Part shown: piece by piece, positions 1-64,000 of the stretch | Position numbering within the stretch: position 1 is the stretch's first letter | How the letters are laid out: every line of letters begins with the position of its first letter | Assembly: GCA_964479425.1 (NCBI GenBank) | Contig: CAYZMD010000001.1 | Span: 936-64,935, forward strand | DNA: 64,000 nucleotides | Origin: an uncultured Methanosarcinales archaeon | GTDB taxonomy: Archaea; Nanobdellota; Nanobdellia; Woesearchaeales; CAYSVS01 | Reading direction: 5' to 3' | Position numbers and translations under genes: made by a program | The notes under the pieces: generated by a model | What the model was told of the DNA's origin: nothing | What the model saw: the letters and a program-made list of their open reading frames with translations, nothing else | Database searches by the model: none

Positions 1-3000
1 CTCATTCTAATAAACTTTACCCTTTTAATATATTTTTCATATATATATGGGGCAGCTAAAATTAAAATGAATACTAATAATAACAAAATACCAAATGGTG
101 CAGACGTACAAACGTTTTCTTTTCGTAGGAATGTTGCACAATCTTTAGGACAATTTATTTCAGTTTCTCCATTTCCACAAAATCCATTTCCACATAGGCA
201 TCCTGTAGCATCATATACTTTATCGGGGTTTACTTTTTTACCAATTATAATATATTCTTTATTACATTTAACATCCATATCGTAATATTTAATATTCCCA
301 AGAATAGCTTTATTCTCAATATCTTTATTAATTTCTTCGGCGACAATTTTTTCAATAAGTCTACGCGAAAGTGGATTATCCAATATTTCTGTATGTGTTT
401 CTTCAATATCCCAGAAATTTTCACATCTATTATTTAGGATAACATCATTTATGGATTGTGCACTTTCAATTGATACAATTCCGTCGTTTATTTCTTTATC
501 TCCAAACATTTCTAGTTTTATTAGTTCTTTCCCAAATTGAAAAGTTTTGGTTCCTGCTATAGAATAATATTTAATGTTTGGAACTATTGGCGTATTTTTT
601 CCATTAATTAAATCTTGCATTCCTGGACTATTCACGTCGACTATTGCAGTTCCTGAATTTATATTTGTTAAAAATTGACTTAGAGAAATTAACGTTTCAG
701 CTCCAGGTGTTCCTTTATTTGGAACCCCAACCAGTATTACTTTTTTTATTTTATTTAAATATGTATATGTTCCTGGTTTTTCTAAATTCACAGCATAACT
801 GTAATACAGGGCGTCTCTTGTTACTAGTCCCCCCATTGAATGTGCTACAATATATGCATAATCAAACTCGTTTGCATTGGCTTCTAAGTGATTAGCTAAT
901 TCAACAGCATTTTCTGATACTGCTTTTTCTGTTGGGTATCCAAAGGTCCAAACTTGCCATGGTTGGTTTGTTAGCCTTATATCTTTCAAAATATTTTCAA
1001 AAGTTTTAGGAGAAGACCCAAATCCGTGAACGAGTAACAAAGCATCTCTTACATAATAGTCAGGTTCATAATTTTTCTTTAATGTACTAAACTTACAGTT
1101 TGCACATATTTTTCCTATTTGAGCAATAACAATTTCTTTATTTCTGTCTAAATATTTATAAGGATTTTTTAATTTTGCAACTAGTTTATCTTGCGTTATT
1201 GTCTCTAGTGGCAACCAGGAGTCCTTTGATGTTTTTATATAAAGCTTATTGCTATTACTTTCAATAATATCTTCTTTTATCTCATCAACAGATATTATGA
1301 TTTCTTCACTCAAATTTACATCAGAAGAAATGGCAATTGGATTTCCAAGTATTTTTAATAGGCTATTTTTTGGTTCTCTCACAATATTTTTTGGTTCTCC
1401 ATAAGTAATTGAGGCTTGTTGGTTAAATTGAAGTTCAAACTCATCTTTTCTAATCCTGCTACCACTAAAGACTGTTTCTATAAATTTTTCTTGTCCCAAT
1501 CTTTTTAGATATTTACTTTGTGTACTAAACTCTTTAAACTCTTCTCCACAACTTAAAGAATTAATTTCTTCTAAATTAACTGTCTTACACTCTCCATTAC
1601 AAGCATACGCTTGAATATCTTCATAATTATTAGGCAAAGATAAGCTTAATTTTCCGCTTTGTTCGCATTTTAGTTCAAATTTGTCAATCAAAATATCATA
1701 ACCCAAAGGAATATTAAAATTTAAATCCGAAGAAAATATTTTAAAATTATTTTGATATGATTTTTTGTCTTTTATGCAAGGCATGTTTTCAACATTAACT
1801 GATTTTATGTCAATAGAGCTTTCTAGTCTCTGTTTAAAAATATCAAAAACACTTGTTTCTTTTTCATTAATTATTTGTATTTCCAGCATGACTATGTCTG
1901 AGACAATTCTTCTGAGCTTTACCCTTATGTCAAATATATCATCATCATCTAAATTAATATTAATTATTTCATTAATAGATAAACCAAAATTAAAAGGCGT
2001 ACTTGCTACGGTCATATTAATTTTATATCCAATTTTATTAATTGTTAATTGATGCTCTTTTCCTTTTACACTGAAATTTCTACTTTCAAACTCAGGAATA
2101 TTTAAAAATATTATTTTAATTCCTGTATTTGAAGGAACTTCAGTTCTTGCTTCTTTTTTACATTTATTACAAGGCCCCCCACAGTCAGTTTTTTTCTCTC
2201 CTTGATTTTTTAATCCATCATTACATGTAGCAAGGCATGGCTGGCACGATCCCCCACAATCAGCACCAGTCTCGCCTTGATTTTTAATATTGTCTGTACA
2301 AGTCCCAATACCTGTACACATTCCATTAACACAAATATCTCCATTATTAGGACATCCGCAACTAGAACAATCATTAATTAGATTTAAATTAAAACCACAA
2401 TATTTTGGTTTTTCTATACTGCACTTTTCAACTTTAGTTCCATCTTTACATTCTAAAAAACATGCAGGACAACTTCCTCCACAATCTACATCGAGTTCAT
2501 CCCCATTTTTAATTTTATCTTTGCAGCTAGCGCAAGGTAGACAATTTCCTCCACAATCAATTCCAAGTTCATTTCCATTCTTTACATTGTCTGTACAGCT
2601 AGACATAACACATAAATTTGCAACACAATAATTGCTCAGGCAATCGATATCTAAAGAACAAGTTCTTCCAGCTCCACAGGCTTGACATGGACCTCCACAG
2701 TCTGTGTCCGTTTCTTCCTGATTTAAAATGGTGTCACTACAGCTTGCTTGTCTACATGTATTATCTTTGCAAAATAGACTTAAGCAGTCATAATTTATGT
2801 TACATTTTTCTCCAACTTTACAAGCATAACAACTTCCTCCACAATCTGTGGATGTTTCATCTCCGTTAAAAACTAAATCATTGCAACTTGCTTCTAAGCA
2901 TTTTCCATTGCTACAAAAATTAGAATTACAATCTGAATTTATATTACAGTTTTTATTTAAACTACAGGAAATACAACTTCCTCCACAATCCACATCAGTT

Positions 3001-5795
3001 TCACCCTGATTTAATGAATCATCTCTACAAGATGCAATTTTGCAAACATTATTTACACAATTCTTTGAATTACAATCAGTATCTATATTACAAATTTTAT
3101 CTAATGCACACTTATTACACAATCCTCCACAATCCACATCGCTTTCTTGATTATTCTTAAAATTATCTGCGCAACTTGCTGCAGAACAAGTATTACTTAT
3201 GCAATTATCATTTAAACAATCATTGTTTATATTGCAACTTTTGCCTTCATCACATTTACCACATATTCCTCCACAATCCACATCTGTTTCATCTTGATTC
3301 TGTAAAATATCTATACAGCTCGGAGTGATGCATTTGCCAAATAGACAAAAGTTATTTGAACAGTCTATGTTTGAATTGCATTTATCATTGTCACTACATT
3401 TATTACAACTTCCACCACAATCTACATCACTTTCATCCTGATTTATTATATTGTCAGTACAACTTTCTTGAGTACAAATATTATTTACGCAATTGTTTGT
3501 TATACAATCATCATTTATACTACAACCTTTTCCTGTCTGACACTTGGAACATATTACTCCTCCACAATCTATAAATGTCTCATCTTGATTTTTATTATTA
3601 TCTGTACAAGACGCTGTGTTACATATGTTATTCAAGCAATAATTACTTGCGCAATCTGTACTTATAGAACAACTTTTTCCAAAACCACACCCAATACATA
3701 ATCCTCCACAATCCATATCGCTTTCGTCTTGATTCAATAAATAATCAGAACAACTTTCTTCAAGGCAGATGTTATTAATACATAGGTTGGTCAGGCAATC
3801 ATCGTTTATGCTACAGCTTTTTCCAACATTACATTCGTTACAATTTCCTCCACAATCTACATCACTTTCTCCATAGTCTTTGATGTCATTATTACATCCT
3901 GATTCTACACACTTACCATTCATACACAATCCTGAAGTACAATCCATACTCCATGTACAATCCTTTCCTATATTGCATCCATCACATATTCCTCCACAAT
4001 CTACATCTGTTTCATCTTGATTTCTTATCCCATCACTACATGTTGGGATGTATGTACAACTTTTACTCTCACTATTGTCTCCTGTACAATCATTATTATC
4101 GGGACACAAACAACTACAGCTTCTTATTTGTGTGCCGCCAGGCAAGCAAGTTTCCCAATCACTACAATCCCAACTAGCAGAGCATATTTCTATTTCTGGT
4201 GGTTCATCATTTCCTCCTCCCCCCCCTCCTCCTGTAGATTGAGGTTCATTATCAATTGTAAATCCATGCAAGGTATTTATTTCATTTTCTCCTAAATCTC
4301 TACATACATAAAATTGAAAGTAAGTGTTCCCTTGTAAAACCGTTCTATTTACTTTGTGTAAAGTTCCATTAGACCATGTAAAATTAGCTCCATTTGTAAA
4401 ATTAAAAACAGAAAACCCATATTCACAATTTGCAAATTCGTTAGTAGATATTGTTAATTCTACTCTTGTTGTTGTATATGATAGAGTAACTCCACTATTT
4501 GGATTTTGTATACTTATTATTGGAGTAGTTGTATCAATAGTAAAATTTACATTTGTTGTATTAAGATTGCCTACGGTGTCGTTAGCATAAGCTAAAAGAG
4601 TATTGCTTCCTTCACTAAATATTCTATAAACAGGATTTGTGTATGTTTCATTTTCAGTTCCATTAAAGAACCAAATATTATTTCCATTGCTTGTTATATT
4701 TACTAGAACAGTTACATTATTGTATGTAATATTTTCTGGGGAATTTATTGATATCGTCGGAGCAGTTGTGTCAAATACAATGCTATAATTATCTTCTTCA
4801 CTCCAATTGTTGTTTTCTGCAGAATCATAACCTAAACAATTCCATTCAAATGTATCTTCATAGGGTAATGTATAAGCAAAAGTTGTAGAGTTTGATACTC
4901 CTAATAAATTTGTTGTGTTAGTATGTATATTATCTTCAGTTGAATTCCATAAATAAAGTGTTAAATTAGCAATACTTGTATCATCTGTAATATTACAGTT
5001 AAATGTTTGTAATGCTGTTGAAGTAACTGTTGCATTTATAGGATTTATTAAATGGATAGTTGGATCAACTATATCTTGTTCATTCTCACTAGTTACCAAT
5101 ATCAATTCAGGAGAATAAGTAATATTTTCTTTCGAATAAAAAGAACAACTACAATTAGAATTCTGATCTCTCCATAATCCAAAAGAGATTATTTTATCTC
5201 CATTTAAAACTTCTATTGTGTAATTGGTTACGTTATATGACATTGTTACCAAAACCAATGCTAAATCTTTATTATCAATTTTTGTACCTAAATTTGGTTT
5301 ATTTGCCCATAACAAAGTACTTTCTAACCATGAATCATCATTAACTTTGTATAATGCAACTTTATTATATTGTGAATCACAGTAGACGTTTCTAACGTTC
5401 ACAACCAAATTTAAAGTTGCATTGATTATATTACTTGAGTTATAGTCTGAAATATTAAATTTTAAAAATGATTGTCTATGAAAGCTAGTGCTATCCCATT
5501 CATCATTATCAACAGTTAATGGTTCTCCGTCATGGTTTGTGTCTCCGTAGAAAATACTTCCACAATATGCATCATCTGTTGGAATAATTCTTACATTGGT
5601 TTCGCTTATTTTTGTCTCTGGAATAAAACCCATAATATTAGACATATCTTCTTTTTCATTAATTAAATTTGTAAAATTAACACTATTATTATCGACAGTT
5701 GCCATTCCCGTTATCCCTGATCCTGTAAATATCATATTCAAAAGTAGCAAAAGAATTCCCCATTCCATGATTTCTTCTACTATTTTTTTATTCAT
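1..5795 (-). CDS. Giant secreted/membrane-anchored multidomain surface protein (partial, C-terminus beyond window start): signal peptide, NxS/T-rich region, poly-Gly hinge, ~13 Cys-rich 48-aa repeats, lipase-like alpha/beta-hydrolase domain, C-terminal TM anchor
   Basis: ATG at 5795-5793 overlaps the stop of the upstream gene (ATGA). By-eye translation runs without a stop to position 1, with frame consistent at both ends. The ORF track lists no minus ORF here, which is expected only if the ORF is open at the window edge. N-term MNKKIVEEIMEWGILLLLLNMIFTGSG. Repeats carry DVDCGG. LLVHGFG lies at ~1018-1035 and GxSxG AHSMGG at ~830-847. C-terminal TM APFGILLLLVFILILAAPYIY at ~50-110. Confidence 0.8.
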   Translation of the reverse strand, partial: MNKKIVEEIMEWGILLLLLNMIFTGSGITGMATVDNNSVNFTNLINEKEDMSNIMGFIPETKISETNVRIIPTDDAYCGSIFYGDTNHDGEPLTVDNDEWDSTSFHRQSFLKFNISDYNSSNIINATLNLVVNVRNVYCDSQYNKVALYKVNDDSWLESTLLWANKPNLGTKIDNKDLALVLVTMSYNVTNYTIEVLNGDKIISFGLWRDQNSNCSCSFYSKENITYSPELILVTSENEQDIVDPTIHLINPINATVTSTALQTFNCNITDDTSIANLTLYLWNSTEDNIHTNTTNLLGVSNSTTFAYTLPYEDTFEWNCLGYDSAENNNWSEEDNYSIVFDTTAPTISINSPENITYNNVTVLVNITSNGNNIWFFNGTENETYTNPVYRIFSEGSNTLLAYANDTVGNLNTTNVNFTIDTTTPIISIQNPNSGVTLSYTTTRVELTISTNEFANCEYGFSVFNFTNGANFTWSNGTLHKVNRTVLQGNTYFQFYVCRDLGENEINTLHGFTIDNEPQSTGGGGGGGNDEPPEIEICSASWDCSDWETCLPGGTQIRSCSCLCPDNNDCTGDNSESKSCTYIPTCSDGIRNQDETDVDCGGICDGCNIGKDCTWSMDCTSGLCMNGKCVESGCNNDIKDYGESDVDCGGNCNECNVGKSCSINDDCLTNLCINNICLEESCSDYLLNQDESDMDCGGLCIGCGFGKSCSISTDCASNYCLNNICNTASCTDNNKNQDETFIDCGGVICSKCQTGKGCSINDDCITNNCVNNICTQESCTDNIINQDESDVDCGGSCNKCSDNDKCNSNIDCSNNFCLFGKCITPSCIDILQNQDETDVDCGGICGKCDEGKSCNINNDCLNDNCISNTCSAASCADNFKNNQESDVDCGGLCNKCALDKICNIDTDCNSKNCVNNVCKIASCRDDSLNQGETDVDCGGSCISCSLNKNCNINSDCNSNFCSNGKCLEASCNDLVFNGDETSTDCGGSCYACKVGEKCNINYDCLSLFCKDNTCRQASCSDTILNQEETDTDCGGPCQACGAGRTCSLDIDCLSNYCVANLCVMSSCTDNVKNGNELGIDCGGNCLPCASCKDKIKNGDELDVDCGGSCPACFLECKDGTKVEKCSIEKPKYCGFNLNLINDCSSCGCPNNGDICVNGMCTGIGTCTDNIKNQGETGADCGGSCQPCLATCNDGLKNQGEKKTDCGGPCNKCKKEARTEVPSNTGIKIIFLNIPEFESRNFSVKGKEHQLTINKIGYKINMTVASTPFNFGLSINEIININLDDDDIFDIRVKLRRIVSDIVMLEIQIINEKETSVFDIFKQRLESSIDIKSVNVENMPCIKDKKSYQNNFKIFSSDLNFNIPLGYDILIDKFELKCEQSGKLSLSLPNNYEDIQAYACNGECKTVNLEEINSLSCGEEFKEFSTQSKYLKRLGQEKFIETVFSGSRIRKDEFELQFNQQASITYGEPKNIVREPKNSLLKILGNPIAISSDVNLSEEIIISVDEIKEDIIESNSNKLYIKTSKDSWLPLETITQDKLVAKLKNPYKYLDRNKEIVIAQIGKICANCKFSTLKKNYEPDYYVRDALLLVHGFGSSPKTFENILKDIRLTNQPWQVWTFGYPTEKAVSENAVELANHLEANANEFDYAYIVAHSMGGLVTRDALYYSYAVNLEKPGTYTYLNKIKKVILVGVPNKGTPGAETLISLSQFLTNINSGTAIVDVNSPGMQDLINGKNTPIVPNIKYYSIAGTKTFQFGKELIKLEMFGDKEINDGIVSIESAQSINDVILNNRCENFWDIEETHTEILDNPLSRRLIEKIVAEEINKDIENKAILGNIKYYDMDVKCNKEYIIIGKKVNPDKVYDATGCLCGNGFCGNGETEINCPKDCATFLRKENVCTSAPFGILLLLVFILILAAPYIYEKYIKRVKFIRM
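2150..4060 (-). repeat. Tandem ~144-nt (48-codon) intragenic coding repeats, about 13 copies, each encoding an 8-Cys module: SCxDNxKNQDETDVDCGGxCxKCxxGKxCxxNxDCxSNxCxNNxC
   Basis: Plus-strand motif tcctccacaatc (revcomp gattgtggagga = DCGG) recurs at ~2471, 2538, 2690, 2838, 2980, 3124, 3265, 3412, 3558, 3702, 3846 and 3994, i.e. a 141-152 nt period from 2538 onward. Confidence 0.8.
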
Positions 5796-6259
5796 TTTTT
5801 CTTTGCCCTATTATATGCTGTCCAGATTGTTTTTGGGTTTCTGTCTATCAATCTAGCAATATCTGTAAATCCTAAGTCATATTCTTTTTTTAGAAATACT
5901 GACATTGATTCTAAAGCAGATAATTTTTTCTTAAAAAACATTTTAATAGGAATATCAAAATCAGAATCATAAACGGTTATTTTATCTTTATTTTTTGCAT
6001 TATTATATGTTGTCCATATTGTTCTGTCGTCTCTATTCAAAATCTTAGCAATTTGACTATATTTATATTTACAATTTTCTTTAAGATATTTAACAACACT
6101 TTCTAGTATACTTAATTCTTTTGTAAAAGCAGATAAAGGAATTTTTTCTCTTCTTTCTTTTAATGAATTTGATTTGTTACTTAATTTTTTAAGAAGCATT
6201 TCTATTAATACCTCTTTATCTACGTTCTCTAGAACTTTTGCAATATTCTCTTTTTTCAT
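5792..6259 (-). CDS. Tandem helix-turn-helix domain protein (two ~45-aa HTH repeats, sigma-70 region 4/LuxR-like), putative DNA-binding regulator
   Basis: Internal duplication LSxLESxVKYLKE...IAKILNRDDRTIWTTYNNAK and LSALESMSVFLKK...IARLIDRNPKTIWTAYNRAKKK. Its stop overlaps the start of the giant gene (tcat at 5792-5795). Confidence 0.55.
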   Translation of the reverse strand: MKKENIAKVLENVDKEVLIEMLLKKLSNKSNSLKERREKIPLSAFTKELSILESVVKYLKENCKYKYSQIAKILNRDDRTIWTTYNNAKNKDKITVYDSDFDIPIKMFFKKKLSALESMSVFLKKEYDLGFTDIARLIDRNPKTIWTAYNRAKKK

Positions 6260-6279
6260 TAAACATTATTATTTTTGTA

Positions 6280-6300
6280 GTTTTTATATATAAATATTTC
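6280..6300 (-). promoter_or_regulatory. Putative archaeal TATA/BRE promoter for the HTH-giant surface protein operon
   Basis: Minus-strand sequence aaatatttatatataaaaactac lies ~25-40 nt upstream of the ATG at 6259, in an AT-rich 233-bp intergenic region. Confidence 0.3.
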
Positions 6301-6492
6301 CTTATTTCATAGAATAATTACTTAATTTATAGGTTATCCTATCGATTCTTACTGTATTTATATCAATATTTACCTATTATGTTATGTTTCTATCCTATTC
6401 TATAATAATTTCCACATTTTTATATATGTATATAACATGTTTTCGTATGTATTTGTCTTAAATTAGGATAATAAATACTTAATATGTAAGAA

Positions 6493-7716
6493 TTAAATTA
6501 CATTTATACAATCTGTTGCTAAATTCCCAATTACAATTTCCTGTTCTTGTTGAACATTTTTGTCAATGCCTATTACGTTGTTTAAGACATTAATCATCTT
6601 TCCAGAAATCATAAAATCTTTGATTGGTTTTCCATTATATATTGCATGTTCTACTTGCACGGAAAAATCAGAAGTTAATGAATTACCTGTATGTGCTCCC
6701 ATAATAGATTCTATTAATAATCCGTTTGGAATTTTATTTTTGTCTGAATTAAAGTATACATTGCTAAAGGCAATTCCTCCACCAGAACTATTTCCTGTTG
6801 TTTTTGTCTTTGTATGTGTTGCAGTATTATGATCGAAAATAAAATTTTTCAATTTTCCTTTATCTACTATGCACGTATTTTTACTTGCTGTTCCTTCATC
6901 GTCAAAACTACTTGCTTGCATTCCTTTTAATCCATTATCATGTATAGATATATTTTTCATAATATTTTCATTAATTTTTCCACAGAACAAACTTTTGTGT
7001 TTTTCTACATTCTTTCCATTAAAATTATCAAGTAAACTATATTTTGCTAATTCTGAAAAAACTTCAGGGTTTAAAATTACAACTTTTGGTTTATCACTTA
7101 ATTTTTTAGCATTAAGATAAAACAATGTTTTTTCGTTTACTCCTTGTCCCCAGCCACTTGATGTAAAAAACTGATTGCTTTCTTTGTCGTCAAACCAACT
7201 ACAGACCTTTCCTTTATGTTTTGCAACTGTACTTACTCCAATTCCATATTCTGTAGATTTTTCGCAGATATTTATTCCATTAGAATTAAGAATACAATTT
7301 TCGCTTACATTTGTTTGAACAGCCCCACTACTTAAAATTACATTATCTTTAACAATATCTTTTATTATTTTTCTTGCTTCGTCTACTAATATACTTTCGT
7401 CGATATTTGCAAGTTTTTTATCAAAGTTATTTATTTTCTTATATTTGTCTAGGTTGGGTATTCCATAAAAATATTCTTTATTTGCATTTAATTTTGCAAT
7501 TTTGATTGCTTTTTTTACTAATTCTTTATTGAGTTTATTTCCGCTTGCAAACCCTTCTTTATTATTTTTCCAAACCCTTATTGAATATAATGCTGTTTCT
7601 TTTTCCTGAAATGATTTAATGCTATTATTTTCTATGCTTAGAGATTTTTCTTGATTTTTATCTATATTTACTTGAATATGATCTACAAAATTATCTGCAT
7701 ATTTGATTACATTCAT
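6493..7716 (-). CDS. tldE: TldE/PmbA family metalloprotease component
   Basis: PmbA/TldD-fold C-terminal region (GAHTGNSLTSDFSV...). The internal ATG (MNVIKYADNF) gives an ATGA overlap with the tldD stop. The ORF-track start at 7797 is an upstream extension. Confidence 0.7.
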   Translation of the reverse strand: MNVIKYADNFVDHIQVNIDKNQEKSLSIENNSIKSFQEKETALYSIRVWKNNKEGFASGNKLNKELVKKAIKIAKLNANKEYFYGIPNLDKYKKINNFDKKLANIDESILVDEARKIIKDIVKDNVILSSGAVQTNVSENCILNSNGINICEKSTEYGIGVSTVAKHKGKVCSWFDDKESNQFFTSSGWGQGVNEKTLFYLNAKKLSDKPKVVILNPEVFSELAKYSLLDNFNGKNVEKHKSLFCGKINENIMKNISIHDNGLKGMQASSFDDEGTASKNTCIVDKGKLKNFIFDHNTATHTKTKTTGNSSGGGIAFSNVYFNSDKNKIPNGLLIESIMGAHTGNSLTSDFSVQVEHAIYNGKPIKDFMISGKMINVLNNVIGIDKNVQQEQEIVIGNLATDCINVI

Positions 7717-9065
7717 TGTCCGCCCACCCTTGCTTTTTTTATTAGTATGCTTGGACAAGGACCATATACTGGAACGTATTGTCCTCCTTTTCCACAATGT
7801 CCTGCAAAACTAGGTTCATATTCGTCAGATATCATTGTAATATCATTAAGTATTTTTAAGGTATTTCCTGATAGGCTAACTCCTTTTAATCTTCCTTTAA
7901 GTTCTCCTCTTTCTATGGCAAAGCCTTCTTGTGCTGAGAATGTAAAATTACCAGTTGTTGGATCAACCTGTCCTCCAACGCTTCCTTTTAGAAAAACTCC
8001 TTTCTTTACATTGGAAATAATATCTTCAAATTTATCTTTACCCTTTTTTATATATGTATTTGACATTCTTACTTGAGGCAAAAATGATGCAGATTGAGCT
8101 CTTGCATTTCCTGTTGGCATTGCGTTTAATTTTGCTGCAGTTTCTCTTGAATGCATAAGACCTTTAAGAATTCCTTTTTCAATTAATGTCGTTTTTTGTG
8201 CAGGTATTCCTTCATCATCGTAAAAATAACTACCCCATAAATTAGGCATTGTTGCATCATCATATATATTAATGAATTCTGGAGCTATTTTTTTTCCGCT
8301 TAGTCCTTTTAGACAGCTACTATTTTGTAAAATTTGATCTGCTTCTGCTGCATGCCCTAGTGCTTCATGTATAAAAACATCAGTCAAGGAGCCGTCACAA
8401 ACAACAGGTATATTTCCTGCTTTTGAATGCTTGGCGTTTAACATTTCTAGCGCCGTTTGTGTTGAGCTTTTTATTAACTCTGGCATTCTTTTTGTAACTT
8501 CATATCCTCTTAATTCCCCAACTCTTCCAAAGAAGTTCTCTATTTTATCATTCTTTTTTGTTGTTACTGAAGCTCCAATCATAGTATACTTTAGATTTTG
8601 TTGTATTTCGCTACCTTCAGAATTTACAAATAATAGTTTTTTATCAATTTCATTATAATTAACTAGACAGTTTTTTACTTTATCGTCTTTAATTTTGCTA
8701 TTTTTTAGGACTAGTTTCTTTTTTTCTTCTAGTGTAACATTTTGATTATCTATTTTCCATTTACTTTTTACATTCTTTTTTATTCTTTTTGTTTCAGCGA
8801 ATTCTCTTTTTTCTGTAGTATTTTTATCCATTAATTTAGCAATTTTTAACGCTTTTTTAACTCCTTTCTCAATATTATTAGAATATACAAAACCTTGTCC
8901 ATTGCCAGATATTATTCTAATGGAACTTCCTTGTCTTTGATTAGAATCAAAATTCTTGATATGGTTGTTCCAAGCAGAAACAGATAAATTATCTATATCT
9001 TGTCTTCTAAAGTCCCAATATTTAACATTCTCTTTTTTTAATAGTTTAGAAATTTTATTATACAT
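7713..9065 (-). CDS. tldD: TldD metalloprotease
   Basis: HEALGHAAEAD (HExxxH) zinc motif. TldD-like length (450 aa). Immediately upstream of the tldE/pmbA partner. Confidence 0.75.
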   Translation of the reverse strand: MYNKISKLLKKENVKYWDFRRQDIDNLSVSAWNNHIKNFDSNQRQGSSIRIISGNGQGFVYSNNIEKGVKKALKIAKLMDKNTTEKREFAETKRIKKNVKSKWKIDNQNVTLEEKKKLVLKNSKIKDDKVKNCLVNYNEIDKKLLFVNSEGSEIQQNLKYTMIGASVTTKKNDKIENFFGRVGELRGYEVTKRMPELIKSSTQTALEMLNAKHSKAGNIPVVCDGSLTDVFIHEALGHAAEADQILQNSSCLKGLSGKKIAPEFINIYDDATMPNLWGSYFYDDEGIPAQKTTLIEKGILKGLMHSRETAAKLNAMPTGNARAQSASFLPQVRMSNTYIKKGKDKFEDIISNVKKGVFLKGSVGGQVDPTTGNFTFSAQEGFAIERGELKGRLKGVSLSGNTLKILNDITMISDEYEPSFAGHCGKGGQYVPVYGPCPSILIKKARVGGQ

Positions 9066-9143
9066 ATTAAAATAAAAAAATAAGACATTAATAAACTTTA
9101 CCCTATTATTAATGAATCTTTGACTTTTTGTGTTACATTAAGC

Positions 9144-10160
9144 TCATAGATAAGCTTCATCATACAATTTTTGATTTTTTTCTAAAGCTTCACGAAGTGG
9201 CGTAATTAATTTAATTATTTCTTCAGCAACACCCTGCTTTAAATCAACTGAAGCTAATTCTTTCGCAGCAAAAGCTTCTTCTGCGTCTTCATAAGTTTTA
9301 AAAGTGATTTCTCCACCATATTCTTCTGGTCTATTAATTATAAAATTTCTTTTTTCTTTTTCAAGTTTATAGAAAATAATACTTTTAAGAATTGCTAAAA
9401 CTCCATTTGCTTCTATAATACCATCAACGCAAGCTGCTTTGTTAATCTTTTTTCTAATTTGTTTATCGGTATCTGAAAAATCAATTTTTGAGTTTGGTTC
9501 GGATGATGACATTTTTCCACTTTCACTAAGTCCCGGAATCATTGCATTCATTAAGTGTGATCTTTTAGGATAACCAACTTTAGGTAAAAATTCTCTAGCA
9601 AACATGAATATTTTTCTTTGATCCACTCCTCCAAATTGAACATCAACATCTAAATATTGTTCATCTAGTGATTGTAAAATAGGATAAAGAAGTCCAGACA
9701 GCTTGGGAGTTTCTAGTTGTTTTACAACTTCTGCTCCTGCTCTTTTTGTATCTCGAGTTGAAGCAAGGGCACTTATTTTGTATACATCCAATGTATATTC
9801 TTTGCTTAATTGAAATTCAGTACCTTTAACAAAATTTAATTTATTTATAGATACTCCAACACTTTTTAGCATTTCTTTAATTATGAATTCATAATAATTT
9901 GTTCTTTTCTCTAGTAGATCCCAATTACTCTTCATGTTATCTAAATATGCGTGAATATTAGCAAATAATATTTTTACTTCGCAACCTGCTTCTAGGAAGT
10001 CTGCAATTTTTAACATAGGAACAAAATATCCTAAATGAGGCGCTCCAGTAGGTGCAGTTCCCCAATAAATTTTAAGGTCTCTTTTATTGAGAATTTCTTT
10101 AATATTGTCTTCTCCAACAACTTCTTGTAAATTTCGAGTAATAAGCGCATATTTATCCAT
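9144..10160 (-). CDS. tyrS: Tyrosyl-tRNA synthetase (archaeal type)
   Basis: Class I motifs PHLGY (HIGH-like) and KMSSS. The region [32 protein letters not shown] matches archaeal TyrRS. 338 aa. Confidence 0.85.
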
Positions 10161-10316
10161 AATAATTCACCTAAATAGTGGATTTTAAGTATAATATATA
10201 AAATTTGCACTTTTACGTTTCTTCACTCTTGCGTGGCACCCTTTTAAAAAGCAAATCGCAAAGTTTAAATATACCTATGTGAATTCAATAACTATAATAT
10301 TTACGAGGGGATAATC

Positions 10317-10577
10317 ATGTCTGATGAAAAAAAATTTTCCAAACAACTAATTGGCAAGACTGTAGTTAGTAAAACTGGAAAGAAATTTGGCGAAGTTGGT
10401 GATATAATTTTTGAAGCTAGATCTGGTGAGTTAATTCACATGGTTCTGACTAATCCAACATCATATACTGAAAAATTAGAATTAGAAAAAGATAAAGCAG
10501 GATTAATCTTAATACCTTTTAGCGCAGTTATTGCTATTGGAGATTATATGGTTATTTCTGAAGAAGATATTCTTTAA
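10317..10577 (+). CDS. PRC-barrel domain protein
   Basis: LIGKTVVSKTGKKFGEVGDIIFEARSGELIHMVL matches the PRC-barrel pattern. 86 aa. Confidence 0.6.
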   Translation: MSDEKKFSKQLIGKTVVSKTGKKFGEVGDIIFEARSGELIHMVLTNPTSYTEKLELEKDKAGLILIPFSAVIAIGDYMVISEEDIL

Positions 10578-10643
10578 ATTATTTTTTTCTCTTACATTTT
10601 TTATTACATAAAATATATAAACTACTCCTATTTCTAAAATAAT

Positions 10644-11600
10644 ATGGTAGAACACAAAATCTGGATTGAGAAGTATAGACCTAAAAACTTCGATGAGATT
10701 AAAGGTCAAAAAGATATTATATCTAGAATTAAGGCGTTTGTTGAGCAAAAAAACATGCCTCATCTCCTGATGTCAGGTCCTGCCGGTGTTGGAAAATCTA
10801 CTACCGCAATTGTTATTGCTAAACAATTATTTGGAGATACTTGGCGTCAAAATTTTTTAGAATTAAACGCTTCTGATGAAAGAGGTATTGACGTAGTTAG
10901 AGTAAAAGTAAAAGATTTTGCTAGAACTAGAGCAATTGGCAATGTCCCCTTTAAGATTATTTTTTTAGATGAGTGTGATGCTTTAACTAAAGATGCCCAA
11001 CAGGCACTAAGAAGAACTATGGAGAATTATACGATTAATTGTAGATTTTTATTAAGTTGTAATTATAGTTCAAAAATAATAGATCCTATTCAAAGTAGAT
11101 GTGCGGTATTTAGGTTCAAGCCTTTGCCTGCAGAAGATTTATTTGAATTAATAGATTACGTAGCTCAACACGAAAATTTAACAATTGATGATGAAGCTAA
11201 AAAAGCGCTTGTTGATGTAAGTGAAGGAGACTGTAGAAGGATTGAAAACGTTATGCAGTCGTGTGCGGCATTAGACACCAATATAACCGCTGAAAATGTA
11301 TATAGTTTATCAAGCGTTGCTAGGCCTAAAGAAGTAAAGGAACTGTTAGAAATAGCTGTTAAAGGGGATTTCCTTGAAGCAAGAAATAAGTTGTTAAAAG
11401 TAATGCTTAACTATGGCTTGAGTGGTCTTGATATTATTAAACAAATTCAAAGAGAAGTTTGGAATTTAGATATAGACGCAAAAAGAAAAACCAAGTTAGT
11501 AGAAGTGTGTGGCGATATTGAATTTAGATTAGTTGAAGGAAGCGATGATTATATTCAGCTAGAAGCATTATTAGCTCAATTTACTTTAGCAAAACAATAG
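10644..11600 (+). CDS. rfcS: Replication factor C small subunit
   Basis: WIEKYRPKNFDEIKGQ, Walker A GPAGVGKST, DEAD-like FLDECDAL, and SRC motif SRCAVFRF. Confidence 0.9.
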   Translation: MVEHKIWIEKYRPKNFDEIKGQKDIISRIKAFVEQKNMPHLLMSGPAGVGKSTTAIVIAKQLFGDTWRQNFLELNASDERGIDVVRVKVKDFARTRAIGNVPFKIIFLDECDALTKDAQQALRRTMENYTINCRFLLSCNYSSKIIDPIQSRCAVFRFKPLPAEDLFELIDYVAQHENLTIDDEAKKALVDVSEGDCRRIENVMQSCAALDTNITAENVYSLSSVARPKEVKELLEIAVKGDFLEARNKLLKVMLNYGLSGLDIIKQIQREVWNLDIDAKRKTKLVEVCGDIEFRLVEGSDDYIQLEALLAQFTLAKQ

Positions 11601-11700
11601 TGGGACTGAACGAAGTGAAACTTTGAACTTGTTCAAAGGCCTAGACTTTGCATAAGACCCACTTAAGTGTCAGTTCAAATTCATTTGAACCTTACAAATC
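11601..11700. other. Relatively GC-rich structured intergenic element (candidate small RNA or terminator/regulatory structure)
   Basis: GTGGG...CCCAC closes a ~60-nt stem. Nested palindromes TTTGAACttgTTCAAA and GTTCAAAttcaTTTGAAC, then ACTGAttatTCAGT. Confidence 0.25.
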
Positions 11701-11796
11701 TGTGATTTTTCTTGACTGATTATTCAGTTGGCCCATTTCACATTAGCACAAAATTAATAAACACTAAAATATATATTTCTAAAAAGAGGTATTAAA

Positions 11797-12600
11797 ATGG
11801 ACTCAAAGAAAATAAAGGCATTATTAGCAAGTACTCAGAAGGTTAATAATCTTAATAAGAATTTGATAAAAGAAATAGAAACAAATAAGAATATAATTTA
11901 TGATTTAAAAAAAACTGAAGTCCAATATAAAAAATGTCAATTAGAATTTGATAAGAAGCAAGTCCATTCTAAATTATTACAAAAACAGGATGATAAGGAT
12001 AAAAATACAAATTCTAATTTAAAAAAGATTGAAAATCAATATAAAAAAGTTCAGCTTGAATTCAAAAAAAAATTAGATCAGATAAAAGAATTACAAAAAC
12101 AAACCGATAAAGACAAAAAAACAATTTCTAGTTTAGAAAAAATAAATTTTCAAAACAAAAAGGCTCAAGTAGATATTAAGAAAAAAACAGATTACATAAA
12201 ATCACTACAAAAAGAAATTGAAAAAAACATCAAAGTAAAAGCAGAATTAATTGAGATAAAAAAGAAATTAACATCGCCCTCAAAAACAATAGATAGACTT
12301 ATCTTAAATAATAATGAAAAAGACAAATTGATTGAAAAACTTCAAGATTTTGTTTTTAGGGCTGACGAAAAGAATAAAGAGTCTGAAAAATTAGTTGATT
12401 CTTTAAATAATGAAACTAATATGCTTAATAACAAAATTAAAGATATGCTTTCTTTACAACATAAATTAAGAAATCAAATAAATGCTATGAAAAATGAACG
12501 TGCTTCTTTTAAAAAACACATTATGCATTTAGAACAGCAGAAAGAAGAATTAGTAAAGGAAAAATTAAGATTTCAGAAAAAAAGAATGTATATTAAATAA
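11797..12600 (+). CDS. Lys-rich coiled-coil protein with ~41-aa tandem repeats
   Basis: Repeats of the pattern KKxEVQYKKxQLEFxKKxxxxKxLQKQxDKDKxTxSxLxKI. Oligo-T tract after the stop. Confidence 0.5.
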   Translation: MDSKKIKALLASTQKVNNLNKNLIKEIETNKNIIYDLKKTEVQYKKCQLEFDKKQVHSKLLQKQDDKDKNTNSNLKKIENQYKKVQLEFKKKLDQIKELQKQTDKDKKTISSLEKINFQNKKAQVDIKKKTDYIKSLQKEIEKNIKVKAELIEIKKKLTSPSKTIDRLILNNNEKDKLIEKLQDFVFRADEKNKESEKLVDSLNNETNMLNNKIKDMLSLQHKLRNQINAMKNERASFKKHIMHLEQQKEELVKEKLRFQKKRMYIK

Positions 12601-12619
12601 AAAAGAAAAAAATGTTTTT

Positions 12620-13573
12620 TTATTCTGTATGTCTTACGGCAATTTTTGTTTGAACTTTGTCTTCGTATGCATACTCTAAGTCTATTTTGATTTGTTTTTC
12701 GCTATCTATCCTTGTAGGAAGGGTTTGGGTACATACTATATTTCTTTTCTCATTACCACTATTTCCATATAGCTCAATGCTTCCTTCTGTTCCTTGTAGT
12801 CCTGTACATATCATCTGACCGCCAACAATATTGCTATCTACTTTTATGGTTACTCTATTTTTATTTTGTAATGTTGGTTCACAAGCAACTCCTCTTTTAT
12901 ACAATGCTCCTTCTCCTACATGTTCAACGTCAAAAGATAAACTTATTTTATCTTTTCCAATAGCGGATTGTTTTACATTTGTAACTTTTACTGGAGCGCC
13001 ACTATTTTGTGTTTCTTTATCATCATTTACTTCACATAATGCAGTTTCTCCTGTTTTTCTAGTACTGCCTAATAAATCTTCTAAAATGCAAATTTGAGCA
13101 ACAGCTTTTGTGGCATAAGGATAACATACTTCCGCTAGAATTGTTGGGTATATTGTCCCTGTAATAGTGTTTGCTTGCAGGTTAACAAATTCTACTCCAT
13201 CTATACTTCCTACAAGAGGATTCCCTTGAGGGTCTAAGCTAGCTCCCCTTAGTTCATTAACATTTTTTTTAACTAAGTCTGTAGCTATAACATTATAGTC
13301 TTGAGGAAAAATTCCTTTGATTCTTACAATTGCTTCATTGCCAGGAATATCTGTTTCTCCAACATTTTCGAGTCTTACATTTATATTAAAAGGATAATTT
13401 ACGTCGTAAACTTCTTCAGGAGGTGCTCCTGTGTTAAATTTAATATCTAATCCTTTGTCTCCTCCAATAAATGCAACACCTGAGCCGCCTGTTGAGGTTT
13501 TATCATCTGTTTGTTGACCATCACAACCAACAATTAATAACATTAATACAATTAATGCAATAATCTTTTTCAT
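12620..13573 (-). CDS. Lipoprotein, paralog 1 of 3 (CARDB-like beta-sandwich surface protein)
   Basis: Signal plus lipobox MKKIIALIVLMLLIVGCDG. Shared motifs with the next two genes (CYPYAT, GAPVKV, IKIDLEYAY). CARDB-like NINVRLENVGETDIPGNEAIVRI. Confidence 0.65.
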   Translation of the reverse strand: MKKIIALIVLMLLIVGCDGQQTDDKTSTGGSGVAFIGGDKGLDIKFNTGAPPEEVYDVNYPFNINVRLENVGETDIPGNEAIVRIKGIFPQDYNVIATDLVKKNVNELRGASLDPQGNPLVGSIDGVEFVNLQANTITGTIYPTILAEVCYPYATKAVAQICILEDLLGSTRKTGETALCEVNDDKETQNSGAPVKVTNVKQSAIGKDKISLSFDVEHVGEGALYKRGVACEPTLQNKNRVTIKVDSNIVGGQMICTGLQGTEGSIELYGNSGNEKRNIVCTQTLPTRIDSEKQIKIDLEYAYEDKVQTKIAVRHTE

Positions 13574-13588
13574 CTTTTCATCACCTTT

Positions 13589-14521
13589 CTAAGTAGGAAC
13601 TTTAATTATTTCAACTTTTTTCGAAATACTTTCCATATATCCATAATCAAGTTTGATTTCTAATGGTGTTTGGTAAGCAAATTTGTTTTCGCTAGGTATT
13701 ACAAATGTACAAAAAATAGTTGCTTTCCCATTAATCAATCTTACTTCATTGCTTGGACTACATTTTTCAGGTCTTTTTCCTGATAGTGTAACATAATATT
13801 TTGCTTTATTTAAATCATCATATTCTAAATCAAAAGGACATTCATGTATTCTTATTACTTTTCCTTTTCCTGCATTATTTACTTCAATTTTAAAATGTGC
13901 TTTATCTCCTATTGTATTTACTCTTACAGCGCTTACAGATACTGGACCTCCTTGCCCACTTCCCATTGGAACATCTCTTGGAACACATGCTTTTTCTTCA
14001 ATACTTATATCGTAAAATTTAGGATCAATACATACAATAGCATTAGATAAAGTTTGATATTCATAACACATTGTTGCAATAAGTGTTGGTTCATAGACAT
14101 CGGTTCCTGTTGGTAAATTGATTGAAGATGAACTAAATTCAATTGTTTCCATTTCTCCCTCTGTATTGTATTTTGTTCTACCTTCTAAAGGACCAAAACT
14201 TTTTTCGGTATCAATACCTCTTATTAAATTTTTATCATGTCCTCCTAAATAAATTTTCCCATTTGTTTTGTAGGCTCCTTTATTATTTATTTCAATAAGC
14301 ATATTAATGTTTGTTGTATCATATAGTCTAGATGGAGGCAAATCTTTCATAAAATCCATCGTTATTCCTTGTGTTCCTATATACACTTTGTCTGTTAGAA
14401 TTCCTCCTCCTGCTGTTTCGGTGCTTGTTTTTCTTAAATTAAATCTATCGCAACCTGTTAATAATAGTAAAGAAATTAATAACAATATAATCCAGACTCT
14501 TTTTTTTTTCATTTTATTCAT
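13589..14521 (-). CDS. Lipoprotein, paralog 2 of 3
   Basis: MNKMKKKRVWIILLLISLLLLTGCD lipobox. Motifs CYEYQT, GGPVSV, IKLDYGY. IEVNNAGKGKVIRI. Confidence 0.65.
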   Translation of the reverse strand: MNKMKKKRVWIILLLISLLLLTGCDRFNLRKTSTETAGGGILTDKVYIGTQGITMDFMKDLPPSRLYDTTNINMLIEINNKGAYKTNGKIYLGGHDKNLIRGIDTEKSFGPLEGRTKYNTEGEMETIEFSSSSINLPTGTDVYEPTLIATMCYEYQTLSNAIVCIDPKFYDISIEEKACVPRDVPMGSGQGGPVSVSAVRVNTIGDKAHFKIEVNNAGKGKVIRIHECPFDLEYDDLNKAKYYVTLSGKRPEKCSPSNEVRLINGKATIFCTFVIPSENKFAYQTPLEIKLDYGYMESISKKVEIIKVPT

Positions 14522-14554
14522 TATAAACCTATATTATAGTATATATAAATTTTT

Positions 14555-15478
14555 CTATTCTTTTACTTTAATACTTCCTTTATGTTCACTTCTATAATTA
14601 TAATTGAGCTTAACTGAAAAAATACTTTTGTAAACTCCTTCACTTCTTTCTATTAATGTTGAACATCTGAATGTACCTCTTTTTTCTTTTAATTTTACTT
14701 CCTTAGGTGTACATTCTAAATCCCTTATTCCTACAACAGCATCACTTATTATTATTTTTTCGTCAGTAACTTTTCCATCTCCGATATTACTTATTTCTAT
14801 GTCGTAATTAGCATATATACCACTACCTTTTGATGTTATATATTCTTTTATCTTTTTTACAGCCACGGGTGCTCCTTGATTATTTAGTGAGATTGTAGTT
14901 GGGTCGCAAGCGTCTTTCACAATTTTCATATGCTCATAGATATTTGGGTTTATGCAGACTTCTGTACTTGCTATTGTAGCATAAGGATAGTCTAATTCAA
15001 TAATATAAGGTTGTGTATATTCTTTGGCTCCATATTGTAGTTTTAAATTAACTATTCTAAATTCAATAATCTCTTGTTCTCCTTCTGGTAGGTATCTACT
15101 TTTTCCTGCAAGCGTAACCAATCTTTCGTCTTTATATGGAGAGAAGTAAAGAGAATTTAGTGCAGATAATATTACTTTTGCATCTGCAACATCTTCTGTC
15201 CCAGAATTTTTTAATTCCATTCCTATTGTGAATTCTTCTCCTTCAAAAATTTCTTTTGGAGGCATTCCTGTAATTTCTTTTATAGTTAGTCCATCATCTC
15301 CTTTTCTATAATCTTCTGTAGGCGGGACTTTTCCTTGTGCTGATAATTTACCAAAATTACCGAGTTTTAAATATTGACATCCACCTAGTAATATGACGAC
15401 AATTAATAAAATAATTATTTTTTTCATGCTTAAAAATCTACGATTTCTTTGATGCTGAAAATTTACAATTTTCATCAT
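14555..15478 (-). CDS. Lipoprotein, paralog 3 of 3 (alternative start 15427)
   Basis: MKKIIILLIVVILLGGCQ lipobox follows a 17-aa N-extension. Motifs DYPYAT, GAPVAV, KLNYNY. ELKNSGTEDVADAKVIL. Confidence 0.6.
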   Translation of the reverse strand: MMKIVNFQHQRNRRFLSMKKIIILLIVVILLGGCQYLKLGNFGKLSAQGKVPPTEDYRKGDDGLTIKEITGMPPKEIFEGEEFTIGMELKNSGTEDVADAKVILSALNSLYFSPYKDERLVTLAGKSRYLPEGEQEIIEFRIVNLKLQYGAKEYTQPYIIELDYPYATIASTEVCINPNIYEHMKIVKDACDPTTISLNNQGAPVAVKKIKEYITSKGSGIYANYDIEISNIGDGKVTDEKIIISDAVVGIRDLECTPKEVKLKEKRGTFRCSTLIERSEGVYKSIFSVKLNYNYRSEHKGSIKVKE

Positions 15479-17373
15479 GATACAAAATCACCTACTCGTA
15501 CATTATATTTTTTTTCAATGGTATATGAATATGTAACTCTTCCTTCAATATCTTTAGGCTCTTTTCTTGCTTTTGTTAGTTCAATTCCTAAATCATCAGT
15601 TTCATCAATTTTAAGTTGACAGGTCGCTATTCTTGTTTTTTTATTTTTTGTTATTTTACTAAAATCACTTTTGTATTCGTTAATAACCCAAGTTCTTTCA
15701 CCTGCATTCCATTCACTACATGTTTCTTCACTTTTTTTAGTAATTCCTGGAATCATATCAATTTCAATTCTTTTAATCTCTTTTATTTTTCCAACTTGGT
15801 TATTTGTTATTGAGTATGAAAAAGACAAATCAATATCTCCCGCAGGATTTCTTATGTTTGATATTATAGGATATGTTGGGGGCTGTCCGATAAAAAAGAC
15901 TAATGACGCAAATTCTTCTGCAGGAGTAAATGGAACATATATACCATTCTGAAAACATTCAGGACAACTTCCAAGGACTAAGGTCTGGATTAATTTATCT
16001 TTATTTTCTTTGTTTAATTTTTCATCTCCAACAAAAACTTTTGTTAATATGGATGTAGTTGTAACATCTTTTACGTAAAATACAAATTCTGCTGTATATT
16101 TTCCTTTCCCGAGTCGCTCAATTGGTCTACAAACAATTTCTGCTTCTAGTGGATAATCAGTGTCTTCAATCTTTGGAATAATAAAACTTGCATAAGAATC
16201 TACACTTCCTTTTATTGTCTTTTTATCTTTTTCACTTGGTTTAAAAAAACAACTCATTTCAACTGGAATTTCTTCTATAGCACTTCCATATTCTAATGCA
16301 ATTTGATATCCGCTAATAGGATCAATGTTTGCAATTGTTTCAGCAAGTGGGTATACTGATGATTTTTTTATTCTAAAAACCAACCCTTTTGCTCTTTTTG
16401 ATGTTGCTACAGTCATTTTTTTCTCTTCTTCTTCAGGAGGATGCATACAATCATAATAGTTTTCTCCATACCACAAACTTCTCCATGTACAATACATTGG
16501 ATTGGCAATAACTTTCTTAGTATCTTCAAGCTGGTCTTCTCGCGCTAACGCAACTTCTTCTGATTGACCAAATGCTGAAATTTGTTCCCCCATACCGCTT
16601 ATTGCAATTACAAATATTACAAAGTAAACAAGCGCTAGGCTTGTAATCGCTTTAGAAAATCCTTTCTCTGTGGTTGTTCTTGTATAATATGCAAATAATA
16701 CCCACCACGGCCAGAAAACAGAAAGAAAAAATGTATTTCCTGCAAGCCCTGCAATTGTTACAATTTCTGTATGTAAAAAAGTTAGAATTGCTGCAAATAT
16801 TGCTGTTGGTCCCAATAAATCAAGTGTATAAAAAATCATTAAAATATTAAGGAACATATAGCTAGTTCTTAATCCTGTACTGCTAACGTCAACAATATAT
16901 GGTAGTACCCAGATGAGTATTCCAAACAATAGAATTTTTTTATATTTTTTATCTTCAGATTCAGAAAGTTTTTGTTTTTGTGATTTTGCTTTACCTACTC
17001 CTTTTTTTAATCCCCATAAGCCCGCTGCTCCAAGGCCACCCAATGCCCATTTTATTCCCTTGCCTATGCCTTTAACTCCTTTTTTTAATGTAGGCGTATA
17101 AACATCAGTATAGTTGCCTACTGTTTCGGCACCTGATTTTACTGCATTTACTCCTGTTGATACTTTATCTTTAGTCCATTTGTGTGTATCTTTTGCCCAT
17201 TGAGGAGTTGCATTTTGAGCAGCTTCTTTTGCTACTTGCCCTACTCCTTTAGTCCACAAAGTTTCTTCTTGTAGATTTACTTTTGCAAGCTTTTCTTTCC
17301 TATCTGCATCTTTTTTTTTAGCTTCTTTATCCCATTGTTCTTGAAGGAAAGTACCTTCTTCTTCTTTAGCCAT
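15475..17373 (-). CDS. Polytopic membrane protein: Lys-rich cytoplasmic N-domain, ~4 TM helices, ~380-aa extracytoplasmic C-domain
   Basis: Hydrophobic segments ILLFGILIWVLPYIV, MFLNILMIFYTLDLLGPTAIFAAILTFL, TFFLSVFWPWWVLFAYY, ITSLALVYFVIFVIAISGM. ATGA-style overlap with the downstream lipoprotein gene. Confidence 0.6.
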   Translation of the reverse strand: MAKEEEGTFLQEQWDKEAKKKDADRKEKLAKVNLQEETLWTKGVGQVAKEAAQNATPQWAKDTHKWTKDKVSTGVNAVKSGAETVGNYTDVYTPTLKKGVKGIGKGIKWALGGLGAAGLWGLKKGVGKAKSQKQKLSESEDKKYKKILLFGILIWVLPYIVDVSSTGLRTSYMFLNILMIFYTLDLLGPTAIFAAILTFLHTEIVTIAGLAGNTFFLSVFWPWWVLFAYYTRTTTEKGFSKAITSLALVYFVIFVIAISGMGEQISAFGQSEEVALAREDQLEDTKKVIANPMYCTWRSLWYGENYYDCMHPPEEEEKKMTVATSKRAKGLVFRIKKSSVYPLAETIANIDPISGYQIALEYGSAIEEIPVEMSCFFKPSEKDKKTIKGSVDSYASFIIPKIEDTDYPLEAEIVCRPIERLGKGKYTAEFVFYVKDVTTTSILTKVFVGDEKLNKENKDKLIQTLVLGSCPECFQNGIYVPFTPAEEFASLVFFIGQPPTYPIISNIRNPAGDIDLSFSYSITNNQVGKIKEIKRIEIDMIPGITKKSEETCSEWNAGERTWVINEYKSDFSKITKNKKTRIATCQLKIDETDDLGIELTKARKEPKDIEGRVTYSYTIEKKYNVRVGDFVS

Positions 17374-17374
17374 C

Positions 17375-18577
17375 TTAGTCTTTTTCGTAATAGTCTATGT
17401 TGAATTCTCCAACATAAAAGTCATTTCTTGGCAAAATTTTAACAATGTTTGTTCCTTGATCAACAAAAATTTTAATCTTATCACTATACCCTACATCTGT
17501 AGTATCCAGAACAGTTTCATGACCATTGATTATTATTCTTGCTTCTTTTTCTTCTATGTCGTCTGCAAATCTCATTGTTAAATTGACATAAGCATTGTTT
17601 CTTTGTAGTTCACTATACTGCGTACTATTCAGATAGAAATCATAGATAAAGTCTCTTGATTCTTTTAAGTCACTTTTTACTTGAACTTGGTCTAGTAAGT
17701 AGCTTCCTTTATCTGCACTAATTTCAAGAATATTTTCTCCTTGAGCAATACAATAAGGTAGAATTTCATGTATACTTAATTGATTACAATCAGGAACTCC
17801 TGCAAAAACTTTACAGTCATTCAGATTAACTCTAAGAACTCCAACATCTCCAGGAGTACAGTCTGGAAAGTATCTTAATTTAATTCTATTCAAATTATCT
17901 TTTTCAAATTCATCTACAATAAATCTTAATTTGCTACTTCGTGCACTAACATCGGTTAAGTCTCCTGTTATTTGTACATTTTCTAGGCTGAACTCATGTG
18001 TTTTCCAAAATGCAGCTCCTACGCTAGATGCGCTAAATTCTATTAAATTTTGGTTTTTTAAGAAGTCCTTGGATATTTTTATAGGCGATATCTGTCCTTC
18101 TGATAATTCTTTATTGAAAATTTCATTACCATTAATTTTGATGTTTAACATACCAGCACTAGATATTATTTCAAAATTTAATAATAAATTTGCACTATTC
18201 TCTATGTCTTTCAATGTAAAACTAAAATTATCTTTCTCGTCGCTAAAAACTGCTCTTTTTACATAAATACTGTTTTTTTCTTTTAGAACAGTTCCTTCTG
18301 TTTTAGTATACAAATAAACCGAGGCGAGATCATGCTCTACTTCTTTTTGTTGTAGATATGTTAGTTTGCCAGGTATTTCAGAAAGTAAATTGGTTTGTAT
18401 ATAATCTTCGCTATCAGTAGACACGCTATTACTTGAACTGGAGCTATCTCCTTCAAGGATTCTTTGTCTATCTTCAGGAGGAATAAACATGATGTAAACA
18501 ACAATAAGAATTGTTATAACAACTACGAGTACCGCAGCACTTCCTCCTCCTTCTTGACCTCTTTTCTTTCTGAACAT
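17375..18577 (-). CDS. N-terminally anchored extracytoplasmic protein (signal-anchor)
   Basis: MFRKKRGQEGGGSAAVLVVVITILIVVYIMFI, then a ~360-aa Ser/Asn-rich soluble domain. The ORF-track start is GTG; the first ATG is at 18577. One nt from the next gene. Confidence 0.55.
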   Translation of the reverse strand: MFRKKRGQEGGGSAAVLVVVITILIVVYIMFIPPEDRQRILEGDSSSSSNSVSTDSEDYIQTNLLSEIPGKLTYLQQKEVEHDLASVYLYTKTEGTVLKEKNSIYVKRAVFSDEKDNFSFTLKDIENSANLLLNFEIISSAGMLNIKINGNEIFNKELSEGQISPIKISKDFLKNQNLIEFSASSVGAAFWKTHEFSLENVQITGDLTDVSARSSKLRFIVDEFEKDNLNRIKLRYFPDCTPGDVGVLRVNLNDCKVFAGVPDCNQLSIHEILPYCIAQGENILEISADKGSYLLDQVQVKSDLKESRDFIYDFYLNSTQYSELQRNNAYVNLTMRFADDIEEKEARIIINGHETVLDTTDVGYSDKIKIFVDQGTNIVKILPRNDFYVGEFNIDYYEKD

Positions 18578-18755
18578 AAATATCACCTTTTTATATTATT
18601 TTATATTATAGAGAACTTTGATTCATTTCTAAAAAATGTAGTTTTCATTTATTTATCATACATCAAAGTTCGCTATATAGGGTTATTAAACCCTCTATAA
18701 TCTTTATTACTTAAAAATAAATAACTTTATATATAAATATATTTCTATTTTGAAC

Positions 18756-19814
18756 ATGAAGAAGCTCATGTCTGATTTTAAGAAGGGTATAGTTAAGATT
18801 AAGGTTGAAAACTTAGATGATTTATGGTATTTAAGCCAAATTGTTGACGAAGGAGACTTGATTAGTGGTAAGACTGAAAGGAAAGTTAAGCTTGGTGGCG
18901 AAGGGGATAGGGCAGGGAAAAACGTAAGAAAAGTTGTATTTCTAGAAATTAAGGCAGAAAAAGTAGAATTTATTGATAATGTATTACGAATAAACGGAAA
19001 AGTTACTATAGGAACAGATGATGTTCCGGCAGCTTCATATCATACTTTTAATATTGATTTAACTCAACACACATTTACTTTAAAGAAAGAAAAATGGTTA
19101 ACTTATCAAAGAACTAAATTAAACGATGCATTAAATAGCGTTGCTTCAAAAATTATAATTCTTGTACTTGATAGAGAAAAGGCAATATTTGCCCAATCTA
19201 CTACTTCAGATTATAAAATTTTAGCAGAATTACAAGGTAGCGTAAATAAAAAGTCTGAAGAGAATCAAGCAAAAGGTTCATTTTATTCTGATGTTGAAAA
19301 AGTATTGAAAGATTACATTTTAAAATATAAACCCAATCATGTTATTTTGGGAAGTCCTGCTTTTTTTAAGGAAGATTTTTTGAAAACAATTAAAAGTAAA
19401 GAATTAAAAAAAATTATAACTTTTGCAACGTGTAGTAGTGTTACATCTAATGCAATTAATGAAATTTTGAAAAGGCCTGAAATAAATCATATATTAAAGC
19501 AAGATATGATAGCAAAAGAAACAAAGCTAGTTGCAAAATTAATGCAAGAAATATCTAAAGATAATCTTGCAGTTTATGGAATTAGAGAAACAAAAAAGGC
19601 TGCTGATTCTGGAGCAATCCAAATTCTTCTTGTTACAGATTCAAAAATAAAAAAATCACGAGAACAAAAAACATTTGCTAAACTTGATTCAGTAATGAGA
19701 CTTGTAGATGATATTAAAGGAGAAGTTCATTTGATTAGCTCAACGCACGAAGCAGGAAAGCAACTAGATGGTCTTGGCGGAATCGCTGGAATTTTACGAT
19801 ATAAATTATTATAA
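18756..19814 (+). CDS. pelA: Pelota/Dom34 mRNA surveillance factor
   Basis: eRF1-like three-domain layout with C-terminal AVYGIRETKKAADSGAIQILLVTDS. No GGQ motif, so not aRF1. The track start is TTG; ATG at 18756. Confidence 0.75.
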   Translation: MKKLMSDFKKGIVKIKVENLDDLWYLSQIVDEGDLISGKTERKVKLGGEGDRAGKNVRKVVFLEIKAEKVEFIDNVLRINGKVTIGTDDVPAASYHTFNIDLTQHTFTLKKEKWLTYQRTKLNDALNSVASKIIILVLDREKAIFAQSTTSDYKILAELQGSVNKKSEENQAKGSFYSDVEKVLKDYILKYKPNHVILGSPAFFKEDFLKTIKSKELKKIITFATCSSVTSNAINEILKRPEINHILKQDMIAKETKLVAKLMQEISKDNLAVYGIRETKKAADSGAIQILLVTDSKIKKSREQKTFAKLDSVMRLVDDIKGEVHLISSTHEAGKQLDGLGGIAGILRYKLL

Positions 19815-19871
19815 TTTTTTTTCAGACAATTATTAATTTAAACCCCTTATTTTTTTAATCATTAATAAAAA

Positions 19872-20921
19872 TTAAATTAACCTCATAACATCTTCTACAA
19901 TCATCAACTCTTCATTAGTCGGAATAACCATTACTTTTATTTTACTTTCATCAGAAGATATTATTGTGGAATTTTTTTTATTTTTACTCTTATCTAAATT
20001 TAAGCCTAGGAATCCAAAATTCTCGCAAATGTCTTTTCTTATATAATGTTCATTTTCTCCCATACCTGCTGTAAAAACTAAAGTGTCCAACCCCTTTAGT
20101 ATCGCAATAAGCGCACCAATTTTTTTAATTGCTTTATATACAAACATTTCTTTTGCAAGTTTTGCATTTTTAGAATTTGATTTATAAATATCTCTCATGT
20201 CATTACTAATTCCGCTAATACCTAGAAGTCCAGATTCCTTATTAAACATGTTCAATATTTCAGATATATCCATTTTATACTTTTTTGCTAGATACTCTAC
20301 AACAGCAACATCTATATCTCCACATCTTGTCCCCATAATAAGTCCTTCTAATGGTGTAAATCCCATTGTTGTGTCTATTGCTTTTCCATCTTTTATTGCT
20401 GTTATGCTACATCCATTTCCTAGATGACAAGTTATTACTTTTCCCTTTAACTTTCTGCTTACAAATCTATGACTTGTTCCATGAAAACCATATCTTTTGA
20501 TATCTTTGAAATATTTTTTAGGTATTGCATAATATTTTGCAACATCTGGCATGTTTGTATAAAAAGAAGTATCAAAAACACCTATTTGTTTTACTTTAAA
20601 CATTTTTTCACAAATTCTTATAACTTCTAATTCAGGAATATTATGTAATGGCGCTAATTCACAGCAATCTTCTATTATTTTAATTTTATTTTTCGTAAGA
20701 ATGCAGCTTTCTGTTAAATTCTTTCCATGAACTATTCTATGGCCAATAGCTTCAATTATTATTTTTTCTTTATCAATCTTTTTTATTATCTTATTAATAC
20801 ATTTTTCTCTAGATTTTTTTGTAAGTATATTTTGAAAATAATCTCCTAATATTTTTTCTTTCTTTTTATATATTGAATATTTTATTGAAGAACTACCTAC
20901 ATTTAAAATAAGAAAATTCAT
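19872..20921 (-). CDS. ackA: Acetate (or butyrate) kinase, ASKHA family
   Basis: N-term FLILNVGSSSIKYSIY, GFHGTSH, CHLGNGCSITAI. 349 aa. Confidence 0.75.
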   Translation of the reverse strand: MNFLILNVGSSSIKYSIYKKKEKILGDYFQNILTKKSREKCINKIIKKIDKEKIIIEAIGHRIVHGKNLTESCILTKNKIKIIEDCCELAPLHNIPELEVIRICEKMFKVKQIGVFDTSFYTNMPDVAKYYAIPKKYFKDIKRYGFHGTSHRFVSRKLKGKVITCHLGNGCSITAIKDGKAIDTTMGFTPLEGLIMGTRCGDIDVAVVEYLAKKYKMDISEILNMFNKESGLLGISGISNDMRDIYKSNSKNAKLAKEMFVYKAIKKIGALIAILKGLDTLVFTAGMGENEHYIRKDICENFGFLGLNLDKSKNKKNSTIISSDESKIKVMVIPTNEELMIVEDVMRLI

Positions 20922-20922
20922 T

Positions 20923-21897
20923 TTAATCCTCCATTATTGAAGTAATAGCAATCATATTTACAATATCGTCTACTGCGCATCCTCTGCTTAAGTCGTTTAT
21001 TGGTTTTGCCAATCCTTGTAATATTGGACCAACAGCTTTTGCTTTTGCTAATCTTTCTACTATCTTATAACCTATATTTCCTGCATTAAGGTCTGGAAAA
21101 ATTAAAACATTAGCATCTCCTTTTAATTTACTTTCTGGACATTTTATTTTTGCAACTTCAGGAACTATTGCTGCATCAATTTGGATATCTCCATCAATTA
21201 TTAATTTAGGATTTTTCATTTTTGCAATAGATGTTGCTTTTCTAACCTTTTCAACCATTTCGTGTTTTGCACTACCATGCGTCGAAAAACTTAACATAGC
21301 AACTTTTGGTTTCTTATCTACTAATTTTTTGAATGTGTTTGCGCTACATAATGCAATCTCTGCTAATTGTTCACTATTTGGATTAGGATTTACTGCGCTA
21401 TCTCCAAACAAAAATGTTTTTTCTTTTGTTATCATCAAAAAAACGCCACTAGCTATGCTTCTTCCCTCTTTTGTTCCGATTATTTGAAATGCAGGCCTGA
21501 TTGTATCAGCGGTTGAATGTATTGCACCACTCAAAAGTCCATCTGCATCTTTCATTTTAACCATCATTGTAGAAAAATAATTCGCATGTTTCAATAATTC
21601 TTTTGCTTTTTGAGTAGTCATTCCTCTATGTTTTCTTATTTTTACTAATTCAGAAATATAGTTTTCAAGCTTTTCACTTTTTAGATAATCTATAATTTCA
21701 ATGCCTTTCAAATCAAGATTTAAATTTTTAGCTTTTGCTTTTATTTTATTTTTTTCGCCCAATAAAATAATTCTTGCTAATTTTTTATTTGTGGCTATAA
21801 CTGCTGCTCGAAGTATTCTTTCTTCGTATGCTTCAGGAAGAACTATTCTTTTGTTTAACTTTTTACTTTGCCTAAAAATTTTGTTTAATATATCCAT
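20923..21897 (-). CDS. pta: Phosphate acetyl/butyryl-transferase
   Basis: PTA_PTB N-term KRIVLPEAYEERILRAAVIA. One nt upstream of ack. Track start GTG; ATG at 21897. Confidence 0.75.
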   Translation of the reverse strand: MDILNKIFRQSKKLNKRIVLPEAYEERILRAAVIATNKKLARIILLGEKNKIKAKAKNLNLDLKGIEIIDYLKSEKLENYISELVKIRKHRGMTTQKAKELLKHANYFSTMMVKMKDADGLLSGAIHSTADTIRPAFQIIGTKEGRSIASGVFLMITKEKTFLFGDSAVNPNPNSEQLAEIALCSANTFKKLVDKKPKVAMLSFSTHGSAKHEMVEKVRKATSIAKMKNPKLIIDGDIQIDAAIVPEVAKIKCPESKLKGDANVLIFPDLNAGNIGYKIVERLAKAKAVGPILQGLAKPINDLSRGCAVDDIVNMIAITSIMED

Positions 21898-22097
21898 TTT
21901 ATTCACTTTATGTTTTCCTATTTATTTACTTTTTGTTTTGTCATCACAAAGTTTAAATATGAGAGTGATATTTTATTAGTCATTGTTGTGTGGTTTCAAG
22001 GTTTTTCCAACTTCCAAAGGTAACAAAATCCGCATTTTTGGGATTACTTGTTCATGGTAAAAAATCTGATGTTTTTTGAAAAAAACGAGGGGTTAGT

Positions 22098-22904
22098 ATG
22101 ATTGTAAAAGATGAATTTTTAGGTAAGCTTAGACGATATTTCGCACTTAATTTATATGAGGTTAAAATTTGGACTGCTTTACTTTCTAGGGGAGTTTCTA
22201 CAGCTGGAGAACTAAGTGATATAGCTGATGTTCCAAGATCAAGAAGTTATGATGTATTAGAAAGTCTTGAGAAAAAAGGCTTTGTTGTTATGAAATTGGG
22301 TAAACCAATAAAATATTTGGCAGTTCCTCCTGTTGAGGTTGTTGAAAGAGTTAAGAAAAATATGAAGAGCGATGCTGATGAAAGAATACAAAGACTTGAA
22401 AATTTAAAAACTACCGAAGTTATTGGTGAACTTAATTCTTTACATGATCAAGGTATTGAACTTGTTGAACCAAGCGATTTGGCAGGAAGTTTAAGAGGCA
22501 GACATAACTTATATAATCATATTGAGTTAACATTAAGAGGCGCTCAAAAATCTGTTAATTTGATGACTACAGCTCAAGGTTTTATAAGAAAATCTGAAGG
22601 TTTAAAGTCCGTTTTTGAGAAACTAAAGAAAAAAGGTGTTAAAATTAGAATTGCAGCACCGATTACAAAAGAATCTAAAAATTCTATAAAGGAATTGGCA
22701 GGAATTGCAGAGGTTAAGCATATTGATAAGATTAGTGCAAGATTTGCAATAGTTGATGGTAAAGATATCGTATTTATGGTTGCTGACGATAAAAAAGTAC
22801 ACCCTACATATGATGTTGGTATTTGGGTAAAAACTCCTTTTTTCGCAAGCGCAATGGATGATATGTTTAATCTTGCTTGGAAAGACTTAAAACCATCTAA
22901 ATAA
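22098..22904 (+). CDS. trmB: TrmB-family transcriptional regulator
   Basis: N-terminal wHTH LYEVKIWTALLSRGVSTAGELSDIADVPRSRSYDVLESLEKKGFV. SD-like gagggg upstream. Divergent from pta-ack. Confidence 0.75.
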   Translation: MIVKDEFLGKLRRYFALNLYEVKIWTALLSRGVSTAGELSDIADVPRSRSYDVLESLEKKGFVVMKLGKPIKYLAVPPVEVVERVKKNMKSDADERIQRLENLKTTEVIGELNSLHDQGIELVEPSDLAGSLRGRHNLYNHIELTLRGAQKSVNLMTTAQGFIRKSEGLKSVFEKLKKKGVKIRIAAPITKESKNSIKELAGIAEVKHIDKISARFAIVDGKDIVFMVADDKKVHPTYDVGIWVKTPFFASAMDDMFNLAWKDLKPSK

Positions 22905-22943
22905 AAACTTTTATATATTATCCTTTTCTTTTTTTTATTCATA

Positions 22944-24482
22944 ATGAATGATTCAGATTTAGCTACAACTTTAAATAATATAGAGAGAAAGATTCTTCCT
23001 TTAATTAAAGAGAATCATGAATTCTTAGACTTAGTTGATGAATCAGGATTAAAAGATATTGAAGTTATGCGTGCGTTACAGTGGTTACAAAATAAAAACT
23101 TAGTTGAGCTAAAAGAACAAATTACTGAGTTTGTATCTTTGGACGTTAATGGTAAAGAATATTCTAAGAAGGGTTTACCCGAGATAAGATTTCTTAAGTC
23201 ATTAACTGACAAATTTCAAGATTTGAACAGTATTCTAAAAATTTCAGGATTACAAAAGGAAGAAGTGAATATCTGTATAGGTACGTTAAAGAAAAAGGCA
23301 GCGATAGATTTGAAAAAAGATAAGGGCTTAACTTTTAAGATAACTGACCAGGGTAAAAAACTTCTTGAAAAACCAAGTTTAGAACAGCAATTTTTAGAGA
23401 AGATAAGGAATTCTCCTATCGATTTTGCTCATCTTGCTCCAGAAGAAAAATTTGCGTTTGATAATTTAATTAAAAGAAAAGGAATAATTAAAAAAGAACA
23501 AATTAAAAAAAAATATGCTAATTTAACTGAGCTTGGAAAATTAGTATCTAAGCAAGACCTATCTGCAGATTATATTGAAAGACTAACTCCAAAGATGATA
23601 AAATCTAAAGAATGGAAAGATAAAAAGTTTAGAAAATATGATGTTAAAGTAAATGTTCCTAAAATTAATTATGGAAAAAGACATTTTGTTAATGAAGCAA
23701 TAAATTATATTAAAAAAATATGGTTAGAACTTGGATTTAAAGAAATGCAAGGAAATATGTTACAGACTAGTCTTTGGGATTTAGACGCATTATTTGTTCC
23801 ACAAGATCATCCAGCACGAGAAATGCAAGATACATTTTATATAAAAGATCCAAGAACAGGCAAAATTGATAAATCATGGTTAAAGAAAATTAAAGCAGTA
23901 CATGAACATGGTGCAGATACTGGAAGTAAAGGTTGGCAAGCTCCATTCTCAGAAGAAAAAGCTAAAGAAAATCTTTTGCGAACCCATACAACGGTTTTGT
24001 CTGCTCAAACTATTGCTAAACTAAAAGAAAAAGATCTACCACAAAAGTTTTTCACAGTTGGAAAAGTTTTTAGAAATGAGACGCTAGATTGGAAACACTT
24101 ATTTGAGTTTTATCAAGTTGAAGGTATTGTTGTTGATCCTGATGCCAATTTTTCAAATTTAATCGGTTACTTGAAAAACTTTTTTGGAAAGATGGGCTTT
24201 AAAGACGCAAGAATAAGACCTGCGCACTTTCCTTATACAGAACCATCTGCAGAAATTGATGTATTACATCCAGTAACTGGTAAATGGATTGAATTAGGTG
24301 GCTGCGGAATATTTAGACCTGAAGTTACTAAAACATTAATCGGAAAAGAAATACCAGTTCTAGCATGGGGCTTTGGTATGGGCAGAATAATTAGCGCATA
24401 TTTCGGAATAACTGATATTAGAGATTTATACAAGAACGATCTTAAGCAATTAAGAGAAATGAAATCATGGTTGAAGAGTTAA
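22944..24482 (+). CDS. pheS: Phenylalanyl-tRNA synthetase alpha subunit (archaeal)
   Basis: 512 aa. Class II motif 2 FFTVGKVFRNETLDWKHLFEFYQVEG. Motif 3 GFGMGRI. Confidence 0.9.
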   Translation: MNDSDLATTLNNIERKILPLIKENHEFLDLVDESGLKDIEVMRALQWLQNKNLVELKEQITEFVSLDVNGKEYSKKGLPEIRFLKSLTDKFQDLNSILKISGLQKEEVNICIGTLKKKAAIDLKKDKGLTFKITDQGKKLLEKPSLEQQFLEKIRNSPIDFAHLAPEEKFAFDNLIKRKGIIKKEQIKKKYANLTELGKLVSKQDLSADYIERLTPKMIKSKEWKDKKFRKYDVKVNVPKINYGKRHFVNEAINYIKKIWLELGFKEMQGNMLQTSLWDLDALFVPQDHPAREMQDTFYIKDPRTGKIDKSWLKKIKAVHEHGADTGSKGWQAPFSEEKAKENLLRTHTTVLSAQTIAKLKEKDLPQKFFTVGKVFRNETLDWKHLFEFYQVEGIVVDPDANFSNLIGYLKNFFGKMGFKDARIRPAHFPYTEPSAEIDVLHPVTGKWIELGGCGIFRPEVTKTLIGKEIPVLAWGFGMGRIISAYFGITDIRDLYKNDLKQLREMKSWLKS

Positions 24483-24489
24483 TAGAAAA

Positions 24490-24834
24490 ATGAAAATAAA
24501 AGAAGCACAGCAGGAAGTAAAAGATTTTACATTACGTCAATCCTGGCTAGATGTTCCAAACATTGATAAGATAGACCATATTCACGAAGAGTTAACAGAA
24601 ATAAGTCGATTATTAAGATATAAAACTGAAGATGAAAGAAAAAGTGTTGTTATAGAACATAAGGAGAAGCTTCAAAAGGAGATAGGAGATGTCTTATTTT
24701 GTACATTAAGATTGTCAAACCAACTTGGTGTTGATGCACAAAAAGGTTTTCTTGAAACCTTGCAAAAAGTACAAATAAAATTTGCGAGTCAATCTGAGAG
24801 TCAAAGTTCAGATAATGAACGTGAAGCTATTTAG
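24490..24834 (+). CDS. MazG-like all-alpha NTP pyrophosphohydrolase
   Basis: EELTEISRLLRY...KEIGDVLFCTLRLSNQLGVD is a typical MazG/NTP-PPase EExxE...D arrangement. Confidence 0.55.
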   Translation: MKIKEAQQEVKDFTLRQSWLDVPNIDKIDHIHEELTEISRLLRYKTEDERKSVVIEHKEKLQKEIGDVLFCTLRLSNQLGVDAQKGFLETLQKVQIKFASQSESQSSDNEREAI

Positions 24835-24845
24835 GTGGATGAAAG

Positions 24846-24996
24846 AATGAAGAAAAATGTTGATACATATATTGGAGTTTTTTTGATTGCACTAGTAGCT
24901 TTAAATATATTAGGTGTGCTTAGAACAATAGGCGTAACACAAAAATTTGTTGATATTGTTGTATTATTAACAGGACTATATTTAGTATTTAAATAA
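24846..24996 (+). CDS. Small (49 aa) two-helix membrane protein (not in ORF track, <60 aa)
   Basis: MKKNVDTYIGVFLIALVALNILGVLRTIGVTQKFVDIVVLLTGLYLVFK. Coordinates approximate. Confidence 0.3.
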
Positions 24997-25012
24997 AAAG
25001 AAAGATGAAAAA

Positions 25013-25291
25013 ATGGATGAACAAAAAATTTTAGCTTATATATCTATTGTGTTGGGAATATTAGCATTAGGTTTTGCAATATTTTTAACTAATGACACTA
25101 CGCTTCAAATAGGCTATATAGTATTAATAATATTATCAGCATTTGTTTATTTTATTTTTGAAAATAAAAATTCAATAAAAGTAAATGATAAAAAGTTAAA
25201 AAAAACAAAATTAGACATAAATGAGATAAATAAATCAATTGATTTCCATGAAAGATTGTTAAAGATAGAAAATGAGGTTTTTAAAAAATGA
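25013..25291 (+). CDS. Small membrane protein (2 TM) with Lys-rich C-terminus
   Basis: ILAYISIVLGILALGFAIFL and IGYIVLIILSAFVYFIF. Confidence 0.45.
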   Translation: MDEQKILAYISIVLGILALGFAIFLTNDTTLQIGYIVLIILSAFVYFIFENKNSIKVNDKKLKKTKLDINEINKSIDFHERLLKIENEVFKK

Positions 25292-25380
25292 ATAAAAAAG
25301 GTCAATCTGAGGTTGTATTGATTATATTACTTGTATTATTTTTAATATTTTTGATATTAAAATCTTTAGGTAAAATATAA
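25288..25380 (+). CDS. 30-aa hydrophobic micro-protein (class-III-signal-like N-terminus KKG/QSE)
   Basis: MNKKGQSEVVLIILLVLFLIFLILKSLGKI. Its ATG overlaps the stop of the upstream gene (ATGA), and its stop lies 1 nt before the pheT ATG. Confidence 0.3.
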   Translation: MNKKGQSEVVLIILLVLFLIFLILKSLGKI

Positions 25381-25381
25381 A

Positions 25382-27040
25382 ATGCCACAAGTAAAACTGA
25401 ACAAAAAAGTTTTTGAAAAATTGGTTGGAAAGAAATTACCAGACGCTAAACTTAAAGATAGGATTAGTTATCTAGGTACTGATTTAGATAGTATAGATAA
25501 TAATGAAATTAATGTAGAAATTTTTCCAAATAGACCAGACTTGTTAAGTGAACAAGGTTTTGCAAGAGCATTTAGTAGCTTTATTGGTGTTAAAACAGGA
25601 TTAAAAGAATATAAAGTAAATAAAAGTAATTACAAATTAATTGTTGAAAAATCCGTTTCTAAGATAAGACCCTATACTGCTTGCGCTGTTATTAAAAATT
25701 TAAAGATGGATGATGAAAAAATTAGAGAGATAATTCAAATTCAAGAAAAACTACACATAACTTTTGGCAGGAATAGAAAAAAAATGGCAATAGGTATTTA
25801 CCCAATGGAAAAAATAAATTTTCCAATCAGATATTTAGCTAAGTCACCTCAAGAAATAAAGTTTAAACCCCTTGAGTTTCCTAGAGTTATAACAGGACAT
25901 CAAATATTAAGTCAACATCCTACAGGTAGGGATTATGGACATTTATTGGAAGGTTATGACAAATTTCCAATTTTTATTGATGCAAAAGAAAAAATATTAT
26001 CGATGCCTCCTATTATTAATAGCCACGATGTTGGAAAGATTTCTAATCAGACAAAGGATGTATTTATTGAATGTAGTGGCTTTGATTTTTCTGTTCTTAG
26101 TCAATGTTTAAACATAATAGTTACTGCTTTAGCTGATATGGGTGGAAGTATCTATGAAATTAAATTAGAATATTTAAAAGAAAAATATGTTACTCCAAAT
26201 TTAAAACCAAGAAAAGAAAAAATTAGATTAGATTATGTAAATAAATATCTTGGACTTAATTTGAAAGAAAAAGAGATGAAGGAATTACTCGAAAAAATGG
26301 GATACGGATATTCTAAAGGAAACGTACTTGTTCCTGCATATAGATCAGATATTTTACATGAGATAGATTTTGTTGAGGATATAGCAATTGCTTATGGTTA
26401 TGAAAATTTTAAGGCAGAAATACCTAATGTTGCAACAATTGGTCAGGAAGATCACGAGCAGATTTTGATAAATAAGATTGCTGATATTTTAATCGGGTTT
26501 GGTTTGTTAGAGGTCAACACTTATAATATTACAAATAAATTTAATCAATCAGAAAGGATGAATGCAAAAATTTCTGTTATTGAATTAGCTAATGCTTTAA
26601 CAGTTGATTATGATGCTCTTAGAACCTGGGTCATTCCAAATTTAATACAGGTATTATCTGATAACAAACATAATGAGTTTCCACAAAAAATATTTGAAGT
26701 TGCTACTTGTTTTAAAAAGAATGAAAAAGAAGATACTAATGTTTCTGAATTTAAAAGATTAGCAGTTCTCTTAACACATGCAACTGCAGACTACACAGAA
26801 ATTAGGCAAATATTTGATGCACTTATGAGCGCACTTGATTTAAAGTACGAAGTTAGTGAGGTTGAACACCCTAGTTTTATTTCTGGAAGAGTTGGTAGAG
26901 TAAAAGTTGAAGGAAAAGATATTGCATATATTGGCGAGATCCATCCACAAGTTTTAGAAAATTGGGATTTAGATTATCCCATTGTAGCTTTTGAGTTAAA
27001 CATAACAGAAATAGTTAAAATTATTTTAGCAAAGGAATAG
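25382..27040 (+). CDS. pheT: Phenylalanyl-tRNA synthetase beta subunit (archaeal)
   Basis: 552 aa. B3/B4 and B5 regions. Typical archaeal PheT layout downstream of pheS. Confidence 0.85.
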   Translation: MPQVKLNKKVFEKLVGKKLPDAKLKDRISYLGTDLDSIDNNEINVEIFPNRPDLLSEQGFARAFSSFIGVKTGLKEYKVNKSNYKLIVEKSVSKIRPYTACAVIKNLKMDDEKIREIIQIQEKLHITFGRNRKKMAIGIYPMEKINFPIRYLAKSPQEIKFKPLEFPRVITGHQILSQHPTGRDYGHLLEGYDKFPIFIDAKEKILSMPPIINSHDVGKISNQTKDVFIECSGFDFSVLSQCLNIIVTALADMGGSIYEIKLEYLKEKYVTPNLKPRKEKIRLDYVNKYLGLNLKEKEMKELLEKMGYGYSKGNVLVPAYRSDILHEIDFVEDIAIAYGYENFKAEIPNVATIGQEDHEQILINKIADILIGFGLLEVNTYNITNKFNQSERMNAKISVIELANALTVDYDALRTWVIPNLIQVLSDNKHNEFPQKIFEVATCFKKNEKEDTNVSEFKRLAVLLTHATADYTEIRQIFDALMSALDLKYEVSEVEHPSFISGRVGRVKVEGKDIAYIGEIHPQVLENWDLDYPIVAFELNITEIVKIILAKE

Positions 27041-27752
27041 CTTTTATTATACTAGATTTAATTCTATATATTATTGAACTTTTATAATTTATATCACTCA
27101 CATCTGGATTAATTACTTTTTTATCAACAATAGCCTGTCTAATATCTTCTGTTTTAGTCATTGAATATAATTTACCTATTTGAGATTTAAAATGGGAATC
27201 ACTACCATAAACAACTGATAAGTCAAATTTTTTAGCAAGTTCAATTGCTTTTTTATTCTCTTCAACTTTCATGCATGCCCCATTAATTTCTGTATAATCA
27301 AAAAAATTAATTATTCCCGTATACGAATATAAGTAACCTGTCTTATATAATGCTTCAAAATCAAATCCTCCTCTTATCCCCCCACTATAGGGATGCATTA
27401 ATCCAACAATTAATTCTTTATTATTTTCTTTGAGTTCATTTCTTTTTTCGCTCAATTTAATAAAATCAAAAGCATCTTTTTTCTTAATTTTCATAAGTTC
27501 ATAACAATTTTTTACAGTCAAATAATCAATGGATATCTCGCCAAATTGTGTTTTTGCTTCGAGGCTTCTAACAACATTTACATTATATCTTCTAGAAAGT
27601 TCTGCTGCACGCAAAGTTCCGTCGCAAGTATTGTGATCTCTAACAAAAATAGTATGTAAGTCATGTTCTTCTGCTAAATCTAGAATATCTTTAATTTCCA
27701 AATTACTACATGGACTATATTTAGTATGAATATGTGTATCAAATTTGTACAT
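27021..27752 (-). CDS. PHP-domain metal-dependent phosphoesterase
   Basis: FDTHIHTKYSPCS ... RDHNTCDG is the PHP motif. Convergent 20-nt overlap with the pheT end. Confidence 0.7.
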   Translation of the reverse strand: MYKFDTHIHTKYSPCSNLEIKDILDLAEEHDLHTIFVRDHNTCDGTLRAAELSRRYNVNVVRSLEAKTQFGEISIDYLTVKNCYELMKIKKKDAFDFIKLSEKRNELKENNKELIVGLMHPYSGGIRGGFDFEALYKTGYLYSYTGIINFFDYTEINGACMKVEENKKAIELAKKFDLSVVYGSDSHFKSQIGKLYSMTKTEDIRQAIVDKKVINPDVSDINYKSSIIYRIKSSIIKAIPLLK

Positions 27753-27784
27753 AATAATAAAAGAAAAAATAATAAATAAAAAGC

Positions 27785-28195
27785 TTACTCTTTTTTAGTT
27801 TCAACTGAAGGTTTTTCTTCTGTTTTTTTCTCTACCTTTTTAGTCTCTTTTTCCTTCTCTACTTTTGGAGCTACTTTTTTCTTTGCTTTTTTAGGCTTTT
27901 TTTCTTTTAGAGTATGCTTGATAACTTTTTTAGGTCTTTCTTTTCTTTCTTTACTCTTTTTCTCTTTAAGTTCAATACCTAATTTTTTGAATTCAGCCAT
28001 AACAACACTATGCTCTGCATTTTTAGCTAATTCAACTTTAGTCTCTGACGGCTCTAGATGTAATACATTACATTTCTTTCTTCTAGTCTCTCCATCAACC
28101 ATAACAAACCTATCATCTATTATATCAATAATTAAACATTTTTTACCAGCATCTCTGCCTGCTAATTTTACACATAATCTACCAATTTCTAACAT
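27785..28195 (-). CDS. rpl14e: Ribosomal protein L14e (eL14)
   Basis: MLEIGRLCVKLAGRDAGKK KOW-like start, with a K/E-rich tail. Track start TTG; ATG at 28195. Confidence 0.8.
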   Translation of the reverse strand: MLEIGRLCVKLAGRDAGKKCLIIDIIDDRFVMVDGETRRKKCNVLHLEPSETKVELAKNAEHSVVMAEFKKLGIELKEKKSKERKERPKKVIKHTLKEKKPKKAKKKVAPKVEKEKETKKVEKKTEEKPSVETKKE

Positions 28196-28287
28196 TTTTA
28201 GTTCCTCCAAGAAATAGCCATAGTCCCTTTAAACAACAATAAGGCGTTGCCGCGCAAATTTATAAGTTAAAAGAGGCTATTTCTGTT

Positions 28288-28548
28288 TTATTGATTATTT
28301 TTTATTGTTTTTCTCATACATTTACTGCATAAGTTTCCGCCGTAAAGCCTTTCAACAGTCTTTTGTGATTTAGACATGTTCTTAAATTTTGACATAATTT
28401 TGTTTGGAATTCCATGTAATTCTGCTTTACAAATTCCACATTTAGCCTTGCTTGGCTTTCTAATTCTATAATGCTGAACTGTTTCTCCACCAGGAGTTTT
28501 TACCTTAAGTCTTCTTTTCGATCTTGATTTTTTTTTACCTTCAACCAT
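28288..28548 (-). CDS. rpl34e: Ribosomal protein L34e (eL34)
   Basis: RRLKVKTPGGETVQHYRIRKPSKAKCGICKAELHGIP ... CSKC zinc ribbon. Confidence 0.85.
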   Translation of the reverse strand: MVEGKKKSRSKRRLKVKTPGGETVQHYRIRKPSKAKCGICKAELHGIPNKIMSKFKNMSKSQKTVERLYGGNLCSKCMRKTIKNNQ

Positions 28549-28666
28549 TTTGTTTCCTCTGTTCTTGAATAATTTGATTTATTTATAAAACTTTCTGTTA
28601 AGAAAGTAAGGAACACCAGTGACGCAAGTTACTGAAAGTAACCTTTGAATATCAATAAAAGTGCTT

Positions 28667-29413
28667 CTAATGTAGCTTTAATAGTTTTCTCAAACTCATG
28701 CTAAAGAGTATTGAAAATATGATATATGTCCCAAGCCATCCTATTTGCCAACCAAATAGGTTTAAAGGTTTCATTTTTTGATTTCCTATATTTAGTGTCT
28801 TAATACTATTATCGTCTATTTTCTTAACAGGTTGCTCATACATTTGATCATTAGTTATTAATATTAATTGATTATATGATTTTTCTTTATACTTGTATTC
28901 TACCATATGTTGCCCTATTTTTCCTTTCATTGTCCAGAATGCTTTTGAATTCTCAATATCAACTGTCTTTCCAGATAATAATGTTATTTCTTTTGGTGTT
29001 ATAATTTCAATTTCTCCATTCATTCCTGTTTCAAATTCAATAAAAGTGCTAAACTCATTGTCAGGAGTTATTGGCATATAAGCAAGGTGCATATTTAGCC
29101 ATCCAAAAATAAGTATTATCGGAAGAAATGTTACTAGAGTTGGCTTCATACTCTGTGTCATGTATTTCATGTTTGTTGCCATTGCTCTTTTTTGTACTTC
29201 CATAACTTGAGCAGGATGATCTCTTAATTCCTTCATTTCTTTTTGAAAGCTTTTCATGTCTTCTTTTAGAATTTTCATAAGACTCTGATCAGTCATCCAT
29301 TTGTATATTAAAGTCATAACTATTGCAACAAAAAAAGAAATAATAATTAATGCAACTAATGGCGACAAATTCAACAATGGATTTAATAATGGGTCGAGTA
29401 TAGCCATTTTCAC
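28667..29413 (-). CDS. DUF106/EMC3-TMCO1-like (archaeal Oxa1/YidC-superfamily insertase homolog)
   Basis: Conserved position next to secY. TM-coiled coil-TM layout (LVALIIISFFVAIVMTLIYK ... KEMKELRDHPAQ...). Confidence 0.65.
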   Translation of the reverse strand: MKMAILDPLLNPLLNLSPLVALIIISFFVAIVMTLIYKWMTDQSLMKILKEDMKSFQKEMKELRDHPAQVMEVQKRAMATNMKYMTQSMKPTLVTFLPIILIFGWLNMHLAYMPITPDNEFSTFIEFETGMNGEIEIITPKEITLLSGKTVDIENSKAFWTMKGKIGQHMVEYKYKEKSYNQLILITNDQMYEQPVKKIDDNSIKTLNIGNQKMKPLNLFGWQIGWLGTYIIFSILFSMSLRKLLKLH

Positions 29414-30810
29414 TCCATCATTTTACGCATCATTGGATGCATATCCATCATGTGTTGCTTTGCAATCTCTTCATATAGCTTATAGATAATCATAACAGCT
29501 AGTAAGATACCCGTTCCAGTTCCAAGTGCATTACTTAAGTCAGCAACAGAAGCTAAAACACCTACAGCAATTCCACCCATTACAGTTAATGGCCAGATAT
29601 ATCTATCAAGTAATCTTTCTAAAACTCTTTGATCTTTTCTAAAACCAGGAATTTGTAGTCCGCTTGACATAATTTGTTTAGCTTGACTTCTAGCGTCCAT
29701 TCCACTTGTTTGTACCCAAAATATGGAGAACACTACAGCTCCGCCCACCATGAATAACATGTAGCTTAATGCGTGCATCATATCTCCAAAAACTAAGGTT
29801 CCTGTGAAAAATTTATTAATAATATTAGGTGCATAAATCCAATATACAAATCCTGAAGCAGGACTTTGTCCTACAAAAGTTCCTAATAATGGATATCCCC
29901 AATTTTGTAATAATCTTGCCCATAATTGAACATTTGCAATAAGTGCAGCAATCAAGATAACTGGAATATTTGAAGTATATAAAAAGTTTAAAGGCCATCT
30001 AATTCCGTGTCCTCTAATTCTTCCAAAGCTTAAAGGAATTTCAATTTTCATACTTTGTGCATAAACAGCTACTGCAAAAACTAATGCTGTTGCTAGTATT
30101 ACTGCTAAAGCAAGGCCCGCTGTTGTTGGGTCTCCTGTTGATAATGAATAAAATAATTCAAATATTTTTCCTACTGGTGCTTCAGATCCAAATGGCCAGC
30201 CTAAAATTCCTGAATTAGTAAAGGGACTTAATAATCTTACAAATATTGTTTCTGAAACTCCTGCTGCAATAAACAAACTAAGTCCAGACCCAAATCCCCA
30301 TTTACTGATAACCTCGTCCATAAACATAATAAGCATTCCACCCAGAATTAATTGAAATATTAATATTAATTGAAGTGTTCCGTATGATGCAGCGCCTATT
30401 GCCGGTGCAAGACCGCCCATATAAACATATATTCCTGCTTCAAATATAATAAAAAAGATTGCTAATAATTTTTGTACTCCTTGAAATTTTTTCTTACCTT
30501 CATGGCTAGTTAAATCCATATTAATGATTCCACTACCGTTTAATAACTGTAATACGATTGAGGCAGTAACAATTGGACCAATTCCTAATGAAATTATACT
30601 TCCAAATTTAGCTCCAAGAATTATTGATAAATATTGAAATCGTGATAATGCGTTTTGTCCTAATCCAAACAAAGGTATTAATCCAAGCACAAAAAATAGT
30701 ACAAGTGTTATTCCTGTCCATTTTAATTTTTCTTTAAATGATAGTTTTCTTTGTTGTGGTCCTGCAACTTCTGGCAGGTTTGATAATAACGAATTCCAAA
30801 ATGACATCAT
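29410..30810 (-). CDS. secY: Preprotein translocase subunit SecY
   Basis: 466 aa. 10-TM layout. GIGPIVTASIVLQLL. Confidence 0.9.
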   Translation of the reverse strand: MMSFWNSLLSNLPEVAGPQQRKLSFKEKLKWTGITLVLFFVLGLIPLFGLGQNALSRFQYLSIILGAKFGSIISLGIGPIVTASIVLQLLNGSGIINMDLTSHEGKKKFQGVQKLLAIFFIIFEAGIYVYMGGLAPAIGAASYGTLQLILIFQLILGGMLIMFMDEVISKWGFGSGLSLFIAAGVSETIFVRLLSPFTNSGILGWPFGSEAPVGKIFELFYSLSTGDPTTAGLALAVILATALVFAVAVYAQSMKIEIPLSFGRIRGHGIRWPLNFLYTSNIPVILIAALIANVQLWARLLQNWGYPLLGTFVGQSPASGFVYWIYAPNIINKFFTGTLVFGDMMHALSYMLFMVGGAVVFSIFWVQTSGMDARSQAKQIMSSGLQIPGFRKDQRVLERLLDRYIWPLTVMGGIAVGVLASVADLSNALGTGTGILLAVMIIYKLYEEIAKQHMMDMHPMMRKMME

Positions 30811-30864
30811 AACACCTCGTTAGTTTCAAGATTCCATTCTTATTTAAAAATGTATCGGTAAGAA

Positions 30865-31317
30865 TTACTCTTTTTTCGGCTCAGGTTTAGCAACTTTTTT
30901 CTCTACAATTAAGCCACCTACAGCCTCAAGTTTTTCTTTAGCTTTAGTAGAATATGTATCAATTTTAATTTTAAAATTTGAAACAGCTTTACCATTACTC
31001 AATAATTTATGATATCCTAATTTTGTTAAATCTAAAATACCATTTTCTTCATTGAATTTTGCTTTGTGAGCTTCAATATACCCGATTGTTATAGTTTTAA
31101 TATCCTGTCTTTTTACTGAGTAAAATCCAGTTTTTCCTTTATATTTTTCACCCTTTTTCCATAATAAACTAGGTTTTTGAGAATCTCCTTTTTTACCGCT
31201 TCCAGCCCTTCCTCTTCCGCCTCTGCTTCCTGCACCTCTATGCTTTTTCATACTACCATAGCCGTGAGTTTTGGTTCCTCTCTGTTTTACATTTTTTTTT
31301 CTTTTATTAACAACCAT
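30865..31317 (-). CDS. rpl15: Ribosomal protein uL15
   Basis: GGRGRAGSGKKG Gly/Arg-rich N-term. Position before secY. Confidence 0.85.
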   Translation of the reverse strand: MVVNKRKKNVKQRGTKTHGYGSMKKHRGAGSRGGRGRAGSGKKGDSQKPSLLWKKGEKYKGKTGFYSVKRQDIKTITIGYIEAHKAKFNEENGILDLTKLGYHKLLSNGKAVSNFKIKIDTYSTKAKEKLEAVGGLIVEKKVAKPEPKKE

Positions 31318-31749
31318 CTAAATCATCTTTTTTACTAAATCGTTCATTTTATCTGCTCTATAACCAAGAGCCCCACCCATAGTATATGGTGTTTTTATTC
31401 CTTTCTTTTCATAACCGCCCTTAGGTGGGTGCATTCTAAATACTGGTTTTATTTTTTTACCATTAATTTCTATATATTTTTTAGAATAATCAATTTTACC
31501 TGATTTATCTTTTAGAGGACCTTTGTATTCTTCTCCTCTTTTTTCCATTAACAATGTATATGTTTCATCATCAATTTCTCCCCATGCAACATAATCTTTT
31601 ACTTTTACTAACATACCTTTCATTGACGGTGTATTTTCAAAAACTGCACAAACATGTTTGTTAAGCAGCTTTAAAACAATTAATGTTTTTCTTATATTTA
31701 CATCAATTCCAATTTGTCCTCTAATTCTTATTGCAGCTAGTTTACTCAT
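31318..31749 (-). CDS. rpl30: Ribosomal protein uL30
   Basis: LAAIRIRGQIGIDVNIRKTL. Confidence 0.85.
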   Translation of the reverse strand: MSKLAAIRIRGQIGIDVNIRKTLIVLKLLNKHVCAVFENTPSMKGMLVKVKDYVAWGEIDDETYTLLMEKRGEEYKGPLKDKSGKIDYSKKYIEINGKKIKPVFRMHPPKGGYEKKGIKTPYTMGGALGYRADKMNDLVKKMI

Positions 31750-32546
31750 TTTTCTTCATCCTTAATTTTTTCTTCAACTTTAATTTTTCCTTCAATTATT
31801 CCGATTTTTTCAATAGCTTCTGGTCTTATTTTTGTAGTCATAAGAGACTTTAAAGCGGCCATACATGCTTTTATTAAATTTATTTTACTTGTTGTTTTTC
31901 CAAAACTTTTACTCCATACATCCTTAACTCCAGCCATACCTACTATTTTTTGAATAACTTTTTCAGCAACTAGACCAGTACCTTTTGGTGCAGGAAATAA
32001 ATGAACTATAACACTTCCACATTTTCCTGTTACTGCAAAAGGAATTGTGTGTGGTTCTCTGCATCCACATTCCCATGAACCGCAGCCTCTTCTAATTTTT
32101 ATAAGATTAAGTTTAGCATTTCTTGTAGATTTCTCTCGTGCAGGAACTGTCTCTTTACTCTTTCCATACCCTGTTCCAACAAGACCATTTTTATTTCCAA
32201 CTAAAGCATAAGTTGCAAACTTAGGTTTGTTACCTTCTCTAGTTTTCTTTTGTGTTTGTTTAAAGACTCTTCTTTGTCCTCCTCCAAACTTACCTTTTGA
32301 TTGTCCAATAAGTAATAATTCAGTATCTAAATCAGGAATCAGAATATCTACAATTTCTGTCTCTGATATGTTAAATCCGCTATCTAAAATAACTTCTATA
32401 TCTGTAATTTCTTTATTTTTAACTTGTTTACCAAGTGATGTTTTAGGTTTCCATTCTTCAGCGTTTAATTTAGGCTTTTCTCTTTTATCTCTACGATTTT
32501 TATCCCCTCTCTGAGGAGTTCTTCTTCTTTTCTTTTCTTCAGCCAT
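31746..32546 (-). CDS. rps5: Ribosomal protein uS5 with K/R-rich N-terminal extension
   Basis: GNKNGLVGTGYGKSKE ... GTGLVAEKVIQKIVGMAGVKDV. Confidence 0.85.
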   Translation of the reverse strand: MAEEKKRRRTPQRGDKNRRDKREKPKLNAEEWKPKTSLGKQVKNKEITDIEVILDSGFNISETEIVDILIPDLDTELLLIGQSKGKFGGGQRRVFKQTQKKTREGNKPKFATYALVGNKNGLVGTGYGKSKETVPAREKSTRNAKLNLIKIRRGCGSWECGCREPHTIPFAVTGKCGSVIVHLFPAPKGTGLVAEKVIQKIVGMAGVKDVWSKSFGKTTSKINLIKACMAALKSLMTTKIRPEAIEKIGIIEGKIKVEEKIKDEEK

Positions 32547-32548
32547 TT

Positions 32549-33115
32549 TTACACCTTTAAAATTTTGGATTTTGCATCTTCAATTTGTTTTGATAAATTT
32601 TCAACTTCAGATTTTGTAAATTGATTTTTGAATTTAGTTGAATCTTCTTTTGAAATTGTTGCAAATTTTTCAATATGTTTTCCGCTAGTTCTTTCGTCTG
32701 ATGGTAGCATCTTTTTATCAACAGTAATTACTAGTCCTGCTTCTAATGCTCCTTTTACAATAGCATACATTTTTGAACCTTTTGCGCTTTTTGTAAATCC
32801 TAAATCCAAAACTGCTTCTTTTATTTCAGCTTTAACGGCTTTTTTTCCTAATAATAAACCCACCAGATAAGCTGTTGGAATATTACTTCTTATTTGCTTT
32901 AAACCATATTTTTCAAGTTCTCTTGAGTGACATGCTGTAACAACCACATCTCCCTCTGGTTGATAATTTATAATTTGAGCAAATATATTAGCAGATGATT
33001 TTCTAACTACTAATCTAGGCTTTCTTGATTTTAATAACCCTAATCTTTTTTTATAGTTGGTCTTATTCTCTCTCTTTCTTCTGAATGCGACTGTATATCT
33101 TTTTGATTGTTTCAT
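32549..33115 (-). CDS. rpl18: Ribosomal protein uL18
   Basis: Conserved order; RLVVRKSSANIFAQII. Confidence 0.8.
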   Translation of the reverse strand: MKQSKRYTVAFRRKRENKTNYKKRLGLLKSRKPRLVVRKSSANIFAQIINYQPEGDVVVTACHSRELEKYGLKQIRSNIPTAYLVGLLLGKKAVKAEIKEAVLDLGFTKSAKGSKMYAIVKGALEAGLVITVDKKMLPSDERTSGKHIEKFATISKEDSTKFKNQFTKSEVENLSKQIEDAKSKILKV

Positions 33116-33561
33116 TTTTTAACCAACTCTTGATCTTCAATATAAAGTTTGATGTGCCTTTTGCTTCTAAAAAATCCACCTTTAGCTTTTCTCATTAGAT
33201 TACTATAAATTTTTTGTTCAATTATTTCTTTTTCTTTTAATAATTTTAAAAATTTTCTTTGAAGTCTTATTTTTATAACCCATAATTCTTTTTTACCAGT
33301 TCTTGCAGTTTTTTTACCTTTCTTTGCTCCTGAACCTTTTTGTCTTCCTTTTCTTTTTTGCTCTTTAGCTTTTCTGGTTCTAGCTTTAGAAATTCCTATT
33401 TTGGGTTTTTCTCTTATTGCACCATCAGAAATTAATCTTCTGATATCTGCTCTTGTGATTGATTCTTTAACTTCTTCCAATCTCTCGGTATCAAACCATA
33501 CTCTGTCAAGACCTATGTCCATTACCTGAGCTGCAAGTCTTCTTTGAATTGTTAGTATCAT
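33112..33561 (-). CDS. rpl19e: Ribosomal protein L19e (eL19)
   Basis: LQRRLAAQVMDIGLDRVWFD. Confidence 0.85.
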   Translation of the reverse strand: MILTIQRRLAAQVMDIGLDRVWFDTERLEEVKESITRADIRRLISDGAIREKPKIGISKARTRKAKEQKRKGRQKGSGAKKGKKTARTGKKELWVIKIRLQRKFLKLLKEKEIIEQKIYSNLMRKAKGGFFRSKRHIKLYIEDQELVKK

Positions 33562-33562
33562 T

Positions 33563-34129
33563 TTATTGTTTAGTTCTTAGCACTTTATCTTTTTCGGCTT
33601 TGTCTTTTTTTTGCTTTTCTTCGTCTGTTAATTCTTCTTTCTTCTCTTCTTTTTTCGGTTTAGCTTCTTTTTTCTTTTCTGTCTTTTTCGCTGTTTTTGA
33701 TTTTTTATTCTCTTTATTTTGCTTTAACTTCTCTTCAATTTCTTTTATGAAAGCATCAGAGTCAGAAAGATTTAAAATTTTAATATTAGCTTCTTTAGCT
33801 TTTTTTACTATCTCAACTTTTTTCCTTATACCTACTGTTCCAGCAATTATAATTCCGTCTTTATCTTTATCGATTGTTGATAATTCTTTAACATTATGAA
33901 CATTTTTAATTATTAATCCAGACTCATGCATTCCTTTTACTTCTGCAGGACTTTTCCAACCAGTACTAACACTTCTACAGTATCCTTTTCTGTGAAGTCT
34001 CATTTTGGATTGTAATCCTTTTGGTCTTCTCCAATTAAAAGAGATTTCTCCTTTTTTGTGAGCATCCTGTCTAATAAAATCGGGTTTTTTAGCTTTCAGC
34101 TTTTTTCTTAATTCTAGTTTTTCTTTCAT
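33563..34129 (-). CDS. rpl32e: Ribosomal protein L32e (eL32) with Lys-rich C-terminal extension
   Basis: FIRQDAHKKGEISFNWRRPKGLQSKMR. Confidence 0.85.
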   Translation of the reverse strand: MKEKLELRKKLKAKKPDFIRQDAHKKGEISFNWRRPKGLQSKMRLHRKGYCRSVSTGWKSPAEVKGMHESGLIIKNVHNVKELSTIDKDKDGIIIAGTVGIRKKVEIVKKAKEANIKILNLSDSDAFIKEIEEKLKQNKENKKSKTAKKTEKKKEAKPKKEEKKEELTDEEKQKKDKAEKDKVLRTKQ

Positions 34130-34674
34130 TTTAACTCTTTACCCGCTTTTTCAGTAATATATATACCGTCTTGAAATATTCTTCTATCAAATCCAGTTCT
34201 TCTTGTTAATTGTTCAATATCTGCAGCCATTTGACCAGCTGTTTCTTTATTAATACTCTCGACGGTGATAATATCTCCCTCTACCTTTACTGTTGATCCA
34301 TCTCTTATTTTTACAACTCTTGGGATTTTTTCACCGAACAGATTTTTAACACTAAATGAATCACCTTTTATAGTTACATTCATTGGAAAGTGCCCTGAAC
34401 ATATTTTTAATTTATATACAAATCCTTCTTCTGCACCTTTAATCATATTTTTTATGTGCGCTACAAAAGTATGAAGTATTTTTTTTTCTTTTTTGTTTGT
34501 TGTTTTACTTTCAGCTTTGATTTTATCTTTTTCAATTATGATAGATATTTGTTTACTTGCCAATCTCTTTTTTATTTCTCCTTTCGGACCTTTCATACTA
34601 AGTTCATAATTATCAAACTTAGCCTCAATGCCTTGTGGCAATTCAATTTCCTTAATCATATTTGTTTTTTCCAT
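34126..34674 (-). CDS. rpl6: Ribosomal protein uL6
   Basis: Order and length (182 aa); duplicated alpha/beta domain pattern. Confidence 0.8.
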   Translation of the reverse strand: MEKTNMIKEIELPQGIEAKFDNYELSMKGPKGEIKKRLASKQISIIIEKDKIKAESKTTNKKEKKILHTFVAHIKNMIKGAEEGFVYKLKICSGHFPMNVTIKGDSFSVKNLFGEKIPRVVKIRDGSTVKVEGDIITVESINKETAGQMAADIEQLTRRTGFDRRIFQDGIYITEKAGKELK

Positions 34675-34675
34675 T

Positions 34676-35068
34676 TTAATAACAGTAAGCTATTAGCCTT
34701 CCACCAATATTTTTCTTTTTTGCTTCTTCGTGTACAAGTAGATCTTGATTTGTTGATATAATTATTATTCCAAATCCTGATGCAGGAAGATATCTTTTCT
34801 CAAATTTTTCATAACCAGTTTTATCAATAGTATATCTTGGCTTGATTGCGCCACATTTATTGATATTTCCTAGTAAGTTTACTTTTAGGTAGTTGCCTTT
34901 AATATCTTTTACTTCTTCATAATCTCCTATGAATCCTTTTTTGTTTAAGATATCTAACACTTTTTTGATAACTTTTGAACTCGGTTTGATAACTACTTCT
35001 TTCTTTCCAATTTTTTCTGCATTCATTATCTTTGATAATGTGTTTGACAAAGGATCGTTTAATGACAT
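34676..35068 (-). CDS. rps8: Ribosomal protein uS8
   Basis: LSNTLSKIMNAEKIGKKEV ... KGFIGDYEEV. Confidence 0.85.
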   Translation of the reverse strand: MSLNDPLSNTLSKIMNAEKIGKKEVVIKPSSKVIKKVLDILNKKGFIGDYEEVKDIKGNYLKVNLLGNINKCGAIKPRYTIDKTGYEKFEKRYLPASGFGIIIISTNQDLLVHEEAKKKNIGGRLIAYCY

Positions 35069-35077
35069 TTTTTAACC

Positions 35078-35308
35078 TCAACCGTATTTCTTGAAACCTA
35101 TGTCAGTTGCAATGTCTCTAAAACATTGTCTGCATAATCCCAATCCATATTTTCTAATGTGTCCTCTAATTCTTCCGCATCTTTTGCATCTTCTTAATGC
35201 AATTCCGCAACTTCTTACTTTTGGACTATTATGTTTGATGAACTTTTTTAGCTTAACAGGTTTAACCTTAAGTTGCTTGAAAACTTTCTTATGATTACTA
35301 TAAGTCAT
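35078..35308 (-). CDS. rps14: Ribosomal protein uS14 (type Z, zinc-binding)
   Basis: [27 protein letters not shown] has a CxxC...CxxC motif. Confidence 0.8.
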
Positions 35309-35309
35309 T

Positions 35310-35825
35310 TTATTCCTCAGCTCCTAATTTAACTTTGAAACTTTCTTTCATAAAGTTAATTGCTTCTTCTTTGTTAATCCTGTGTTTTTTACCTATTTTT
35401 TTCTTTTGAATTTTTCTATTTTTAACTCTGAATCCTGGTCTTGATAATGTTACACATACTTCAAAACCCATAATTCCGATTTCAGGATCATATTTAATAT
35501 CTCTTATATCTATATATTCAGTTAAACCAAACGCTAAATTTCCATTATTATCAAATTGTTTTTCTGATATTATAAAATCTTTAGCTTCAATTAATTTCGC
35601 TAATAATTCTTTTGCAGCTTCCTTTCTTAATGTTATTTTACATCCAATAGGGAGTCCTGGTCTTAAATTCCATGCAGGAATTCTTTTGCTTGTAACAGTT
35701 TTTACTGGTGTAATCCCTGTAAGTTTTTTAAATAGTTTAATGCCTTTTTCAAGTCTATTAGCATCTTTACCAGCACCTATGTTTAAGGTAACTTTCTCTA
35801 TCCGGATATTTTTCATGTCATTCAT
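35310..35825 (-). CDS. rpl5: Ribosomal protein uL5
   Basis: [15 protein letters not shown] ... order. Confidence 0.85.
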
Positions 35826-36514
35826 TTTTCTATTGTTATTACCGCTTTTTCTTCTCCGATAACAAAAGCAAATTTCTTTAAAGTTTCATATACGTCATTT
35901 TCTTTAGTTTTGAATATGATTTTTTTGTTGTCGATTGTTTCAATCTTTCCAACTGAACCGATATGTTTTCCTCCAGTTAAATAAATTAAAGCTCCTTTTT
36001 CCAGTTTTAAGTGTTGAATTATTTTTTGTTTTTCAAACTCGATTACGACGCTATCTCCCACTTTGTAGGTATCTTTCTCAACTAAGATATTTCTTCCGTC
36101 AGTAGTATTAAGTTGTGTTTTTCCTTTAGACAATTTTTTTTGTCTAATTTTACAAACTTTTATTTTTGATTCTTTATCGTCAATTTTTACTGCTGAGATT
36201 TTTCCTTTTTTATTGAATAATAGCCTATGGTTTTCTTTAATTTCTGGTATACTTATAACATCCATTAATCCAACAGGATAAGCAAGATCTTTTCTTCTTT
36301 TTCCGTCGATTAAAACTTCTTTATTATATACTATGTGTTTTACTTCTCTTGTAGTTTTTGCATGTTTAAGTAAATCTCTTAATGCAATTGTTAAAGGAAT
36401 ACTATTTGCTAATTCATGAGCTCCTGGGTTAGGTCTAATTATCCAAATTGCTTCTTTTTTCTTTATTGGCCAGCTTTTTGGCGCGTTTAGTCTTTTTAGA
36501 TGATTTTTAACCAT
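35822..36514 (-). CDS. rps4e: Ribosomal protein S4e (eS4)
   Basis: HLKRLNAPKSWPIKKKE. Confidence 0.85.
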   Translation of the reverse strand: MVKNHLKRLNAPKSWPIKKKEAIWIIRPNPGAHELANSIPLTIALRDLLKHAKTTREVKHIVYNKEVLIDGKRRKDLAYPVGLMDVISIPEIKENHRLLFNKKGKISAVKIDDKESKIKVCKIRQKKLSKGKTQLNTTDGRNILVEKDTYKVGDSVVIEFEKQKIIQHLKLEKGALIYLTGGKHIGSVGKIETIDNKKIIFKTKENDVYETLKKFAFVIGEEKAVITIEK

Positions 36515-36887
36515 TTTTAACCTCTGTTAATCTTTTTTTGTCTTCAAGTTTTAGCTCAGTAATTATTAAATTTGATGGATCAATAGGATATTTTGTTTTA
36601 CTCCCATCTTTTTTTGCAGTTTCAATTCCAGTGATATATGCTTTAAGATCTTTTCTGTCAACTTTTTCAACAGTCCCTGTTTTTCCCTTGAAGTTTCCTC
36701 TTAATATTTCTACTTTATCTCCTGTAATTAAAGTAATGCTTCTTTTATTATATTTTTTAATTAATTCTTTTGATAAATGTGATGAAACTAATTTCTTTTT
36801 AATATGAAGTGGAGCATTATATCTATATTTTCTTTGCTTCCTTGGTTGGATGCTTCTATTCCATGAACTTGAAAATTTTGTTTTCAT
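36507..36887 (-). CDS. rpl24: Ribosomal protein uL24 (KOW)
   Basis: GDKVEILRGNFKGKTGTVEKV. Confidence 0.85.
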   Translation of the reverse strand: MKTKFSSSWNRSIQPRKQRKYRYNAPLHIKKKLVSSHLSKELIKKYNKRSITLITGDKVEILRGNFKGKTGTVEKVDRKDLKAYITGIETAKKDGSKTKYPIDPSNLIITELKLEDKKRLTEVKNG

Positions 36888-36894
36888 TTTTTCC

Positions 36895-37296
36895 TCATAC
36901 TATTATACTTGCAATTTTTGCAATTCCCGGATATCTTTCGCAAGCTTCTTTTGCTATTGGGCCTTTGAAAATTGTTCCTTTTGGGTTTCCTTTCTCGTCT
37001 TTAAGAACAACGGCTGCATTATCTGCAAATTTTATTCTTGTTCCGTCAGGTCTTCTATACTCTTTTTTTTGTCTTACGATGACTGCAAAGACAACTTGTT
37101 TTCTCATATCTGGCTTTCCTTTTTGTACAGAAACCATTATTAAATCGCCAATTCCTGCAGCTGGGACTCTTCTTTTTACAGTTTTATGTCCTTTTACACC
37201 AATAATTTTAACTAATTTAGCTCCACTATTATCGCATGTAGCTACTTTTGAACCAACTAGCAAACTTTTTACAATTCTTGCTTTGATTGGCTTCAT
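36895..37296 (-). CDS. rpl14: Ribosomal protein uL14
   Basis: VATCDNSGAKLVKIIGV. Confidence 0.85.
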   Translation of the reverse strand: MKPIKARIVKSLLVGSKVATCDNSGAKLVKIIGVKGHKTVKRRVPAAGIGDLIMVSVQKGKPDMRKQVVFAVIVRQKKEYRRPDGTRIKFADNAAVVLKDEKGNPKGTIFKGPIAKEACERYPGIAKIASIIV

Positions 37297-37694
37297 TCTT
37301 CTTTTTCCTCTTCTTTTTTCTGAGGTTTAGTAGCATATTTTTCTTCTTTTTCTGCAATTATTTTATGCTCTATTTTTTCAATAATAACAAAGTTTTTTGT
37401 TTTGCTTAATGGTTTACATTCAACAATTTTTACAATATCTCCTTCTTTTGCATTGATGCAAGTTGGATTATGTGCTTTAATCTTTGTTCTTTTTTTCTCA
37501 TATCTTTCATATTTTTGAATATAACTACTTCTTGGCATTTCTATTGTTGCACTTTTTTGCATCTTTGAACTTATTACAGTACCTACTAAAGTGTTAGTTC
37601 TAATTTTAAGCTGTCCGTGGAATGGGCAATATCTATCATCGCACTTCTCTTTAGGCGCTTTCACGTCAATACCAATTGTTTTATTTTTTTTCAT
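37293..37694 (-). CDS. rps17: Ribosomal protein uS17
   Basis: CPFHGQLKIRTNTLVGTV; order. Confidence 0.8.
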   Translation of the reverse strand: MKKNKTIGIDVKAPKEKCDDRYCPFHGQLKIRTNTLVGTVISSKMQKSATIEMPRSSYIQKYERYEKKRTKIKAHNPTCINAKEGDIVKIVECKPLSKTKNFVIIEKIEHKIIAEKEEKYATKPQKKEEEKEE

Positions 37695-37900
37695 TTTTTA
37701 ATCCTTTCTTCTGGTCTTTTTGTTTCCAATTTTATTTTTTTTCCGTTGATTGTGATTGTTGTGTTTTTTTTTAGTAATATTTTTTTGTTGATGTTGATTG
37801 TGTTTTTTGTTTCATCCAAAATTTTACCCTCAATTCCCTCACAACATTTGTTAGGGGAATCAACAACTTTGGCTGTTTTTCCAATCAGTTCTTTTTTCAT
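37691..37900 (-). CDS. rnp1: RNase P protein component 1 (Rpp29/Pop4), short form
   Basis: LIGKTAKVVDSPNKCCEGIEGKILDETKNTI; conserved location between sui1 and rps17. Confidence 0.65.
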   Translation of the reverse strand: MKKELIGKTAKVVDSPNKCCEGIEGKILDETKNTININKKILLKKNTTITINGKKIKLETKRPEERIKK

Positions 37901-38208
37901 ATTCTTATTTTGATTGTCTCTGGAGGAAAGCCCATTTCAATAAGCATATCCTTTACCTTTTGTTTGTGATCGCCTTGAAGTTCAATTTTTCCTTCTTTTG
38001 CTGTTCCACCACAGGCAAATTTTGATTTTAATTTTTTTGCTAAATCTTTTAAATTGATTTCTTTTTGATCAATTCCCGTAATCACAGTGTAAAGTTTTCT
38101 GAACTTCTTTTTTATGATTTTAACGATGATTTCTTGTGTCTCCTTTGCGATTATTTCGCAAACGCAAAGTTCTTGTGGTAATCCACATTGAGTACAAACA
38201 TCTCCCAT
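37897..38208 (-). CDS. sui1: Translation initiation factor aSUI1 (eIF1)
   Basis: CTQCGLPQELCVC zinc-ribbon-like N-term plus LAKKLKSKFACGGTAKEGKIELQGDH SUI1 fold. Confidence 0.8.
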   Translation of the reverse strand: MGDVCTQCGLPQELCVCEIIAKETQEIIVKIIKKKFRKLYTVITGIDQKEINLKDLAKKLKSKFACGGTAKEGKIELQGDHKQKVKDMLIEMGFPPETIKIRI

Positions 38209-38427
38209 TTATTTTTCCTCTTTTTTATTAGCTTTAGGTTCTGCCAATATTGTATGTATTCTAGCAATTGTTTTTTTAATATTTCTTACATTTCCTGGGC
38301 TTTTTGGAATTGTTCCAGTAGCAATTTGAGCATTTTCTTTCATTAATTCCATTTTAAGCTCTTTTATTTTTTTATCTAGGTCAGCGACATCCATACTTCT
38401 TAGTTCTTTTGTTTTTATTTTCGCCAT
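38209..38427 (-). CDS. rpl29: Ribosomal protein uL29
   Basis: ELRSMDVADLDKKIKELKMELMKE. Confidence 0.85.
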   Translation of the reverse strand: MAKIKTKELRSMDVADLDKKIKELKMELMKENAQIATGTIPKSPGNVRNIKKTIARIHTILAEPKANKKEEK

Positions 38428-38429
38428 TT

Positions 38430-39242
38430 TTATTCTTCTTTAGTCTCGGATTTTTCTTCTTCCTTAACTTCTTCTTTTATTTCAGCCTTAGGTTCTTCTT
38501 CCTTCACTATTTCTTCTTTTTTGGTTTCTTCATTTTTATCTGCTATTTTTTTCTTTTTTTCTTTTTTAGGCTTTTTTTCTTCCTTTACTGTTTCTTTTTC
38601 AGAAGTTTCTTCTTTTTTAGTCTCTTTCTTATTATCTTCTAGAACTTCTTCTCTTTTAGTCACTTTGTCAGGAAGTTTAGTGTCTGGTAACATTATTTTT
38701 ACTTTAACGCCAACAACTCCAGTTTTAAGCATAGCTTGCGCTTCTGCAACTTTTACATCTGAAACCGCAACGTCTCCGCATTTTTTTAAATATCCTTTAT
38801 AAAATCGCCATGTTTTAGCTCTTGAACTTGGAACTTTGCCTGATATTAATATCTCTACCCCAAGTGCTCCAGCGTCCATTACATCTTGAATTGATTTATG
38901 ACCAATTCCTTTGAATCTTTGTGTTCCAAATCTTTCGAGTGAACTTATAATTCTTTCAACAACAATTTGTGCATCAAGATTAATATTTTCAACTTCGTTA
39001 ATTTCAATTTGTGGATTTTCAAGACCAAATCTGCTTTTTAATGTTACAGTTAATTTTTTGATATTAGCACCTTTTCTACCGACAACAAGGCCAGGTCTTG
39101 AAGCAAAAACTATTATTTTTTCTCCTAGTGGAGTTCTTTGTAATTTAGTATGTGAATGTCCGACATTTCCAAGAGTTTCACTTATGTATTCTTGTATTTG
39201 GAATTCTTTTAATTTTTGATTAACGAAATTTCTCTCAATCAT
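38430..39242 (-). CDS. rps3: Ribosomal protein uS3 with ~70-aa K/E-rich C-terminal tail
   Basis: KH domain KLKEFQIQEYISETLGNVGHSHTKLQRTPLGEKIIV. Tail KKETKKEETSEKETVKEEKKPKKEKKKK. Confidence 0.85.
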   Translation of the reverse strand: MIERNFVNQKLKEFQIQEYISETLGNVGHSHTKLQRTPLGEKIIVFASRPGLVVGRKGANIKKLTVTLKSRFGLENPQIEINEVENINLDAQIVVERIISSLERFGTQRFKGIGHKSIQDVMDAGALGVEILISGKVPSSRAKTWRFYKGYLKKCGDVAVSDVKVAEAQAMLKTGVVGVKVKIMLPDTKLPDKVTKREEVLEDNKKETKKEETSEKETVKEEKKPKKEKKKKIADKNEETKKEEIVKEEEPKAEIKEEVKEEEKSETKEE

Positions 39243-39694
39243 TTTTTCGCCTCAGGTTTTCTCTCTTCAACTACCATTTCTAGATGTGTGCTTTTCGCTT
39301 TTCTACCATATCTTCTTCCGTGTCTGTATTGAGCCGCAGCTTTTTGTGGAATTATATGTGAAATGTATAAGTCTGCAGTATTTAATCCTTTAAATTGAGC
39401 ATTGCTTTCTAATGATGCAATTAATTTTAAAATTTCACCACACGCTTTCATTGGATATCTACCTGGACCAATTTTTGTTTTATGTCCCATATCCATATTA
39501 AATTTAGTAAATTTAACAGCTCTTTTTTTATCAATAACTTCTGCAAGATATTTTTTAGCGTATGCTATATTTTTATTTCTTATAGCGTTACTTATCATCT
39601 GCGTTTGCTTTATTGAAATAGGCATGTCTCTACCTACAACTCTAGCCATGTGTTCTTTTTTATACTCTTTCATTGAATAATTGTATTGACTCAT
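39239..39694 (-). CDS. rpl22: Ribosomal protein uL22
   Basis: Order; HMARVVGRDMPISIKQTQMI. Confidence 0.8.
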   Translation of the reverse strand: MSQYNYSMKEYKKEHMARVVGRDMPISIKQTQMISNAIRNKNIAYAKKYLAEVIDKKRAVKFTKFNMDMGHKTKIGPGRYPMKACGEILKLIASLESNAQFKGLNTADLYISHIIPQKAAAQYRHGRRYGRKAKSTHLEMVVEERKPEAKK

Positions 39695-39696
39695 TT

Positions 39697-40080
39697 TTAT
39701 TTAACACTCACTGATGAACTTGATTTTGTTGCACCTACCCCAGGTGAGCTATGTGCAATTCTTTTTCTTGTTAAAGCGAATTCTCCAAGGAAATGTCCAA
39801 TCATTTCAGGCATAATTTTTACTTGTCTAAATTCTTTTCCAGTATGAATTCTAAAAGTTAGATCAATCATATTAGGTAATATAATTAAATCTCTGCAATG
39901 TGTTTTAATATCTGTTTTTCCTTTTTCAATGGCTGAAATAACTACTTTTTGAGCTTCAGTAAATCCTCTTTTGATAGTTCTCCTTGTTCTTGATGGAGCA
40001 ATCTCTGCGAACTCGTTTGGACTCATTTTCTTTAATTCCTCTTCGCTGAAACCTTTGTATGTGAATTCTTTTTTAGCCAT
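39697..40080 (-). CDS. rps19: Ribosomal protein uS19
   Basis: KIMPEMIGHFLGEFALTRK. Confidence 0.85.
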   Translation of the reverse strand: MAKKEFTYKGFSEEELKKMSPNEFAEIAPSRTRRTIKRGFTEAQKVVISAIEKGKTDIKTHCRDLIILPNMIDLTFRIHTGKEFRQVKIMPEMIGHFLGEFALTRKRIAHSSPGVGATKSSSSVSVK

Positions 40081-40084
40081 TTTT

Positions 40085-40813
40085 TCACCTAATAATTATT
40101 CTCTTTCTTTGACCAGTTCTTCTAGCTCCAACCTGTCCTACTTTTCTTCCAGGTGGTGCATTTTTAGATATTGGTTTTGATTTAGTTTTTCTTGATGACC
40201 TAGCACAACCAAACGGATGGTCAACAGCGTTCATTGCTGTTGCTGATACTTTAGGCCATAATTTATTTCTTGCTTTGTTTTTATAATAAGCATTACCTGC
40301 TTTTAGTAATGGTTTATCAAGTCTACCGCCTGCAGAAAGCACTCCAATAGTTGCTCTACAGTTAGCACTAAATTGTTTATGTCTTTTTGATGGCATTTCT
40401 ACAATAATTTTATTACCTGTTTTGCTTACAACTCTTGCAGAACATCCGGAACTTCTTACGAATTTTCCGCCATCTCCTAGATTTTGTTCAATATTATAAA
40501 TAGTAGTTCCTTCAGGAATCGCGCCTAAGCTAAGTGTATTGCCAATTGTAGGTTTTGCACTATCTCCTGAAAACACTTTATCTCCGATTGCTACTCCTTC
40601 TGCAGATAAAGATAAGACCTCTTCGCCATCATCATATTTAATTTTCATTAATGGAACTGAATGTCCTTGGCAATGTATTAGTTCTACAATTGTTCCTTCC
40701 CGTAAATTCTCTGATATTTTGTTATGGGTTGCTGCTCCTTTATATCTAAAGCTAGGTGCTCTATATGTAGGTCCGCCTTTTCCTCTTGCTTGTGAAATTA
40801 TATTTTTACCCAT
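40085..40813 (-). CDS. rpl2: Ribosomal protein uL2
   Basis: GGRLDKPLLKAGNAYYK ... VDHPFGCA. Confidence 0.9.
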   Translation of the reverse strand: MGKNIISQARGKGGPTYRAPSFRYKGAATHNKISENLREGTIVELIHCQGHSVPLMKIKYDDGEEVLSLSAEGVAIGDKVFSGDSAKPTIGNTLSLGAIPEGTTIYNIEQNLGDGGKFVRSSGCSARVVSKTGNKIIVEMPSKRHKQFSANCRATIGVLSAGGRLDKPLLKAGNAYYKNKARNKLWPKVSATAMNAVDHPFGCARSSRKTKSKPISKNAPPGRKVGQVGARRTGQRKRIIIR

Positions 40814-41074
40814 TTACATCAAACCCATTTTAGTTGCAACGTCAATTGCAGGTGTATCAGCTGAAAGCTTAACATATGCCTTTTTGTTGCCTTTTCTATC
40901 AATATAAGTGTTAACTTTTTCTACTTTTACTTTGAATAATTCTTCAACTGCTTTTTTTACATCTTGTTTCTTTGACGCTTTTGTAATTACAAAAACTAAT
41001 TTATTCTCAGCTTCCATAAGCCTGATGGCTTTTTCTGTTGATATCGGATATTTTACTACGTCCATTTTAATCAC
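40814..41074 (-). CDS. rpl23: Ribosomal protein uL23
   Basis: ISTEKAIRLMEAENKLVFVI. Confidence 0.85.
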   Translation of the reverse strand: MIKMDVVKYPISTEKAIRLMEAENKLVFVITKASKKQDVKKAVEELFKVKVEKVNTYIDRKGNKKAYVKLSADTPAIDVATKMGLM

Positions 41075-41877
41075 ATGAATAATTTATCTTTATTAAGCGC
41101 TTCAATTGCACTTTTTGTAAATAAACTTATTCTACCCATATCTGCACCTGGTGCAAGTAATTCAGCATTAAGTTCTTTTACTGTGACGATGTCTGTGCCT
41201 GCAATGTTTTTTGCGCTTTTTGTTAATTCGCATTTATCTTTTACGACTAATAATATGCCTTTTTTTCTTTTATATTTTCTAGATCTTGCTTTTCCTTTTC
41301 CTGCTCTTACTTTTTTCTCTTCTGATCTTATTAATTCGTTTGCAAAACCTAGTTCTGTTAAAATATCACTAACTTCTTTAGTCTTTTTTATTTTTTCAAA
41401 ATCGTCATCAATAATAAATGGATAATTTTCAGGGACATTGTGTCCTCTTTCTTCTACCATTTCTTTTATCATTACAGCAGCTAAAGCGCTTCTAATAGCT
41501 TTTCTGTTTTCTTTTTTATTTATTTTTTGGCCCCATTTCTTCTCTGCTTTAGGTCCGTGAGCTCTTCTTCCGCCTCTAGTACCAGATATCTTTGCTCCTA
41601 CCCAGTTCATCCTTGTTCCTCTTCTACTCATTACTTTTCTTGGAACTCTAGATATACCTTGACCATAACATCCTCTGTAATCTCTTCTTCTTTTTGAAAC
41701 TCTTGCTGAATGTTTTAATCCTGCTCTAGAATCTACTCCATATGCTTGTCTATTATTAGCGTGTAATGCAAGGACTGCTCTTTTAACAATATCTTGTCTT
41801 ATTTCTTCATTAAATTGTACTGGTAACTCAATGCTTCCATTTTCCTTGTTTTCTTTATTAATTATTTTGAGCATCAT
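41071..41877 (-). CDS. rpl4: Ribosomal protein uL4
   Basis: Order; GQGISRVPRKVMSRRGTRMNWVGA. Confidence 0.85.
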   Translation of the reverse strand: MMLKIINKENKENGSIELPVQFNEEIRQDIVKRAVLALHANNRQAYGVDSRAGLKHSARVSKRRRDYRGCYGQGISRVPRKVMSRRGTRMNWVGAKISGTRGGRRAHGPKAEKKWGQKINKKENRKAIRSALAAVMIKEMVEERGHNVPENYPFIIDDDFEKIKKTKEVSDILTELGFANELIRSEEKKVRAGKGKARSRKYKRKKGILLVVKDKCELTKSAKNIAGTDIVTVKELNAELLAPGADMGRISLFTKSAIEALNKDKLFM

Positions 41878-41878
41878 T

Positions 41879-42847
41879 TTATAATCCTTCCAAATGAGTG
41901 TAGTTTATTTCAGGTGCTTGTGTAGGCACTTTTTTGCTAGGTCTGATTGAATGATTGAATCTTATGATTCTTTTTCTTGGACCAGGCACACTACCTTTAA
42001 CTAATATATAACTATTTTTAACAACACCAAATCTTTTAATTCCTGCTTTAGATTTAACTTCTTCAGGATTATCGCTAATTTTAATTATTTGATGATTATA
42101 ATGTGTTCTTAGATAATATCCTTCTTTTCCAGCATTAGGATTTCTCCACATTGTTTGATTTTCTCTATTCCAAGCTCCTGCTGGGGACGCTGTTCTCTTT
42201 CCTTTCTCGGATTTATGCTGTTTAATAGAAACACCAAATCTTTTTACAACACCACAGAAACCTTTTCCTGTAGTTACGCCGTGTAGGTCAACTTGCTGTC
42301 CTTCTTTGAATATATCTTTAACTGTAATTTCTTTACCTAACATTTCTTCTGCATATTTTGCTTTTTCATCTTTACTTCCGCCAATCGCCAATTCAAAGAT
42401 ATCTGGTATTTTTTTACCGATACCTGTTAATTTAGGTTGTGTATATACTATAAGATGAATATTGTCAAAGTCAATATCTTTAGAATCTTGTTTTTTCTTT
42501 GGTTTAGTTACTTTTTTTAGAATATCTTTGTCTAGGTTTTCAGCAAGTTTATCATGAACCGCCTTTATACCATAACTAGTTGTTTTATAGTATCTTATTG
42601 CCATAACTTTCATTGGTGGGCATTCAATTACCGTAACTGGAATTTGAATGTCTTGACCTTTTGTTAATGTTTTAGCTCTATTATCTGTAACTATTAGATG
42701 CATCATTCCTGCTTTGTATCCAGCAAATCCTAGTGCAACTGGTTCTTTAATATCGGCCCAAGCTCTAACTAGTGCTGTCTGTTTCTTGGCTCTTCTTCTT
42801 GGCCAAAATTGCATTGTTCCAAATCTCGGATTTTTTCTTGTAGGCAT
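41879..42847 (-). CDS. rpl3: Ribosomal protein uL3
   Basis: HLIVTDNRAKTLTKGQ ... GKGFCGVVKRFG ... WNRENQTMWRNPNAGKEGYY. Confidence 0.9.
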   Translation of the reverse strand: MPTRKNPRFGTMQFWPRRRAKKQTALVRAWADIKEPVALGFAGYKAGMMHLIVTDNRAKTLTKGQDIQIPVTVIECPPMKVMAIRYYKTTSYGIKAVHDKLAENLDKDILKKVTKPKKKQDSKDIDFDNIHLIVYTQPKLTGIGKKIPDIFELAIGGSKDEKAKYAEEMLGKEITVKDIFKEGQQVDLHGVTTGKGFCGVVKRFGVSIKQHKSEKGKRTASPAGAWNRENQTMWRNPNAGKEGYYLRTHYNHQIIKISDNPEEVKSKAGIKRFGVVKNSYILVKGSVPGPRKRIIRFNHSIRPSKKVPTQAPEINYTHLEGL

Positions 42848-42879
42848 GTTTTATCCTCAAATTAACCTATTATGTAAGC

Positions 42880-42935
42880 TTTTCGTTAGAAACAGTTTTA
42901 TTTATCAAAACTGTACTGAAAAAGCTTTTTTCAGG
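42880..42935 (-). promoter_or_regulatory. Two adjacent hairpins in the 5' leader region of the rpl3 operon
   Basis: AACAGTTTTatttatcAAAACTGT and CTGAAAAAGCTTTTTCAG perfect palindromes, 35-90 nt upstream of the rpl3 ATG. Confidence 0.3.
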
Positions 42936-43138
42936 CTGTTTATGACGGGAATTTAATTGAATTAAATACCCTTCTTTCTCTTTTTTTACATAGAAATTAT
43001 GGGGCATTTATAAAGCTTACTGTTTCTTACACTAAACCTCGAGTATTAATGAGATTGTATGTGTCTTTAGGTATATTCTCAACATTTAAATATTACTTCT
43101 TTATCTTTTTGTTAGATTTTAATATATGAGGTATCAAG

Positions 43139-43825
43139 ATGGATGAAATTGTTATTAGGCTAAGGCCAAAGCATGTCGAGAGATTAATATTTATCGTAGT
43201 TATTTTATTGTTACTTGGTGTAGTTTTTTGGCAAAGAGGATTAACACCATTTTCAACAGAAACAAAAACAACTGCCTCAGCAGTTGCTGAAGAAGTAAAG
43301 GCTGCAGATACTGTCGCAACAAAAACAGAAGTCGCGACTGAAGAAGCAGTAGAATCTCTTGTTAAAGAAGACCCCGAGAAAATAGAAGATCCCGTTGTAG
43401 AGGAGCCTATTGTAGAAGCAGAAGAAGAAATAGTAGCTGAAGAGGTAATTGATAACACACCTAAAGCAACTTCAGGTAAGAGAACTTTTACTATTACTGA
43501 TATTGAAACTACAATTAAAGGTGAGGATTGGGCAAAATTAAACACTTTTAATTTAAAGATTGAAAATGGTTTGTCTGGAATTAATATTACTTATAAAGTA
43601 TATATCTATAATTCAGGAGATACTGCTTCTGATAATCCTTTTGAAACTGTAATTCTAAGACAGATTGAAGATGGAGAAATTTATGATGAAGTACAAAAGA
43701 TTGCAGAGAAGGTGCACGGAGAAAGTTTCAATGAAATTGATGAAGACAAGAAATTAAAGGTTGTCTTTGAAAATTCTGCAGGAAATACTTTAGAAACCAT
43801 AGTCATGAATTTTAAAGCATCTTAA
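43139..43825 (+). CDS. Membrane-anchored acidic extracytoplasmic protein, unknown function
   Basis: N-terminal TM LIFIVVILLLLGVVFW, then an acidic Ala/Glu/Thr-rich linker and a ~130-aa C-domain. Confidence 0.5.
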   Translation: MDEIVIRLRPKHVERLIFIVVILLLLGVVFWQRGLTPFSTETKTTASAVAEEVKAADTVATKTEVATEEAVESLVKEDPEKIEDPVVEEPIVEAEEEIVAEEVIDNTPKATSGKRTFTITDIETTIKGEDWAKLNTFNLKIENGLSGINITYKVYIYNSGDTASDNPFETVILRQIEDGEIYDEVQKIAEKVHGESFNEIDEDKKLKVVFENSAGNTLETIVMNFKAS

Positions 43826-43841
43826 TTTTTTTTATTTTTTT

Positions 43842-45191
43842 TTAATTATATTCTATTTCGTATTTTTCATCTGGATTTTTCTGTTTCTTAGTTTTCTTCT
43901 TATCTCCTGAAAAAAAAGTTTTTCTTCTAGAATATTGTAAAGGATTTCTTACTTTATTACATAAATTATCTGGAGAACAAACCTGTAAATCTTTATAGAA
44001 TGTAGAAGTACAATTGTGAGGTAAAACTCTCTTTTTATTTTGTTTATGATATCTTATTTGTCCTTTTATCATTACTTCTCTTAATGGTTCGGGATTAGCT
44101 TTATTCCATTCTACTAACCTTTTTTCAATCATTTCATGACTCCATCCAGAGGATGCCATAAAATTAACTAAACAAAATAAAGCCCTTTTCCTTCCATCTG
44201 CAAGTCCTTCTAACATTTTTTTAATGCAAGGTGGAAATAAATCTTCAATAATTGCTTCTTCTGGAATTTCGTACTCCTTTTTGTCTTCTACAATTTGTTT
44301 ATATTCGTCCTCTATTTGCGGTTCAAAATCATATGCCTGAACAAATAAATTCTTAGCTTCTCCCTCAATTGCACTTTCTCTGTCTAAAAACTTTATTGAA
44401 AAATCATTCACATTCTCAGGCTTTGCTTGTTTCTTACTAAAACTTAGTATTTTATCTAATTCCACAGGAATGCTGACTAGTCCAGATTTTTCATTAAATG
44501 AATAGTTATGTCTAAGTAAATGCCTTGAAGAAATTAGAATAGTATCAATTTCTAATACTAAGAAAGGATCAAACTCTCCTTTATCCATTATTTCATCTAT
44601 TCCGCTCTTTTCTTTTATTGTTTCAAAAGAGTCCTTGATCATCATTTTTTTAAGATGCCCTCTAATCATATCTTTAAGGTAGGCAGCAATTCTTCTTGGA
44701 GCTTCAGGAAATAATTTTCTTATTTCTTGATTACTAACTGTTTTAGGAAATGCTTCAAATGGCACGGCAATATGGTATCCATGATTTCCAGAAAATTTCA
44801 CACTGACAGAATCTATACCATGATGTTTTAGTGCATGCACTAGTAGGTGTGCTGCCATTCCGCTATATCCCAAATCTTTACAGTCAATATCAAGTATTAA
44901 ATCCCATCCACTTCTTAATGTTTCTATCTCATTCTTTTTCATTAGTGGATCAATAGCAAGAGGGTTATTCCAAGTCTCTTCAGAAAAATGAAAGGAAGTT
45001 ATGCCTTGTTTTACTAATTCAAGAATATCTCCTTCATACATGATTGTATCTGGTCTTCTTGCATAGCCTTTTCCGCCATAGCTACCAACAACTTCTTTAT
45101 TCTGGCTAATTCTAACTATCTCTTTTTGAACTTCCTTTCTAGAATAATGTTTGAGTACAATATTTTTATCAATCTCAATCATGTCAGCCAT
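43842..45191 (-). CDS. priS: DNA primase catalytic subunit PriS fused to a PriL-like C-terminal (Fe-S) domain
   Basis: AEP motifs LILDIDCKD (DxD) and SGNHGYHIAV. The C-terminal LFPPCIKKMLEGL ... CLVNF ... C ... C resembles the PriL-CTD FPPCM region. ATG at 45191 (MADMIEID). Confidence 0.7.
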   Translation of the reverse strand: MADMIEIDKNIVLKHYSRKEVQKEIVRISQNKEVVGSYGGKGYARRPDTIMYEGDILELVKQGITSFHFSEETWNNPLAIDPLMKKNEIETLRSGWDLILDIDCKDLGYSGMAAHLLVHALKHHGIDSVSVKFSGNHGYHIAVPFEAFPKTVSNQEIRKLFPEAPRRIAAYLKDMIRGHLKKMMIKDSFETIKEKSGIDEIMDKGEFDPFLVLEIDTILISSRHLLRHNYSFNEKSGLVSIPVELDKILSFSKKQAKPENVNDFSIKFLDRESAIEGEAKNLFVQAYDFEPQIEDEYKQIVEDKKEYEIPEEAIIEDLFPPCIKKMLEGLADGRKRALFCLVNFMASSGWSHEMIEKRLVEWNKANPEPLREVMIKGQIRYHKQNKKRVLPHNCTSTFYKDLQVCSPDNLCNKVRNPLQYSRRKTFFSGDKKKTKKQKNPDEKYEIEYN

Positions 45192-45299
45192 ATGTTTTTT
45201 AATTTTTAGCAATCTTATATAGTTTGTTATAATACAAACAATAATTAATGAAAAGTAAATTCTTAGCAAATATAGTATTATAATAGTATTATAAGAGTT

Positions 45300-47516
45300 T
45301 TAATTAACATACATCTCATCAAATATCTGTTTTAGGTTCTTTGCTTTAATTGTTCCAATTTTATCTATCTTTTTTAATTCTTCAACATCAGCATTAACAA
45401 TATTCTTTACACTACCAAGCTGTTCTAATAGGGGTTTTGCTAGCGTCATTCCAATTCCAGGAAGGCTACTTATCAAATATTCTTGTTGCTCTTTGAAACT
45501 TTTTGGTTTCATGCTTCCGTGTGGAGTGAAAGCATTTCCATCTTCTTTTTGTTCTCTTTTAGCAATCATTGCGAGCATTGCAGCGCTCTCTTTAAAATCT
45601 TTAGTGAATAATATAGGTATACCATAACTCACAGTTATTGTCGCTAATAAGCCCCTAATCGCATTCGGGTGTATGTTTTTAATTCCATATATATCTTGTT
45701 TTCCTTCAATTAAAATAATCGGTCTAGAAAAGTTTTGTTTAAGACTTTTTATCTGTTCCATAATCCGTCCATCAAGGAGACTATTTACAAAATCTTCTTG
45801 ATTTTTGTATTCAATAGCGCACCTATTGCTCAGGACATAATCTCCTACATCTAATTTTTCTAATTTAATTTCGCAACCATTTTCTATTAAATTCTTAATT
45901 ATTGCATTTCCTTTTTCTCTATAATCAACATGAATTTTAATTTTGTCATACAAATATTTGTTAAGATTACTCTGTTCTTTATTCTCAGTCCTAAACTTTT
46001 TTCTCTTGAAATTATTTTTTAATAATTCTAAATTTCTATACATCCTATTTATTTTATGATGAGCACTCCATCTATATGCTTCATCTCTTGTGCCTTGTGC
46101 AAGTAGGATTAACACTCTGCCCTTATCGAGCCTTCCAGTCCTTCCTTTTCTTTGAATTGTTCTAACAGCGCTAGGGATTGGCTCAAAGAATACGACTAAG
46201 TCAACTTGTGGAATATCAAGACCCTCTTCTCCCACACTTGAACTTACTAAAACATTGAATTTTTTATTTCGAAATCTATCAAGCATTTCAATTTGTTTTT
46301 TTTGTGATAATCCAGACCCATTTCTTTTAGCTTGTCCTACAAATAATTCTGCATTAATATTATCTATAGAATTCATTTCCTCGACTATTCTTTTTGCATT
46401 ATCTCTATATTGGTTGAAAACAATTATTTTTGTTTCTGGATTTTTTTTATATTCTTGTTCAATTATTTTTCTTAATTCGCTAAGCTTAGGATGCTCTATG
46501 TCTTTATCATACAATGCTTTAGTTTTAATTAAAGCACTTCTAAAATTAAGATCTTTTGCTAAATTAATTGTTGCTTTTGTTTTTGTCGTATAACTTTCTC
46601 TTTGAATTTTATCTAAGTATTGATATAGTGCATAAATCCCTTGCGTTTCTAATAATTCAAGACCATGATGCACTTTCATAATCTCTGCTAGTAAACTTAT
46701 CGTCCTCAATATTTCTATACTTTTATTCCCAGACATTATCTCTTTTTTAACTTGCGCTTGCATGCCAAGCAAGTCTCTTTTAGAACTTTCGAGTACAATA
46801 TTACTAATAACTCCCATCTCTTTTATATCGCCAATTTTAGTCCTAATACAATCTTTCAAATACTTTTGAATTTCTTTGAATAGCGGTGGAAGTTGAACTT
46901 TTACCCACTCAACTTTTACATCTTGGACATATGGTTTTACGTCTGGATCTTTGTCTGTTCTTATTTCAATCTCGTCTATATATAAATTTTGACAGACTTC
47001 ATTAATCACATCTAAATCGCTACCAGGAGAAGCAGTTAGTGCTAAAATTCGAGGATATCTAGCTTTTTCATTGTATTGTTTACTTATCCAAACATATGAA
47101 TATTCTTTAACAGCTCTATGTGCTTCATCAAATACCATTAAGCTAACATCATCCAATTTTATTCTATTTCCTATAATATCATTTTCAAGCCCTTGAGGAG
47201 TCGTTGCAATTATCTGTTTTTCTTTCCATAACTCTTGCCTTTTTTCTGGACTTATGCTGCCAGTAAACATTGCAATTTTATTATCATCAATAGTGGTCTT
47301 CGCAATAAAAACTTGCATTATTTGTTCAACTAGAGGTTTAGTTGGTGCAAGAATTAGAACTTTTGAATTAGGGTATTGTTTTAATCTTTGTATTGCGAGC
47401 ATTAAAGCAATCGCAGTTTTACCCATTCCAGTCGGGAGAACAACTAATGTATTATGGTTAACAGTTGTCCCAAATATTGTTTCTTGGTAAAGTCTTGGTT
47501 CAAATTCTCTTAGCAT
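45300..47516 (-). CDS. hef: Hef helicase-associated ERCC4 (XPF-family) nuclease
   Basis: SF2 helicase core (LPTGMGKT, DEAH-like FDEAH, QRKGRTGR), an ERCC4 nuclease domain (DYREKGNAIIKNL ... GDYVLSNRCAIEYKNQEDF), and a C-terminal HhH2. Confidence 0.8.
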   Translation of the reverse strand: MLREFEPRLYQETIFGTTVNHNTLVVLPTGMGKTAIALMLAIQRLKQYPNSKVLILAPTKPLVEQIMQVFIAKTTIDDNKIAMFTGSISPEKRQELWKEKQIIATTPQGLENDIIGNRIKLDDVSLMVFDEAHRAVKEYSYVWISKQYNEKARYPRILALTASPGSDLDVINEVCQNLYIDEIEIRTDKDPDVKPYVQDVKVEWVKVQLPPLFKEIQKYLKDCIRTKIGDIKEMGVISNIVLESSKRDLLGMQAQVKKEIMSGNKSIEILRTISLLAEIMKVHHGLELLETQGIYALYQYLDKIQRESYTTKTKATINLAKDLNFRSALIKTKALYDKDIEHPKLSELRKIIEQEYKKNPETKIIVFNQYRDNAKRIVEEMNSIDNINAELFVGQAKRNGSGLSQKKQIEMLDRFRNKKFNVLVSSSVGEEGLDIPQVDLVVFFEPIPSAVRTIQRKGRTGRLDKGRVLILLAQGTRDEAYRWSAHHKINRMYRNLELLKNNFKRKKFRTENKEQSNLNKYLYDKIKIHVDYREKGNAIIKNLIENGCEIKLEKLDVGDYVLSNRCAIEYKNQEDFVNSLLDGRIMEQIKSLKQNFSRPIILIEGKQDIYGIKNIHPNAIRGLLATITVSYGIPILFTKDFKESAAMLAMIAKREQKEDGNAFTPHGSMKPKSFKEQQEYLISSLPGIGMTLAKPLLEQLGSVKNIVNADVEELKKIDKIGTIKAKNLKQIFDEMYVN

Positions 47517-47544
47517 AAATTATAACAGGATAAAAGTCCTTTAA

Positions 47545-47640
47545 ATAGCTTACGCGTACCTGTCCAGTGTGTCCAGTGCTCTAAAAGAGAAACTGGACGC
47601 CAGGAACGATAGTGACAGGATGTCCAGTGCCGTTTTATCA
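47545..47640. other. GC-rich intergenic island with three copies of TGTCCAGTG (candidate operator array or small RNA)
   Basis: tgtccagtg at 47561-47569, 47570-47578 (tandem) and 47611-47619. Inverted copy ctggac at 47594-47599. Sits between the divergent hef and HIT genes. Confidence 0.3.
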
Positions 47641-47707
47641 TTATTTGATATAGAATTGTTCAACAAAAAGCAAAAAGGCTTATAAGTTATTATGACCTAT
47701 CTGATTT

Positions 47708-48478
47708 ATGAATAGGAATAGTATCAATGAAGGATGTGTTCTTTGTGATGGAATATCTAATGACTTTTTAAGTATGAATAAAACATATCCGAACTTGACT
47801 GATTCTCCTGTCCTTTTTAGAACAGACAATTATGTTATAATTCCGGATAAATATCCTTTGGGTGAGGGCCATGTACTTGTTGTACCTAAAAAACATGTAA
47901 ATTCTTTTGCAGAATTTGATAGCGAAGAATCTTTAGAAATTGGATTTATTTATGATAAGCTTCGGCAAATTACAAATGCTGATTCTTTTTTAATCTTTGA
48001 ACATGGAACTAGCAAACTTGAACAAGCTACAACTGATCCGAAGATAAAGTCTATTTTTCATGCTCATTTGCAATTTATTCCAAATTTGGGGTGTACTTAT
48101 GAAGGTTTAGAGGATTTTTTTGGAGTAAAGGATGTTCAACTATTAGATGAGTTAGGCAAATCTAGATCTTTGGAGGAATATAGACAAGATTATGTAGGAA
48201 ATGGTGAGATTGTAAATTTTCTTAGAAAGAATACAGCTTATGATGATGAATCTATAAATTCTATAGCATCTTACCTGTATATAAGGACATCAGATGATAA
48301 TCAATTTTTCTTTCCAGAACATTTAATCACTCCAAAATTGCCATCGCAATTTTTACGAGAAGCTTTATCGGATGTTAGTAATACTCCAGAATGGAATTGG
48401 AAGATTGCTATGACTGATGAAGGGTTAGCGAAGTATTTTGATAGAATCATTAGAACAATTGATTTATTTAAAAAATGA
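47708..48478 (+). CDS. HIT-superfamily protein, GalT-branch-like (HxHxQ), putative nucleotidyl-transferase/Ap4A phosphorylase-like
   Basis: GHVLVVPKKHV substrate-loop motif and FHAHLQFIP (H-x-H-x-Q). 256 aa, larger than Hint-type HIT proteins. N-terminal CVLCD. Confidence 0.55.
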   Translation: MNRNSINEGCVLCDGISNDFLSMNKTYPNLTDSPVLFRTDNYVIIPDKYPLGEGHVLVVPKKHVNSFAEFDSEESLEIGFIYDKLRQITNADSFLIFEHGTSKLEQATTDPKIKSIFHAHLQFIPNLGCTYEGLEDFFGVKDVQLLDELGKSRSLEEYRQDYVGNGEIVNFLRKNTAYDDESINSIASYLYIRTSDDNQFFFPEHLITPKLPSQFLREALSDVSNTPEWNWKIAMTDEGLAKYFDRIIRTIDLFKK

Positions 48479-49494
48479 AACTAAAAGATATGCCTAAATT
48501 TAAAAGAGAAGAATCTCCAGAACATATAAGAAATATAATAGATTCTTTTTTTAATTATTTTCTAGATTTATCATATTTATTACACGAACCCGTTAAAATT
48601 CATTCAGGGATTGATACTTCAGTGCATTATATTGGGGCCCATATAAGCGTGTTAAAAAAATATCTTATAAATGATAATGTTCCGGAAAAAGGATTTGTGA
48701 TGTCTCAACCTTGTGTTAGAACACAAAATCTAAAAAAATATTCTGATGATTTTTATATTCCTAATTGGGGTTCTTTCTTTCATAGTTTAGGTGCTTTAGT
48801 AAGAATTGATAAAATTGAAGAAGCAACCGCACAAACTTTTGATTTGCTAAGAAACGTGTGGGGAATTAATGAAGAAGATATAATTTTAAGGGTAAGTAAA
48901 AAAGACAAGGATTTAATGGCTTTAGCAAAAGCAAATGCTTCTTCAGAATTTCTTGAAGTAGATACTATGAATCCTATATATTATAGACATAAATTTGGAT
49001 TGGAAACAATTTTCGGACGAAGTTTTAATATTGCTTTAAGAGATTATGAAAAAAACACTTATTCAGATATAGGAAATATAATAATTCTTGAAGATAGGAA
49101 TAAACCTGTGGGTGTTGAGATTGCTTTGGGAACTTCTACTGTGCTTAAGCAAGTACATGGTTTAAGTCATGTGTTGGATTGTCATCCTCTTTTGGGAACA
49201 GATATAATTGAACAAAAAAGTATTCGTTTAAAATTGGAAGATTGTATTATAACATCAATGCATCTTTATCATCAAGGTTTGGAACCTTCTAATAAACATA
49301 TTACAAATAGATTAATGAGAAAATATATGAAAAATATTGCAAAGGTTTTAGAAAAAGGATATTTTTCTGAAGATAATTTTTTAAATATGATTAAAAGATA
49401 TGAAAAATCTGAATTTGGAATTAATTCTCATACGCAAAGATTTATTTCCTATTTAGAATATTTTAATACAATTACGAAAAAAACTGTTTTGTAG
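48475..49494 (+). CDS. Stand-alone class II aaRS catalytic-core-like protein resembling the AlaRS N-terminal domain (no editing, tRNA-recognition or C-Ala domains)
   Basis: IRNIIDSFFNYF aligns with AlaRS EIRQAFLDFF. SQPCVRT aligns with SQRCVRAGG (motif 2). NWGSFFHSLG aligns with HHTFFEMLGNFSFG. GVEIALGTSTVLKQV aligns with DTGMGLERIAAVLQ. The AlaRS consensus is recalled from memory. ATGA overlap with the HIT gene. Confidence 0.45.
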   Translation: MKLKDMPKFKREESPEHIRNIIDSFFNYFLDLSYLLHEPVKIHSGIDTSVHYIGAHISVLKKYLINDNVPEKGFVMSQPCVRTQNLKKYSDDFYIPNWGSFFHSLGALVRIDKIEEATAQTFDLLRNVWGINEEDIILRVSKKDKDLMALAKANASSEFLEVDTMNPIYYRHKFGLETIFGRSFNIALRDYEKNTYSDIGNIIILEDRNKPVGVEIALGTSTVLKQVHGLSHVLDCHPLLGTDIIEQKSIRLKLEDCIITSMHLYHQGLEPSNKHITNRLMRKYMKNIAKVLEKGYFSEDNFLNMIKRYEKSEFGINSHTQRFISYLEYFNTITKKTVL

Positions 49495-49560
49495 ATTATG
49501 ATTTGATATTAGTAAACACGTATAACATCGGGTCATGTTATATCCAATCAAACTTAATTA

Positions 49561-49944
49561 CTAAAGAAGACCATCTTCCAATAATTTAGGAATTAATATT
49601 GTTTCAATTGTATATCTCATTTTGGGCAGATTATCTCTTGAAAACCAATCACACCCACCAATTTCTTGTGATGGAATAGGAGTTCCTCCATGTTTAACAA
49701 AATAACAATATACTTCTTGTTTTTGTTTATATACTTCATTAAAAGTTTTATAATTAATATATTCCCGTGTCGATACCAAATTTATTTTCAATTCCTCAGA
49801 AAGTTCTCTTTTAAGAGCTTCTTCATGGGTTTCACCTTCATCAACTTTTCCTCCCGGTGTCCAATAAACTTTTTTTTCTTTGTCTGTTACTAGAAGAATC
49901 TTTTTATCTTGAATAATTACCGCTGAAATACGATTAGCTAACAT
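49561..49944 (-). CDS. NUDIX hydrolase (stand-alone)
   Basis: Nudix box GGKVDEGETHEEALKRELSEELKI. Confidence 0.8.
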   Translation of the reverse strand: MLANRISAVIIQDKKILLVTDKEKKVYWTPGGKVDEGETHEEALKRELSEELKINLVSTREYINYKTFNEVYKQKQEVYCYFVKHGGTPIPSQEIGGCDWFSRDNLPKMRYTIETILIPKLLEDGLL

Positions 49945-49990
49945 AGAATTTGGGAAGGGTATGTAATTTAAAAGTTTTATGCAACTAAAC

Positions 49991-50004
49991 TCAAATCAAT
50001 TTGA
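49991..50004. promoter_or_regulatory. 14-bp palindrome TCAAATCAATTTGA (16 bp with flanks CTCAAATCAATTTGAG), putative operator
   Basis: The identical 14-mer recurs at 50750-50763. Each copy lies 37-38 nt upstream of the ATG of a wHTH-NUDIX paralog and next to a TATA-like stretch. Confidence 0.55.
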
Positions 50005-50041
50005 GGAATTCTTTATAAGGTTTCTAATTTTTCTTATTTTT

Positions 50042-50737
50042 ATGAATGATACTCAAAGGCAAATTCTATTGAAACTTATTCATCATCCTAAATTATCATT
50101 TACACAATTATTAGCTGGTAGGCGTGATTCTAATTTATTTGCTTATCACCTGACTACGTTAAAAGAGAAGAATATTATAGAATTAAATGATGGATTTTAT
50201 TCTCTATCTGACGAAGGTAGAAAGATGTCTGCTTTTATTGAGGGAGATACTGGTAAAAAGGCATTATTTCCTACGTTTGTTCATGGGCTTATTATAGAAA
50301 AAGATGGTAAAATCTTGGTACAAAAACGACTAAAAGAACCATTTTATGGATATTGGAGTTTAATCTCCGGAAAGATTAATTTAGGACTGAATATTGAAGA
50401 ATGTGCAAATCATGATCTTACAGAAGAAACTGGATTAATTGCAAATAGTAGTAAGATTATAGGTATTAACCAGATAAAAACACTAAAGGATAATAATCTT
50501 TCTTTTCATTGTATAGTATTTTTAGTAAAACTGTTTGGTATTCAAGGAGAGCTTATTGAAAAAACTCATAAAGGAATAAACAAGTGGATGACAATTGAGG
50601 AATATAAAAAACAGAAAAGGTTTCCGGATCCTTGGCTAGATGATGTGCTTAATGCTAAGGAATTCATTTTTTTAGAGACTGAAAGAACATTTGAAAATAA
50701 AGAGTTCGTAGATTTTAAAATTATTAAACAAAGGTAA
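50042..50737 (+). CDS. Winged-HTH + NUDIX fusion protein, putative Nudix-related transcriptional regulator, paralog 1 (the ORF-track start 49979 would include the operator)
   Basis: N-term QRQILLKLIHHPKLSFTQLL ... HLTTLKEKNIIE wHTH. Nudix box SGKINLGLNIEECANHDLTEETGL. Confidence 0.65.
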   Translation: MNDTQRQILLKLIHHPKLSFTQLLAGRRDSNLFAYHLTTLKEKNIIELNDGFYSLSDEGRKMSAFIEGDTGKKALFPTFVHGLIIEKDGKILVQKRLKEPFYGYWSLISGKINLGLNIEECANHDLTEETGLIANSSKIIGINQIKTLKDNNLSFHCIVFLVKLFGIQGELIEKTHKGINKWMTIEEYKKQKRFPDPWLDDVLNAKEFIFLETERTFENKEFVDFKIIKQR

Positions 50738-50749
50738 CACCAATTAAGC

Positions 50750-50763
50750 TCAAATCAATTTGA
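50750..50763. promoter_or_regulatory. Second copy of palindrome TCAAATCAATTTGA, with downstream TATA-like ttttatatttatata
   Basis: Exact repeat of 49991-50004. 38 nt upstream of the ATG at 50802. Confidence 0.55.
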
Positions 50764-50801
50764 CTTTTATATTTATATACTTCTAGATTTTTCCCTAAAT
50801 C

Positions 50802-51509
50802 ATGGGAAACGAAATCCAAGAATACATCATCAAAAAATTAATTCATAATCCTAATATGAGGTTTAATGAATTGCTGGATAAAAAATTTGAAAGTAATAAG
50901 TTTTCTTATCATATTAAACAATTAGAAGCAGTTGGATTAATTGAAAAAAAAGATGAAACCTATAGTTTAAGCCATGAGGGTAAAAAGTATTCAACCTTTA
51001 TTGAAGGAAATACTGGGGCTAAAGCCAAAGCTCCTTTGTCTGCTGTAATTATGTTTGCGATTAAAGGAGATAAAGTTCTTTTAATGAAAAGGTTAAAGGA
51101 ACCATTCTATGGTTGTTCTGGAGGACATGGTGGAAAAATTAAATTTAACCAATATCCTGATGAATGTGCAAAAGAAGAATTCAAAGAGGAGACAGGTCTT
51201 GATGCGGATGTTGAACTAAAAGGAATATATTTATCAAAAACATATAATAACAAAAAACAAAGTTATAATCATCAATTTTATATTTACTTATGTACTAATT
51301 TAGAGGGTGAATTGATAGAAAAAGATAGAGAAGGAGAGAATTATTGGATAGAAATTTCTAAAATTTATGAATTGTATATTTTTCCAGATGTTCCTAAATT
51401 GATAGAAATGTGCACTCGCCCAGGTTTTACAGTTTTTGAAGCTGATAGACACCAAGAAAATGACGAATTTAAAAACATGGTAATCAGAAAACACATTCAG
51501 TATTCATGA
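50802..51509 (+). CDS. Winged-HTH + NUDIX fusion protein, paralog 2
   Basis: IQEYIIKKLIHNPNMRFNELL ... HIKQLEAVGLIEK wHTH. Nudix box GGKIKFNQYPDECAKEEFKEETGL. Confidence 0.65.
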   Translation: MGNEIQEYIIKKLIHNPNMRFNELLDKKFESNKFSYHIKQLEAVGLIEKKDETYSLSHEGKKYSTFIEGNTGAKAKAPLSAVIMFAIKGDKVLLMKRLKEPFYGCSGGHGGKIKFNQYPDECAKEEFKEETGLDADVELKGIYLSKTYNNKKQSYNHQFYIYLCTNLEGELIEKDREGENYWIEISKIYELYIFPDVPKLIEMCTRPGFTVFEADRHQENDEFKNMVIRKHIQYS

Positions 51510-52060
51510 CCCGCACATAGAATTTTAAAATTATAACCAACTAATTTAACAATTGTATCTTTCATTTTTTCTTCATCTGATGTAGGTAAATCAGTTCTTC
51601 CAGTACCTTCATTTAGAAGAGTATCCCCACTATACAATATTTCATTTTCTTTATCCCATATACAAATGCTACCATTTGTATGCCCAGGAGTGTGTATTAT
51701 TTCATATTTTTCTAAAAGCTCTGATTCTTCAACATCAAGTAATTCAATATTAAATTTGTTTGCCATATCCTCATTCAAAATTACATTATTTTTATTCTCT
51801 TTAAAATCACAAATTGCTTCTTTGCTTGCATAGAATTTTGCGTTAGGAAATAAATCAAAATTACCTATGTGATCGTAATGTAAATGAGTAAAAATAACTT
51901 TATCAATTTTTTCTAAAGAAACAACTTTACTCAAAAAACTTTTTACCATTTCTCTATTCTTTCTATCTCCGGTATCAATTATAGCATTAATATCCTCAAT
52001 ATAATATAAATTAGAATCTGCATTTATTTTCCATACACCGTTAATAACTTTAGTAATCAT
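51497..52060 (-). CDS. Metallo-beta-lactamase-fold hydrolase (glyoxalase II-like)
   Basis: HLHYDHIGN (HxHxDH) and HTPGHTNGSICI. Confidence 0.75.
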   Translation of the reverse strand: MITKVINGVWKINADSNLYYIEDINAIIDTGDRKNREMVKSFLSKVVSLEKIDKVIFTHLHYDHIGNFDLFPNAKFYASKEAICDFKENKNNVILNEDMANKFNIELLDVEESELLEKYEIIHTPGHTNGSICIWDKENEILYSGDTLLNEGTGRTDLPTSDEEKMKDTIVKLVGYNFKILCAGHEY

Positions 52061-52389
52061 ATGTATCCTTTTCTATGTATAAAATGACTTAGGTATGCTG
52101 ATACTATTGCCAATAAAAATATTATTTTTAATGTAGCATTGCTTCCTACTAAAGCTCCTAATAAGAATCCTATCAGTGTAGCAATTGATACAAGATAGTA
52201 TGGAAAAATAGGATGTTTTCTTGCTAGCCATAAAGTTCTTCCAGCAACAATTCCACCAACACTACTAATAACATACAATGTATATTCATTTCTAAGCAAT
52301 AATGCTATGATAAAACCTAAAATAAACCCTAGAGCGGAATATCCTTCAGCCCAATGTTCCAAAAAACTAAGTCCTTTCTTATTCATCAT
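52057..52389 (-). CDS. Small integral membrane protein (3 TM)
   Basis: Hydrophobic profile; overlaps neighbours by 4 nt on both sides. Confidence 0.45.
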   Translation of the reverse strand: MMNKKGLSFLEHWAEGYSALGFILGFIIALLLRNEYTLYVISSVGGIVAGRTLWLARKHPIFPYYLVSIATLIGFLLGALVGSNATLKIIFLLAIVSAYLSHFIHRKGYI

Positions 52390-53129
52390 AGTTCTTTCTC
52401 ATATTTCCAATAGTATGTTCCCCAAATTACAGTCCCAATTACGAGCGCACCTAATAGGGTTATCAGTGTACTAAGTCTTAAGTAAATAAGTAAAGCTGCC
52501 CCAAGCAAAGCACCATATGAGAACGCATACGTTAATCTTGAAGCAAATAATAAATTAAACCCGTCTAGTGGCGGAATAAATAAATTTGTAAAAACTGCAT
52601 ATAATAAATTAACAACGATTGCTTTTTCAATCAAAACATTTGTAGATAAAAATGATATGTTAGATAAAATTCTGAAAAACAATGCCAATATTATGTTTGC
52701 CAAAGGACCAACAAATCCAATTAATCCTAGTGGCCAGTAATTTATTCCATATCTGAATTTCCCAAGTCTATGTTTTTCTAGCATTAAAGCAACAAATCCT
52801 CCAGGAAGCATAAACCATAGCTTTCCGTTGCTGATAAATGTAACAATTAAGCTTGCAGCTAATCCATACCACCAAACTTTATACACGAGTTTAAACCCCG
52901 CATGTAACGCAACAATTCTTTGAACAGAAATATGTACTAACACAGCAAGAGCGACAATTAATAATGAACTAAGCATATTCCAACCATAAAATATATCTAC
53001 AGTACTTGAAATCCTGCCGTCATTAAATCCCACTATAAATCCTAATATTAAAATTACAATAGCTAAACTTTTAATTTCTTCTTTAGAATATGCAAAAAAT
53101 TTTTGTATTTTTACTTTTAAGTCTAGCAT
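52386..53129 (-). CDS. Polytopic integral membrane protein (~7 TM), unknown function
   Basis: Hydrophobic profile; no recognisable catalytic motif. Confidence 0.45.
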   Translation of the reverse strand: MLDLKVKIQKFFAYSKEEIKSLAIVILILGFIVGFNDGRISSTVDIFYGWNMLSSLLIVALAVLVHISVQRIVALHAGFKLVYKVWWYGLAASLIVTFISNGKLWFMLPGGFVALMLEKHRLGKFRYGINYWPLGLIGFVGPLANIILALFFRILSNISFLSTNVLIEKAIVVNLLYAVFTNLFIPPLDGFNLLFASRLTYAFSYGALLGAALLIYLRLSTLITLLGALVIGTVIWGTYYWKYEKEL

Positions 53130-53218
53130 TGTTTACCTCTTTTTTTCTTCAGGAAAAAAGGGACTAGTAAATAAATTTCACTTACGTTGCCTCTTTTATA
53201 TGAATTATTTGATTTTGA

Positions 53219-53947
53219 TTATTTAAAGTTTTCTACAGTAAGGCTATAGCTGATTTTGTTATTCTCTTGAATCATCTTAAACATTTCATCTTCATGTCCT
53301 GCTCCAACTACTGCTAATATATGTTTATCGGGATTTTGTTGCATTATTTTTGATAAATTTCTTGCCATTATTACATTCCTTTCATGAACAAGGACTCTAT
53401 GAATATTTGGATATCTTTTTTTTAAAACCCTCATTATTTGTTTTATAACTTTTTTTCCAGGAACTTTAGTTAAGTCTAATTTTTCCATACCATATTTTTT
53501 CATTTCTCTTTTTTTGAAAAACACACCTTTAAGCATATCAACAAATAATTTCCACATTTCTTTTATTGTAAATGCCTTTGATAATTTTTGTAATGTAATA
53601 GAAATGTTTTGGTCAATTAATGCAATTTTGGCATTATGTTCTTTTGCCATTTTTACTGCAGTAAGCATATCTTCTCCTGGCTGTATTTGTACAATCTTAC
53701 CCATCTTCTTTTGAATCCAGCCTCCAATGACTGCAAACATGAATCCTTTAAATCCGATGTGTCTAATCTGTTTAAAGCTAATATGTTGTTGTTTCTTTTT
53801 TTGTAATAAAGCAGAAAGTCTATTTCTATCAAGTTCAACTGCTACAATATTAGGATTATTATCTATGATATACCTTTTTATCTCATTAACGCTTTGTTTA
53901 GCTATATGACTTGTTCCAATTATTGTTAAATTATGAATTCTATGCAT
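53219..53947 (-). CDS. TraB/PrgY/GumN-family protein
   Basis: LTIIGTSHIAKQSVNEIKRYIIDNNPNIVAVELDRNR matches the TraB family N-terminal signature. Confidence 0.6.
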   Translation of the reverse strand: MHRIHNLTIIGTSHIAKQSVNEIKRYIIDNNPNIVAVELDRNRLSALLQKKKQQHISFKQIRHIGFKGFMFAVIGGWIQKKMGKIVQIQPGEDMLTAVKMAKEHNAKIALIDQNISITLQKLSKAFTIKEMWKLFVDMLKGVFFKKREMKKYGMEKLDLTKVPGKKVIKQIMRVLKKRYPNIHRVLVHERNVIMARNLSKIMQQNPDKHILAVVGAGHEDEMFKMIQENNKISYSLTVENFK

Positions 53948-54057
53948 TATTTTAGTAATATCTCTATTTTTTATAACCTTTTCTATGAATACTATATATT
54001 GTTGAACAGAAAAGTATATAAATAAGATTTGAAATATCTAGAACTAGGTGGTAATAC

Positions 54058-54333
54058 ATGCTTAAACTTAAAAGAATCTCTGAAACTTACGAAATGAAGG
54101 TTTTTACAGACCAAGGCGATTATTTTGGTGATATTGAAGAAAGTATTTTAACAAGCAACAAAGTGTTTGGTTGGAAAGTTAAAGCTTCAAGAAACTCATT
54201 TTTGAATAAAGTTTTGGGTAGCGCTAAAGGCGTAATTGTTCCACATCAGCTTGTAAAGAGCATTGGAGACATTATGATTATCAGCAAAGCTGCTGTACCA
54301 AGTTATAATTCAGAAGATGCAGGAGCAGAATAG
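54058..54333 (+). CDS. Small PRC-barrel-like protein
   Basis: YEMKVFTDQGDYFGDIEESIL ... GDIMIISKAA. SD-like aggtgg upstream. Confidence 0.4.
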   Translation: MLKLKRISETYEMKVFTDQGDYFGDIEESILTSNKVFGWKVKASRNSFLNKVLGSAKGVIVPHQLVKSIGDIMIISKAAVPSYNSEDAGAE

Positions 54334-54431
54334 ATTTAAACAGGATCTTATTAGATCCAATTTATTTTTGATTAATTATTCTTATCCTAGATTGCCCGAG
54401 GCAAAGGATAACATTAATTTACCAAACTAAG

Positions 54432-54782
54432 ATGAAGATAACTATTGACACACAACATGATTCTAAAGAAGATATTTTGAAAGCTATTGAACTATTAAGA
54501 AATTTGAGTGGAAACGTTAAAACAAATACAGCTACAAATATTTTTGATAACAATACTTCATCTTCAGAACCATCAAACATGATGAATATGTTTGGAAATA
54601 ATTCTTCAACTTCGTCTTCTGAAAACAATTCAAGCGTAATGGATATTTTTAATTCTACTCCGAAAGTAGAATCTCCTTCAAACTCAACAGATGCCATAAC
54701 TAACGTTTTTAGTGGTGTAAATGAAGATCCAAAAGAAGAAAAGGTTGAAGAACAAGCTCCAGGATTAATTTTCTTAGATTAA
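54432..54782 (+). CDS. Ser/Asn-rich low-complexity protein
   Basis: N-terminal structured ~30 aa, then NNSSTSSSENNSSV-type low complexity. Confidence 0.35.
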   Translation: MKITIDTQHDSKEDILKAIELLRNLSGNVKTNTATNIFDNNTSSSEPSNMMNMFGNNSSTSSSENNSSVMDIFNSTPKVESPSNSTDAITNVFSGVNEDPKEEKVEEQAPGLIFLD

Positions 54783-54815
54783 TTTTATATACTACTCTTA
54801 GCAATTTCTATCATA

Positions 54816-55226
54816 ATGAAAAAATTCGAATATTTAGAACATACAGCCGACGTTAAAATTAAGGCTTATGGTAATAATTTAGAAGAAACTTTCACAAATG
54901 TAGCTTTAGGGATGTTTAATCATTTAACAGATATTGAAAAAGTTAAACCAGTAATAAAGCACGAATTAAATATTAAGGCTAAAAGAGTAAAATCTCTATT
55001 ATATGATTTTTTAGAGGATTTACTTATTTTACTTGATACTGATGGATTTATTTTAAACAAAATAGAAAAAATATCAATAAAAGAAGAGGGCGAAGAATTT
55101 ATTCTTCATGCAATTTGTTATGGAGATTCTTATAAAAATTATGATGTGAATGGAAATATAAAATCTATAACTTATAATGATATGGAAATTACAGATAAAG
55201 AAATAATTGTGGTGGTAGACGTATGA
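54816..55226 (+). CDS. Archease (RtcB activator)
   Basis: FEYLEHTADVKIKAYGNNLEETFTNVALGMFN is the archease N-term signature. ATGA overlap with rtcB. Confidence 0.85.
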   Translation: MKKFEYLEHTADVKIKAYGNNLEETFTNVALGMFNHLTDIEKVKPVIKHELNIKAKRVKSLLYDFLEDLLILLDTDGFILNKIEKISIKEEGEEFILHAICYGDSYKNYDVNGNIKSITYNDMEITDKEIIVVVDV

Positions 55227-56644
55227 AATTAAAAAAAATAAATGATCATGAATATGAAATTGAAAAAGAAGGGGATATGAATGTTCCTGTTAAAATTTTC
55301 TCATCAGAAAAACTTATGGAAAATTTGAAAGGGGATAAAAGTCTTCAACAAGCTATAAACGTATCAAAGCTTCCAGGAATCTATAAAGCAAGCTGTATGT
55401 GTCCTGATGCTCACCAAGGATATGGCTTTAGTATTGGCGGTGTTGCAGCTTTTGATATAAAGAAAGGTCTAATAACTCCTGGCGGAATTGGATTTGATAT
55501 TAATTGTGGCGTAAGATTACTAACTACAAATTTAACTAAAGAACAAGTAGAACCTAAAATCAAAGAATTATTAGAAGTTTTATTCAAAAGGGTTCCTAGT
55601 GGTGTTGGTAGTGAATCCAAAATAAGATTAACTGACGCTCAGCTTGATTCCGTTCTTAAAAATGGAGGACAATGGGTTCTCGATAATGGATATGGCACAA
55701 AAGATGATGTCGAATTAGCAGAAGAAAACTCTAGAATGCCAGAAGCTGATCCAAGCAAAGTTAGCCAAAAAGCAAAATCAAGGGGTAGAAAACAATTAGG
55801 CACTCTTGGAGCGGGCAATCATTTCTTAGAAATTCAAATTGTTGATGAAATTTTTGATGAAGCCATTGCAAAAGAATTTGGTATTATAAAAAAAGATCAA
55901 ATTGTTATTATGATACATTGTGGAAGTAGGGGGTTAGGGCACCAAGTCTGCTCAGATTACTTAAGACGAATGGAAGAAGAAAATCCAGAGCTAGCAGATT
56001 CTTTACCTGAAAGAGATTTAGTTTACGCTCCTGCAGGAACAGAATTAGCAGAGGATTATTTTAAAGCAATGTCTGCTGCGGCTAATTATGCGTGGGCCAA
56101 TAGAACTGTTATAGCACACGAAGTTAGAGAAGGATTTAAGCAAGTTTTTGGCGACGTTGAAGTTTTACCAGTATATGATGTCGCACATAATATTGCAAAA
56201 AAAGAAAAACACATTATTGATGGTGAAGAAAAAGAAGTTTATTTGCACAGAAAAGGTGCAACTAGAAGCTTTCCTCCAGGACATCCTGACTTACCTGAAA
56301 AATATAAAAAAACAGGCCAGCCAGTATTAATTCCTGGAAGTATGGGAACCTCTTCATATATTTTGGTTGGCACACAAAAAGCAATGGAAGAATCTTTTGG
56401 TTCAACGGCGCACGGAGCGGGCAGAGCAATGTCAAGGCATGCAACAAGACAATTTAGAGCTGAAGATATTAAAAAAGAACTTGAAGAAAAACATATTTAT
56501 GTTAAATCAGCGTCGTGGAAAGGTATAGCAGAAGAATGTCCTCAAGCTTATAAAGATATAGACGAAGTAATTAAAGTTAGTCATGAAGCAGGAATCGGAA
56601 AATTAGTTGCTAAAGTTAGACCTTTAGGAGTTATTAAAGGTTAA
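55223..56644 (+). CDS. rtcB: RtcB RNA 3'-phosphate/tRNA-splicing ligase
   Basis: CMCPDAHQGYGFSIGGVAAFD, GAGNHFLEIQ and HCGSRGLGHQ metal-site motifs. 473 aa. Confidence 0.9.
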   Translation: MKLKKINDHEYEIEKEGDMNVPVKIFSSEKLMENLKGDKSLQQAINVSKLPGIYKASCMCPDAHQGYGFSIGGVAAFDIKKGLITPGGIGFDINCGVRLLTTNLTKEQVEPKIKELLEVLFKRVPSGVGSESKIRLTDAQLDSVLKNGGQWVLDNGYGTKDDVELAEENSRMPEADPSKVSQKAKSRGRKQLGTLGAGNHFLEIQIVDEIFDEAIAKEFGIIKKDQIVIMIHCGSRGLGHQVCSDYLRRMEEENPELADSLPERDLVYAPAGTELAEDYFKAMSAAANYAWANRTVIAHEVREGFKQVFGDVEVLPVYDVAHNIAKKEKHIIDGEEKEVYLHRKGATRSFPPGHPDLPEKYKKTGQPVLIPGSMGTSSYILVGTQKAMEESFGSTAHGAGRAMSRHATRQFRAEDIKKELEEKHIYVKSASWKGIAEECPQAYKDIDEVIKVSHEAGIGKLVAKVRPLGVIKG

Positions 56645-56659
56645 TTTTTTATTTTATTT

Positions 56660-57004
56660 TTATTTAGAATATCGTTTAAATATTTTTGTATCATAGCCTA
56701 TATTTTTTTTCTTCTTTCCAGAATATAATTTATATGTTATGTCCTTTTTTCTTCTTCTACATATTATTTCATTACTGCTCATTACATAAGACTCTAATTT
56801 TTTAATAATATTTTCTTTATTGGATTTTTTATTTATTATATCAATGTCTGAATCATACTCAACAAGATTGTTTTCAGCATCATAGTTCACGATATAGATT
56901 TCTTCAGGGTTCTTAAGTACAAAAACAAGTCTTTCAAAATTATCTTTTAGAATTATATCTGTTAATTCTTCAATAACTTTATCTTCCTGAACAGCTTTAG
57001 CCAT
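56660..57004 (-). CDS. Hypothetical protein
   Basis: ORF only; Lys-rich C-terminus. Confidence 0.35.
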   Translation of the reverse strand: MAKAVQEDKVIEELTDIILKDNFERLVFVLKNPEEIYIVNYDAENNLVEYDSDIDIINKKSNKENIIKKLESYVMSSNEIICRRRKKDITYKLYSGKKKKNIGYDTKIFKRYSK

Positions 57005-57041
57005 ATTTAATAGAATAATTAAGATTAATTATAAATTTACT

Positions 57042-57644
57042 CTATAATTCAATTATTTTTCCTTCTTTTCCAACATTAATTACTTTAGTATTTCCAATCA
57101 TTTCCTCAATACCTTCAGCTTCATGAACATGACTGCAAAGCATTATATCGGGCTTGAAAGTTTCTATTGCTTTTCTTATGCCACTAGAACCTTTGAAAAA
57201 AGAAGTGAATTTTTCCATTTTTGTACCTGTTGGATGTACGTGTGTAACCATAATTTTTTTCTTTAAATCTTTAATATATTCATGTCCCTTTTTTAATAGG
57301 TCATAAAATTCATCTTCAGAAATTTGATGCATTCCAATATTTGCGCCACCTGCTCCAAATAGCCCCACACCTTCTGCTTTTATTGAGTATCCGTGTAAGT
57401 TTGTAGCACCATATAATTCAGCTAAAAAATCAACTGTAGCATTACTCTCATGGTTACCAGGTATAATTATTACTTTTTGTTTACGCTTAACAAATGGACC
57501 AATAATTCCTTCTGTAGACATTTCACTCATAGTCAAATCTCCACATAAAACTACCATATCTACGTTTTCTTTTTCAGCACGCTCAGCAAGCTTTTCAGCT
57601 AAACTTGTGTCTCCGTGTATGTCTCCACTTGCTAATATTTTCAT
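57042..57644 (-). CDS. Calcineurin-like metallophosphoesterase
   Basis: ILASGDIHGD ... VLCGDL ... PGNHE motif series. Confidence 0.75.
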   Translation of the reverse strand: MKILASGDIHGDTSLAEKLAERAEKENVDMVVLCGDLTMSEMSTEGIIGPFVKRKQKVIIIPGNHESNATVDFLAELYGATNLHGYSIKAEGVGLFGAGGANIGMHQISEDEFYDLLKKGHEYIKDLKKKIMVTHVHPTGTKMEKFTSFFKGSSGIRKAIETFKPDIMLCSHVHEAEGIEEMIGNTKVINVGKEGKIIEL

Positions 57645-57666
57645 TTTATTATTTATAATATTAAAC

Positions 57667-58224
57667 CTATATAAGTTTTATTACTTTTAGAAGAGCTTCT
57701 TTTTTATCTCCTTTGAATTTCCATCCATCTTTTCTTTGAGATATTTTGTCTTTTTTAACTCTAGTATATGGTACTTGTTCCATTTGTTCTGCATCATAAA
57801 TAAGTAAAATATTTCTTGGAACATATTCTAAATCATGTTCTTCATCTTTTTCTTTGAATATACTTAGACATTTGTATAATGTACTTTTTTCAATATTTTC
57901 ATCAACTAAATGTTTCAATCCATAAATTTCAATATCTTCTGTTCCTTTTCTTTTATAGCCCCTGCCTTGTTTTTTTTCAACAGACCTAGTATCTAATCTA
58001 TCCCATCCTGTTTCTTCAATTTTATTACAAAATTGCTCTAATACTAACCCTGAATTATCGTTACAAATCTCCGCATTTATAAATCTAAAAACTACATTTT
58101 TCCCTTCATAATGTTGCATTAGATACTTATTTATTATTGAAGCAGAAGCTCTCATTGTATCATATTCTGCACGCTCAGTAGACCAATATTTTTTTGGCAT
58201 TTCCAAAATATGTTGCTTATTCAT
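57667..58224 (-). CDS. Hypothetical protein (185 aa)
   Basis: ORF with good coding character; no confident family assignment. Confidence 0.4.
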   Translation of the reverse strand: MNKQHILEMPKKYWSTERAEYDTMRASASIINKYLMQHYEGKNVVFRFINAEICNDNSGLVLEQFCNKIEETGWDRLDTRSVEKKQGRGYKRKGTEDIEIYGLKHLVDENIEKSTLYKCLSIFKEKDEEHDLEYVPRNILLIYDAEQMEQVPYTRVKKDKISQRKDGWKFKGDKKEALLKVIKLI

Positions 58225-58285
58225 ATAAGAATAAATATGAATCTATTATATAAACCTTTCGAAAACAACCACTACAAAGTGACAA

Positions 58286-58858
58286 CTATCTTTTCTTAAT
58301 ATTAACAATATTTCCTTCTAAATGAATAATATTACTAGCACTACCCTTTTTCTCGCCTTCATATATGCAGAAATGAACGCTTTTTTCAATATCGGGGTCT
58401 ATATCTTCTTGTGTTGTCATGAAGCTTTTACCAGTAATATTTGCACTAGTAGTACAGATTGGTTTTCCATATGATTGTACAAATCCTGAGAACCAATGGT
58501 TTGGAATTCTAACTCCTAAAGAATTTAATTCATGATTTACTAATTTACTTACACAATTATTATTTTTTAATTTTAAAATTAAAGTATATGGTCCAGGCAA
58601 TTTATCTATCCATTCTTGTGCCTCAGAATTAACCTCACAATTTTTAATAATCCATTCCTTGCTTGGAGCAATCACAGATATTGGTTTTGTTGGCATCTGT
58701 TTTATTTCTCTTAATTTTTCGACTGCTTTGTCAGAAGTGGCGTCACATCCGAGTCCATAAATTGTATCAGTAGGGTGAATAAATACATGTCCATCATCCA
58801 TTTCTTTAGCAAAAATATGTCCTTCGTACTGTAATTCTTCTTTTGTGACGTTTTTCAT
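58286..58858 (-). CDS. tsaC: L-threonylcarbamoyladenylate synthase (YrdC/Sua5 family, short form)
   Basis: HVFIHPTDTIYGLGCDA ... ISVIAP signature. Track start is TTG at 58939; ATG at 58858 (MKNVTKEEL). Confidence 0.75.
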   Translation of the reverse strand: MKNVTKEELQYEGHIFAKEMDDGHVFIHPTDTIYGLGCDATSDKAVEKLREIKQMPTKPISVIAPSKEWIIKNCEVNSEAQEWIDKLPGPYTLILKLKNNNCVSKLVNHELNSLGVRIPNHWFSGFVQSYGKPICTTSANITGKSFMTTQEDIDPDIEKSVHFCIYEGEKKGSASNIIHLEGNIVNIKKR

Positions 58859-58935
58859 ATTAATGGTTAAAGTACTGGCATTTTTAAAGCTTTTGCCATT
58901 AGGATAAAGTAGAAAATAAAAGGCGCTGATGGACC

Positions 58936-58958
58936 TCAACCTTTTAAGAAAAGGTTGA
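58936..58958. other. Perfect 10-bp hairpin TCAACCTTTTaagAAAAGGTTGA
   Basis: Downstream of tRNA-Cys on the minus strand, after an oligo-T tract; ~80 nt upstream of the tsaC ATG. Confidence 0.4.
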
Positions 58959-59003
58959 CCAAAACATAGTATTTCGTTTAACTCAATACATAAAGAAAAT
59001 AAA

Positions 59004-59075
59004 AGGCGCCGCTGGGACTTGAACCCAGGATCATCGGGTTGCAGCCGAACGCCTTAGCCGCTTGGCCACGGCGCC
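59004..59075 (-). tRNA. tRNA-Cys (GCA), no intron, no encoded CCA
   Basis: Minus-strand GGCGCCGTGGCCAAGCGGCTAAGGCGTTCGGCTGCAACCCGATGATCCTGGGTTCAAGTCCCAGCGGCGCC+U73. 7-bp acceptor stem. T-loop TTCAAGT. Anticodon loop CTGCAAC. Confidence 0.85.
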
Positions 59076-59094
59076 ATGAATATGAAATTAAAAA

Positions 59095-59250
59095 CGGGCC
59101 TGGAGGGATTCGAACCCACGGTCTATAGCTTACTTCTAAGCTTGCTTTGAAGTATTACAAAGCTTGCCTTTGAAATAGAAGGCTATCGCCCTATTTGCAC
59201 TACGTGCTAATCCTTGCGGTTAGCAAGTATCCAGGCTAGGCTACAGGCCC
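59095..59250 (-). tRNA. tRNA-Arg (UCU) with two putative introns: ~36 nt in the D-loop region (59192-59227) and 45 nt at the canonical 37/38 site (59131-59175)
   Basis: 155 nt between perfectly paired acceptor arms GGGCCTG/CAGGCCC, with T-arm GTGGGTTCGAATCCCTC. Anticodon arm ATAGC-CTTCTA|intron|A-GCTAT. The intron contains TAGAAG, complementary to the anticodon loop (BHB-like). Confidence 0.7.
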
Positions 59251-59328
59251 ATTGAACAGAAGAACTTTCTGTTAGTTTTTAAATATTTCGTACAAAACTA
59301 TTTAATTAGCAAAATACTTCTTAATTAT

Positions 59329-59949
59329 ATGTCCATTATTTCACTTATTCCGAGAAAAGTTAAAGCAAAAGGAAGCAATCCTAATTCTATTTTAGATTAT
59401 ACTTTATTGGAAAATTTTTTGTTTGAAGAAGAATTGATGTCCATTAGGCTACTTGATTCAGTAGATAAAATTTCAATAAATAAAGCACCAATAATTTTGT
59501 TTTATCCAGGCTGTGGTTCAGACATCTTAACACCATTAATTTATTTAGAGAAATTGTTTTGTAATAATAATTATTTTCATTTTATTTTTAATGATATTGA
59601 CAATACTTTTGATTTAATCAAAACAATTTTAGATGATGTTCAAATTCCATTTTCAGAAGATAATTCAAAAATCAATTTTTTTATTAATAATAAAAACATT
59701 ACTTTGGAATTTTTACAAGGAGATGTCTTTGAATTAATATATAATATAAAATATGATATTTATTTTGAAAGAACATTTAGAATAATGAAAGATAATCATC
59801 CAGAATATGAACATATTGCATATAATAATCTTAATAAAAATGGGGTTCTAATTTCTGACTCCGGTTTTCATAACGTAAAAAAACTTAATATTCCTAAGGA
59901 ATTAAGCGCTTACAAAGAAATGGTTATAGCAATAAAGGAACAGGATTAG
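59329..59949 (+). CDS. Hypothetical protein (possible Rossmann/methyltransferase-like PGCGSD motif)
   Basis: ILFYPGCGSDILTPL resembles SAM-MTase motif I; weak. Confidence 0.35.
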   Translation: MSIISLIPRKVKAKGSNPNSILDYTLLENFLFEEELMSIRLLDSVDKISINKAPIILFYPGCGSDILTPLIYLEKLFCNNNYFHFIFNDIDNTFDLIKTILDDVQIPFSEDNSKINFFINNKNITLEFLQGDVFELIYNIKYDIYFERTFRIMKDNHPEYEHIAYNNLNKNGVLISDSGFHNVKKLNIPKELSAYKEMVIAIKEQD

Positions 59950-60256
59950 CAAGATATTCTTTATGATCTTTTACTTCAAGTTCCAAATCATTTCCTGTTC
60001 TTCTTGCAATATCTTCTAGGCGGTCTTTTTCATTATAAAGAATTATTTTTAATATACTTAGTCCTGCTCTTCGAGCACTATTGACTCTTTTGTGTCCATC
60101 AGCAAATGAATAGAAATTATTAAACTTAATTGCAGGAATTCGTGGAATATCATCTGTCCATCCTTTTTCTTTGAAATGAAAAACTAGTTCTGGAATATAA
60201 TCAGTTGTAGGGTAACATTCTTTTACCAAGTCGCTATTTATTTCAAGTTCTTGCAT
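59924..60256 (-). CDS. ParB/sulfiredoxin-like nuclease-domain protein
   Basis: FADGHKRVNSARRAG resembles the ParB-N DGxHR motif. 110 aa. Confidence 0.45.
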   Translation of the reverse strand: MQELEINSDLVKECYPTTDYIPELVFHFKEKGWTDDIPRIPAIKFNNFYSFADGHKRVNSARRAGLSILKIILYNEKDRLEDIARRTGNDLELEVKDHKEYLANPVPLLL

Positions 60257-60288
60257 TTAATTTAATAAAAAAAGAATAAATAAAAGCT

Positions 60289-61389
60289 TTATGGTAACCA
60301 GCTTTTAGGATTATTTAACTTTTCAGGCAAATAATCTGAAATTACGAAATTAAGACCGTGCGCTGCTAACGCTTGCTGCTCTGCTCTTATTTTCATCTTT
60401 GCTAAATCGAGTAAGCATTTTTGCCATTCTTTATGATGATTAACAAATGGATCATTTTTAATTCCATCTTTTATCCTCTTTAAATCAACTTCTTTTAATG
60501 GATGTGATGGCAAATCATATTTTGTTATATCTTGCGCTGTTATTCCGAAAAATTTAGCTTTAGGTACACAAAAATATTCATTGATATGTGCTGCATTTCC
60601 ACTTCCAACCTTTAGTGTTCTGTAGATATTTAACCATCCGTATGGGTCTCCATCAGTAAATACATATACAGGAATCTTTTTCTCATCTGATAATTTTCTG
60701 ATAAATCTTCGAGTAGCTCTTGTTGGAACCCCTCCAAGAGAAATAAGAATACCGTTTGCTTTCTTCCAAAATTTATGTTTTACTAATCTTTGAAACATAC
60801 CGGCTGTCTCGATTGCTAAAACAAAGTCAGCATTAGTTTCAAATTTTAATTGTTCTACTGACGAAGGTATGCTATAAGCTCCGCTTCCAAATTTAGTACA
60901 ATCAATTTTTATTTCTTTTCCAGTTTCACTATCATAATCAATAACTGTTAGTTTTCCTGCAATATCTCCGCCCTTTTCTTCTGGCAAAAATCCCATTTGT
61001 TCTCTATTTACTCTCATCATGGCTTCAATATCATCCATAACAGTATCTGATTCGGGTTGCTCTTTGAATCTTGCTTCAGCCCAATTTTTACTTACATAAT
61101 ACGCTTCTCTTTTAGTTGCAATATCTTTAGTTTCAACTAGTTGTTTACTAAGCGCCATCATTCTTAGAGTTTGAGCAAATGTTTTTACTGTGTTTGCAGT
61201 CAATGTTCTTGACTTCATTTTACCAATTAGTTCAAAGAATCCTGCTTTCGCTTCATATTTTACATTACTTAATGATCTCAAAGGCATGCTAATCTCGGGT
61301 GGAATCTTTTTAATAATCTTTTTATATATATCATTAGAAACATCTTCTATCTCTTTGATGATATTTTTATTCTGTTTACTCATCATCAT
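60289..61389 (-). CDS. top6A: DNA topoisomerase VI subunit A (Spo11 homolog)
   Basis: Active-site region [10 protein letters not shown]. Toprim [11 protein letters not shown] (DxD). Track start is GTG; ATG at 61389 overlaps the top6B end. Confidence 0.85.
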
Positions 61390-63025
61390 CACCCTTATCT
61401 TCTGGATCTTCTTTTCCTATTTTTGCAAATTCTTCGTCGTAGTCTTCATTCACTACTTTTATCTCTTCTAGTTTTCCACGCTTTTGTTCCAGGATTTCTT
61501 CTAGCATATGTACTATATTGCTTTCTTCAGAATCTTTTAATTTTAGAATTTCTTTAAGTCCAATTGCAACATGTGGAATATATTTTTCAATGTAGCTTCT
61601 TTTTTTAGCTTCGTCTGAAATATTTTTTCTTTTTCTAACGTAGCTTGCTAATTTTCTTCCAATTTCTTGCAAAGCTAATTTTATTTCTTTGATTATTTCA
61701 GGATAATGAGCAATTGCTTCTTTACTTTCACTAGTAAATGGAACCCATACCGATGCAATATGTACAACAATTGTACATGGTCCAATAGGCATATTCCCTG
61801 AACTTTGATTCATTCCATAACTTCTCCAGCCTGTTGTTACGACTGATTTTGTAACCGCGCAAGCTCCTTGTTGGAATAATAAAGGTACTCTATTTGCAAA
61901 TCTAACAAGCCTGATTGCATCGTCTCCTTTTTGCTCTCCGCCGTATGCTACTGCAGCTTCAATTGCGAAAGGATTACCTCTATATACAACAGGTGCTCTA
62001 GAAACAGAAGCATAAAATTCTGCATTAATTTCTTTTCTTAATCCTTTTTCGAGTAAGTCTGCTCCTATTGGAGAAATACAATCTGTTGGTGGATTAATTA
62101 ATTTAGTTTTCTTAATACCTTCCATTAACTTTTCAGCCATGTCTCTTGACATTTTTGTTGGTTTTGTTTTAGGAAGAAGTGCAGAATTTTCGCAAATTTG
62201 CTTTGCTGTTCCCGCTCCAACTCTTGAGAATTCTGTTGTTAAGAATTGTTGTAGAGTTTTTTCTTGAGAATATTTCATCATTCTCATTAATATTCCAAGT
62301 TCAACTCCATATGGATGTGGTTTAATCTCTTTTGGTTCTGCAGGTAAAGAATTTGCAGCTCTTGGAAAAATAATTTGTTCTGCTTTTGGATTAGTATATA
62401 TTATTGTAGCATGTGGATTTGAAATTGCTGTTTGTTTTAGGTATTCATCAATGCTCTGAAGTCCTTTGTGATAGCTTGCTTCAATATCTATTTCAATTTT
62501 TGTACCATGCTCTTTTGCCCAATCAACTATATCATCTTTAATAATTTCTGGAGCATTTTTTTGAGTATTAATTTTTAATTCATAATAATGTGCATCTTTT
62601 CCTTCTCCAATCGTAGAAGTTATTTTTGCAGGTCTTCCAGTAGTTAATTGTCCATACATGACACTTGCAGAAATACCAATACCTTGCTGTCCTCTACTTT
62701 GTTTCATACTATGAAATTTACTTCCATATAATAATTTAGCAAATATTTTAGGGATTTGTGCTTTTACAATTCCAGGTCCATTATCTTCAATAATAATTTT
62801 GAATCTATCATTTCCCATGTCAATAACTTCAACAATGATTTCTGGTAGAATTCTAGCTTCTTCGCATGCATCAAGTGAGTTGTCTACTGCTTCTTTTATA
62901 GTAGTCATTAAAGATTTTCTTTTGTTATCAAAACCTAATAAATGTCTATTTTTTGCAAAGAATTCACCTACTCCAATATCTCTTTGTTTTTTTGCTAATT
63001 CTTCAGCGCTAACTTTTCCTACCAT
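61376..63025 (-). CDS. top6B: DNA topoisomerase VI subunit B (GHKL ATPase)
   Basis: Bergerat fold [15 protein letters not shown] and G-rich GQQGIG boxes. 549 aa. Confidence 0.9.
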
Positions 63026-63083
63026 AGTATACCCTCTTTTATAACAAAAGTGGATTATAACTCATATAAAAAGTTTTTGTAGC

Positions 63084-63647
63084 TTAAGATTCGTTTAGAA
63101 TTCCTATTTGTCCTTCAATTTCTCTTCTTTTTGATTCTCTTCTTTTGTTTTCTAGCCATTTGTAAACATGAGAATGAGGACTTCCTGTTAATAAACTTTC
63201 AACAGCTTTTCGTGCATTAGCGACGTATTCTGGGAATCCAATAATTGCAATTGTTTTTCCATAAACACTAATGTAGGTTTCAGTTAACTGCTCTATTGTT
63301 CTTCTACTTTTTCCTTCTTGACCAATAACTCTTCCTTTTAGTCTTAAAGCCTTTTTTTGATTATCTCCAACGAAATCTTTTATATTGATAATTTCTAAGC
63401 TATAATCGCCTTTTAGAAGTAATCTTGCAAGTTCTGGATTAAATCCTCGACTTATTGCTCTAATAACTTCTTTTGCATTAAATAGTCCTAATGCATCTTC
63501 TCCATAAATGAAAACATCTCCTTCTTTGCTGTCCACTTCTAGTCTTGTAAGTGTCTGTTCTTCTATTTCTTCTTTAACGTCTCCTTTCTTACCTATTAGA
63601 ACAGCAATCCTATCTTTTGGTATTTTTAATTCATAATGGAATTCCAT
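63084..63647 (-). CDS. KH-domain RNA-binding protein (Dim2/Pno1-like ribosome biogenesis factor)
   Basis: Two KH-like modules with IGKKGDVKEEIE and IGQEGKSRRTIE GxxG loops. Located beside the RIO kinase gene. Confidence 0.7.
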   Translation of the reverse strand: MEFHYELKIPKDRIAVLIGKKGDVKEEIEEQTLTRLEVDSKEGDVFIYGEDALGLFNAKEVIRAISRGFNPELARLLLKGDYSLEIINIKDFVGDNQKKALRLKGRVIGQEGKSRRTIEQLTETYISVYGKTIAIIGFPEYVANARKAVESLLTGSPHSHVYKWLENKRRESKRREIEGQIGILNES

Positions 63648-63679
63648 AAATGAGAAGTAAATTTGCTTGTTTTTAAAGG

Positions 63680-64000
63680 TTATCTTTCTAATATCGATTT
63701 TAGAACTTTATCCTGATCAATTGTTAATCCTATTTTTGTAAAAAAGTTACATACATTCTTAACATCTCTTTTGATAAACCTTCCTGCATCAACACTATTA
63801 ATAGGACTAGTTTGACTAAAATCAATAAAATAAGGTTTGTCATCTTTTAATAATATATTGAATGCAGATAAATCAGCGTGAATAAATCCTGCCTTAAACA
63901 ATTTTTTCATGTTTACAATAACATCATCAAAAATTTTCTTTTTAGCTTTTGGTCTACAATTAACTAATTTTGGCGCGGGATCGTTATCTCCTATATATTC
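63680..64000 (-). CDS. rio: RIO-type serine/threonine kinase (partial; N-terminus beyond window end)
   Basis: Catalytic loop FIHADLSAFNIL and metal-binding FIDFSQ. The reading frame stays open from 63911 to 64000. Confidence 0.7.
   Translation of the reverse strand, partial: EYIGDNDPAPKLVNCRPKAKKKIFDDVIVNMKKLFKAGFIHADLSAFNILLKDDKPYFIDFSQTSPINSVDAGRFIKRDVKNVCNFFTKIGLTIDQDKVLKSILER

Follow-up and report, generated by a model that had tools for sequence, protein, structure and literature searches.

A five-gene operon of Woesearchaeota is supported, by its fixed gene order, the lack of a curated family for its products, and their predicted extracytoplasmic location, as encoding a dedicated and undescribed envelope module, which was also the reading of the first-pass annotation of the copy described here. 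That copy lies in the window, the whole 64,000-nucleotide stretch of DNA that was analyzed, and codes for a bitopic protein (g1), a polytopic membrane protein (g2), and three paralogous lipoproteins (g3 to g5) (Table 1). A synteny search in relatives, which had been suggested as a check, shows the five genes traveling together in the order g1-g2-lip-lip-lip in at least 19 distinct Woesearchaeota loci. They represent three protein families without a curated family or name in Pfam, NCBIfam, or among the members looked up: no Pfam or NCBIfam model reached its cut-off in g1 to g5, PDB sequences searched with a profile of each of the three families yielded no match with E<0.1, and no names or annotation were found for the looked-up family members.

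Table 1. Features of the five-gene operon and its flanks, in window coordinates
Feature	Coordinates	Strand	Description
Five-gene block g1-g5	12620-18586	minus	Operon-like; ORF list
Divergent intergenic region, g1 versus Pelota gene	18578..18749	minus	AT-rich, TATA-like runs; sequence read
g1	17375..18577	minus	400-aa bitopic protein; N terminus MFRKKRGQ
g1 TM helix, residues 11-33	18479..18547	minus	Ortholog alignments, hydropathy, model helix 12-30
g1 jelly-rolls, residues 59-399	17381..18403	minus	Three tandem homologous domains (modeled), ∼59-190, 194-305, 310-399
g2	15475..17373	minus	632-aa polytopic membrane protein; ORF, hydropathy, composition, syntenic orthologs
g2 TM region, residues 146-261	16591..16938	minus	Three strong hydrophobic segments; hydropathy
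g2 ectodomain, residues 262-632	15478..16590	minus	Cys-rich (8 Cys), zero sequons
g3	14555..15478	minus	Position-1 lipoprotein paralog, 307 aa, lipobox LLGGC
g4	13589..14521	minus	Position-2 lipoprotein paralog, 310 aa, lipobox LLTGC
g5	12620..13573	minus	Position-3 lipoprotein paralog, 317 aa, lipobox LIVGC
T-rich tract	12576..12619	minus	Directly after g5 stop; coding strand TTTTTTTCTTTTTT...; sequence read

The five minus-strand ORFs are closely packed at the positions first reported, with 1 nt between g1 and g2, a 4-nt overlap of g2 and g3, and gaps of 33 nt (g3/g4) and 15 nt (g4/g5). Ribosome-binding sites of the GGTGA type can be read ahead of g1, g3, and g5, and the first of these (18583-18587), 5 nt upstream of the ATG at 18577, together with a database copy of 400 aa (P0010), makes this ATG the most likely start of g1 rather than the GTG at 18586, such that the length of 403 aa originally given to g1 is most likely three residues too long. 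A sigma-70 promoter scan of the g1 upstream region gave sites no commoner than in shuffled sequence and is uninformative for an archaeon. The T-rich tract following g5 is convergent with an ORF ending at 12600 and could plausibly serve as an oligo-T terminator of the archaeal type. Genes of the fermentative Pta/AckA pathway adjoin the operon.

The three ∼310-aa lipoproteins are paralogs, as proposed, and align pairwise over nearly their full length at ∼26% identity (BLASTP E=6e-14, 3e-10, and 4e-23); the sequence blocks noted earlier as shared among them are conserved columns in a 111-sequence family alignment (C-Y-x-Y-x-T, Q-G-(A/G)-P-V, L-x-Y-x-Y, and N-x-G). Their lipobox signals are real and family-wide: with the lipobox defined as [LVI][ASTVI][GAS]C ending the hydrophobic region of the signal peptide, the Cys follows such a region in 150 of 155 family members, with L, I, or V at position -3 and G (98 members), S (29), or A (17) at -1. 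Proteins g3 to g5 are lipobox lipoproteins in this respect, with lipidation and signal cleavage predicted, and an alternative start at Met18 gives g3 a canonical MKKIII... signal peptide. The lipidation enzyme AliA has been reported in DPANN archaea (PMC12462473). Structure models were built for g1 and for g4 as the lipoprotein representative. In the g4 model, a signal helix leads through a disordered tether (residues 23-39) to a pair of Ig-like beta-sandwich domains (∼45-185 and ∼190-306) with the seven to eight strands of the CARDB or E-set fold. It is well supported by this model that the lipoproteins are rods of two tandem Ig-like beta-sandwiches on a ∼20-residue tether. The ectodomains contain 4 to 8 Cys each, and the lipoprotein family has six conserved Cys.

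The 632-aa g2 has the Lys-rich head (residues 1-145, Lys/Gly/Ala-rich by composition) and the external domain described for it previously, but the four TM segments that it was given are doubtful, as a crude hydropathy scan finds three strong segments (three or five in orthologs), and a cytoplasmic head with an external C-terminal domain requires the chain to cross the membrane an odd number of times. The TM region is poorly conserved except for G209 and a WPWWV motif common to some orthologs. A word-index homolog search returned g2 alone because the low-complexity head filled the candidate list, and orthologs were taken from syntenic loci; PHROGs scans of g2 and these orthologs gave nothing informative. 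Alignment with hhalign is colinear between lipoprotein residues 5-308 and g2 residues 242-630 (E=4e-5, probability 70%), which probably makes the g2 ectodomain a fourth, divergent member of the lipoprotein paralogs. The first-pass annotation had missed this relationship.

Protein g1 is anchored by an N-terminal TM helix, as previously described, in which A14, L17, I21, and Y28 are invariant and which ends YI(M/L)FIPPEDR, with P33 starting the PPEDR motif. Between the helix and the jelly-rolls is a disordered, Ser-rich stalk, and it is only to these ∼15 residues that the Ser-rich part of the earlier label "Ser/Asn-rich" applies. The g1 model has the beta jelly-roll fold of CBMs and galactose-binding-domain-like proteins, and the presence of three CBM-like (galactose-binding-like) jelly-roll domains is well supported by it; the earlier description did not include this triple arrangement. 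Searches for membership in a CAZy or Pfam CBM family gave no Pfam match for g1 (DUF6805 reaches only E=0.027), and no recognizable sugar-binding residues were identified in it, the invariant residues looking structural. Judging from its fold alone, g1 may bind glycan or peptidoglycan.

Related loci were collected by a search seeded with the closer position-2 lipoprotein subfamily, which reaches across Woesearchaeota/Nanoarchaeia. Eleven of 17 genome loci are labeled Woesearchaeota or Nanoarchaeota and the other six "uncultured Methanosarcinales," which we take to be a mislabel. Usually flanked by Pelota and RFC genes, the operon has a housekeeping gene context in all of the sampled lineages; these comparisons make it a core feature of the lineage that is inherited vertically and apparently confined to Woesearchaeota. 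The lipoprotein family as a whole contains 3260 clusters at 50% identity (E<=1e-3). Lipoprotein positions 1 to 3 form separate orthogroups: of the top five hits that each protein has in other genomes, most come from its own position in 48 of 51 cases and also for six of six lipoproteins from two-paralog loci, and by this measure the three positions are ancient orthogroups.

N-glycosylation sequons are almost absent from the lipoproteins, with 4 observed in 147 family representatives compared to 316.5 expected. Ser or Thr is at +2 of Asn in only 25 of 2302 instances, and 21 of these 25 are N-P-S/T, which is not glycosylatable; the observed/expected ratio is 0.26 for the g2 ectodomain and 0.67 for g1. 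Such exclusion implies exposure to oligosaccharyltransferase together with a need to stay bare, and would be a clean evolutionary signal of a requirement, on some surface lipoproteins of archaea, to carry no N-glycans; we found no description of it for archaeal surface lipoproteins in the literature searched. Lipoproteins of these organisms may, however, avoid sequons in general, without this complex in particular demanding it; a 1034-aa lipoprotein of locus L004, unrelated to the family, has 1 sequon versus 11.1 expected. Archaeal S-layer proteins are typically heavily N-glycosylated, and a family nearly devoid of sequons is unlikely to be an S-layer glycoprotein of the classical archaeal kind. 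The suggestion of an S-layer-associated complex is unsupported in the form in which it was made, although an S-layer-like structural role may apply.

In at least six lineages, g2 orthologs carry peptidoglycan hydrolase domains (SLT, GH73, lysozyme-like, and NlpC/P60). SLT domains in the L025 and L042 orthologs score 34.9 and 41.4 bits (cut-off, 21.3), and GH73 domains in those of L023 and L019 score 35.2 bits and, just below the cut-off of 30.2, 28.4 bits; SLT and NlpC/P60 domains in L014 and a lysozyme-like domain in L043 are all just below Pfam cut-offs. The domains are always C-terminal to the conserved g2 core, except in L043, in which the lysozyme-like stretch is within the core match. 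Catalytic motifs are present (E-S and GLMQ for SLT, E...FG for GH73, and YATD in the L012 gene), and the L012 operon contains a separate GH73 gene. The association involves only about 7 of ∼25 lineages, with three domain hits just below Pfam cut-offs. Pfam and NCBIfam scans found no SLT (PF01464), GH73 (PF01832), NlpC/P60 (PF00877), or other enzyme domain in g1 to g5 of the window, nor was any peptidoglycan hydrolase found among the scanned window ORFs; the absence of enzyme motifs reported at first holds for these five proteins but not for all of their relatives, as some g2 orthologs carry enzyme domains. Murein hydrolases of Woesearchaeota have been proposed as a means of attaching to bacteria or attacking them (PMC8204110; PMC9723730; PMC12352652). 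The role in host contact that was originally suggested for the operon gains independent support from the hydrolase domains fused to g2 orthologs.

Few uncultured archaea are as widespread as Woesearchaeota, and we know of no established partners or hosts for them, nor of an established mode of attachment to other cells. The operon offers a concrete candidate for the surface structure by which they make contact, being universal in the sampled lineage and hydrolase-fused in several cases. Our tentative reading, held with somewhat less than even confidence, is that it encodes a membrane-tethered, unglycosylated glycan-binding surface platform for engaging bacterial cell walls. The four paralogous ectodomains would, as synteny and paralogy suggest, form a hetero-oligomeric, N-glycan-free platform at the membrane surface, to which g1 would contribute glycan binding by docking to g2 through its conserved TM helix, the whole acting as an archaeal device for engaging bacterial walls. 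A muramidase, glucosaminidase, or endopeptidase at the distal C terminus of g2 would open peptidoglycan at the contact site in several sister lineages, and the window copy would be the enzyme-free core, serving in adhesion or scaffolding by itself or in partnership with a hydrolase from another locus of the genome. As counterpoints to engagement with bacteria, the short lipoprotein tethers reach only ∼10 nm, and the hydrolases could equally digest free cell-wall debris. A bolder form of the idea, possible but doubtful, is an undescribed envelope machine in which a hetero-oligomer of four paralogous beta-sandwich rods, of necessity unglycosylated, and a lectin-like g1 with its triple jelly-roll dock onto bacterial walls and breach them with exchangeable hydrolase tips. 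If this were true, bacteria and not archaea would be the partners or prey of an abundant DPANN lineage, and sequon exclusion would be a functional requirement, for example for threading the murein mesh or escaping the complex's own lectin.

A core operon that is vertically inherited in housekeeping synteny in every sampled lineage would also suit a structural envelope layer (an S-layer-like or pseudo-periplasmic scaffold) maintaining cell integrity, with the hydrolase tails as passengers using the anchor, and the constancy of the three orthogroups would point to a hetero-oligomer that needs all of them. The codon adaptation of g4 (0.76) and g5 (0.72) is nearer to that of ribosomal-protein genes (mean, 0.73) than of other genes (mean, 0.68) and is a weak hint of high g4 and g5 expression, but the difference is small. 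We regard such a layer as rather unlikely, as the proteins are small and lipid-tethered and not large lattice formers, the family excludes sequons almost absolutely, unlike typical S-layer proteins, and three murein hydrolase families have been repeatedly and independently recruited to g2, for which chance is an unlikely explanation. In a glycan-scavenging complex working in the manner of Sus or Csc, g1 and the lipoproteins would capture free polysaccharide or wall fragments from the surroundings, which g2 hydrolases would trim for uptake without cell contact, and the CBM-like triple jelly-roll fold of g1, the glycoside hydrolase tails on g2 orthologs, and the neighboring Pta/AckA pathway are consistent with this. 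It is nonetheless quite improbable, because transporter, permease, and sugar-catabolic genes are linked to the operon in none of the examined loci, the enzyme is absent in most lineages, including this window, and NlpC/P60 and SLT are wall-opening rather than nutritional enzymes.

A [KR][KR]-[GA]-[QED] motif is conserved just before the g1 hydrophobic helix in the orthologs whose N terminus was read, as would be expected if g1 were processed after [KR][GA] as a protein with a class III signal peptide and built, along with g2 to g5, into a type IV pilin-like or bindosome-type structure; positions +2 to +7 of g1 are, however, small or polar (EGGGSA), unlike canonical archaeal pilins, in which a hydrophobic helix of ∼20 residues begins immediately after the cleavage site, genes for a PilB/PilC-type ATPase, platform, and prepilin peptidase are absent from the operon and flanks of the examined loci, and no other pilin-like ORFs were found in the window, making this highly improbable. 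It is generally known that archaeal lipobox lipoproteins are often solute-binding proteins (see also PMC12462473), but a role in substrate binding for a transporter, ABC or other, the identity that the first-pass annotation had named as one that would overturn its proposal, is effectively ruled out by an all-beta model that is not the two-lobed alpha/beta periplasmic-binding fold, by the lack of Pfam or NCBIfam matches to substrate-binding proteins, and by the absence of a nearby permease or ATPase gene in the examined loci.

The proposed CARDB/DUF11 character of the lipoproteins stands at the level of fold and motif, in the N-x-G strand motif and Ig-like sandwich, but not as family membership: CARDB (PF07705) scores 14.7 bits in g3 (E=0.036; gathering cut-off, 22.7) without a match in g4 or g5, and sub-threshold matches are present in 6 of 111 family members for CARDB (best E=0.007) and 1 of 111 for DUF11 (PF01345; E=0.088). 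The blocks C-Y-x-Y-x-T, V-C-I-D-P, Q-G-A-P-V, and L-x-Y-G-Y and the six Cys have no CARDB counterpart. Protein g1 shares no more than 12% identity with BcsB, CBM/GH2-type sugar-binding jelly rolls, and PNGase F, with no Pfam match. PNGase F is an enzyme of two jelly-rolls whose active site has conserved Asp/Glu; g1 has three repeats, no flavodoxin-like domains, and no identified catalytic or sugar-binding residues. PapD-like chaperones of chaperone-usher systems, which are two-domain boomerangs with a conserved Arg/Lys cleft and work beside an usher and pilin subunits, were rejected as relatives, since the matches are single-domain only.

The SusE/SusF lipoproteins of Bacteroidetes are also lipid-tethered, have tandem Ig-like and CBM-like beta-sandwiches, and act with a surface glycoside hydrolase, but the operon has no SusC/SusD pair and no detected homology to this system, and its CBM-like and Ig-like modules are on different polypeptides. 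Gram-positive WxL/Csc loci (WxL proteins, DUF916 WxLIP, and a small LPXTG protein) are likewise multigene, with paralogous beta-sandwich surface proteins and a TM-anchored partner that together make up a complex at the cell wall, and WxLIP is among the Foldseek matches (E∼5e-4, with a TM-score of only ∼0.2). The operon proteins, in contrast, have no sequence homology to these and no WxL or LPXTG motifs, and use lipobox and TM anchoring in an archaeal membrane, so any resemblance would lie in a possible mode of working and not in family. From the same lineage come the extracellular Woesearchaeota hydrolase proteins (2021, PMC8204110; Vigneron et al. 2022, PMC9723730), whose SLT/GH23 domains are proposed to bind and degrade bacterial walls, and g2 orthologs of L025, L042, and L014 similarly carry SLT with E-S and GLMQ. 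Those systems are single large proteins of up to 3000 aa, whereas here there is a five-gene operon, with a hydrolase-free g2 in the window and a g2 scaffold that elsewhere may bear GH73, lysozyme-like, or NlpC/P60 domains.

The five genes lie in a low-G+C (∼29 to 33%) archaeal setting with genes for Pelota, the RFC small subunit, a PRC-barrel protein, TyrRS, Pta/AckA, TrmB, and PheRS, and the records matching the window best are labelled Candidatus Woesearchaeota. The minus-strand ORFs (12620 to 18586) are as tightly packed as the first-pass annotation had described (g1/g2, 1 nt; g2/g3, 4-nt overlap; g3/g4, 33 nt; g4/g5, 15 nt) and code for an N-anchored protein (g1), a 632-aa polytopic membrane protein with a head, a transmembrane (TM) region, and an ectodomain (g2), and three lipobox lipoproteins (g3, g4, and g5, at positions 1, 2, and 3). 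Ribosome-binding sites of the GGTGA type lie ahead of g1 (ATG 18577), g3, and g5, and an oligo-T tract is located downstream of g5. The g1 start is most likely ATG 18577, because the resulting 400-aa product is identical to database protein P0010. The true start of g3, which has an atypical N-terminal extension, may be Met18 (ATG at 15427), although the GGTGA site is upstream of the first ATG. The Lys-rich ORF next to g5 lies outside the conserved module, since relatives have either none or another ORF there.

Elsewhere in the window, an ORF with a sigma-70 region-4-like motif sits directly upstream of a giant CBM96 protein; bacterial-type sigma factors are described as typical of Woesearchaeota (PMC8204110). 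A single ORF has matches to PriS and to PriL, the small and large subunits of DNA primase, suggesting a putative fused primase.

Features of the window and of related loci (L numbers), with domain scores in bits; g2 domains are in protein positions, all others in nucleotides
Locus	Feature	Coordinates	Strand	Score (cut-off)	Remark
Window	giant protein, >1931 aa	1-5795	-		CBM96 (E=2e-21) and DUF7379; runs off the window
Window	155-aa ORF	5792-6259	-		sigma-70 region-4-like HTH (E=1e-8)
Window	Lys-rich repeat-like ORF, 267 aa	11797-12600	+		between RFC and g5; no Pfam match
Window	g3 start region	14555-15478	-		atypical 17-residue extension MMKIVNFQHQRNRRFLS, then canonical MKKIIILL...GGC lipoprotein signal
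Window	475-aa primase-matching ORF	43842-45269	-
L025	g2, SLT	523-610		34.9 (21.3)
L042	g2, SLT	660-764		41.4 (21.3)
L023	g2, GH73 glucosaminidase	495-601		35.2 (30.2)
L019	g2, GH73	595-679		28.4 (30.2)
L014	g2, SLT	832-897		20.3 (21.3)
L014	g2, NlpC/P60	749-811		16.6
L043	g2, C-type lysozyme-like	598-649		25.8 (27)
L012	operon on aquifer contig	12809-17008			separate 342-aa GH73 glucosaminidase gene within operon
L012	position-2 lipoprotein	15637-15990			only a 117-aa C-terminal fragment
L004	1034-aa C1-peptidase lipoprotein	10796-13900	+		1 sequon, 11.1 expected
L008	small lipoprotein	19691-20368			0 sequons
L001	small lipoprotein	17495-18097	-		0 sequons
L038	small lipoprotein	15883-16407	-		0 sequons
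L042	N-anchored exported protein	13945-14943	-		4 sequons, 1.5 expected
L019	N-anchored exported protein	12422-13096	+		6 sequons, 3.0 expected

The three lipoproteins are genuine paralogs (BLASTP E values of 6e-14, 3e-10, and 4e-23), as had been proposed, and the lipobox is family-wide, with a Cys after the hydrophobic region in 150 of 155 members, Gly, Ser, or Ala at −1, and Leu, Ile, or Val at −3. Word-index searches find few relatives; an exhaustive search with a profile of the lipoprotein alignment recovers 3260 clusters (50% identity) at E≤1e-3 and 1494 at E≤1e-30. The length is mostly ∼300 aa among the 150 best listed clusters, and no family member looked up has a name beyond "hypothetical protein." All five operon proteins fall below every cut-off in Pfam and NCBIfam scans, profile searches against PDB sequences gave no match, and the CARDB relationship suggested at first leaves as its sole trace a match of 14.7 bits on g3, short of the 22.7-bit cut-off. 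Each lipoprotein position forms its own orthogroup: in 48 of 51 cases, most of a protein's five top cross-genome hits share its position, and paralogs within one genome have a median identity of 26.5%, versus 31% for same-position proteins across genomes. The triplication is thus ancient with every copy retained, the outcome expected if the copies are non-redundant subunits of a single assembly.

About 40 loci were gathered through genomic look-ups and two collection scans, and HMM mapping shows that at least 19 of the distinct loci share the gene order g1-g2-lip-lip-lip, usually between Pelota and RFC and with protein identities down to ∼30%. The operon is conserved and vertically inherited. 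Of the 17 genome loci, 11 have titles naming Woesearchaeota, Nanoarchaeota, or Nanoarchaeia. The other six, which are TPA MAGs (L015, L016, L018, L021, L026, and L027), are titled "uncultured Methanosarcinales archaeon," probably a taxonomic mislabel, and have a Woesearchaeota-type operon and synteny. A mostly marine sub-clade (L004, L016, and L018, and also the short contigs L033 and L034), with 57 to 61% identity to the window's g4, retains only lipoprotein positions 2 and 3 at the site adjoining RFC; in L004, Topo VI is located upstream.

In the AF2 model of g4 (pLDDT 84, pTM 0.75), a signal helix and a disordered tether (residues 23 to 39) precede two all-beta domains, and matching g1 to itself with hhalign shows three internal repeats of ∼100 residues (E=4.7e-9); Ig-like and jelly-roll folds are predicted in the operon proteins. 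Sequence conservation in g1 includes the TM helix, the motif YI(L/M)F(I/L)PPEDR that follows it, and an upstream [KR][KR][GA][QED] motif, suggesting an intramembrane partner, presumably g2; processing of g1 as a class III signal peptide is possible. Hydropathy gives three TM segments in the window's g2, rather than the four first ascribed to it, and three or five in its orthologs, which fits an N-in, C-out topology. When a profile of 172 lipoproteins is compared with one of the last TM helix and ectodomain of 25 g2 orthologs, a single colinear alignment results (lipoprotein 5 to 308 versus g2 242 to 630; E=4e-5, probability 70%; weaker in two other versions of the comparison), in which the N-x-x-G-K-I and Y-S-Y motifs coincide. 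The g2 ectodomain is probably a fourth, divergent lipoprotein paralog, with the last TM helix probably corresponding to the lipoprotein signal peptide.

A second feature of these proteins is the exclusion of N-glycosylation sequons (N-x-S/T, where x is not Pro). There are none in g3, g4, g5, and the g2 ectodomain versus ∼8 expected, 11 versus ∼123 expected in 65 lipoproteins from the loci, and 4 versus 316.5 expected in 147 family representatives, 143 of which have zero. Control motifs in these proteins give ratios close to 1 (reverse motif, 0.72 to 0.78; D-x-S/T, 0.97 to 1.25; Q-x-S/T, 0.92 to 0.93). Ser or Thr occurs at +2 of Asn at 25 of 2302 positions (1.1%) versus a 14.7% background, and 21 of these 25 are N-P-S/T, the sole context that oligosaccharyltransferase cannot use. 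The sequon ratio is 0.26 for g2 ectodomains and only 0.67 for g1, and there is no depletion in other ORFs of ≥200 aa in the loci (350 versus 366) or in the window's giant CBM96 protein (32 versus 32.4). This pattern strongly indicates that the lipoproteins and g2 ectodomain are exported, meet an AglB-type enzyme, and have to stay bare.

Other lipoproteins of these organisms are likewise sequon-poor in what is a small control set, including an unrelated C1-peptidase lipoprotein and three small unrelated ones, so that avoidance may extend to Woesearchaeota lipoproteins in general and may mark a membrane-proximal lipoprotein class rather than the operon's complex alone. Two N-anchored exported proteins, in L042 and L019, have more sequons than expected and contrast with the bare lipoproteins; the one in L042 has a pilin-like N terminus (MGWRRGQ followed by a hydrophobic stretch).

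In the window, g2 stops where its conserved core stops and has no hydrolase tail, in keeping with the lack of enzyme motifs reported earlier, and no peptidoglycan hydrolase was found among the window ORFs scanned. Several orthologs run on past the core, and relatives have fusions to predicted murein hydrolase domains. Catalytic motifs are present: the SLT and lysozyme-like domains have QES...GLMQ, IES...GLLQ, and HES...GVFQ, and the GH73 domains have HESWG...NLFGI and LESGA...NPFGV...GYATD. The arrangement in L012 may reflect an insertion, a pseudogene, or a faulty assembly. In the g2 orthologs of L031, L029, L026, L024, and L008, C-terminal extensions or insertions of 100 to 370 aa have no Pfam or PHROG match and may represent additional effector modules, so far unrecognised, carried by this scaffold. 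Three or four unrelated wall-cleaving enzyme families on one scaffold argue that it works at peptidoglycan (a Rosetta-stone argument), and because archaea of the Woesearchaeota group lack murein, to our knowledge, the target should be bacterial. This reading agrees with earlier proposals drawn from single murein transglycosylase genes in Woesearchaeota (PMC8204110; PMC9723730) and with evidence that bacteria are killed by peptidoglycan hydrolases from archaea (PMC12352652).

We tentatively favour, at somewhat below an even chance, a model in which the five proteins would assemble as one complex, g1 would bind a glycan, and the complex would engage bacterial cell walls. A purely structural envelope layer is unlikely, glycan scavenging is more unlikely still, and a pilin-like assembly is highly improbable. 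Substrate-binding proteins are excluded as a reading of the lipoproteins, and no named family considered (CARDB, CBM families, PNGase F, PapD-like chaperones, substrate-binding proteins, and peptidoglycan hydrolases) is a clear fit for the window's proteins. The operon is built from new protein families, and whether it is also a categorically new contact machine is doubtful. In its mode of action the putative complex would be closest to surface complexes that combine tethered beta-sandwich proteins with glycan-binding and hydrolase modules, namely Sus-like and WxL/Csc-like systems and the Woesearchaeota surface proteins with murein hydrolase domains, without detected homology to any of them.

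Follow-up and report, generated by a model that had tools for sequence, protein, structure and literature searches.

A gene on the minus strand of the 64-kb stretch of DNA analysed here (the window) very probably encodes the primase that serves cellular DNA replication in a Woesearchaeota-type archaeon of DPANN cluster 2, and is orthologous at that same level of confidence to the monomeric primase NEQ395 of N. equitans. A preliminary description of this DNA had proposed that the small primase subunit PriS and the C-terminal domain (CTD) of PriL are joined in a single ORF. Pfam, NCBIfam and PDB matches indeed put both domains within one chain of 449 residues.

43842..45191, minus strand: PriS-PriL(CTD) primase gene, complete, 449 aa (ORF list and translation)
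43842-43844, minus strand: primase stop codon

Iyer et al. 2005 (cited in PMC3914693) already pointed out the fusion of a PriS catalytic domain to a PriL Fe-S domain in N. equitans, in agreement with the earlier mention of such a protein in Nanoarchaeum-like genomes. Raymann et al. 2014 described the fusion in Nanoarchaeota, Nanohaloarchaea and a Parvarchaeum, and discussed its standing as a shared derived character (PMC3914693), and Dombrowski 2020 found it in all surveyed genomes of DPANN cluster 2 and Undinarchaeota (PMC7414124). A 2026 preprint reports that a two-subunit primase is missing from these lineages, regards the monomeric primase as a synapomorphy, and proposes replacement of the ancestral enzyme by a mobile-element primase (bioRxiv 10.64898/2026.06.17.729505). 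At the biochemical level, NEQ395 was purified by Schneider, Bergsch & Lipps 2023 as a monomer that carries a [4Fe-4S] cluster and is an active RNA primase (PMC10250227). Its RNA primers are about 9 nt long and begin at a triplet whose central base is T (PMC10250227). The primase described here is an ordinary member of this well-described and biochemically characterised family, and its type is already known. The compact primase for biochemical study that the preliminary description saw in it is already available in NEQ395 (PMC10250227).

Reading frame and catalytic domain

The longest reading of the primase frame opens at a TTG codon at 45269 (43842..45269), and the ATG at 45191, internal to it, yields the 449-aa product. 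We favour this ATG as the start because three observations converge on it: public gene callers arrive at an identical 449-aa product on three contigs among the matches listed (two from ENA samples, one from JGI), in a 32-sequence alignment the N-termini of the 31 homologs fall at this position or close to it, and an archaeal TATA-box-like element lies a short distance upstream.

45214..45221, minus strand: TATATAAG, archaeal TATA-box-like element, about 26 nt upstream of the ATG (read from the sequence)

This element sits in a spacer of 108 nt between hef and the primase ATG. It is a putative primase promoter, and the mRNA would then be leaderless or have a short leader.

The single frame itself could in principle be an artefact, in which a misassembly or a frameshift error merged adjacent priS and short priL genes, and one nanohaloarchaeal genome does have its short primase split over two adjacent genes (Raymann et al., PMC3914693). 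However, the three contigs with the identical ORF come from three samples, a 15.7-kb contig matches the window at 99.987% identity, and hundreds of homologs are single ORFs that align across the junction. On this evidence, an artefact of this kind was rejected as having next to no probability.

The N-terminal part of the protein has the features of an AEP/PriS catalytic domain.

44322..45191, minus strand: N-terminal AEP/PriS catalytic domain, residues 1-290 (PF01896, TIGR00335, NF001641; AF2; Foldseek)
44883..44891, minus strand: AEP motif I, D101-I-D103, metal-binding acidic pair (invariant in the 32-sequence alignment; counterpart of NEQ395 D87/D89 by motif order and spacing)
44772..44792, minus strand: AEP motif II (sxH), S134-G-N-H-G-Y-H140 (S134, G135, G138 and H140 invariant in the 32-sequence alignment)
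44511..44546, minus strand: AEP motif III and nucleotide-binding residues D216, R223, H224 and R227 (invariant in the 32-sequence alignment)

AEP motifs I (hhhDhD), II (sxH) and III (hD) are all intact. The strings DIDCKD and SGNHGYHIAV, quoted in the preliminary description as catalytic motifs, are present at residues 101-106 and 134-143 and their motif residues are invariant; a third quoted string, LFPPCIKKMLEGL, spans residues 318-330. The protein has six cysteines, at positions 104, 322, 340, 394, 405 and 411. C104 is nearly invariant but forms part of the catalytic DIDC motif, and since it is the only cysteine of the PriS part, the Cys/His zinc-binding cluster of canonical PriS is lacking.

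Sequence profiles recognise this domain weakly. PriS models overall match residues 113-252 (TIGR00335 at E 1.2e-4), and PF01896 reaches 24.2 bits on residues 113-244, just below its cut-off of 26.8. Searches of the PDB by sequence, whether with the protein itself or with a profile of 32 sequences, retrieved P. abyssi PriL only and no PriS chain. The catalytic domain was therefore assigned by motifs and fold. The AF2 model, which was built on the alignment, has high pLDDT over the catalytic domain, and Foldseek against the PDB matches this domain at E 1e-7 to 1e-5, with hits that include Prim-PolC/LigD polymerase, human Pri1 and the PriS proteins of P. furiosus, P. abyssi and P. horikoshii.

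The best Foldseek matches of the whole model are bacterial, namely M. smegmatis Prim-PolC and LigD polymerase domains; their rmsd is below that of the PriS matches, which follow within one order of magnitude in E. Along with a sub-threshold match to Pfam LigD_Prim-Pol (4.4e-4), this could hint at a repair or damage-tolerance polymerase of the PrimPol or LigD type, acting with Hef at stalled forks and not as replicative primase. The position of hef directly upstream and in the same direction, here and in five relatives, would fit such a role. However, the fused PriL-type Fe-S domain is a hallmark of replicative primases, and the window holds no other primase. NEQ395 is the sole primase found by genome analysis in N. 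equitans (PMC10250227), and according to published surveys the two-subunit enzyme is missing from these lineages. Moreover, Gins51 of the classical replication cluster adjoins the gene in distant relatives, and no ligase or Ku gene lies beside the primase in the window or at any of the loci examined. We considered a repair function quite improbable in view of these points and rejected it in favour of a replicative primase.

The PriL Fe-S domain, linker and tail

The C-terminal part of the replicative primase proposed here corresponds to the Fe-S domain of the large subunit, and is separated from the catalytic domain by an acidic stretch.

44241..44321, minus strand: acidic inter-domain linker, residues 291-317 (low pLDDT; variable in homologs)
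43896..44240, minus strand: PriL C-terminal (Fe-S) domain, residues 318-432
44226..44237, minus strand: F319-P-P-C322, predicted first [4Fe-4S] ligand (four residues invariant; aligns to P. abyssi PriL FPPC; NEQ395 C289 by position)
44175..44192, minus strand: R334-K-R336-A-L-F339, predicted site for the initiating NTP or 5' primer end (K335, R336 and F339 invariant; NEQ395 R301/R303/F306 offsets)
43959..44012, minus strand: C394-x10-C405-x5-C411, predicted [4Fe-4S] ligands 2-4 (aligned to the P. abyssi PriL C-terminal cysteines)
43845..43895, minus strand: Lys-rich C-terminal tail, residues 433-449 (pLDDT < 50)

Pfam DNA_primase_lrg (PF04104) scores 26.2 bits on residues 304-410, above its cut-off of 22.4, and covers model positions 99-213 of 266. 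The match to PDB 9f26_B (P. abyssi PriL) has an E value of 6.8e-8, and it pairs the cysteines of the FPPC and C-x10-C-x5-C blocks one to one. Both results bear out the resemblance to the PriL Fe-S domain noticed in the preliminary description. The HMM comparison suggested as a check points the same way: beside the weak PriS matches further upstream, the NCBIfam PriL models align to residues 296-443 at E 4e-11 (NF002588 model positions 204-350 of 360). As the PriL models align from about position 204 of 360 onward, only the C-terminal half is represented, and the PriL N-terminal domain that docks to PriS is absent. Foldseek on the CTD alone gave weak matches, at E 0.65 or higher.

Conservation among the homologs singles out four of the six cysteines. 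C322, C394 and C411 are the same throughout the 32-sequence alignment, and C405 recurs in at least 90% of the sequences (31 of 32), the exception having a Cys one position later. C340 is not conserved. The count of conserved cysteines, likewise proposed as a check, thus stands at four (C322, C394, C405 and C411), and these are positioned as predicted [4Fe-4S] ligands.

With a mean pLDDT of 84.8, the AF2 model consists of two confident domains with a low-confidence acidic stretch (293-307) between them, where pLDDT drops below 50 at residues 293-299 and 301-307. This linker varies among homologs in both length and sequence. The distance from D216 to C322, which spans it, is 106 residues here and ranges from 101 to 114 in the 32-sequence alignment (median 107). 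Basic tails of varying length are found in most of the aligned homologs; as a guess, the Lys-rich tail might serve for non-specific nucleic-acid binding. A PIP box (Qxx[LIVM]xx[FY][FY]) was sought by eye in the QYSRRKTFF C-terminal region and the tail, and none was seen there.

Comparison with known primases and proposed mechanism

NEQ395 shares the architecture found here, with an AEP domain, a linker and a PriL Fe-S CTD in that order and without a PriL N-terminal domain, and its host belongs to the same super-group. The functional residues of NEQ395 were mapped onto the present primase by motif spacing taken from the published paper, and not by sequence alignment, as follows.

NEQ395 D87/D89: here D101/D103 (motif spacing)
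NEQ395 S119/H125: here S134/H140 (S-to-H spacing of 6 in both)
NEQ395 D194/H202/R205: here D216/H224/R227 (D +8, +11 in both)
NEQ395 C289: here C322 (motif spacing)
NEQ395 R301/R303/F306: here R334/R336/F339 (+12, +14, +17 from the first Cys in both)
NEQ395 C364/C376/C384: here C394/C405/C411 (motif spacing)

The cysteine intervals are near-identical, at 75/12/8 in NEQ395 and 72/11/6 here. The distance from the motif II serine to the motif III aspartate is 75 residues in NEQ395 and 82 here, and that from motif III to the first cysteine is 95 versus 106, about 11 residues longer in the present protein. Overall, NEQ395 has 393 residues against 449 here, and the Lys-rich C-terminal tail is a difference as well. 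Models of NEQ395 contain a long linker helix, whereas the linker here is acidic and modelled with low confidence. The hosts also differ, that of NEQ395 being hyperthermophilic while the host here looks low in GC and is probably mesophilic, the latter judging only by its relatives.

Mutational data on NEQ395 offer a guide to the roles of the mapped residues (PMC10250227). The D87/D89 double mutant is inactive, and S119/H125 and D194/H202/R205 are essential. R301/R303/F306 mutants elongate but do not prime. Initiation requires the PriL domain as well as its covalent linkage, and a shorter linker leads to early abortion. The cluster itself is dispensable for priming in vitro, and single Cys mutants still prime.

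By analogy, the AEP domain would bind the template, the metal ions and the elongating NTP, with the metals on D101, D103 and D216 and the NTP contacted through H68, S134, H140, H224 and R227. The CTD would hold a [4Fe-4S] cluster on C322, C394, C405 and C411. The flexible acidic linker could act as a covalent tether that stands in for the PriL N-terminal domain, and the enzyme would synthesize RNA primers as a monomer. As in NEQ395 and other AEPs, R334, R336 and F339 of the CTD may hold the initiating nucleotide and the 5' primer end at the active site, leading to formation of the dinucleotide. During subsequent elongation by the PriS domain, the CTD would stay on the 5' end of the primer. We propose that with the CTD held there, the geometry of the linker limits the distance that can open between the two domains and in this way keeps the RNA primer short. 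With its somewhat longer, acidic linker and its low-GC, probably mesophilic background, the protein is a possible comparator to NEQ395 for relating linker length to primer length, which would be an incremental gain.

The canonical PriS-PriL primases (P. abyssi 9f26, P. furiosus 1g71, human p49/p58) are homologous to the present protein in catalytic fold and motifs. Their PriL Fe-S CTD is likewise homologous to the CTD here, including the FPPC and C-x-C-x-C ligand pattern. In contrast to the two genes of the canonical enzyme, a single gene is found here, and the product is much more compact, without the PriL N-terminal PriS-docking domain. A separate priS and priL pair, the mark of the two-subunit type, is not what the window contains: it has one fused ORF and no second gene.

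Gene neighbourhood, family and host lineage

The primase is flanked by two genes that are read in the same direction.

45300..47516, minus strand: Hef-type helicase-nuclease, upstream co-directional neighbour (Pfam DEAD, Helicase_C, ERCC4, HHH)
41879..42847, minus strand: ribosomal protein L3, downstream co-directional neighbour and first gene of an L3-L4-L23-L2-S19 operon (Pfam Ribosomal_L3)

A convergent ORF of 228 aa without a family match lies between primase and L3 in the window. Besides the window, the co-directional order of hef, primase and L3 operon is found in five of the eight relatives examined (loci L004, L005, L006, L008 and L009). The primases of these five are 39-57% identical to the one here, and one to four small genes are sometimes inserted. 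An Aenigmarchaeota locus does not have this order. A literature search on the Woesearchaeota primase with Hef found no paper.

To look for further primases, one local HMM was built for the PriS part and another for the CTD, and both were run with filters off against all 473 stop-to-stop segments of the 64 kb. The primase gene scored 1e-143 with the PriS part and 1e-63 with the CTD part, the next best segment had E>0.1, and no second primase was found. Pfam scans of the other large ORFs of the window likewise revealed no primase domain. The remark in the preliminary description that no separate priL is in view consequently holds for the whole 64-kb window.

The neighbourhood also bears on whether the gene could be an integrated mobile-element primase, comparable to the fusions of PriS and helix bundle in PolpTN2, pRN1 ORF904 and RepB'. 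The helical domains of pRN1 ORF904, RSF1010 RepB', pTN2 PolpTN2 and Sulfolobus PriX have no reported four-cysteine Fe-S site, unlike the CTD here with its four PriL cysteines. The first three of these proteins are encoded by plasmids or viruses, and PriX is a separate third subunit. Furthermore, PolpTN2 shows no sequence similarity to the primases of nanosized archaea (Raymann et al., PMC3914693). On both sides the present gene has core housekeeping neighbours, Hef and the L3 operon, in an order that is kept in relatives at 39-57% primase identity. GC content is flat across the locus, at about 0.30-0.31, and Pfam scans of the large window ORFs found no integrase, SF3 helicase or element boundary. 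An ancient mobile-element origin of the family, if there was one, would not make the present copy a mobile-element gene. With core-gene flanks and four PriL-type cysteines, a mobile-element primase was rejected as highly improbable.

A different arrangement occurs in two more distant relatives (L010 and L011), where the gene order is primase-Gins51-(L44e)-S27e-aIF2alpha-(Nop10). A supercluster of PriS-Gins15 and L44E-S27E-aIF2alpha-Nop10 has been described for archaea with canonical PriS. The position beside Gins, S27e and aIF2alpha is therefore shared with canonical priS, which is a small argument for an origin of the fusion in place. It is conceivable, if on balance rather unlikely, that the PriL-CTD was captured onto a resident priS and that the fused gene later moved beside the ribosomal operon in Woesearchaeal lineages. 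If true, an origin in place would speak against the 2026 proposal of replacement by a mobile-element primase. The move beside the ribosomal-protein operon, if it took place, possibly couples expression of primase and Hef to ribosome synthesis.

The cellular primase assigned here belongs to a large family. A word-indexed search gave 2,709 homolog clusters (90% identity) at E<=1e-3. The best 120 of these mostly have more than 90% query coverage and 49-72% identity. Where a lineage is named, it is Candidatus Woesearchaeota, Nanoarchaeota or Nanoarchaeia, and many entries read 'hypothetical protein'. An exhaustive search of representatives at 50% identity gave 660 matches at E<=1e-3, of which 315 reach E<=1e-30; most matches form one stretch over residues ~10-440. 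One representative from Aenigmarchaeota matches over its full length at 38% identity, and among GTDB representative genomes a scan gave one relative, from Woesearchaeota, that is 52% identical. Taken together, two domains in one ORF, the AEP motifs, four cysteines, the absent PriL N-terminal domain, full-length relatedness and the host lineage place the protein within the family of fused primases.

The host lineage follows from more than the primase. Named homologs of the L3 from the window all belong to Woesearchaeota, Nanoarchaeota or an unclassified archaeon, in a search that omitted the identical L3 protein despite the 99.987%-identical contig, which we took as an index quirk. In addition, a probable uS5 gene (31746..32546, minus strand) carries GQSKGKFGGGQR, fitting the G...GK.GG..R insertion motif described in uS5 of cluster 2 lineages (bioRxiv 10.64898/2026.06.17.729505). 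The names of the primase and L3 homologs and the uS5 motif support a Woesearchaeota-type DPANN archaeon as the host, and with it the DPANN affiliation suggested earlier from the fusion.

The fused primase gene is a reliable single-gene marker of DPANN cluster 2 (Woesearchaeota/Nanoarchaeota sensu GTDB). Automatic annotation still misses the family: the identical protein is nameless in the sources read, many homologs are entered as 'hypothetical protein', and the PriS Pfam model stays just below its threshold.

Gene order around the fused primase

The fused primase of the window lies in a co-directional array on the minus strand, in which hef, encoding a helicase-nuclease, is followed by the primase gene and then by the L3-L4-L23-L2-S19 ribosomal operon.

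41879-47516, minus strand: hef, fused primase and start of the ribosomal operon
43842-45191, minus strand: fused primase, 449 aa
41879-42847, minus strand: ribosomal protein L3

This order is retained in five of the eight relatives examined (loci L004, L005, L006, L008 and L009), in some cases with one to four small genes interposed, and at primase identities of 39-57%. A literature search for Woesearchaeota, primase and Hef jointly found no paper. Directly past the hef stop codon, the spacer between hef and the primase gene carries two tandem copies of the 11-mer TATAATACTAT (45270-45295, minus-strand reading). The repeat could be a terminator element, a promoter element or a chance occurrence in DNA of 30% GC.

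Two more distant members of the primase family display a different primase neighborhood. At L010 (4001-7263) and L011 (4001-7151), the fused primase gene is followed by the genes for Gins51, S27e and aIF2alpha, with L44e and Nop10 as variable components. The same arrangement is known as the classical supercluster of archaea with a canonical PriS, where PriS-Gins15 is joined to L44E-S27E-aIF2alpha-Nop10. Hence, the fused primase of these two loci looks like a positional ortholog of canonical PriS, which would argue against the proposal that the monomeric primase is a mobile-element primase that replaced the original enzyme.

Inteins, insertions and additional domains of the homologs

In the homologs P0134, P0143, P0177 and P0238 (883-1019 aa), the primase is interrupted by an intein with Intein_splicing and LAGLIDADG domains, which in three of the four lies inside the PriS part, near the catalytic motifs. 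The window primase contains no intein. It also represents a short form, lacking an insertion of ~60-80 residues that many relatives harbor at the position of its residues ~190-206. The relatives that carry it include P0122 and many primase homologs that match in two stretches in a search of representatives at 50% identity. The insertion of P0122 gives weak, below-cut-off matches to the zinc-ribbon models DUF5816 and Zn_ribbon_8. P0126 and P0192 extend further at the C-terminus, with methyltransferase and alpha/beta-hydrolase domains; these additions may stem from fused gene calls.

Ribosomal proteins and other genes of the window

Operon position and sequence indicate that one further product is probably ribosomal protein uS5. 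Its residues 81-92 (GQSKGKFGGGQR) fit the G...GK.GG..R insertion reported as a uS5 marker of DPANN cluster 2 lineages (bioRxiv 10.64898/2026.06.17.729505). A protein search with the window L3 listed no identical sequence (best match 73%), while the same collection holds L001, a contig that shares 99.987% identity with the window in this region; the missing match probably reflects an indexing gap rather than biology. Among the window ORFs scanned, no GINS, PCNA or MCM was seen; other information-processing genes are listed together with uS5 and a long ORF that runs off the window start and probably encodes a giant surface protein.

3-5807, minus strand: ORF of at least 1,935 aa with a CBM96 carbohydrate-binding module and DUF7379
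10644-11600: RFC small subunit
31746-32546, minus strand: probable uS5, 266 aa
54816-56644: archease and RtcB
60289-63025: topoisomerase VI A and B, adjacent

Six successive ORFs at 11797-18586 (267, 317, 310, 307, 632 and 403 aa), five of them on the minus strand, match no Pfam family at E<=1e-3. A cluster of three NUDIX-domain genes occupies 49561-51509: one, of 127 aa, lies on the minus strand, and the other two, of 252 and 235 aa, are tandem paralogs that both begin with a DUF7347 domain at the N-terminus.

What the first reader, a model, noticed from the sequence alone, without database searches (positions are those of the whole stretch)
47708..49494. Overlapping GalT-branch HIT gene and truncated AlaRS-catalytic-core-like gene
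A 256-aa HIT protein carries the H-x-H-x-Q variant (FHAHLQ). That variant marks the nucleotidyl-transferase/phosphorylase (GalT/Apa) branch, not Hint hydrolases. Its stop overlaps (ATGA) the start of a 339-aa protein. By eye, that protein's sequence tracks the first ~300 residues of alanyl-tRNA synthetase: FLDFF-like N-term, SQxCVR motif-2, FFxxLG, and GxGxERxxxVLQ-like blocks, with the AlaRS consensus recalled from memory. It stops before the tRNA-binding, editing and C-Ala domains. aaRS cores form aminoacyl-adenylates and Ap4A, and HIT proteins act on exactly these products. A coupled pair suggests a dedicated aminoacyl-adenylate or dinucleoside-polyphosphate pathway, or a non-ribosomal amino-acid ligase with a proofreading/recycling partner. 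I know of no described stand-alone AlaRS catalytic paralog of this kind.
Basis: partly seen in the sequence, partly recalled or inferred. Interest (0 to 1): 0.75.

Follow-up and report, generated by a model that had tools for sequence, protein, structure and literature searches.

The report
HIT enzyme plus truncated AlaRS-like enzyme
An archaeal two-gene unit pairs a nucleotide-cleaving HIT enzyme with a shortened, rewired copy of the alanyl-tRNA synthetase core; it belongs to a large uncharacterised family that probably makes or handles amino-acid-nucleotide conjugates resembling known antibiotics.

Summary
Both ORFs, the ATGA overlap and the FHAHLQ motif are real. The 339-aa protein is a genuine AlaRS-core homologue: profile vs PDB AlaRS E 2.7e-9; AF2 model pLDDT 94.5; Foldseek top hits AlaRS catalytic fragments, E 5e-15, TM 0.76. 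It is not an AlaRS or an alaS fragment. It is one of at least 336 clusters of stand-alone 320-400-aa proteins. The family keeps the motif-2 Arg, the adenine-stacking Phe and the Asn. It has Glu for AlaRS Asp235, Ala for Gly237 and never an Arg at motif 3. One described enzyme shares this pattern: AcmF, which uses Ala-tRNA to N-aminoacylate a sulfamoyl-adenosine. Across 49 loci the family sits next to MccF-like S66 peptidases (42), AsnRS-like cores (32), methyltransferases, HD or HIT hydrolases and extra GlyRS copies (13). GNAT, HD, methyltransferase and receiver-domain fusions also occur. The HIT is not GalT-branch: its homologues carry HxHxH and its fold is CwfJ/Hint/Fhit-like. Best reading: an AcmF-like aminoacyl-nucleotide synthase with a HIT partner acting on the phosphoramidate, acquired as a two-gene unit by an AT-rich archaeon. 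The chemistry is inferred, not shown.

The parts
47680..47690 (+). TTATAAGTTAT, a putative archaeal TATA-like promoter element 18-28 nt upstream of the HIT start codon
   Evidence: The same 11-mer lies 19-29 nt upstream of the orthologous HIT start in L054, in an otherwise different intergenic region. The promoter function is inferred, not tested.
47708..48478 (+). Two-domain HIT-superfamily gene (256 aa): an N-terminal HIT domain with CxxC (C10, C13) and H118-A-H120-L-Q122, plus a conserved C-terminal domain (~127-256; invariant Y189, P212, F215-L216-R217, W231)
   Evidence: Pfam DcpS_C and HIT above cut-off. 34 homologues found. Alignment A2 gives the invariant residues. AF2 model pLDDT 85. 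Best full-length structural matches are CWF19/Drn1-type HIT proteins, then Hint, Fhit and Ap4A phosphorylase Rv2613c.
48059..48073 (+). Histidine-triad motif H-A-H-L-Q; the third His is Gln only in this archaeal clade
   Evidence: In alignment A2, 4 of 22 sequences (the window and its closest relatives) carry Q and 18 of 22 carry H.
48475..48478 (+). ATGA stop/start overlap, suggesting translational coupling of the two genes
   Evidence: The same overlap occurs in L054.
48475..49494 (+). Stand-alone truncated AlaRS-like gene (339 aa): an AlaRS-type class II aminoacylation fold (~1-236) plus a four-helix remnant of the tRNA-recognition domain (~248-338). No editing or C-Ala domain.
48706..48720 (+). 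Q78-P-C-V-R82, the equivalent of AlaRS S-Q-R-C-V-R (motif-2 Arg). Q78 and R82 are essentially invariant in the family.
   Evidence: hhalign. Census: Q in 239 of 244 sequences, R in 232 of 244.
49117..49140 (+). E215-I-A217-L-G219-T-S-T222, the equivalent of AlaRS D235-T-G237-M-G-L-E-R (motif 3). Changes: Asp to Glu, Gly to Ala, Arg to Thr.
   Evidence: hhalign. Census: E in 235 of 244 (D in 1); A in 189 and G in 42; never R at position 222.

Best explanation
The two genes are one translationally coupled module that handles an aminoacyl-nucleotide, meaning an amino acid linked to an adenosine-type nucleotide in the manner of an aminoacyl-AMP mimic.

The AlaRS-like protein does not charge tRNA-Ala. 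Its family keeps the half of the AlaRS site that holds the adenosine and alpha-phosphate of aa-AMP: R82, F102, D198 and N201. It has rebuilt the half that activates alanine with ATP: Asp235 to Glu215, Gly237 to Ala217, motif-3 Arg to Thr222. It has also gained new invariant residues: D144, D146, H172, R182 and N185.

By analogy with AcmF, the only characterised enzyme with this architecture and the same Asp-to-Glu change, it most likely binds a nucleotide analogue carrying a free amino group in the aa-AMP site. It would then transfer a small amino acid onto that nitrogen, probably from aminoacyl-tRNA. Glycine or alanine is the likely amino acid, because extra GlyRS genes flank the family and the pocket looks narrowed. 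The product would be an N-acyl aminoacyl-nucleotide.

The HIT partner acts on the P-N or P-O bond of the same nucleotide. Either it supplies the acceptor (HIT enzymes can make adenosine 5'-phosphoramidate) or, like MccH, it hydrolyses the product to keep it non-toxic. In bacteria an MccF-like S66 peptidase removes the aminoacyl group. The archaeal lineage carries only the HIT + AlaRS-like core.

Shown: homology, active-site substitutions, conserved gene pairing, conserved neighbourhoods and fusions.
Inferred: the substrates, tRNA dependence, the direction of the HIT reaction and the biological role (antibiotic or toxin production versus control).
For: 1. AlaRS-core fold with high confidence.

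2. Family-wide substitutions at exactly the Ala/ATP-activating positions, with the aa-AMP-holding residues retained (244 sequences). In the same operons the AsnRS-like partner keeps its motif-3 Arg in 32 of 32 sequences and its motif-2 Arg in 28 of 32. The loss in the AlaRS-like protein is therefore specific to it.

3. AcmF precedent (PMC12945691; PMC4257720):
- It is 370 aa, with aminoacylation and tRNA-recognition domains only.
- It lacks the ATP and Ala-activation residues and carries D232E, which is essential.
- It uses Ala-tRNA, and also Gly- or Ser-tRNA, to acylate the sulfamate NH2 of dealanylascamycin.
- Its cluster also encodes a resistant full-length AlaRS (AcmD) and a hydrolase that removes the alanyl group (AcmE).
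- The residue spacings W-x3-F, D/E-x2-N/Q and N/Q-to-E (+14 here, +13 in AcmF) match the residues quoted for AcmF.

4. Neighbourhoods in 49 loci:
- S66 peptidase in 42. It scores 4e-105 to B. anthracis 'MccF-like' BA_5613, 1e-38 to MccF and only 1e-17 to murein LdcA.
- AsnRS/AsnA-like core in 32.
- SAM methyltransferase in 30.
- HD hydrolase in 16.
- HIT in 8.
- Genuine GlyRS or fused GlyQS in 13, from six unrelated lineages, with two conserved GlyRS paralogues inside the cluster in three genomes.

5. Fusions: GNAT (RimI-like)+AlaRS-like, AlaRS-like+HD, AlaRS-like+methyltransferase, methyltransferase+S66, kinase+HIT. S66 (MccF), HIT (MccH) and GNAT (MccE) are enzyme families known to detoxify aminoacyl-nucleotide antibiotics. 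PMC7157772 supports MccH. The MccE assignment is from my own knowledge.

6. HIT enzymes can synthesise adenosine 5'-phosphoramidate from APS and ammonia (PMC4613722 abstract).

7. The pair travels as a unit. It has different neighbours in the window and in L054-57. The archaeal clade is sister to the alphaproteobacterial HIT-type clade.
Against: - No biochemical data exist for any member of this family.
- The AcmF sequence could not be obtained, so direct relatedness, as opposed to parallel change, is untested.
- AcmF's second change (Asn to Gln) is not shared: N201 is conserved. The motif-2 loop here has AlaRS-like length, whereas AcmF's appears about 10 residues shorter.
- New invariant basic residues (R182, and K61 or K225) could replace the motif-3 Arg, so ATP use is not excluded.
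- The window has no S66, GlyRS, exporter or acceptor-building genes. In this archaeon the module may therefore do less, or something different, than in bacteria.
- The family's median pI of ~5.9 gives no general sign of RNA binding.
- No product is known.
Confidence: 0.4

Rival explanations
1. The AlaRS-like core still activates a small amino acid (Gly or Ala) with ATP to an aminoacyl-adenylate, or makes Ap4A. It acts as a non-ribosomal ligase. The HIT enzyme hydrolyses or transfers the adenylate or dinucleotide, for proofreading, recycling or alarmone turnover.
For: - The motif-2 Arg, the adenine-stacking Phe, the D198/N201 pair and a full-length motif-2 loop are retained.
- New invariant R182, H172 and K61 could bind the phosphates.
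- Hint enzymes hydrolyse aminoacyl-adenylates and class II aaRSs make Ap4A (my own knowledge).
- NUDIX genes lie next to the pair in the window and in L038 and L046.
- ATP-grasp ligases sit beside some members.
Against: - The motif-3 Arg, which as far as I know is universal in adenylate-forming class II enzymes, is absent in all 244 members. It is kept in the co-encoded AsnRS-like protein.
- The alpha-amino-binding Asp is Glu. In AcmF this change goes with loss of adenylation.
- The NUDIX genes are not conserved next to the archaeal pair.
- The dominant partner is a peptidase of the MccF type, which suggests a stable amide rather than a labile acyl-phosphate.
Confidence: 0.2
2. This is an immunity-only module. 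The truncated AlaRS core is a high-affinity binder, or a detoxifying enzyme, for exogenous aminoacyl-AMP-mimic antibiotics. The HIT (MccH-like), together with S66, GNAT and HD in bacteria, destroys them. Extra GlyRS copies are replacement targets.
For: - The associated enzyme families include three (S66, HIT, GNAT) known as immunity enzymes against such compounds.
- The retained residues are those that hold aa-AMP.
- Most loci show no exporter or obvious precursor genes.
- The family occurs in reduced-genome symbionts (CPR, DPANN) that live among antibiotic producers.
Against: - A stoichiometric decoy would not need the many new invariant polar residues (D144, D146, H172, R182, N185, D256).
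- The tightly conserved operon with a methyltransferase and a catalytically intact AsnRS-like ligase looks like a pathway.
- The Arthrobacter and Humibacillus loci carry an MFS transporter, ATP-grasp ligases and, in Humibacillus, a weakly P450-like gene. They look like biosynthetic clusters.
- The AcmF precedent is biosynthetic.
Confidence: 0.2
3. The protein is a tRNA- or RNA-directed enzyme. Like GluQRS/YadB or EpmA, the truncated synthetase core would aminoacylate a modified nucleoside in an RNA, or a protein. The CwfJ/DcpS-like HIT would process an RNA 5' end (adenylate or cap).
For: - A remnant of the acceptor-stem-binding helical domain is retained, with a P-S-N segment aligned to AlaRS P-S-N-E-N-R-G-Y.
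- This C-terminal domain is basic in the window protein, pI 9.4.
- The HIT model best matches the spliceosomal CWF19/Drn1 proteins and Pfam DcpS_C.
Against: - The patchy, horizontally transferred distribution next to transposases and integrases is unlike that of core RNA-modification genes.
- This model gives no explanation for the MccF-like peptidase, the GNAT fusion or the duplicated GlyRS.
- P-S-N is not conserved outside the HIT-type clade.
Confidence: 0.1
4. The gene is the catalytic half of a genuine split AlaRS, as in Nanoarchaeum, or a decaying alaS fragment.
For: The host is an AT-rich archaeon with a fused PriS-PriL primase, of the kind in which split genes occur. A split AlaRS in Nanoarchaeum is from my own knowledge.
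Against: - Scores are far below the AlaRS cut-offs: 18 bits against 457.
- Three catalytic positions are altered family-wide.
- The closest relatives are in bacteria, including large free-living genomes (Arthrobacter, Humibacillus, Dysgonomonas, Calothrix) that should, as for any bacterium, encode a normal alaS; this was not checked here.
- The gene is intact and conserved at 73-82% identity among sister archaea.
- There is a convergent gene immediately downstream.
Confidence: 0.02

Closest known systems
AcmF, the AlaRS-like aminoacyl-tRNA-dependent transferase of ascamycin biosynthesis (Streptomyces; Zheng et al. 2024; PMC12945691)
   Same: - Stand-alone protein of ~340-370 aa with the AlaRS aminoacylation domain plus a tRNA-recognition remnant, and no editing or C-Ala domain.
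- The motif-2 Arg and aromatic stacking residues are retained.
- AlaRS Asp235 is replaced by Glu.
- Canonical activation residues are lost.
- Family loci also encode an extra full-length aaRS and a hydrolase able to remove an aminoacyl group, parallel to AcmD and AcmE.
   Different: - The Asn equivalent to AlaRS N212 is kept, whereas AcmF has Gln.
- The motif-2 loop is full length.
- The associated full-length synthetase is GlyRS, not AlaRS.
- The partners are HIT, HD, methyltransferase, S66 and an AsnRS-like core, not sulfamate-building enzymes.
- The hosts are archaea, CPR and many other phyla.
Canonical alanyl-tRNA synthetase catalytic fragment (e.g. E. coli AlaRS 1-441, PDB 3HXU; A. aeolicus 1RIQ)
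   Same: - Same fold (Foldseek E 5e-15, TM 0.76).
- Aligned FLDFF-like helix, SQxCVR, FFxxLG and I-x-N blocks.
- P-S-N segment of the helical domain.
   Different: - 14-15% identity and about 100 residues shorter.
- Asp235 to Glu, Gly237 to Ala, motif-3 Glu-Arg to Ser-Thr.
- Below all curated AlaRS thresholds.
- No editing or C-Ala domains.
Microcin C immunity enzymes MccF (S66 peptidase), MccH (HIT phosphoramidase) and MccE-CTD (GNAT)
   Same: The same three enzyme superfamilies are linked to this AlaRS-like family, either genetically or by fusion. MccH shows that a HIT enzyme can cleave the P-N bond of an aminoacyl-adenylate mimic.
   Different: - No MccA/MccB-type peptide-adenylating system is present.
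- The HIT here is a 256-aa two-domain protein, with Gln at the third triad position in this clade.
- Relatedness to MccH itself was not tested.
Hint/Fhit/CwfJ-type HIT proteins
   Same: HIT fold, a CxxC motif (Zn-binding in some Hint proteins, from my own knowledge; not tested here) and the central nucleophile His. The full-length architecture is most like the CwfJ C-terminal domains (CWF19/Drn1).
   Different: A distinct, conserved C-terminal domain, obligate pairing with an AlaRS-like gene, and HxHxQ in the archaeal clade.

Membership tests
Canonical AlaRS (PF01411 / TIGR00344 alaS) | Profile score at or above the curated cut-off | tested here: not met
   PF01411 15.7 bits against 30.3; TIGR00344 18.4 bits against 457.
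Canonical AlaRS (PF01411 / TIGR00344 alaS) | AlaRS-type class II aminoacylation fold | tested here: met
   AF2 model pLDDT 94.5. The top 20 Foldseek PDB hits are all AlaRS (nearly all catalytic fragments), E 5e-15, TMq 0.76.
Canonical AlaRS (PF01411 / TIGR00344 alaS) | Motif-2 Arg (E. coli R69) | tested here: met
   R82 aligns to it. R is present in 232 of 244 family members.
Canonical AlaRS (PF01411 / TIGR00344 alaS) | Alanine-pocket Asp235 and Gly237 | tested here: not met
   Glu215 and Ala217. E in 235 of 244, D in 1; A in 189, G in 42.
Canonical AlaRS (PF01411 / TIGR00344 alaS) | Motif-3 G-x-G-x-E-R arginine (ATP binding) | tested here: not met
   A-L-G-T-S-T. Position 222 is T, V, N, A, S or I, and never R, in 244 sequences.
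Canonical AlaRS (PF01411 / TIGR00344 alaS) | Editing domain and C-Ala domain | tested here: not met
   The protein ends at residue 339 after a four-helix bundle. A convergent NUDIX gene lies downstream.
AcmF-type AlaRS-like aminoacyl transferase | Truncated architecture: aminoacylation domain plus tRNA-recognition domain only, ~370 aa | tested here: met
   339 aa. Strands and helices 1-236 plus helices 248-338 aligned to AlaRS 255-355. AcmF is 370 aa.
AcmF-type AlaRS-like aminoacyl transferase | Asp to Glu at the alpha-amino-binding position (AcmF E232, essential) | tested here: met
   E215, invariant in 96% of the family.
AcmF-type AlaRS-like aminoacyl transferase | Asn to Gln at the AlaRS N212 position (AcmF Q219) | tested here: not met
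   N201 is conserved in 236 of 244 sequences.
AcmF-type AlaRS-like aminoacyl transferase | Loss of ATP-binding residues | tested here: inconclusive
   The motif-3 Arg is lost, but the motif-2 Arg, the loop length, the Phe and the D/N pair are kept, and new invariant R182 and H172 are present.
AcmF-type AlaRS-like aminoacyl transferase | Closer in sequence to AcmF than to true AlaRS | not testable with these tools
   The AcmF sequence (GenBank KJ817374) is not retrievable here. A profile search with A3 did not return a named AcmF. The afdb50 library was unavailable.
AcmF-type AlaRS-like aminoacyl transferase | Cluster also encodes a full-length aaRS (donor supply and resistance) and an aminoacyl-removing hydrolase | tested here: inconclusive
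   This holds for the family: GlyRS or GlyQS in 13 loci and an MccF-like S66 in 42 of 49. Neither is present in this 64-kb window.
AcmF-type AlaRS-like aminoacyl transferase | aa-tRNA-dependent N-aminoacylation activity | not testable with these tools
   This needs enzymology.
HIT superfamily, GalT/Apa (nucleotidyl-transferase) branch | H-x-H-x-Q as a family trait | tested here: not met
   Q122 occurs only in the window clade (4 of 22). The other homologues have HxHxH (H-A-H-[LI]-H).
HIT superfamily, GalT/Apa (nucleotidyl-transferase) branch | Significant match to GalT or Apa profiles or structures | tested here: not met
   No GalT Pfam hit for the window protein. 'ATP adenylyltransferase' scores 17 bits against a cut-off of 290. 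GalT is absent from the top 50 structural hits and Apa2 ranks 27th with TM 0.35.
HIT superfamily (general) | HIT fold with the central nucleophile His, and Pfam HIT or DcpS_C above cut-off | tested here: met
   PF11969 29.2 bits against 24; PF01230 23.9 bits against 21.5. H118 and H120 are invariant. Hint and Fhit structures match the N-terminal domain.
MccH-type aminoacyl-phosphoramidate hydrolase | Sequence membership in the MccH clade and activity on aminoacyl-phosphoramidate adenylates | not tested
   No MccH sequence was available. The analogy rests on superfamily and genomic context only.

The most novel reading that the evidence does not exclude
The window carries the minimal form of a widespread, undescribed biosynthetic system. 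The HIT enzyme makes a nucleoside 5'-phosphoramidate. The AlaRS-like enzyme then uses Gly- or Ala-tRNA to acylate its nitrogen, producing a non-hydrolysable glycyl- or alanyl-adenylate mimic that inhibits a tRNA synthetase. This would be a peptide-independent route to microcin-C-like warheads, used by DPANN archaea, CPR bacteria and many other lineages. MccF-like peptidases and duplicated GlyRS would provide self-protection in bacteria.
Probability: 0.2. Interest if true: 0.85.

Novelty: new variant of a known kind. Interest (0 to 1): 0.6.

Why it matters
Only one truncated AlaRS-like enzyme, AcmF, has been characterised, and it was treated as a curiosity of one Streptomyces pathway. This window shows that proteins with the same architecture and the same key Asp-to-Glu change form a large family. 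The family has at least 336 clusters at 50% identity and spans archaea, CPR bacteria, Proteobacteria, Firmicutes, Actinobacteria, Cyanobacteria and Bacteroidota.

The family sits in a recurrent gene cluster with enzymes otherwise known for cutting aminoacyl-nucleotide antibiotics, and with duplicated GlyRS genes. If the inference holds, three things follow:
- It points to an unexplored class of aminoacyl-nucleotide natural products, possibly GlyRS-directed. I know of no natural GlyRS inhibitor.
- It adds a new use of aminoacyl-tRNA outside translation.
- It provides cultured organisms in which to test this: Calothrix parasitica NIES-267 plasmid2, Arthrobacter sp. UYCu712, Humibacillus xanthopallidus DSM 21776 and Dysgonomonas sp. 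521.

For the archaeon, the module is a horizontally shared accessory unit, not part of the translation apparatus.

Tried and rejected
- Single-sequence search of ORF2 against the PDB gave nothing relevant. A family profile was needed.
- I tried to reach AcmF in three ways and none worked: a broadened profile search (one search returned no named AcmF), cluster names (searches gave only 'alanine--tRNA ligase-related protein' or 'hypothetical'), and Foldseek against afdb50 (the library was not installed).
- tblastn of ORF2 against plasmids and phages found no match.
- PADLOC returned no defence-system model for ORF2. The HIT gave only a marginal ThsC hit, E 7e-4.
- Rfam on the upstream intergenic region found nothing.
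- I searched the window for S66, AsnRS-like, methyltransferase, HD, GlyRS, kinase, radical-SAM and dCTP-deaminase-like partners and found none.
- A literature search for the gene combination returned no paper. Searches for AlaRS-like paralogues returned only the AcmF work.
- Rejected: frameshifted or split alaS; GalT-branch assignment of the HIT; GlyRS-alpha as the nearest relative (TM 0.4 against 0.76); a murein LD-carboxypeptidase role for the S66 partner (66 bits to LdcA against 355 bits to MccF-like BA_5613).
- Protein charge was considered as a test of tRNA binding and proved uninformative: family median pI 5.9.


Full report
**1. The observation**

Two ORFs lie on the + strand: 47708-48478 (256 aa) and 48475-49494 (339 aa). 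They overlap by ATGA.

The region is native-looking archaeal DNA. GC is 27-33% throughout with no compositional break. The neighbours include:
- a Hef-type helicase-nuclease and a fused PriS-PriL primase upstream;
- ribosomal protein L3, topoisomerase VI, RtcB and aRF1;
- both subunits of an archaeal-looking PheRS.

No ORF in the window is long enough to be a full alaS. 66 bp after ORF2 a NUDIX gene runs in the opposite direction. ORF2 is therefore not the head of a frameshifted alaS.

**2. ORF2 is a real but aberrant AlaRS-core homologue**

On its own ORF2 scores below every curated threshold: PF01411 15.7 bits against 30.3, and TIGR00344 18 bits against 457. It has 47 close homologues of 326-381 aa.

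Three further results establish the homology:
- A profile of 31 homologues hits AlaRS catalytic fragments in the PDB at E 2.7e-9. It aligns both the N-terminal half and a second stretch (query 237-338 to AlaRS 255-355), which lies in the tRNA-recognition domain.
- hhalign against E. coli AlaRS 1-442 gives 93% probability over 254 columns.
- The AlphaFold2 model is very confident (pLDDT 94.5, pTM 0.91). Its 20 best Foldseek matches in the PDB are all AlaRS, nearly all catalytic fragments (E 5e-15, TMq 0.76, 14-15% identity). GlyRS-alpha and AsnA reach only TM ~0.4.

An exhaustive HMMER search of 1.84 billion representative proteins finds 336 clusters at E <= 1e-30 and 516 at E <= 1e-10. Nearly all are 320-400 aa. 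The few that carry a name are called 'alanine--tRNA ligase-related protein' or 'hypothetical'.

**3. The active site is half AlaRS, half something else**

In the hhalign alignment the window protein maps onto E. coli AlaRS as follows:
- Q78-P-C-V-R82 aligns with S-Q-R-C-V-R (motif-2 Arg).
- W98-G-S-F-F102 aligns with H-H-T-F-F (adenine stacking).
- D198-I-G-N201 aligns with E-I-W-N.
- V-E215-I-A217-L-G219-T-S-T222 aligns with V-D235-T-G237-M-G-L-E-R.

Across 244 family members:
- Q78, R82, F102 and N201 are essentially invariant.
- Position 215 is Glu in 235 sequences and Asp in one.
- Position 217 is Ala in 189 and Gly in 42.
- The motif-3 Arg position is never Arg.
- Several residues with no AlaRS counterpart are invariant: D144, D146, H172, R182, N185 and D256.

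The motif-2 Arg is kept. The Ala-pocket Asp and Gly are not. The motif-3 Arg is lost. This argues against ordinary alanine activation. The many new invariant polar residues argue that the protein is still an enzyme rather than a relic.

The AsnRS-like protein encoded beside most family members acts as an internal control. It keeps its motif-3 Glu-Arg in 29 and 32 of 32 sequences respectively.

**4. A precedent exists**

The literature search found AcmF of the ascamycin cluster (PMC12945691; PMC4257720). Its reported properties are:
- It is a 370-aa truncated AlaRS-like protein with only the aminoacylation and tRNA-recognition domains.
- It lacks most ATP and Ala-activation residues and carries N219Q and D232E.
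- It uses Ala-tRNA-Ala to acylate the sulfamate nitrogen of dealanylascamycin, giving an Ala-AMS-type compound. The Ala-tRNA is made by the cluster's extra AlaRS, AcmD.
- It also accepts Gly- and Ser-tRNA.
- Glu232 is essential. R93, W100, F104, E216 and Q219 hold the nucleoside.
- AcmD is more resistant to the product than the housekeeping AlaRS.
- AcmE hydrolyses the alanyl group off again.

The present family shares the architecture and the Asp-to-Glu change. It also shares the spacing of the quoted residues: W-x3-F, D/E-x2-N/Q, and 14 against 13 residues from N/Q to the Glu. It differs in keeping the Asn and a full-length motif-2 loop.

I could not obtain the AcmF sequence. Common descent as opposed to parallel evolution therefore remains untested.

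**5. Genomic context of the family**

I fetched 52 related loci and clustered their ORFs. The AlaRS-like gene was recognised in 49 sources (48 of these loci plus the window).

| Neighbour | Number of loci |
|---|---|
| S66 peptidase | 42 |
| AsnRS/AsnA-like catalytic core without anticodon domain | 32 |
| Class I SAM methyltransferase | 30 |
| YedJ-like HD phosphohydrolase | 16 |
| 256-280-aa HIT protein | 8 |
| Genuine GlyRS or fused GlyQS | 13 |

*Operon types.*
- The commonest operon is HD - methyltransferase - AlaRS-like - S66 - AsnRS-like. It occurs in CPR bacteria, Gammaproteobacteria, a Calothrix plasmid and others.
- A second type, in Alphaproteobacteria MAGs, is (radical SAM) - (P-loop kinase) - HIT - AlaRS-like - S66. 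The kinase is sometimes fused to the HIT.
- A third type has dCTP-deaminase-like genes flanking the AlaRS-like gene, together with a radical-SAM enzyme, an alpha/beta hydrolase and a NUDIX gene.
- The Arthrobacter and Humibacillus loci add an MFS transporter, ATP-grasp ligases and a fused GlyQS.

*The S66 partner.* It scores 4e-105 against the B. anthracis 'MccF-like' protein BA_5613, 1e-38 against MccF and only 1e-17 against murein LdcA.

*The GlyRS link.* GlyRS appears in six unrelated lineages. In three Firmicutes genomes two distinct GlyRS paralogue lineages both sit inside the cluster. By my rough estimate a particular synthetase should fall within 8 kb about 1-2% of the time, so the GlyRS link is not chance.

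*Fusions.* These tie the components together: AlaRS-like+HD and methyltransferase+S66 in a Catabacter MAG, AlaRS-like+methyltransferase, RimI-like GNAT+AlaRS-like, receiver domain+AlaRS-like, and kinase+HIT.

S66 (MccF), HIT (MccH; PMC7157772) and GNAT (MccE; from my own knowledge) are enzyme families known to inactivate aminoacyl-nucleotide antibiotics. The shared substrate of these clusters is therefore most simply an aminoacyl-nucleotide.

**6. The HIT protein**

It has a CxxC motif, the invariant H118 and H120, and a conserved C-terminal domain of about 130 residues.

The Gln at the third triad position is confined to the window's own clade. The other 18 of 22 aligned homologues have HxHxH, reading H-A-H-[LI]-H.

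The AF2 model has pLDDT 85. Over its full length it best matches the CwfJ-type HIT proteins CWF19L1/L2 and Drn1 in spliceosome structures (TMq ~0.52). Its N-terminal domain matches Hint, Fhit and the Ap4A phosphorylase Rv2613c. GalT does not appear, and Apa2 ranks 27th with TM 0.35.

The 'GalT/Apa branch' label is therefore not supported. The His-to-Gln change is a recent substitution. It might slow hydrolysis of the nucleotidyl-enzyme intermediate or favour transfer, but that is speculation.

**7. The archaeal module**

In sister archaeal contigs the HIT - AlaRS-like pair recurs in a different neighbourhood. There aCPSF1 lies upstream and a small second HIT lies downstream (L054-56). Another context is seen in L057. 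The ATGA overlap is the same. A conserved TTATAAGTTAT element lies about 20-28 nt upstream of the HIT start.

In a neighbour-joining tree the archaeal clade is sister to the alphaproteobacterial HIT-type clade. One member of that bacterial clade, L014, still has the HD-methyltransferase-AsnRS-like genes. This suggests that HIT, with or without the kinase, replaced those three genes. The archaea then received, or retained, only the two-gene core.

None of the other partners occurs anywhere in the 64-kb window. The three NUDIX genes downstream are not conserved next to the pair in sister contigs, so they are probably unrelated.

**8. Mechanism proposed**

*Shown:* homology, active-site substitutions, gene pairing and overlap, conserved neighbourhoods and fusions.

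*Inferred, with confidence about 0.4:*
- The AlaRS-like enzyme binds an adenosine nucleotide analogue carrying a free amino group where aa-AMP normally sits.
- It transfers a small amino acid to that nitrogen, probably from aminoacyl-tRNA as AcmF does.
- The amino acid is glycine or alanine. The Glu and Ala substitutions should narrow the pocket, and GlyRS is the associated synthetase.
- The HIT enzyme either makes the acceptor or hydrolyses the product. HIT proteins can form adenosine 5'-phosphoramidate from APS and ammonia (PMC4613722). MccH hydrolyses such products.

*Rivals:*
- An immunity-only module against exogenous synthetase inhibitors (0.2).
- An RNA- or protein-directed aminoacylation system (0.1).
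- A genuine or split AlaRS (0.02).

**9. Novelty and verdict**

It is wrong on the HIT branch, on likely adenylate formation, and on the absence of a precedent.

I rate it a new variant of a known kind, the AcmF-type AlaRS-like enzymes. It has an undescribed partner set and a very broad, previously unremarked distribution. Interest is 0.6.

Noticed in passing
window 47561-47629: TGTCCAGTG occurs three times, two in tandem at 47561-47578 and one at 47621-47629. It is found only in the divergent Hef/HIT intergenic region, against 0.08 copies expected by chance. An inverted ACTGGAC lies nearby. There is no Rfam match, and the motif is not conserved upstream of the orthologous pair in L054. It may be an operator site.
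   Followed up: partly
window 49561-51509: Three NUDIX hydrolase genes sit in a row directly downstream of the pair. One is 127 aa on the minus strand. Two are on the plus strand and carry N-terminal winged-helix DUF7347 domains, looking like NrtR-type regulator-hydrolase fusions. They are not next to the pair in sister archaeal contigs.
   Followed up: partly
window 43842-45269: A single 475-aa ORF combines DNA primase small-subunit (PriS) and large-subunit (PriL) domains. Such a fused primase is, to my knowledge, known from Nanoarchaeota-like archaea.
   Followed up: no
L039 7947-11388 (Catabacter MAG): Two gene fusions: AlaRS-like+HD (549 aa), followed by methyltransferase+S66 peptidase (607 aa). 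Other fusions in the family are GNAT+AlaRS-like (P0114), receiver domain+AlaRS-like (P0154) and AlaRS-like+methyltransferase (P0130).
   Followed up: yes
L040, L041, L044 (Bacilli/Clostridia MAGs) and L015: Two GlyRS genes lie inside the same cluster. They fall into two paralogue lineages conserved across genomes: 63-79% identity within a locus and 68-77% between orthologues. This suggests a dedicated or resistant GlyRS copy.
   Followed up: partly
L051 10340-13408 and L052 9016-12120 (Arthrobacter, Humibacillus): A fused GlyQ-GlyS glycyl-tRNA synthetase (~1030 aa) lies directly downstream of the AlaRS-like gene in Actinobacteria. To my knowledge Actinobacteria normally use the dimeric GlyRS. 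The neighbours are an MFS transporter, ATP-grasp ligases, an S66 peptidase and an AsnRS-like core, which looks like a biosynthetic gene cluster.
   Followed up: partly
L054 9798-10298: In the sister archaeon a second, small HIT protein (166 aa) follows the pair. Its triad reads H-A-H-I-K, with Lys in the third position. The window has no equivalent.
   Followed up: partly
L005 11633-15648 (Draconibacterium): The AsnRS-like - AlaRS-like - S66 - ATP-grasp cluster sits beside genes with CTD10, MC6/MC7, DUF2326 and Fic domains and a transposase. This resembles a conflict-system or defence island.
   Followed up: no
window 6493-9065: Adjacent TldD/PmbA-type metallopeptidase genes (434 and 450 aa). 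The listed ORFs overlap by ~85 nt, so the start of the downstream one may be miscalled.
   Followed up: no
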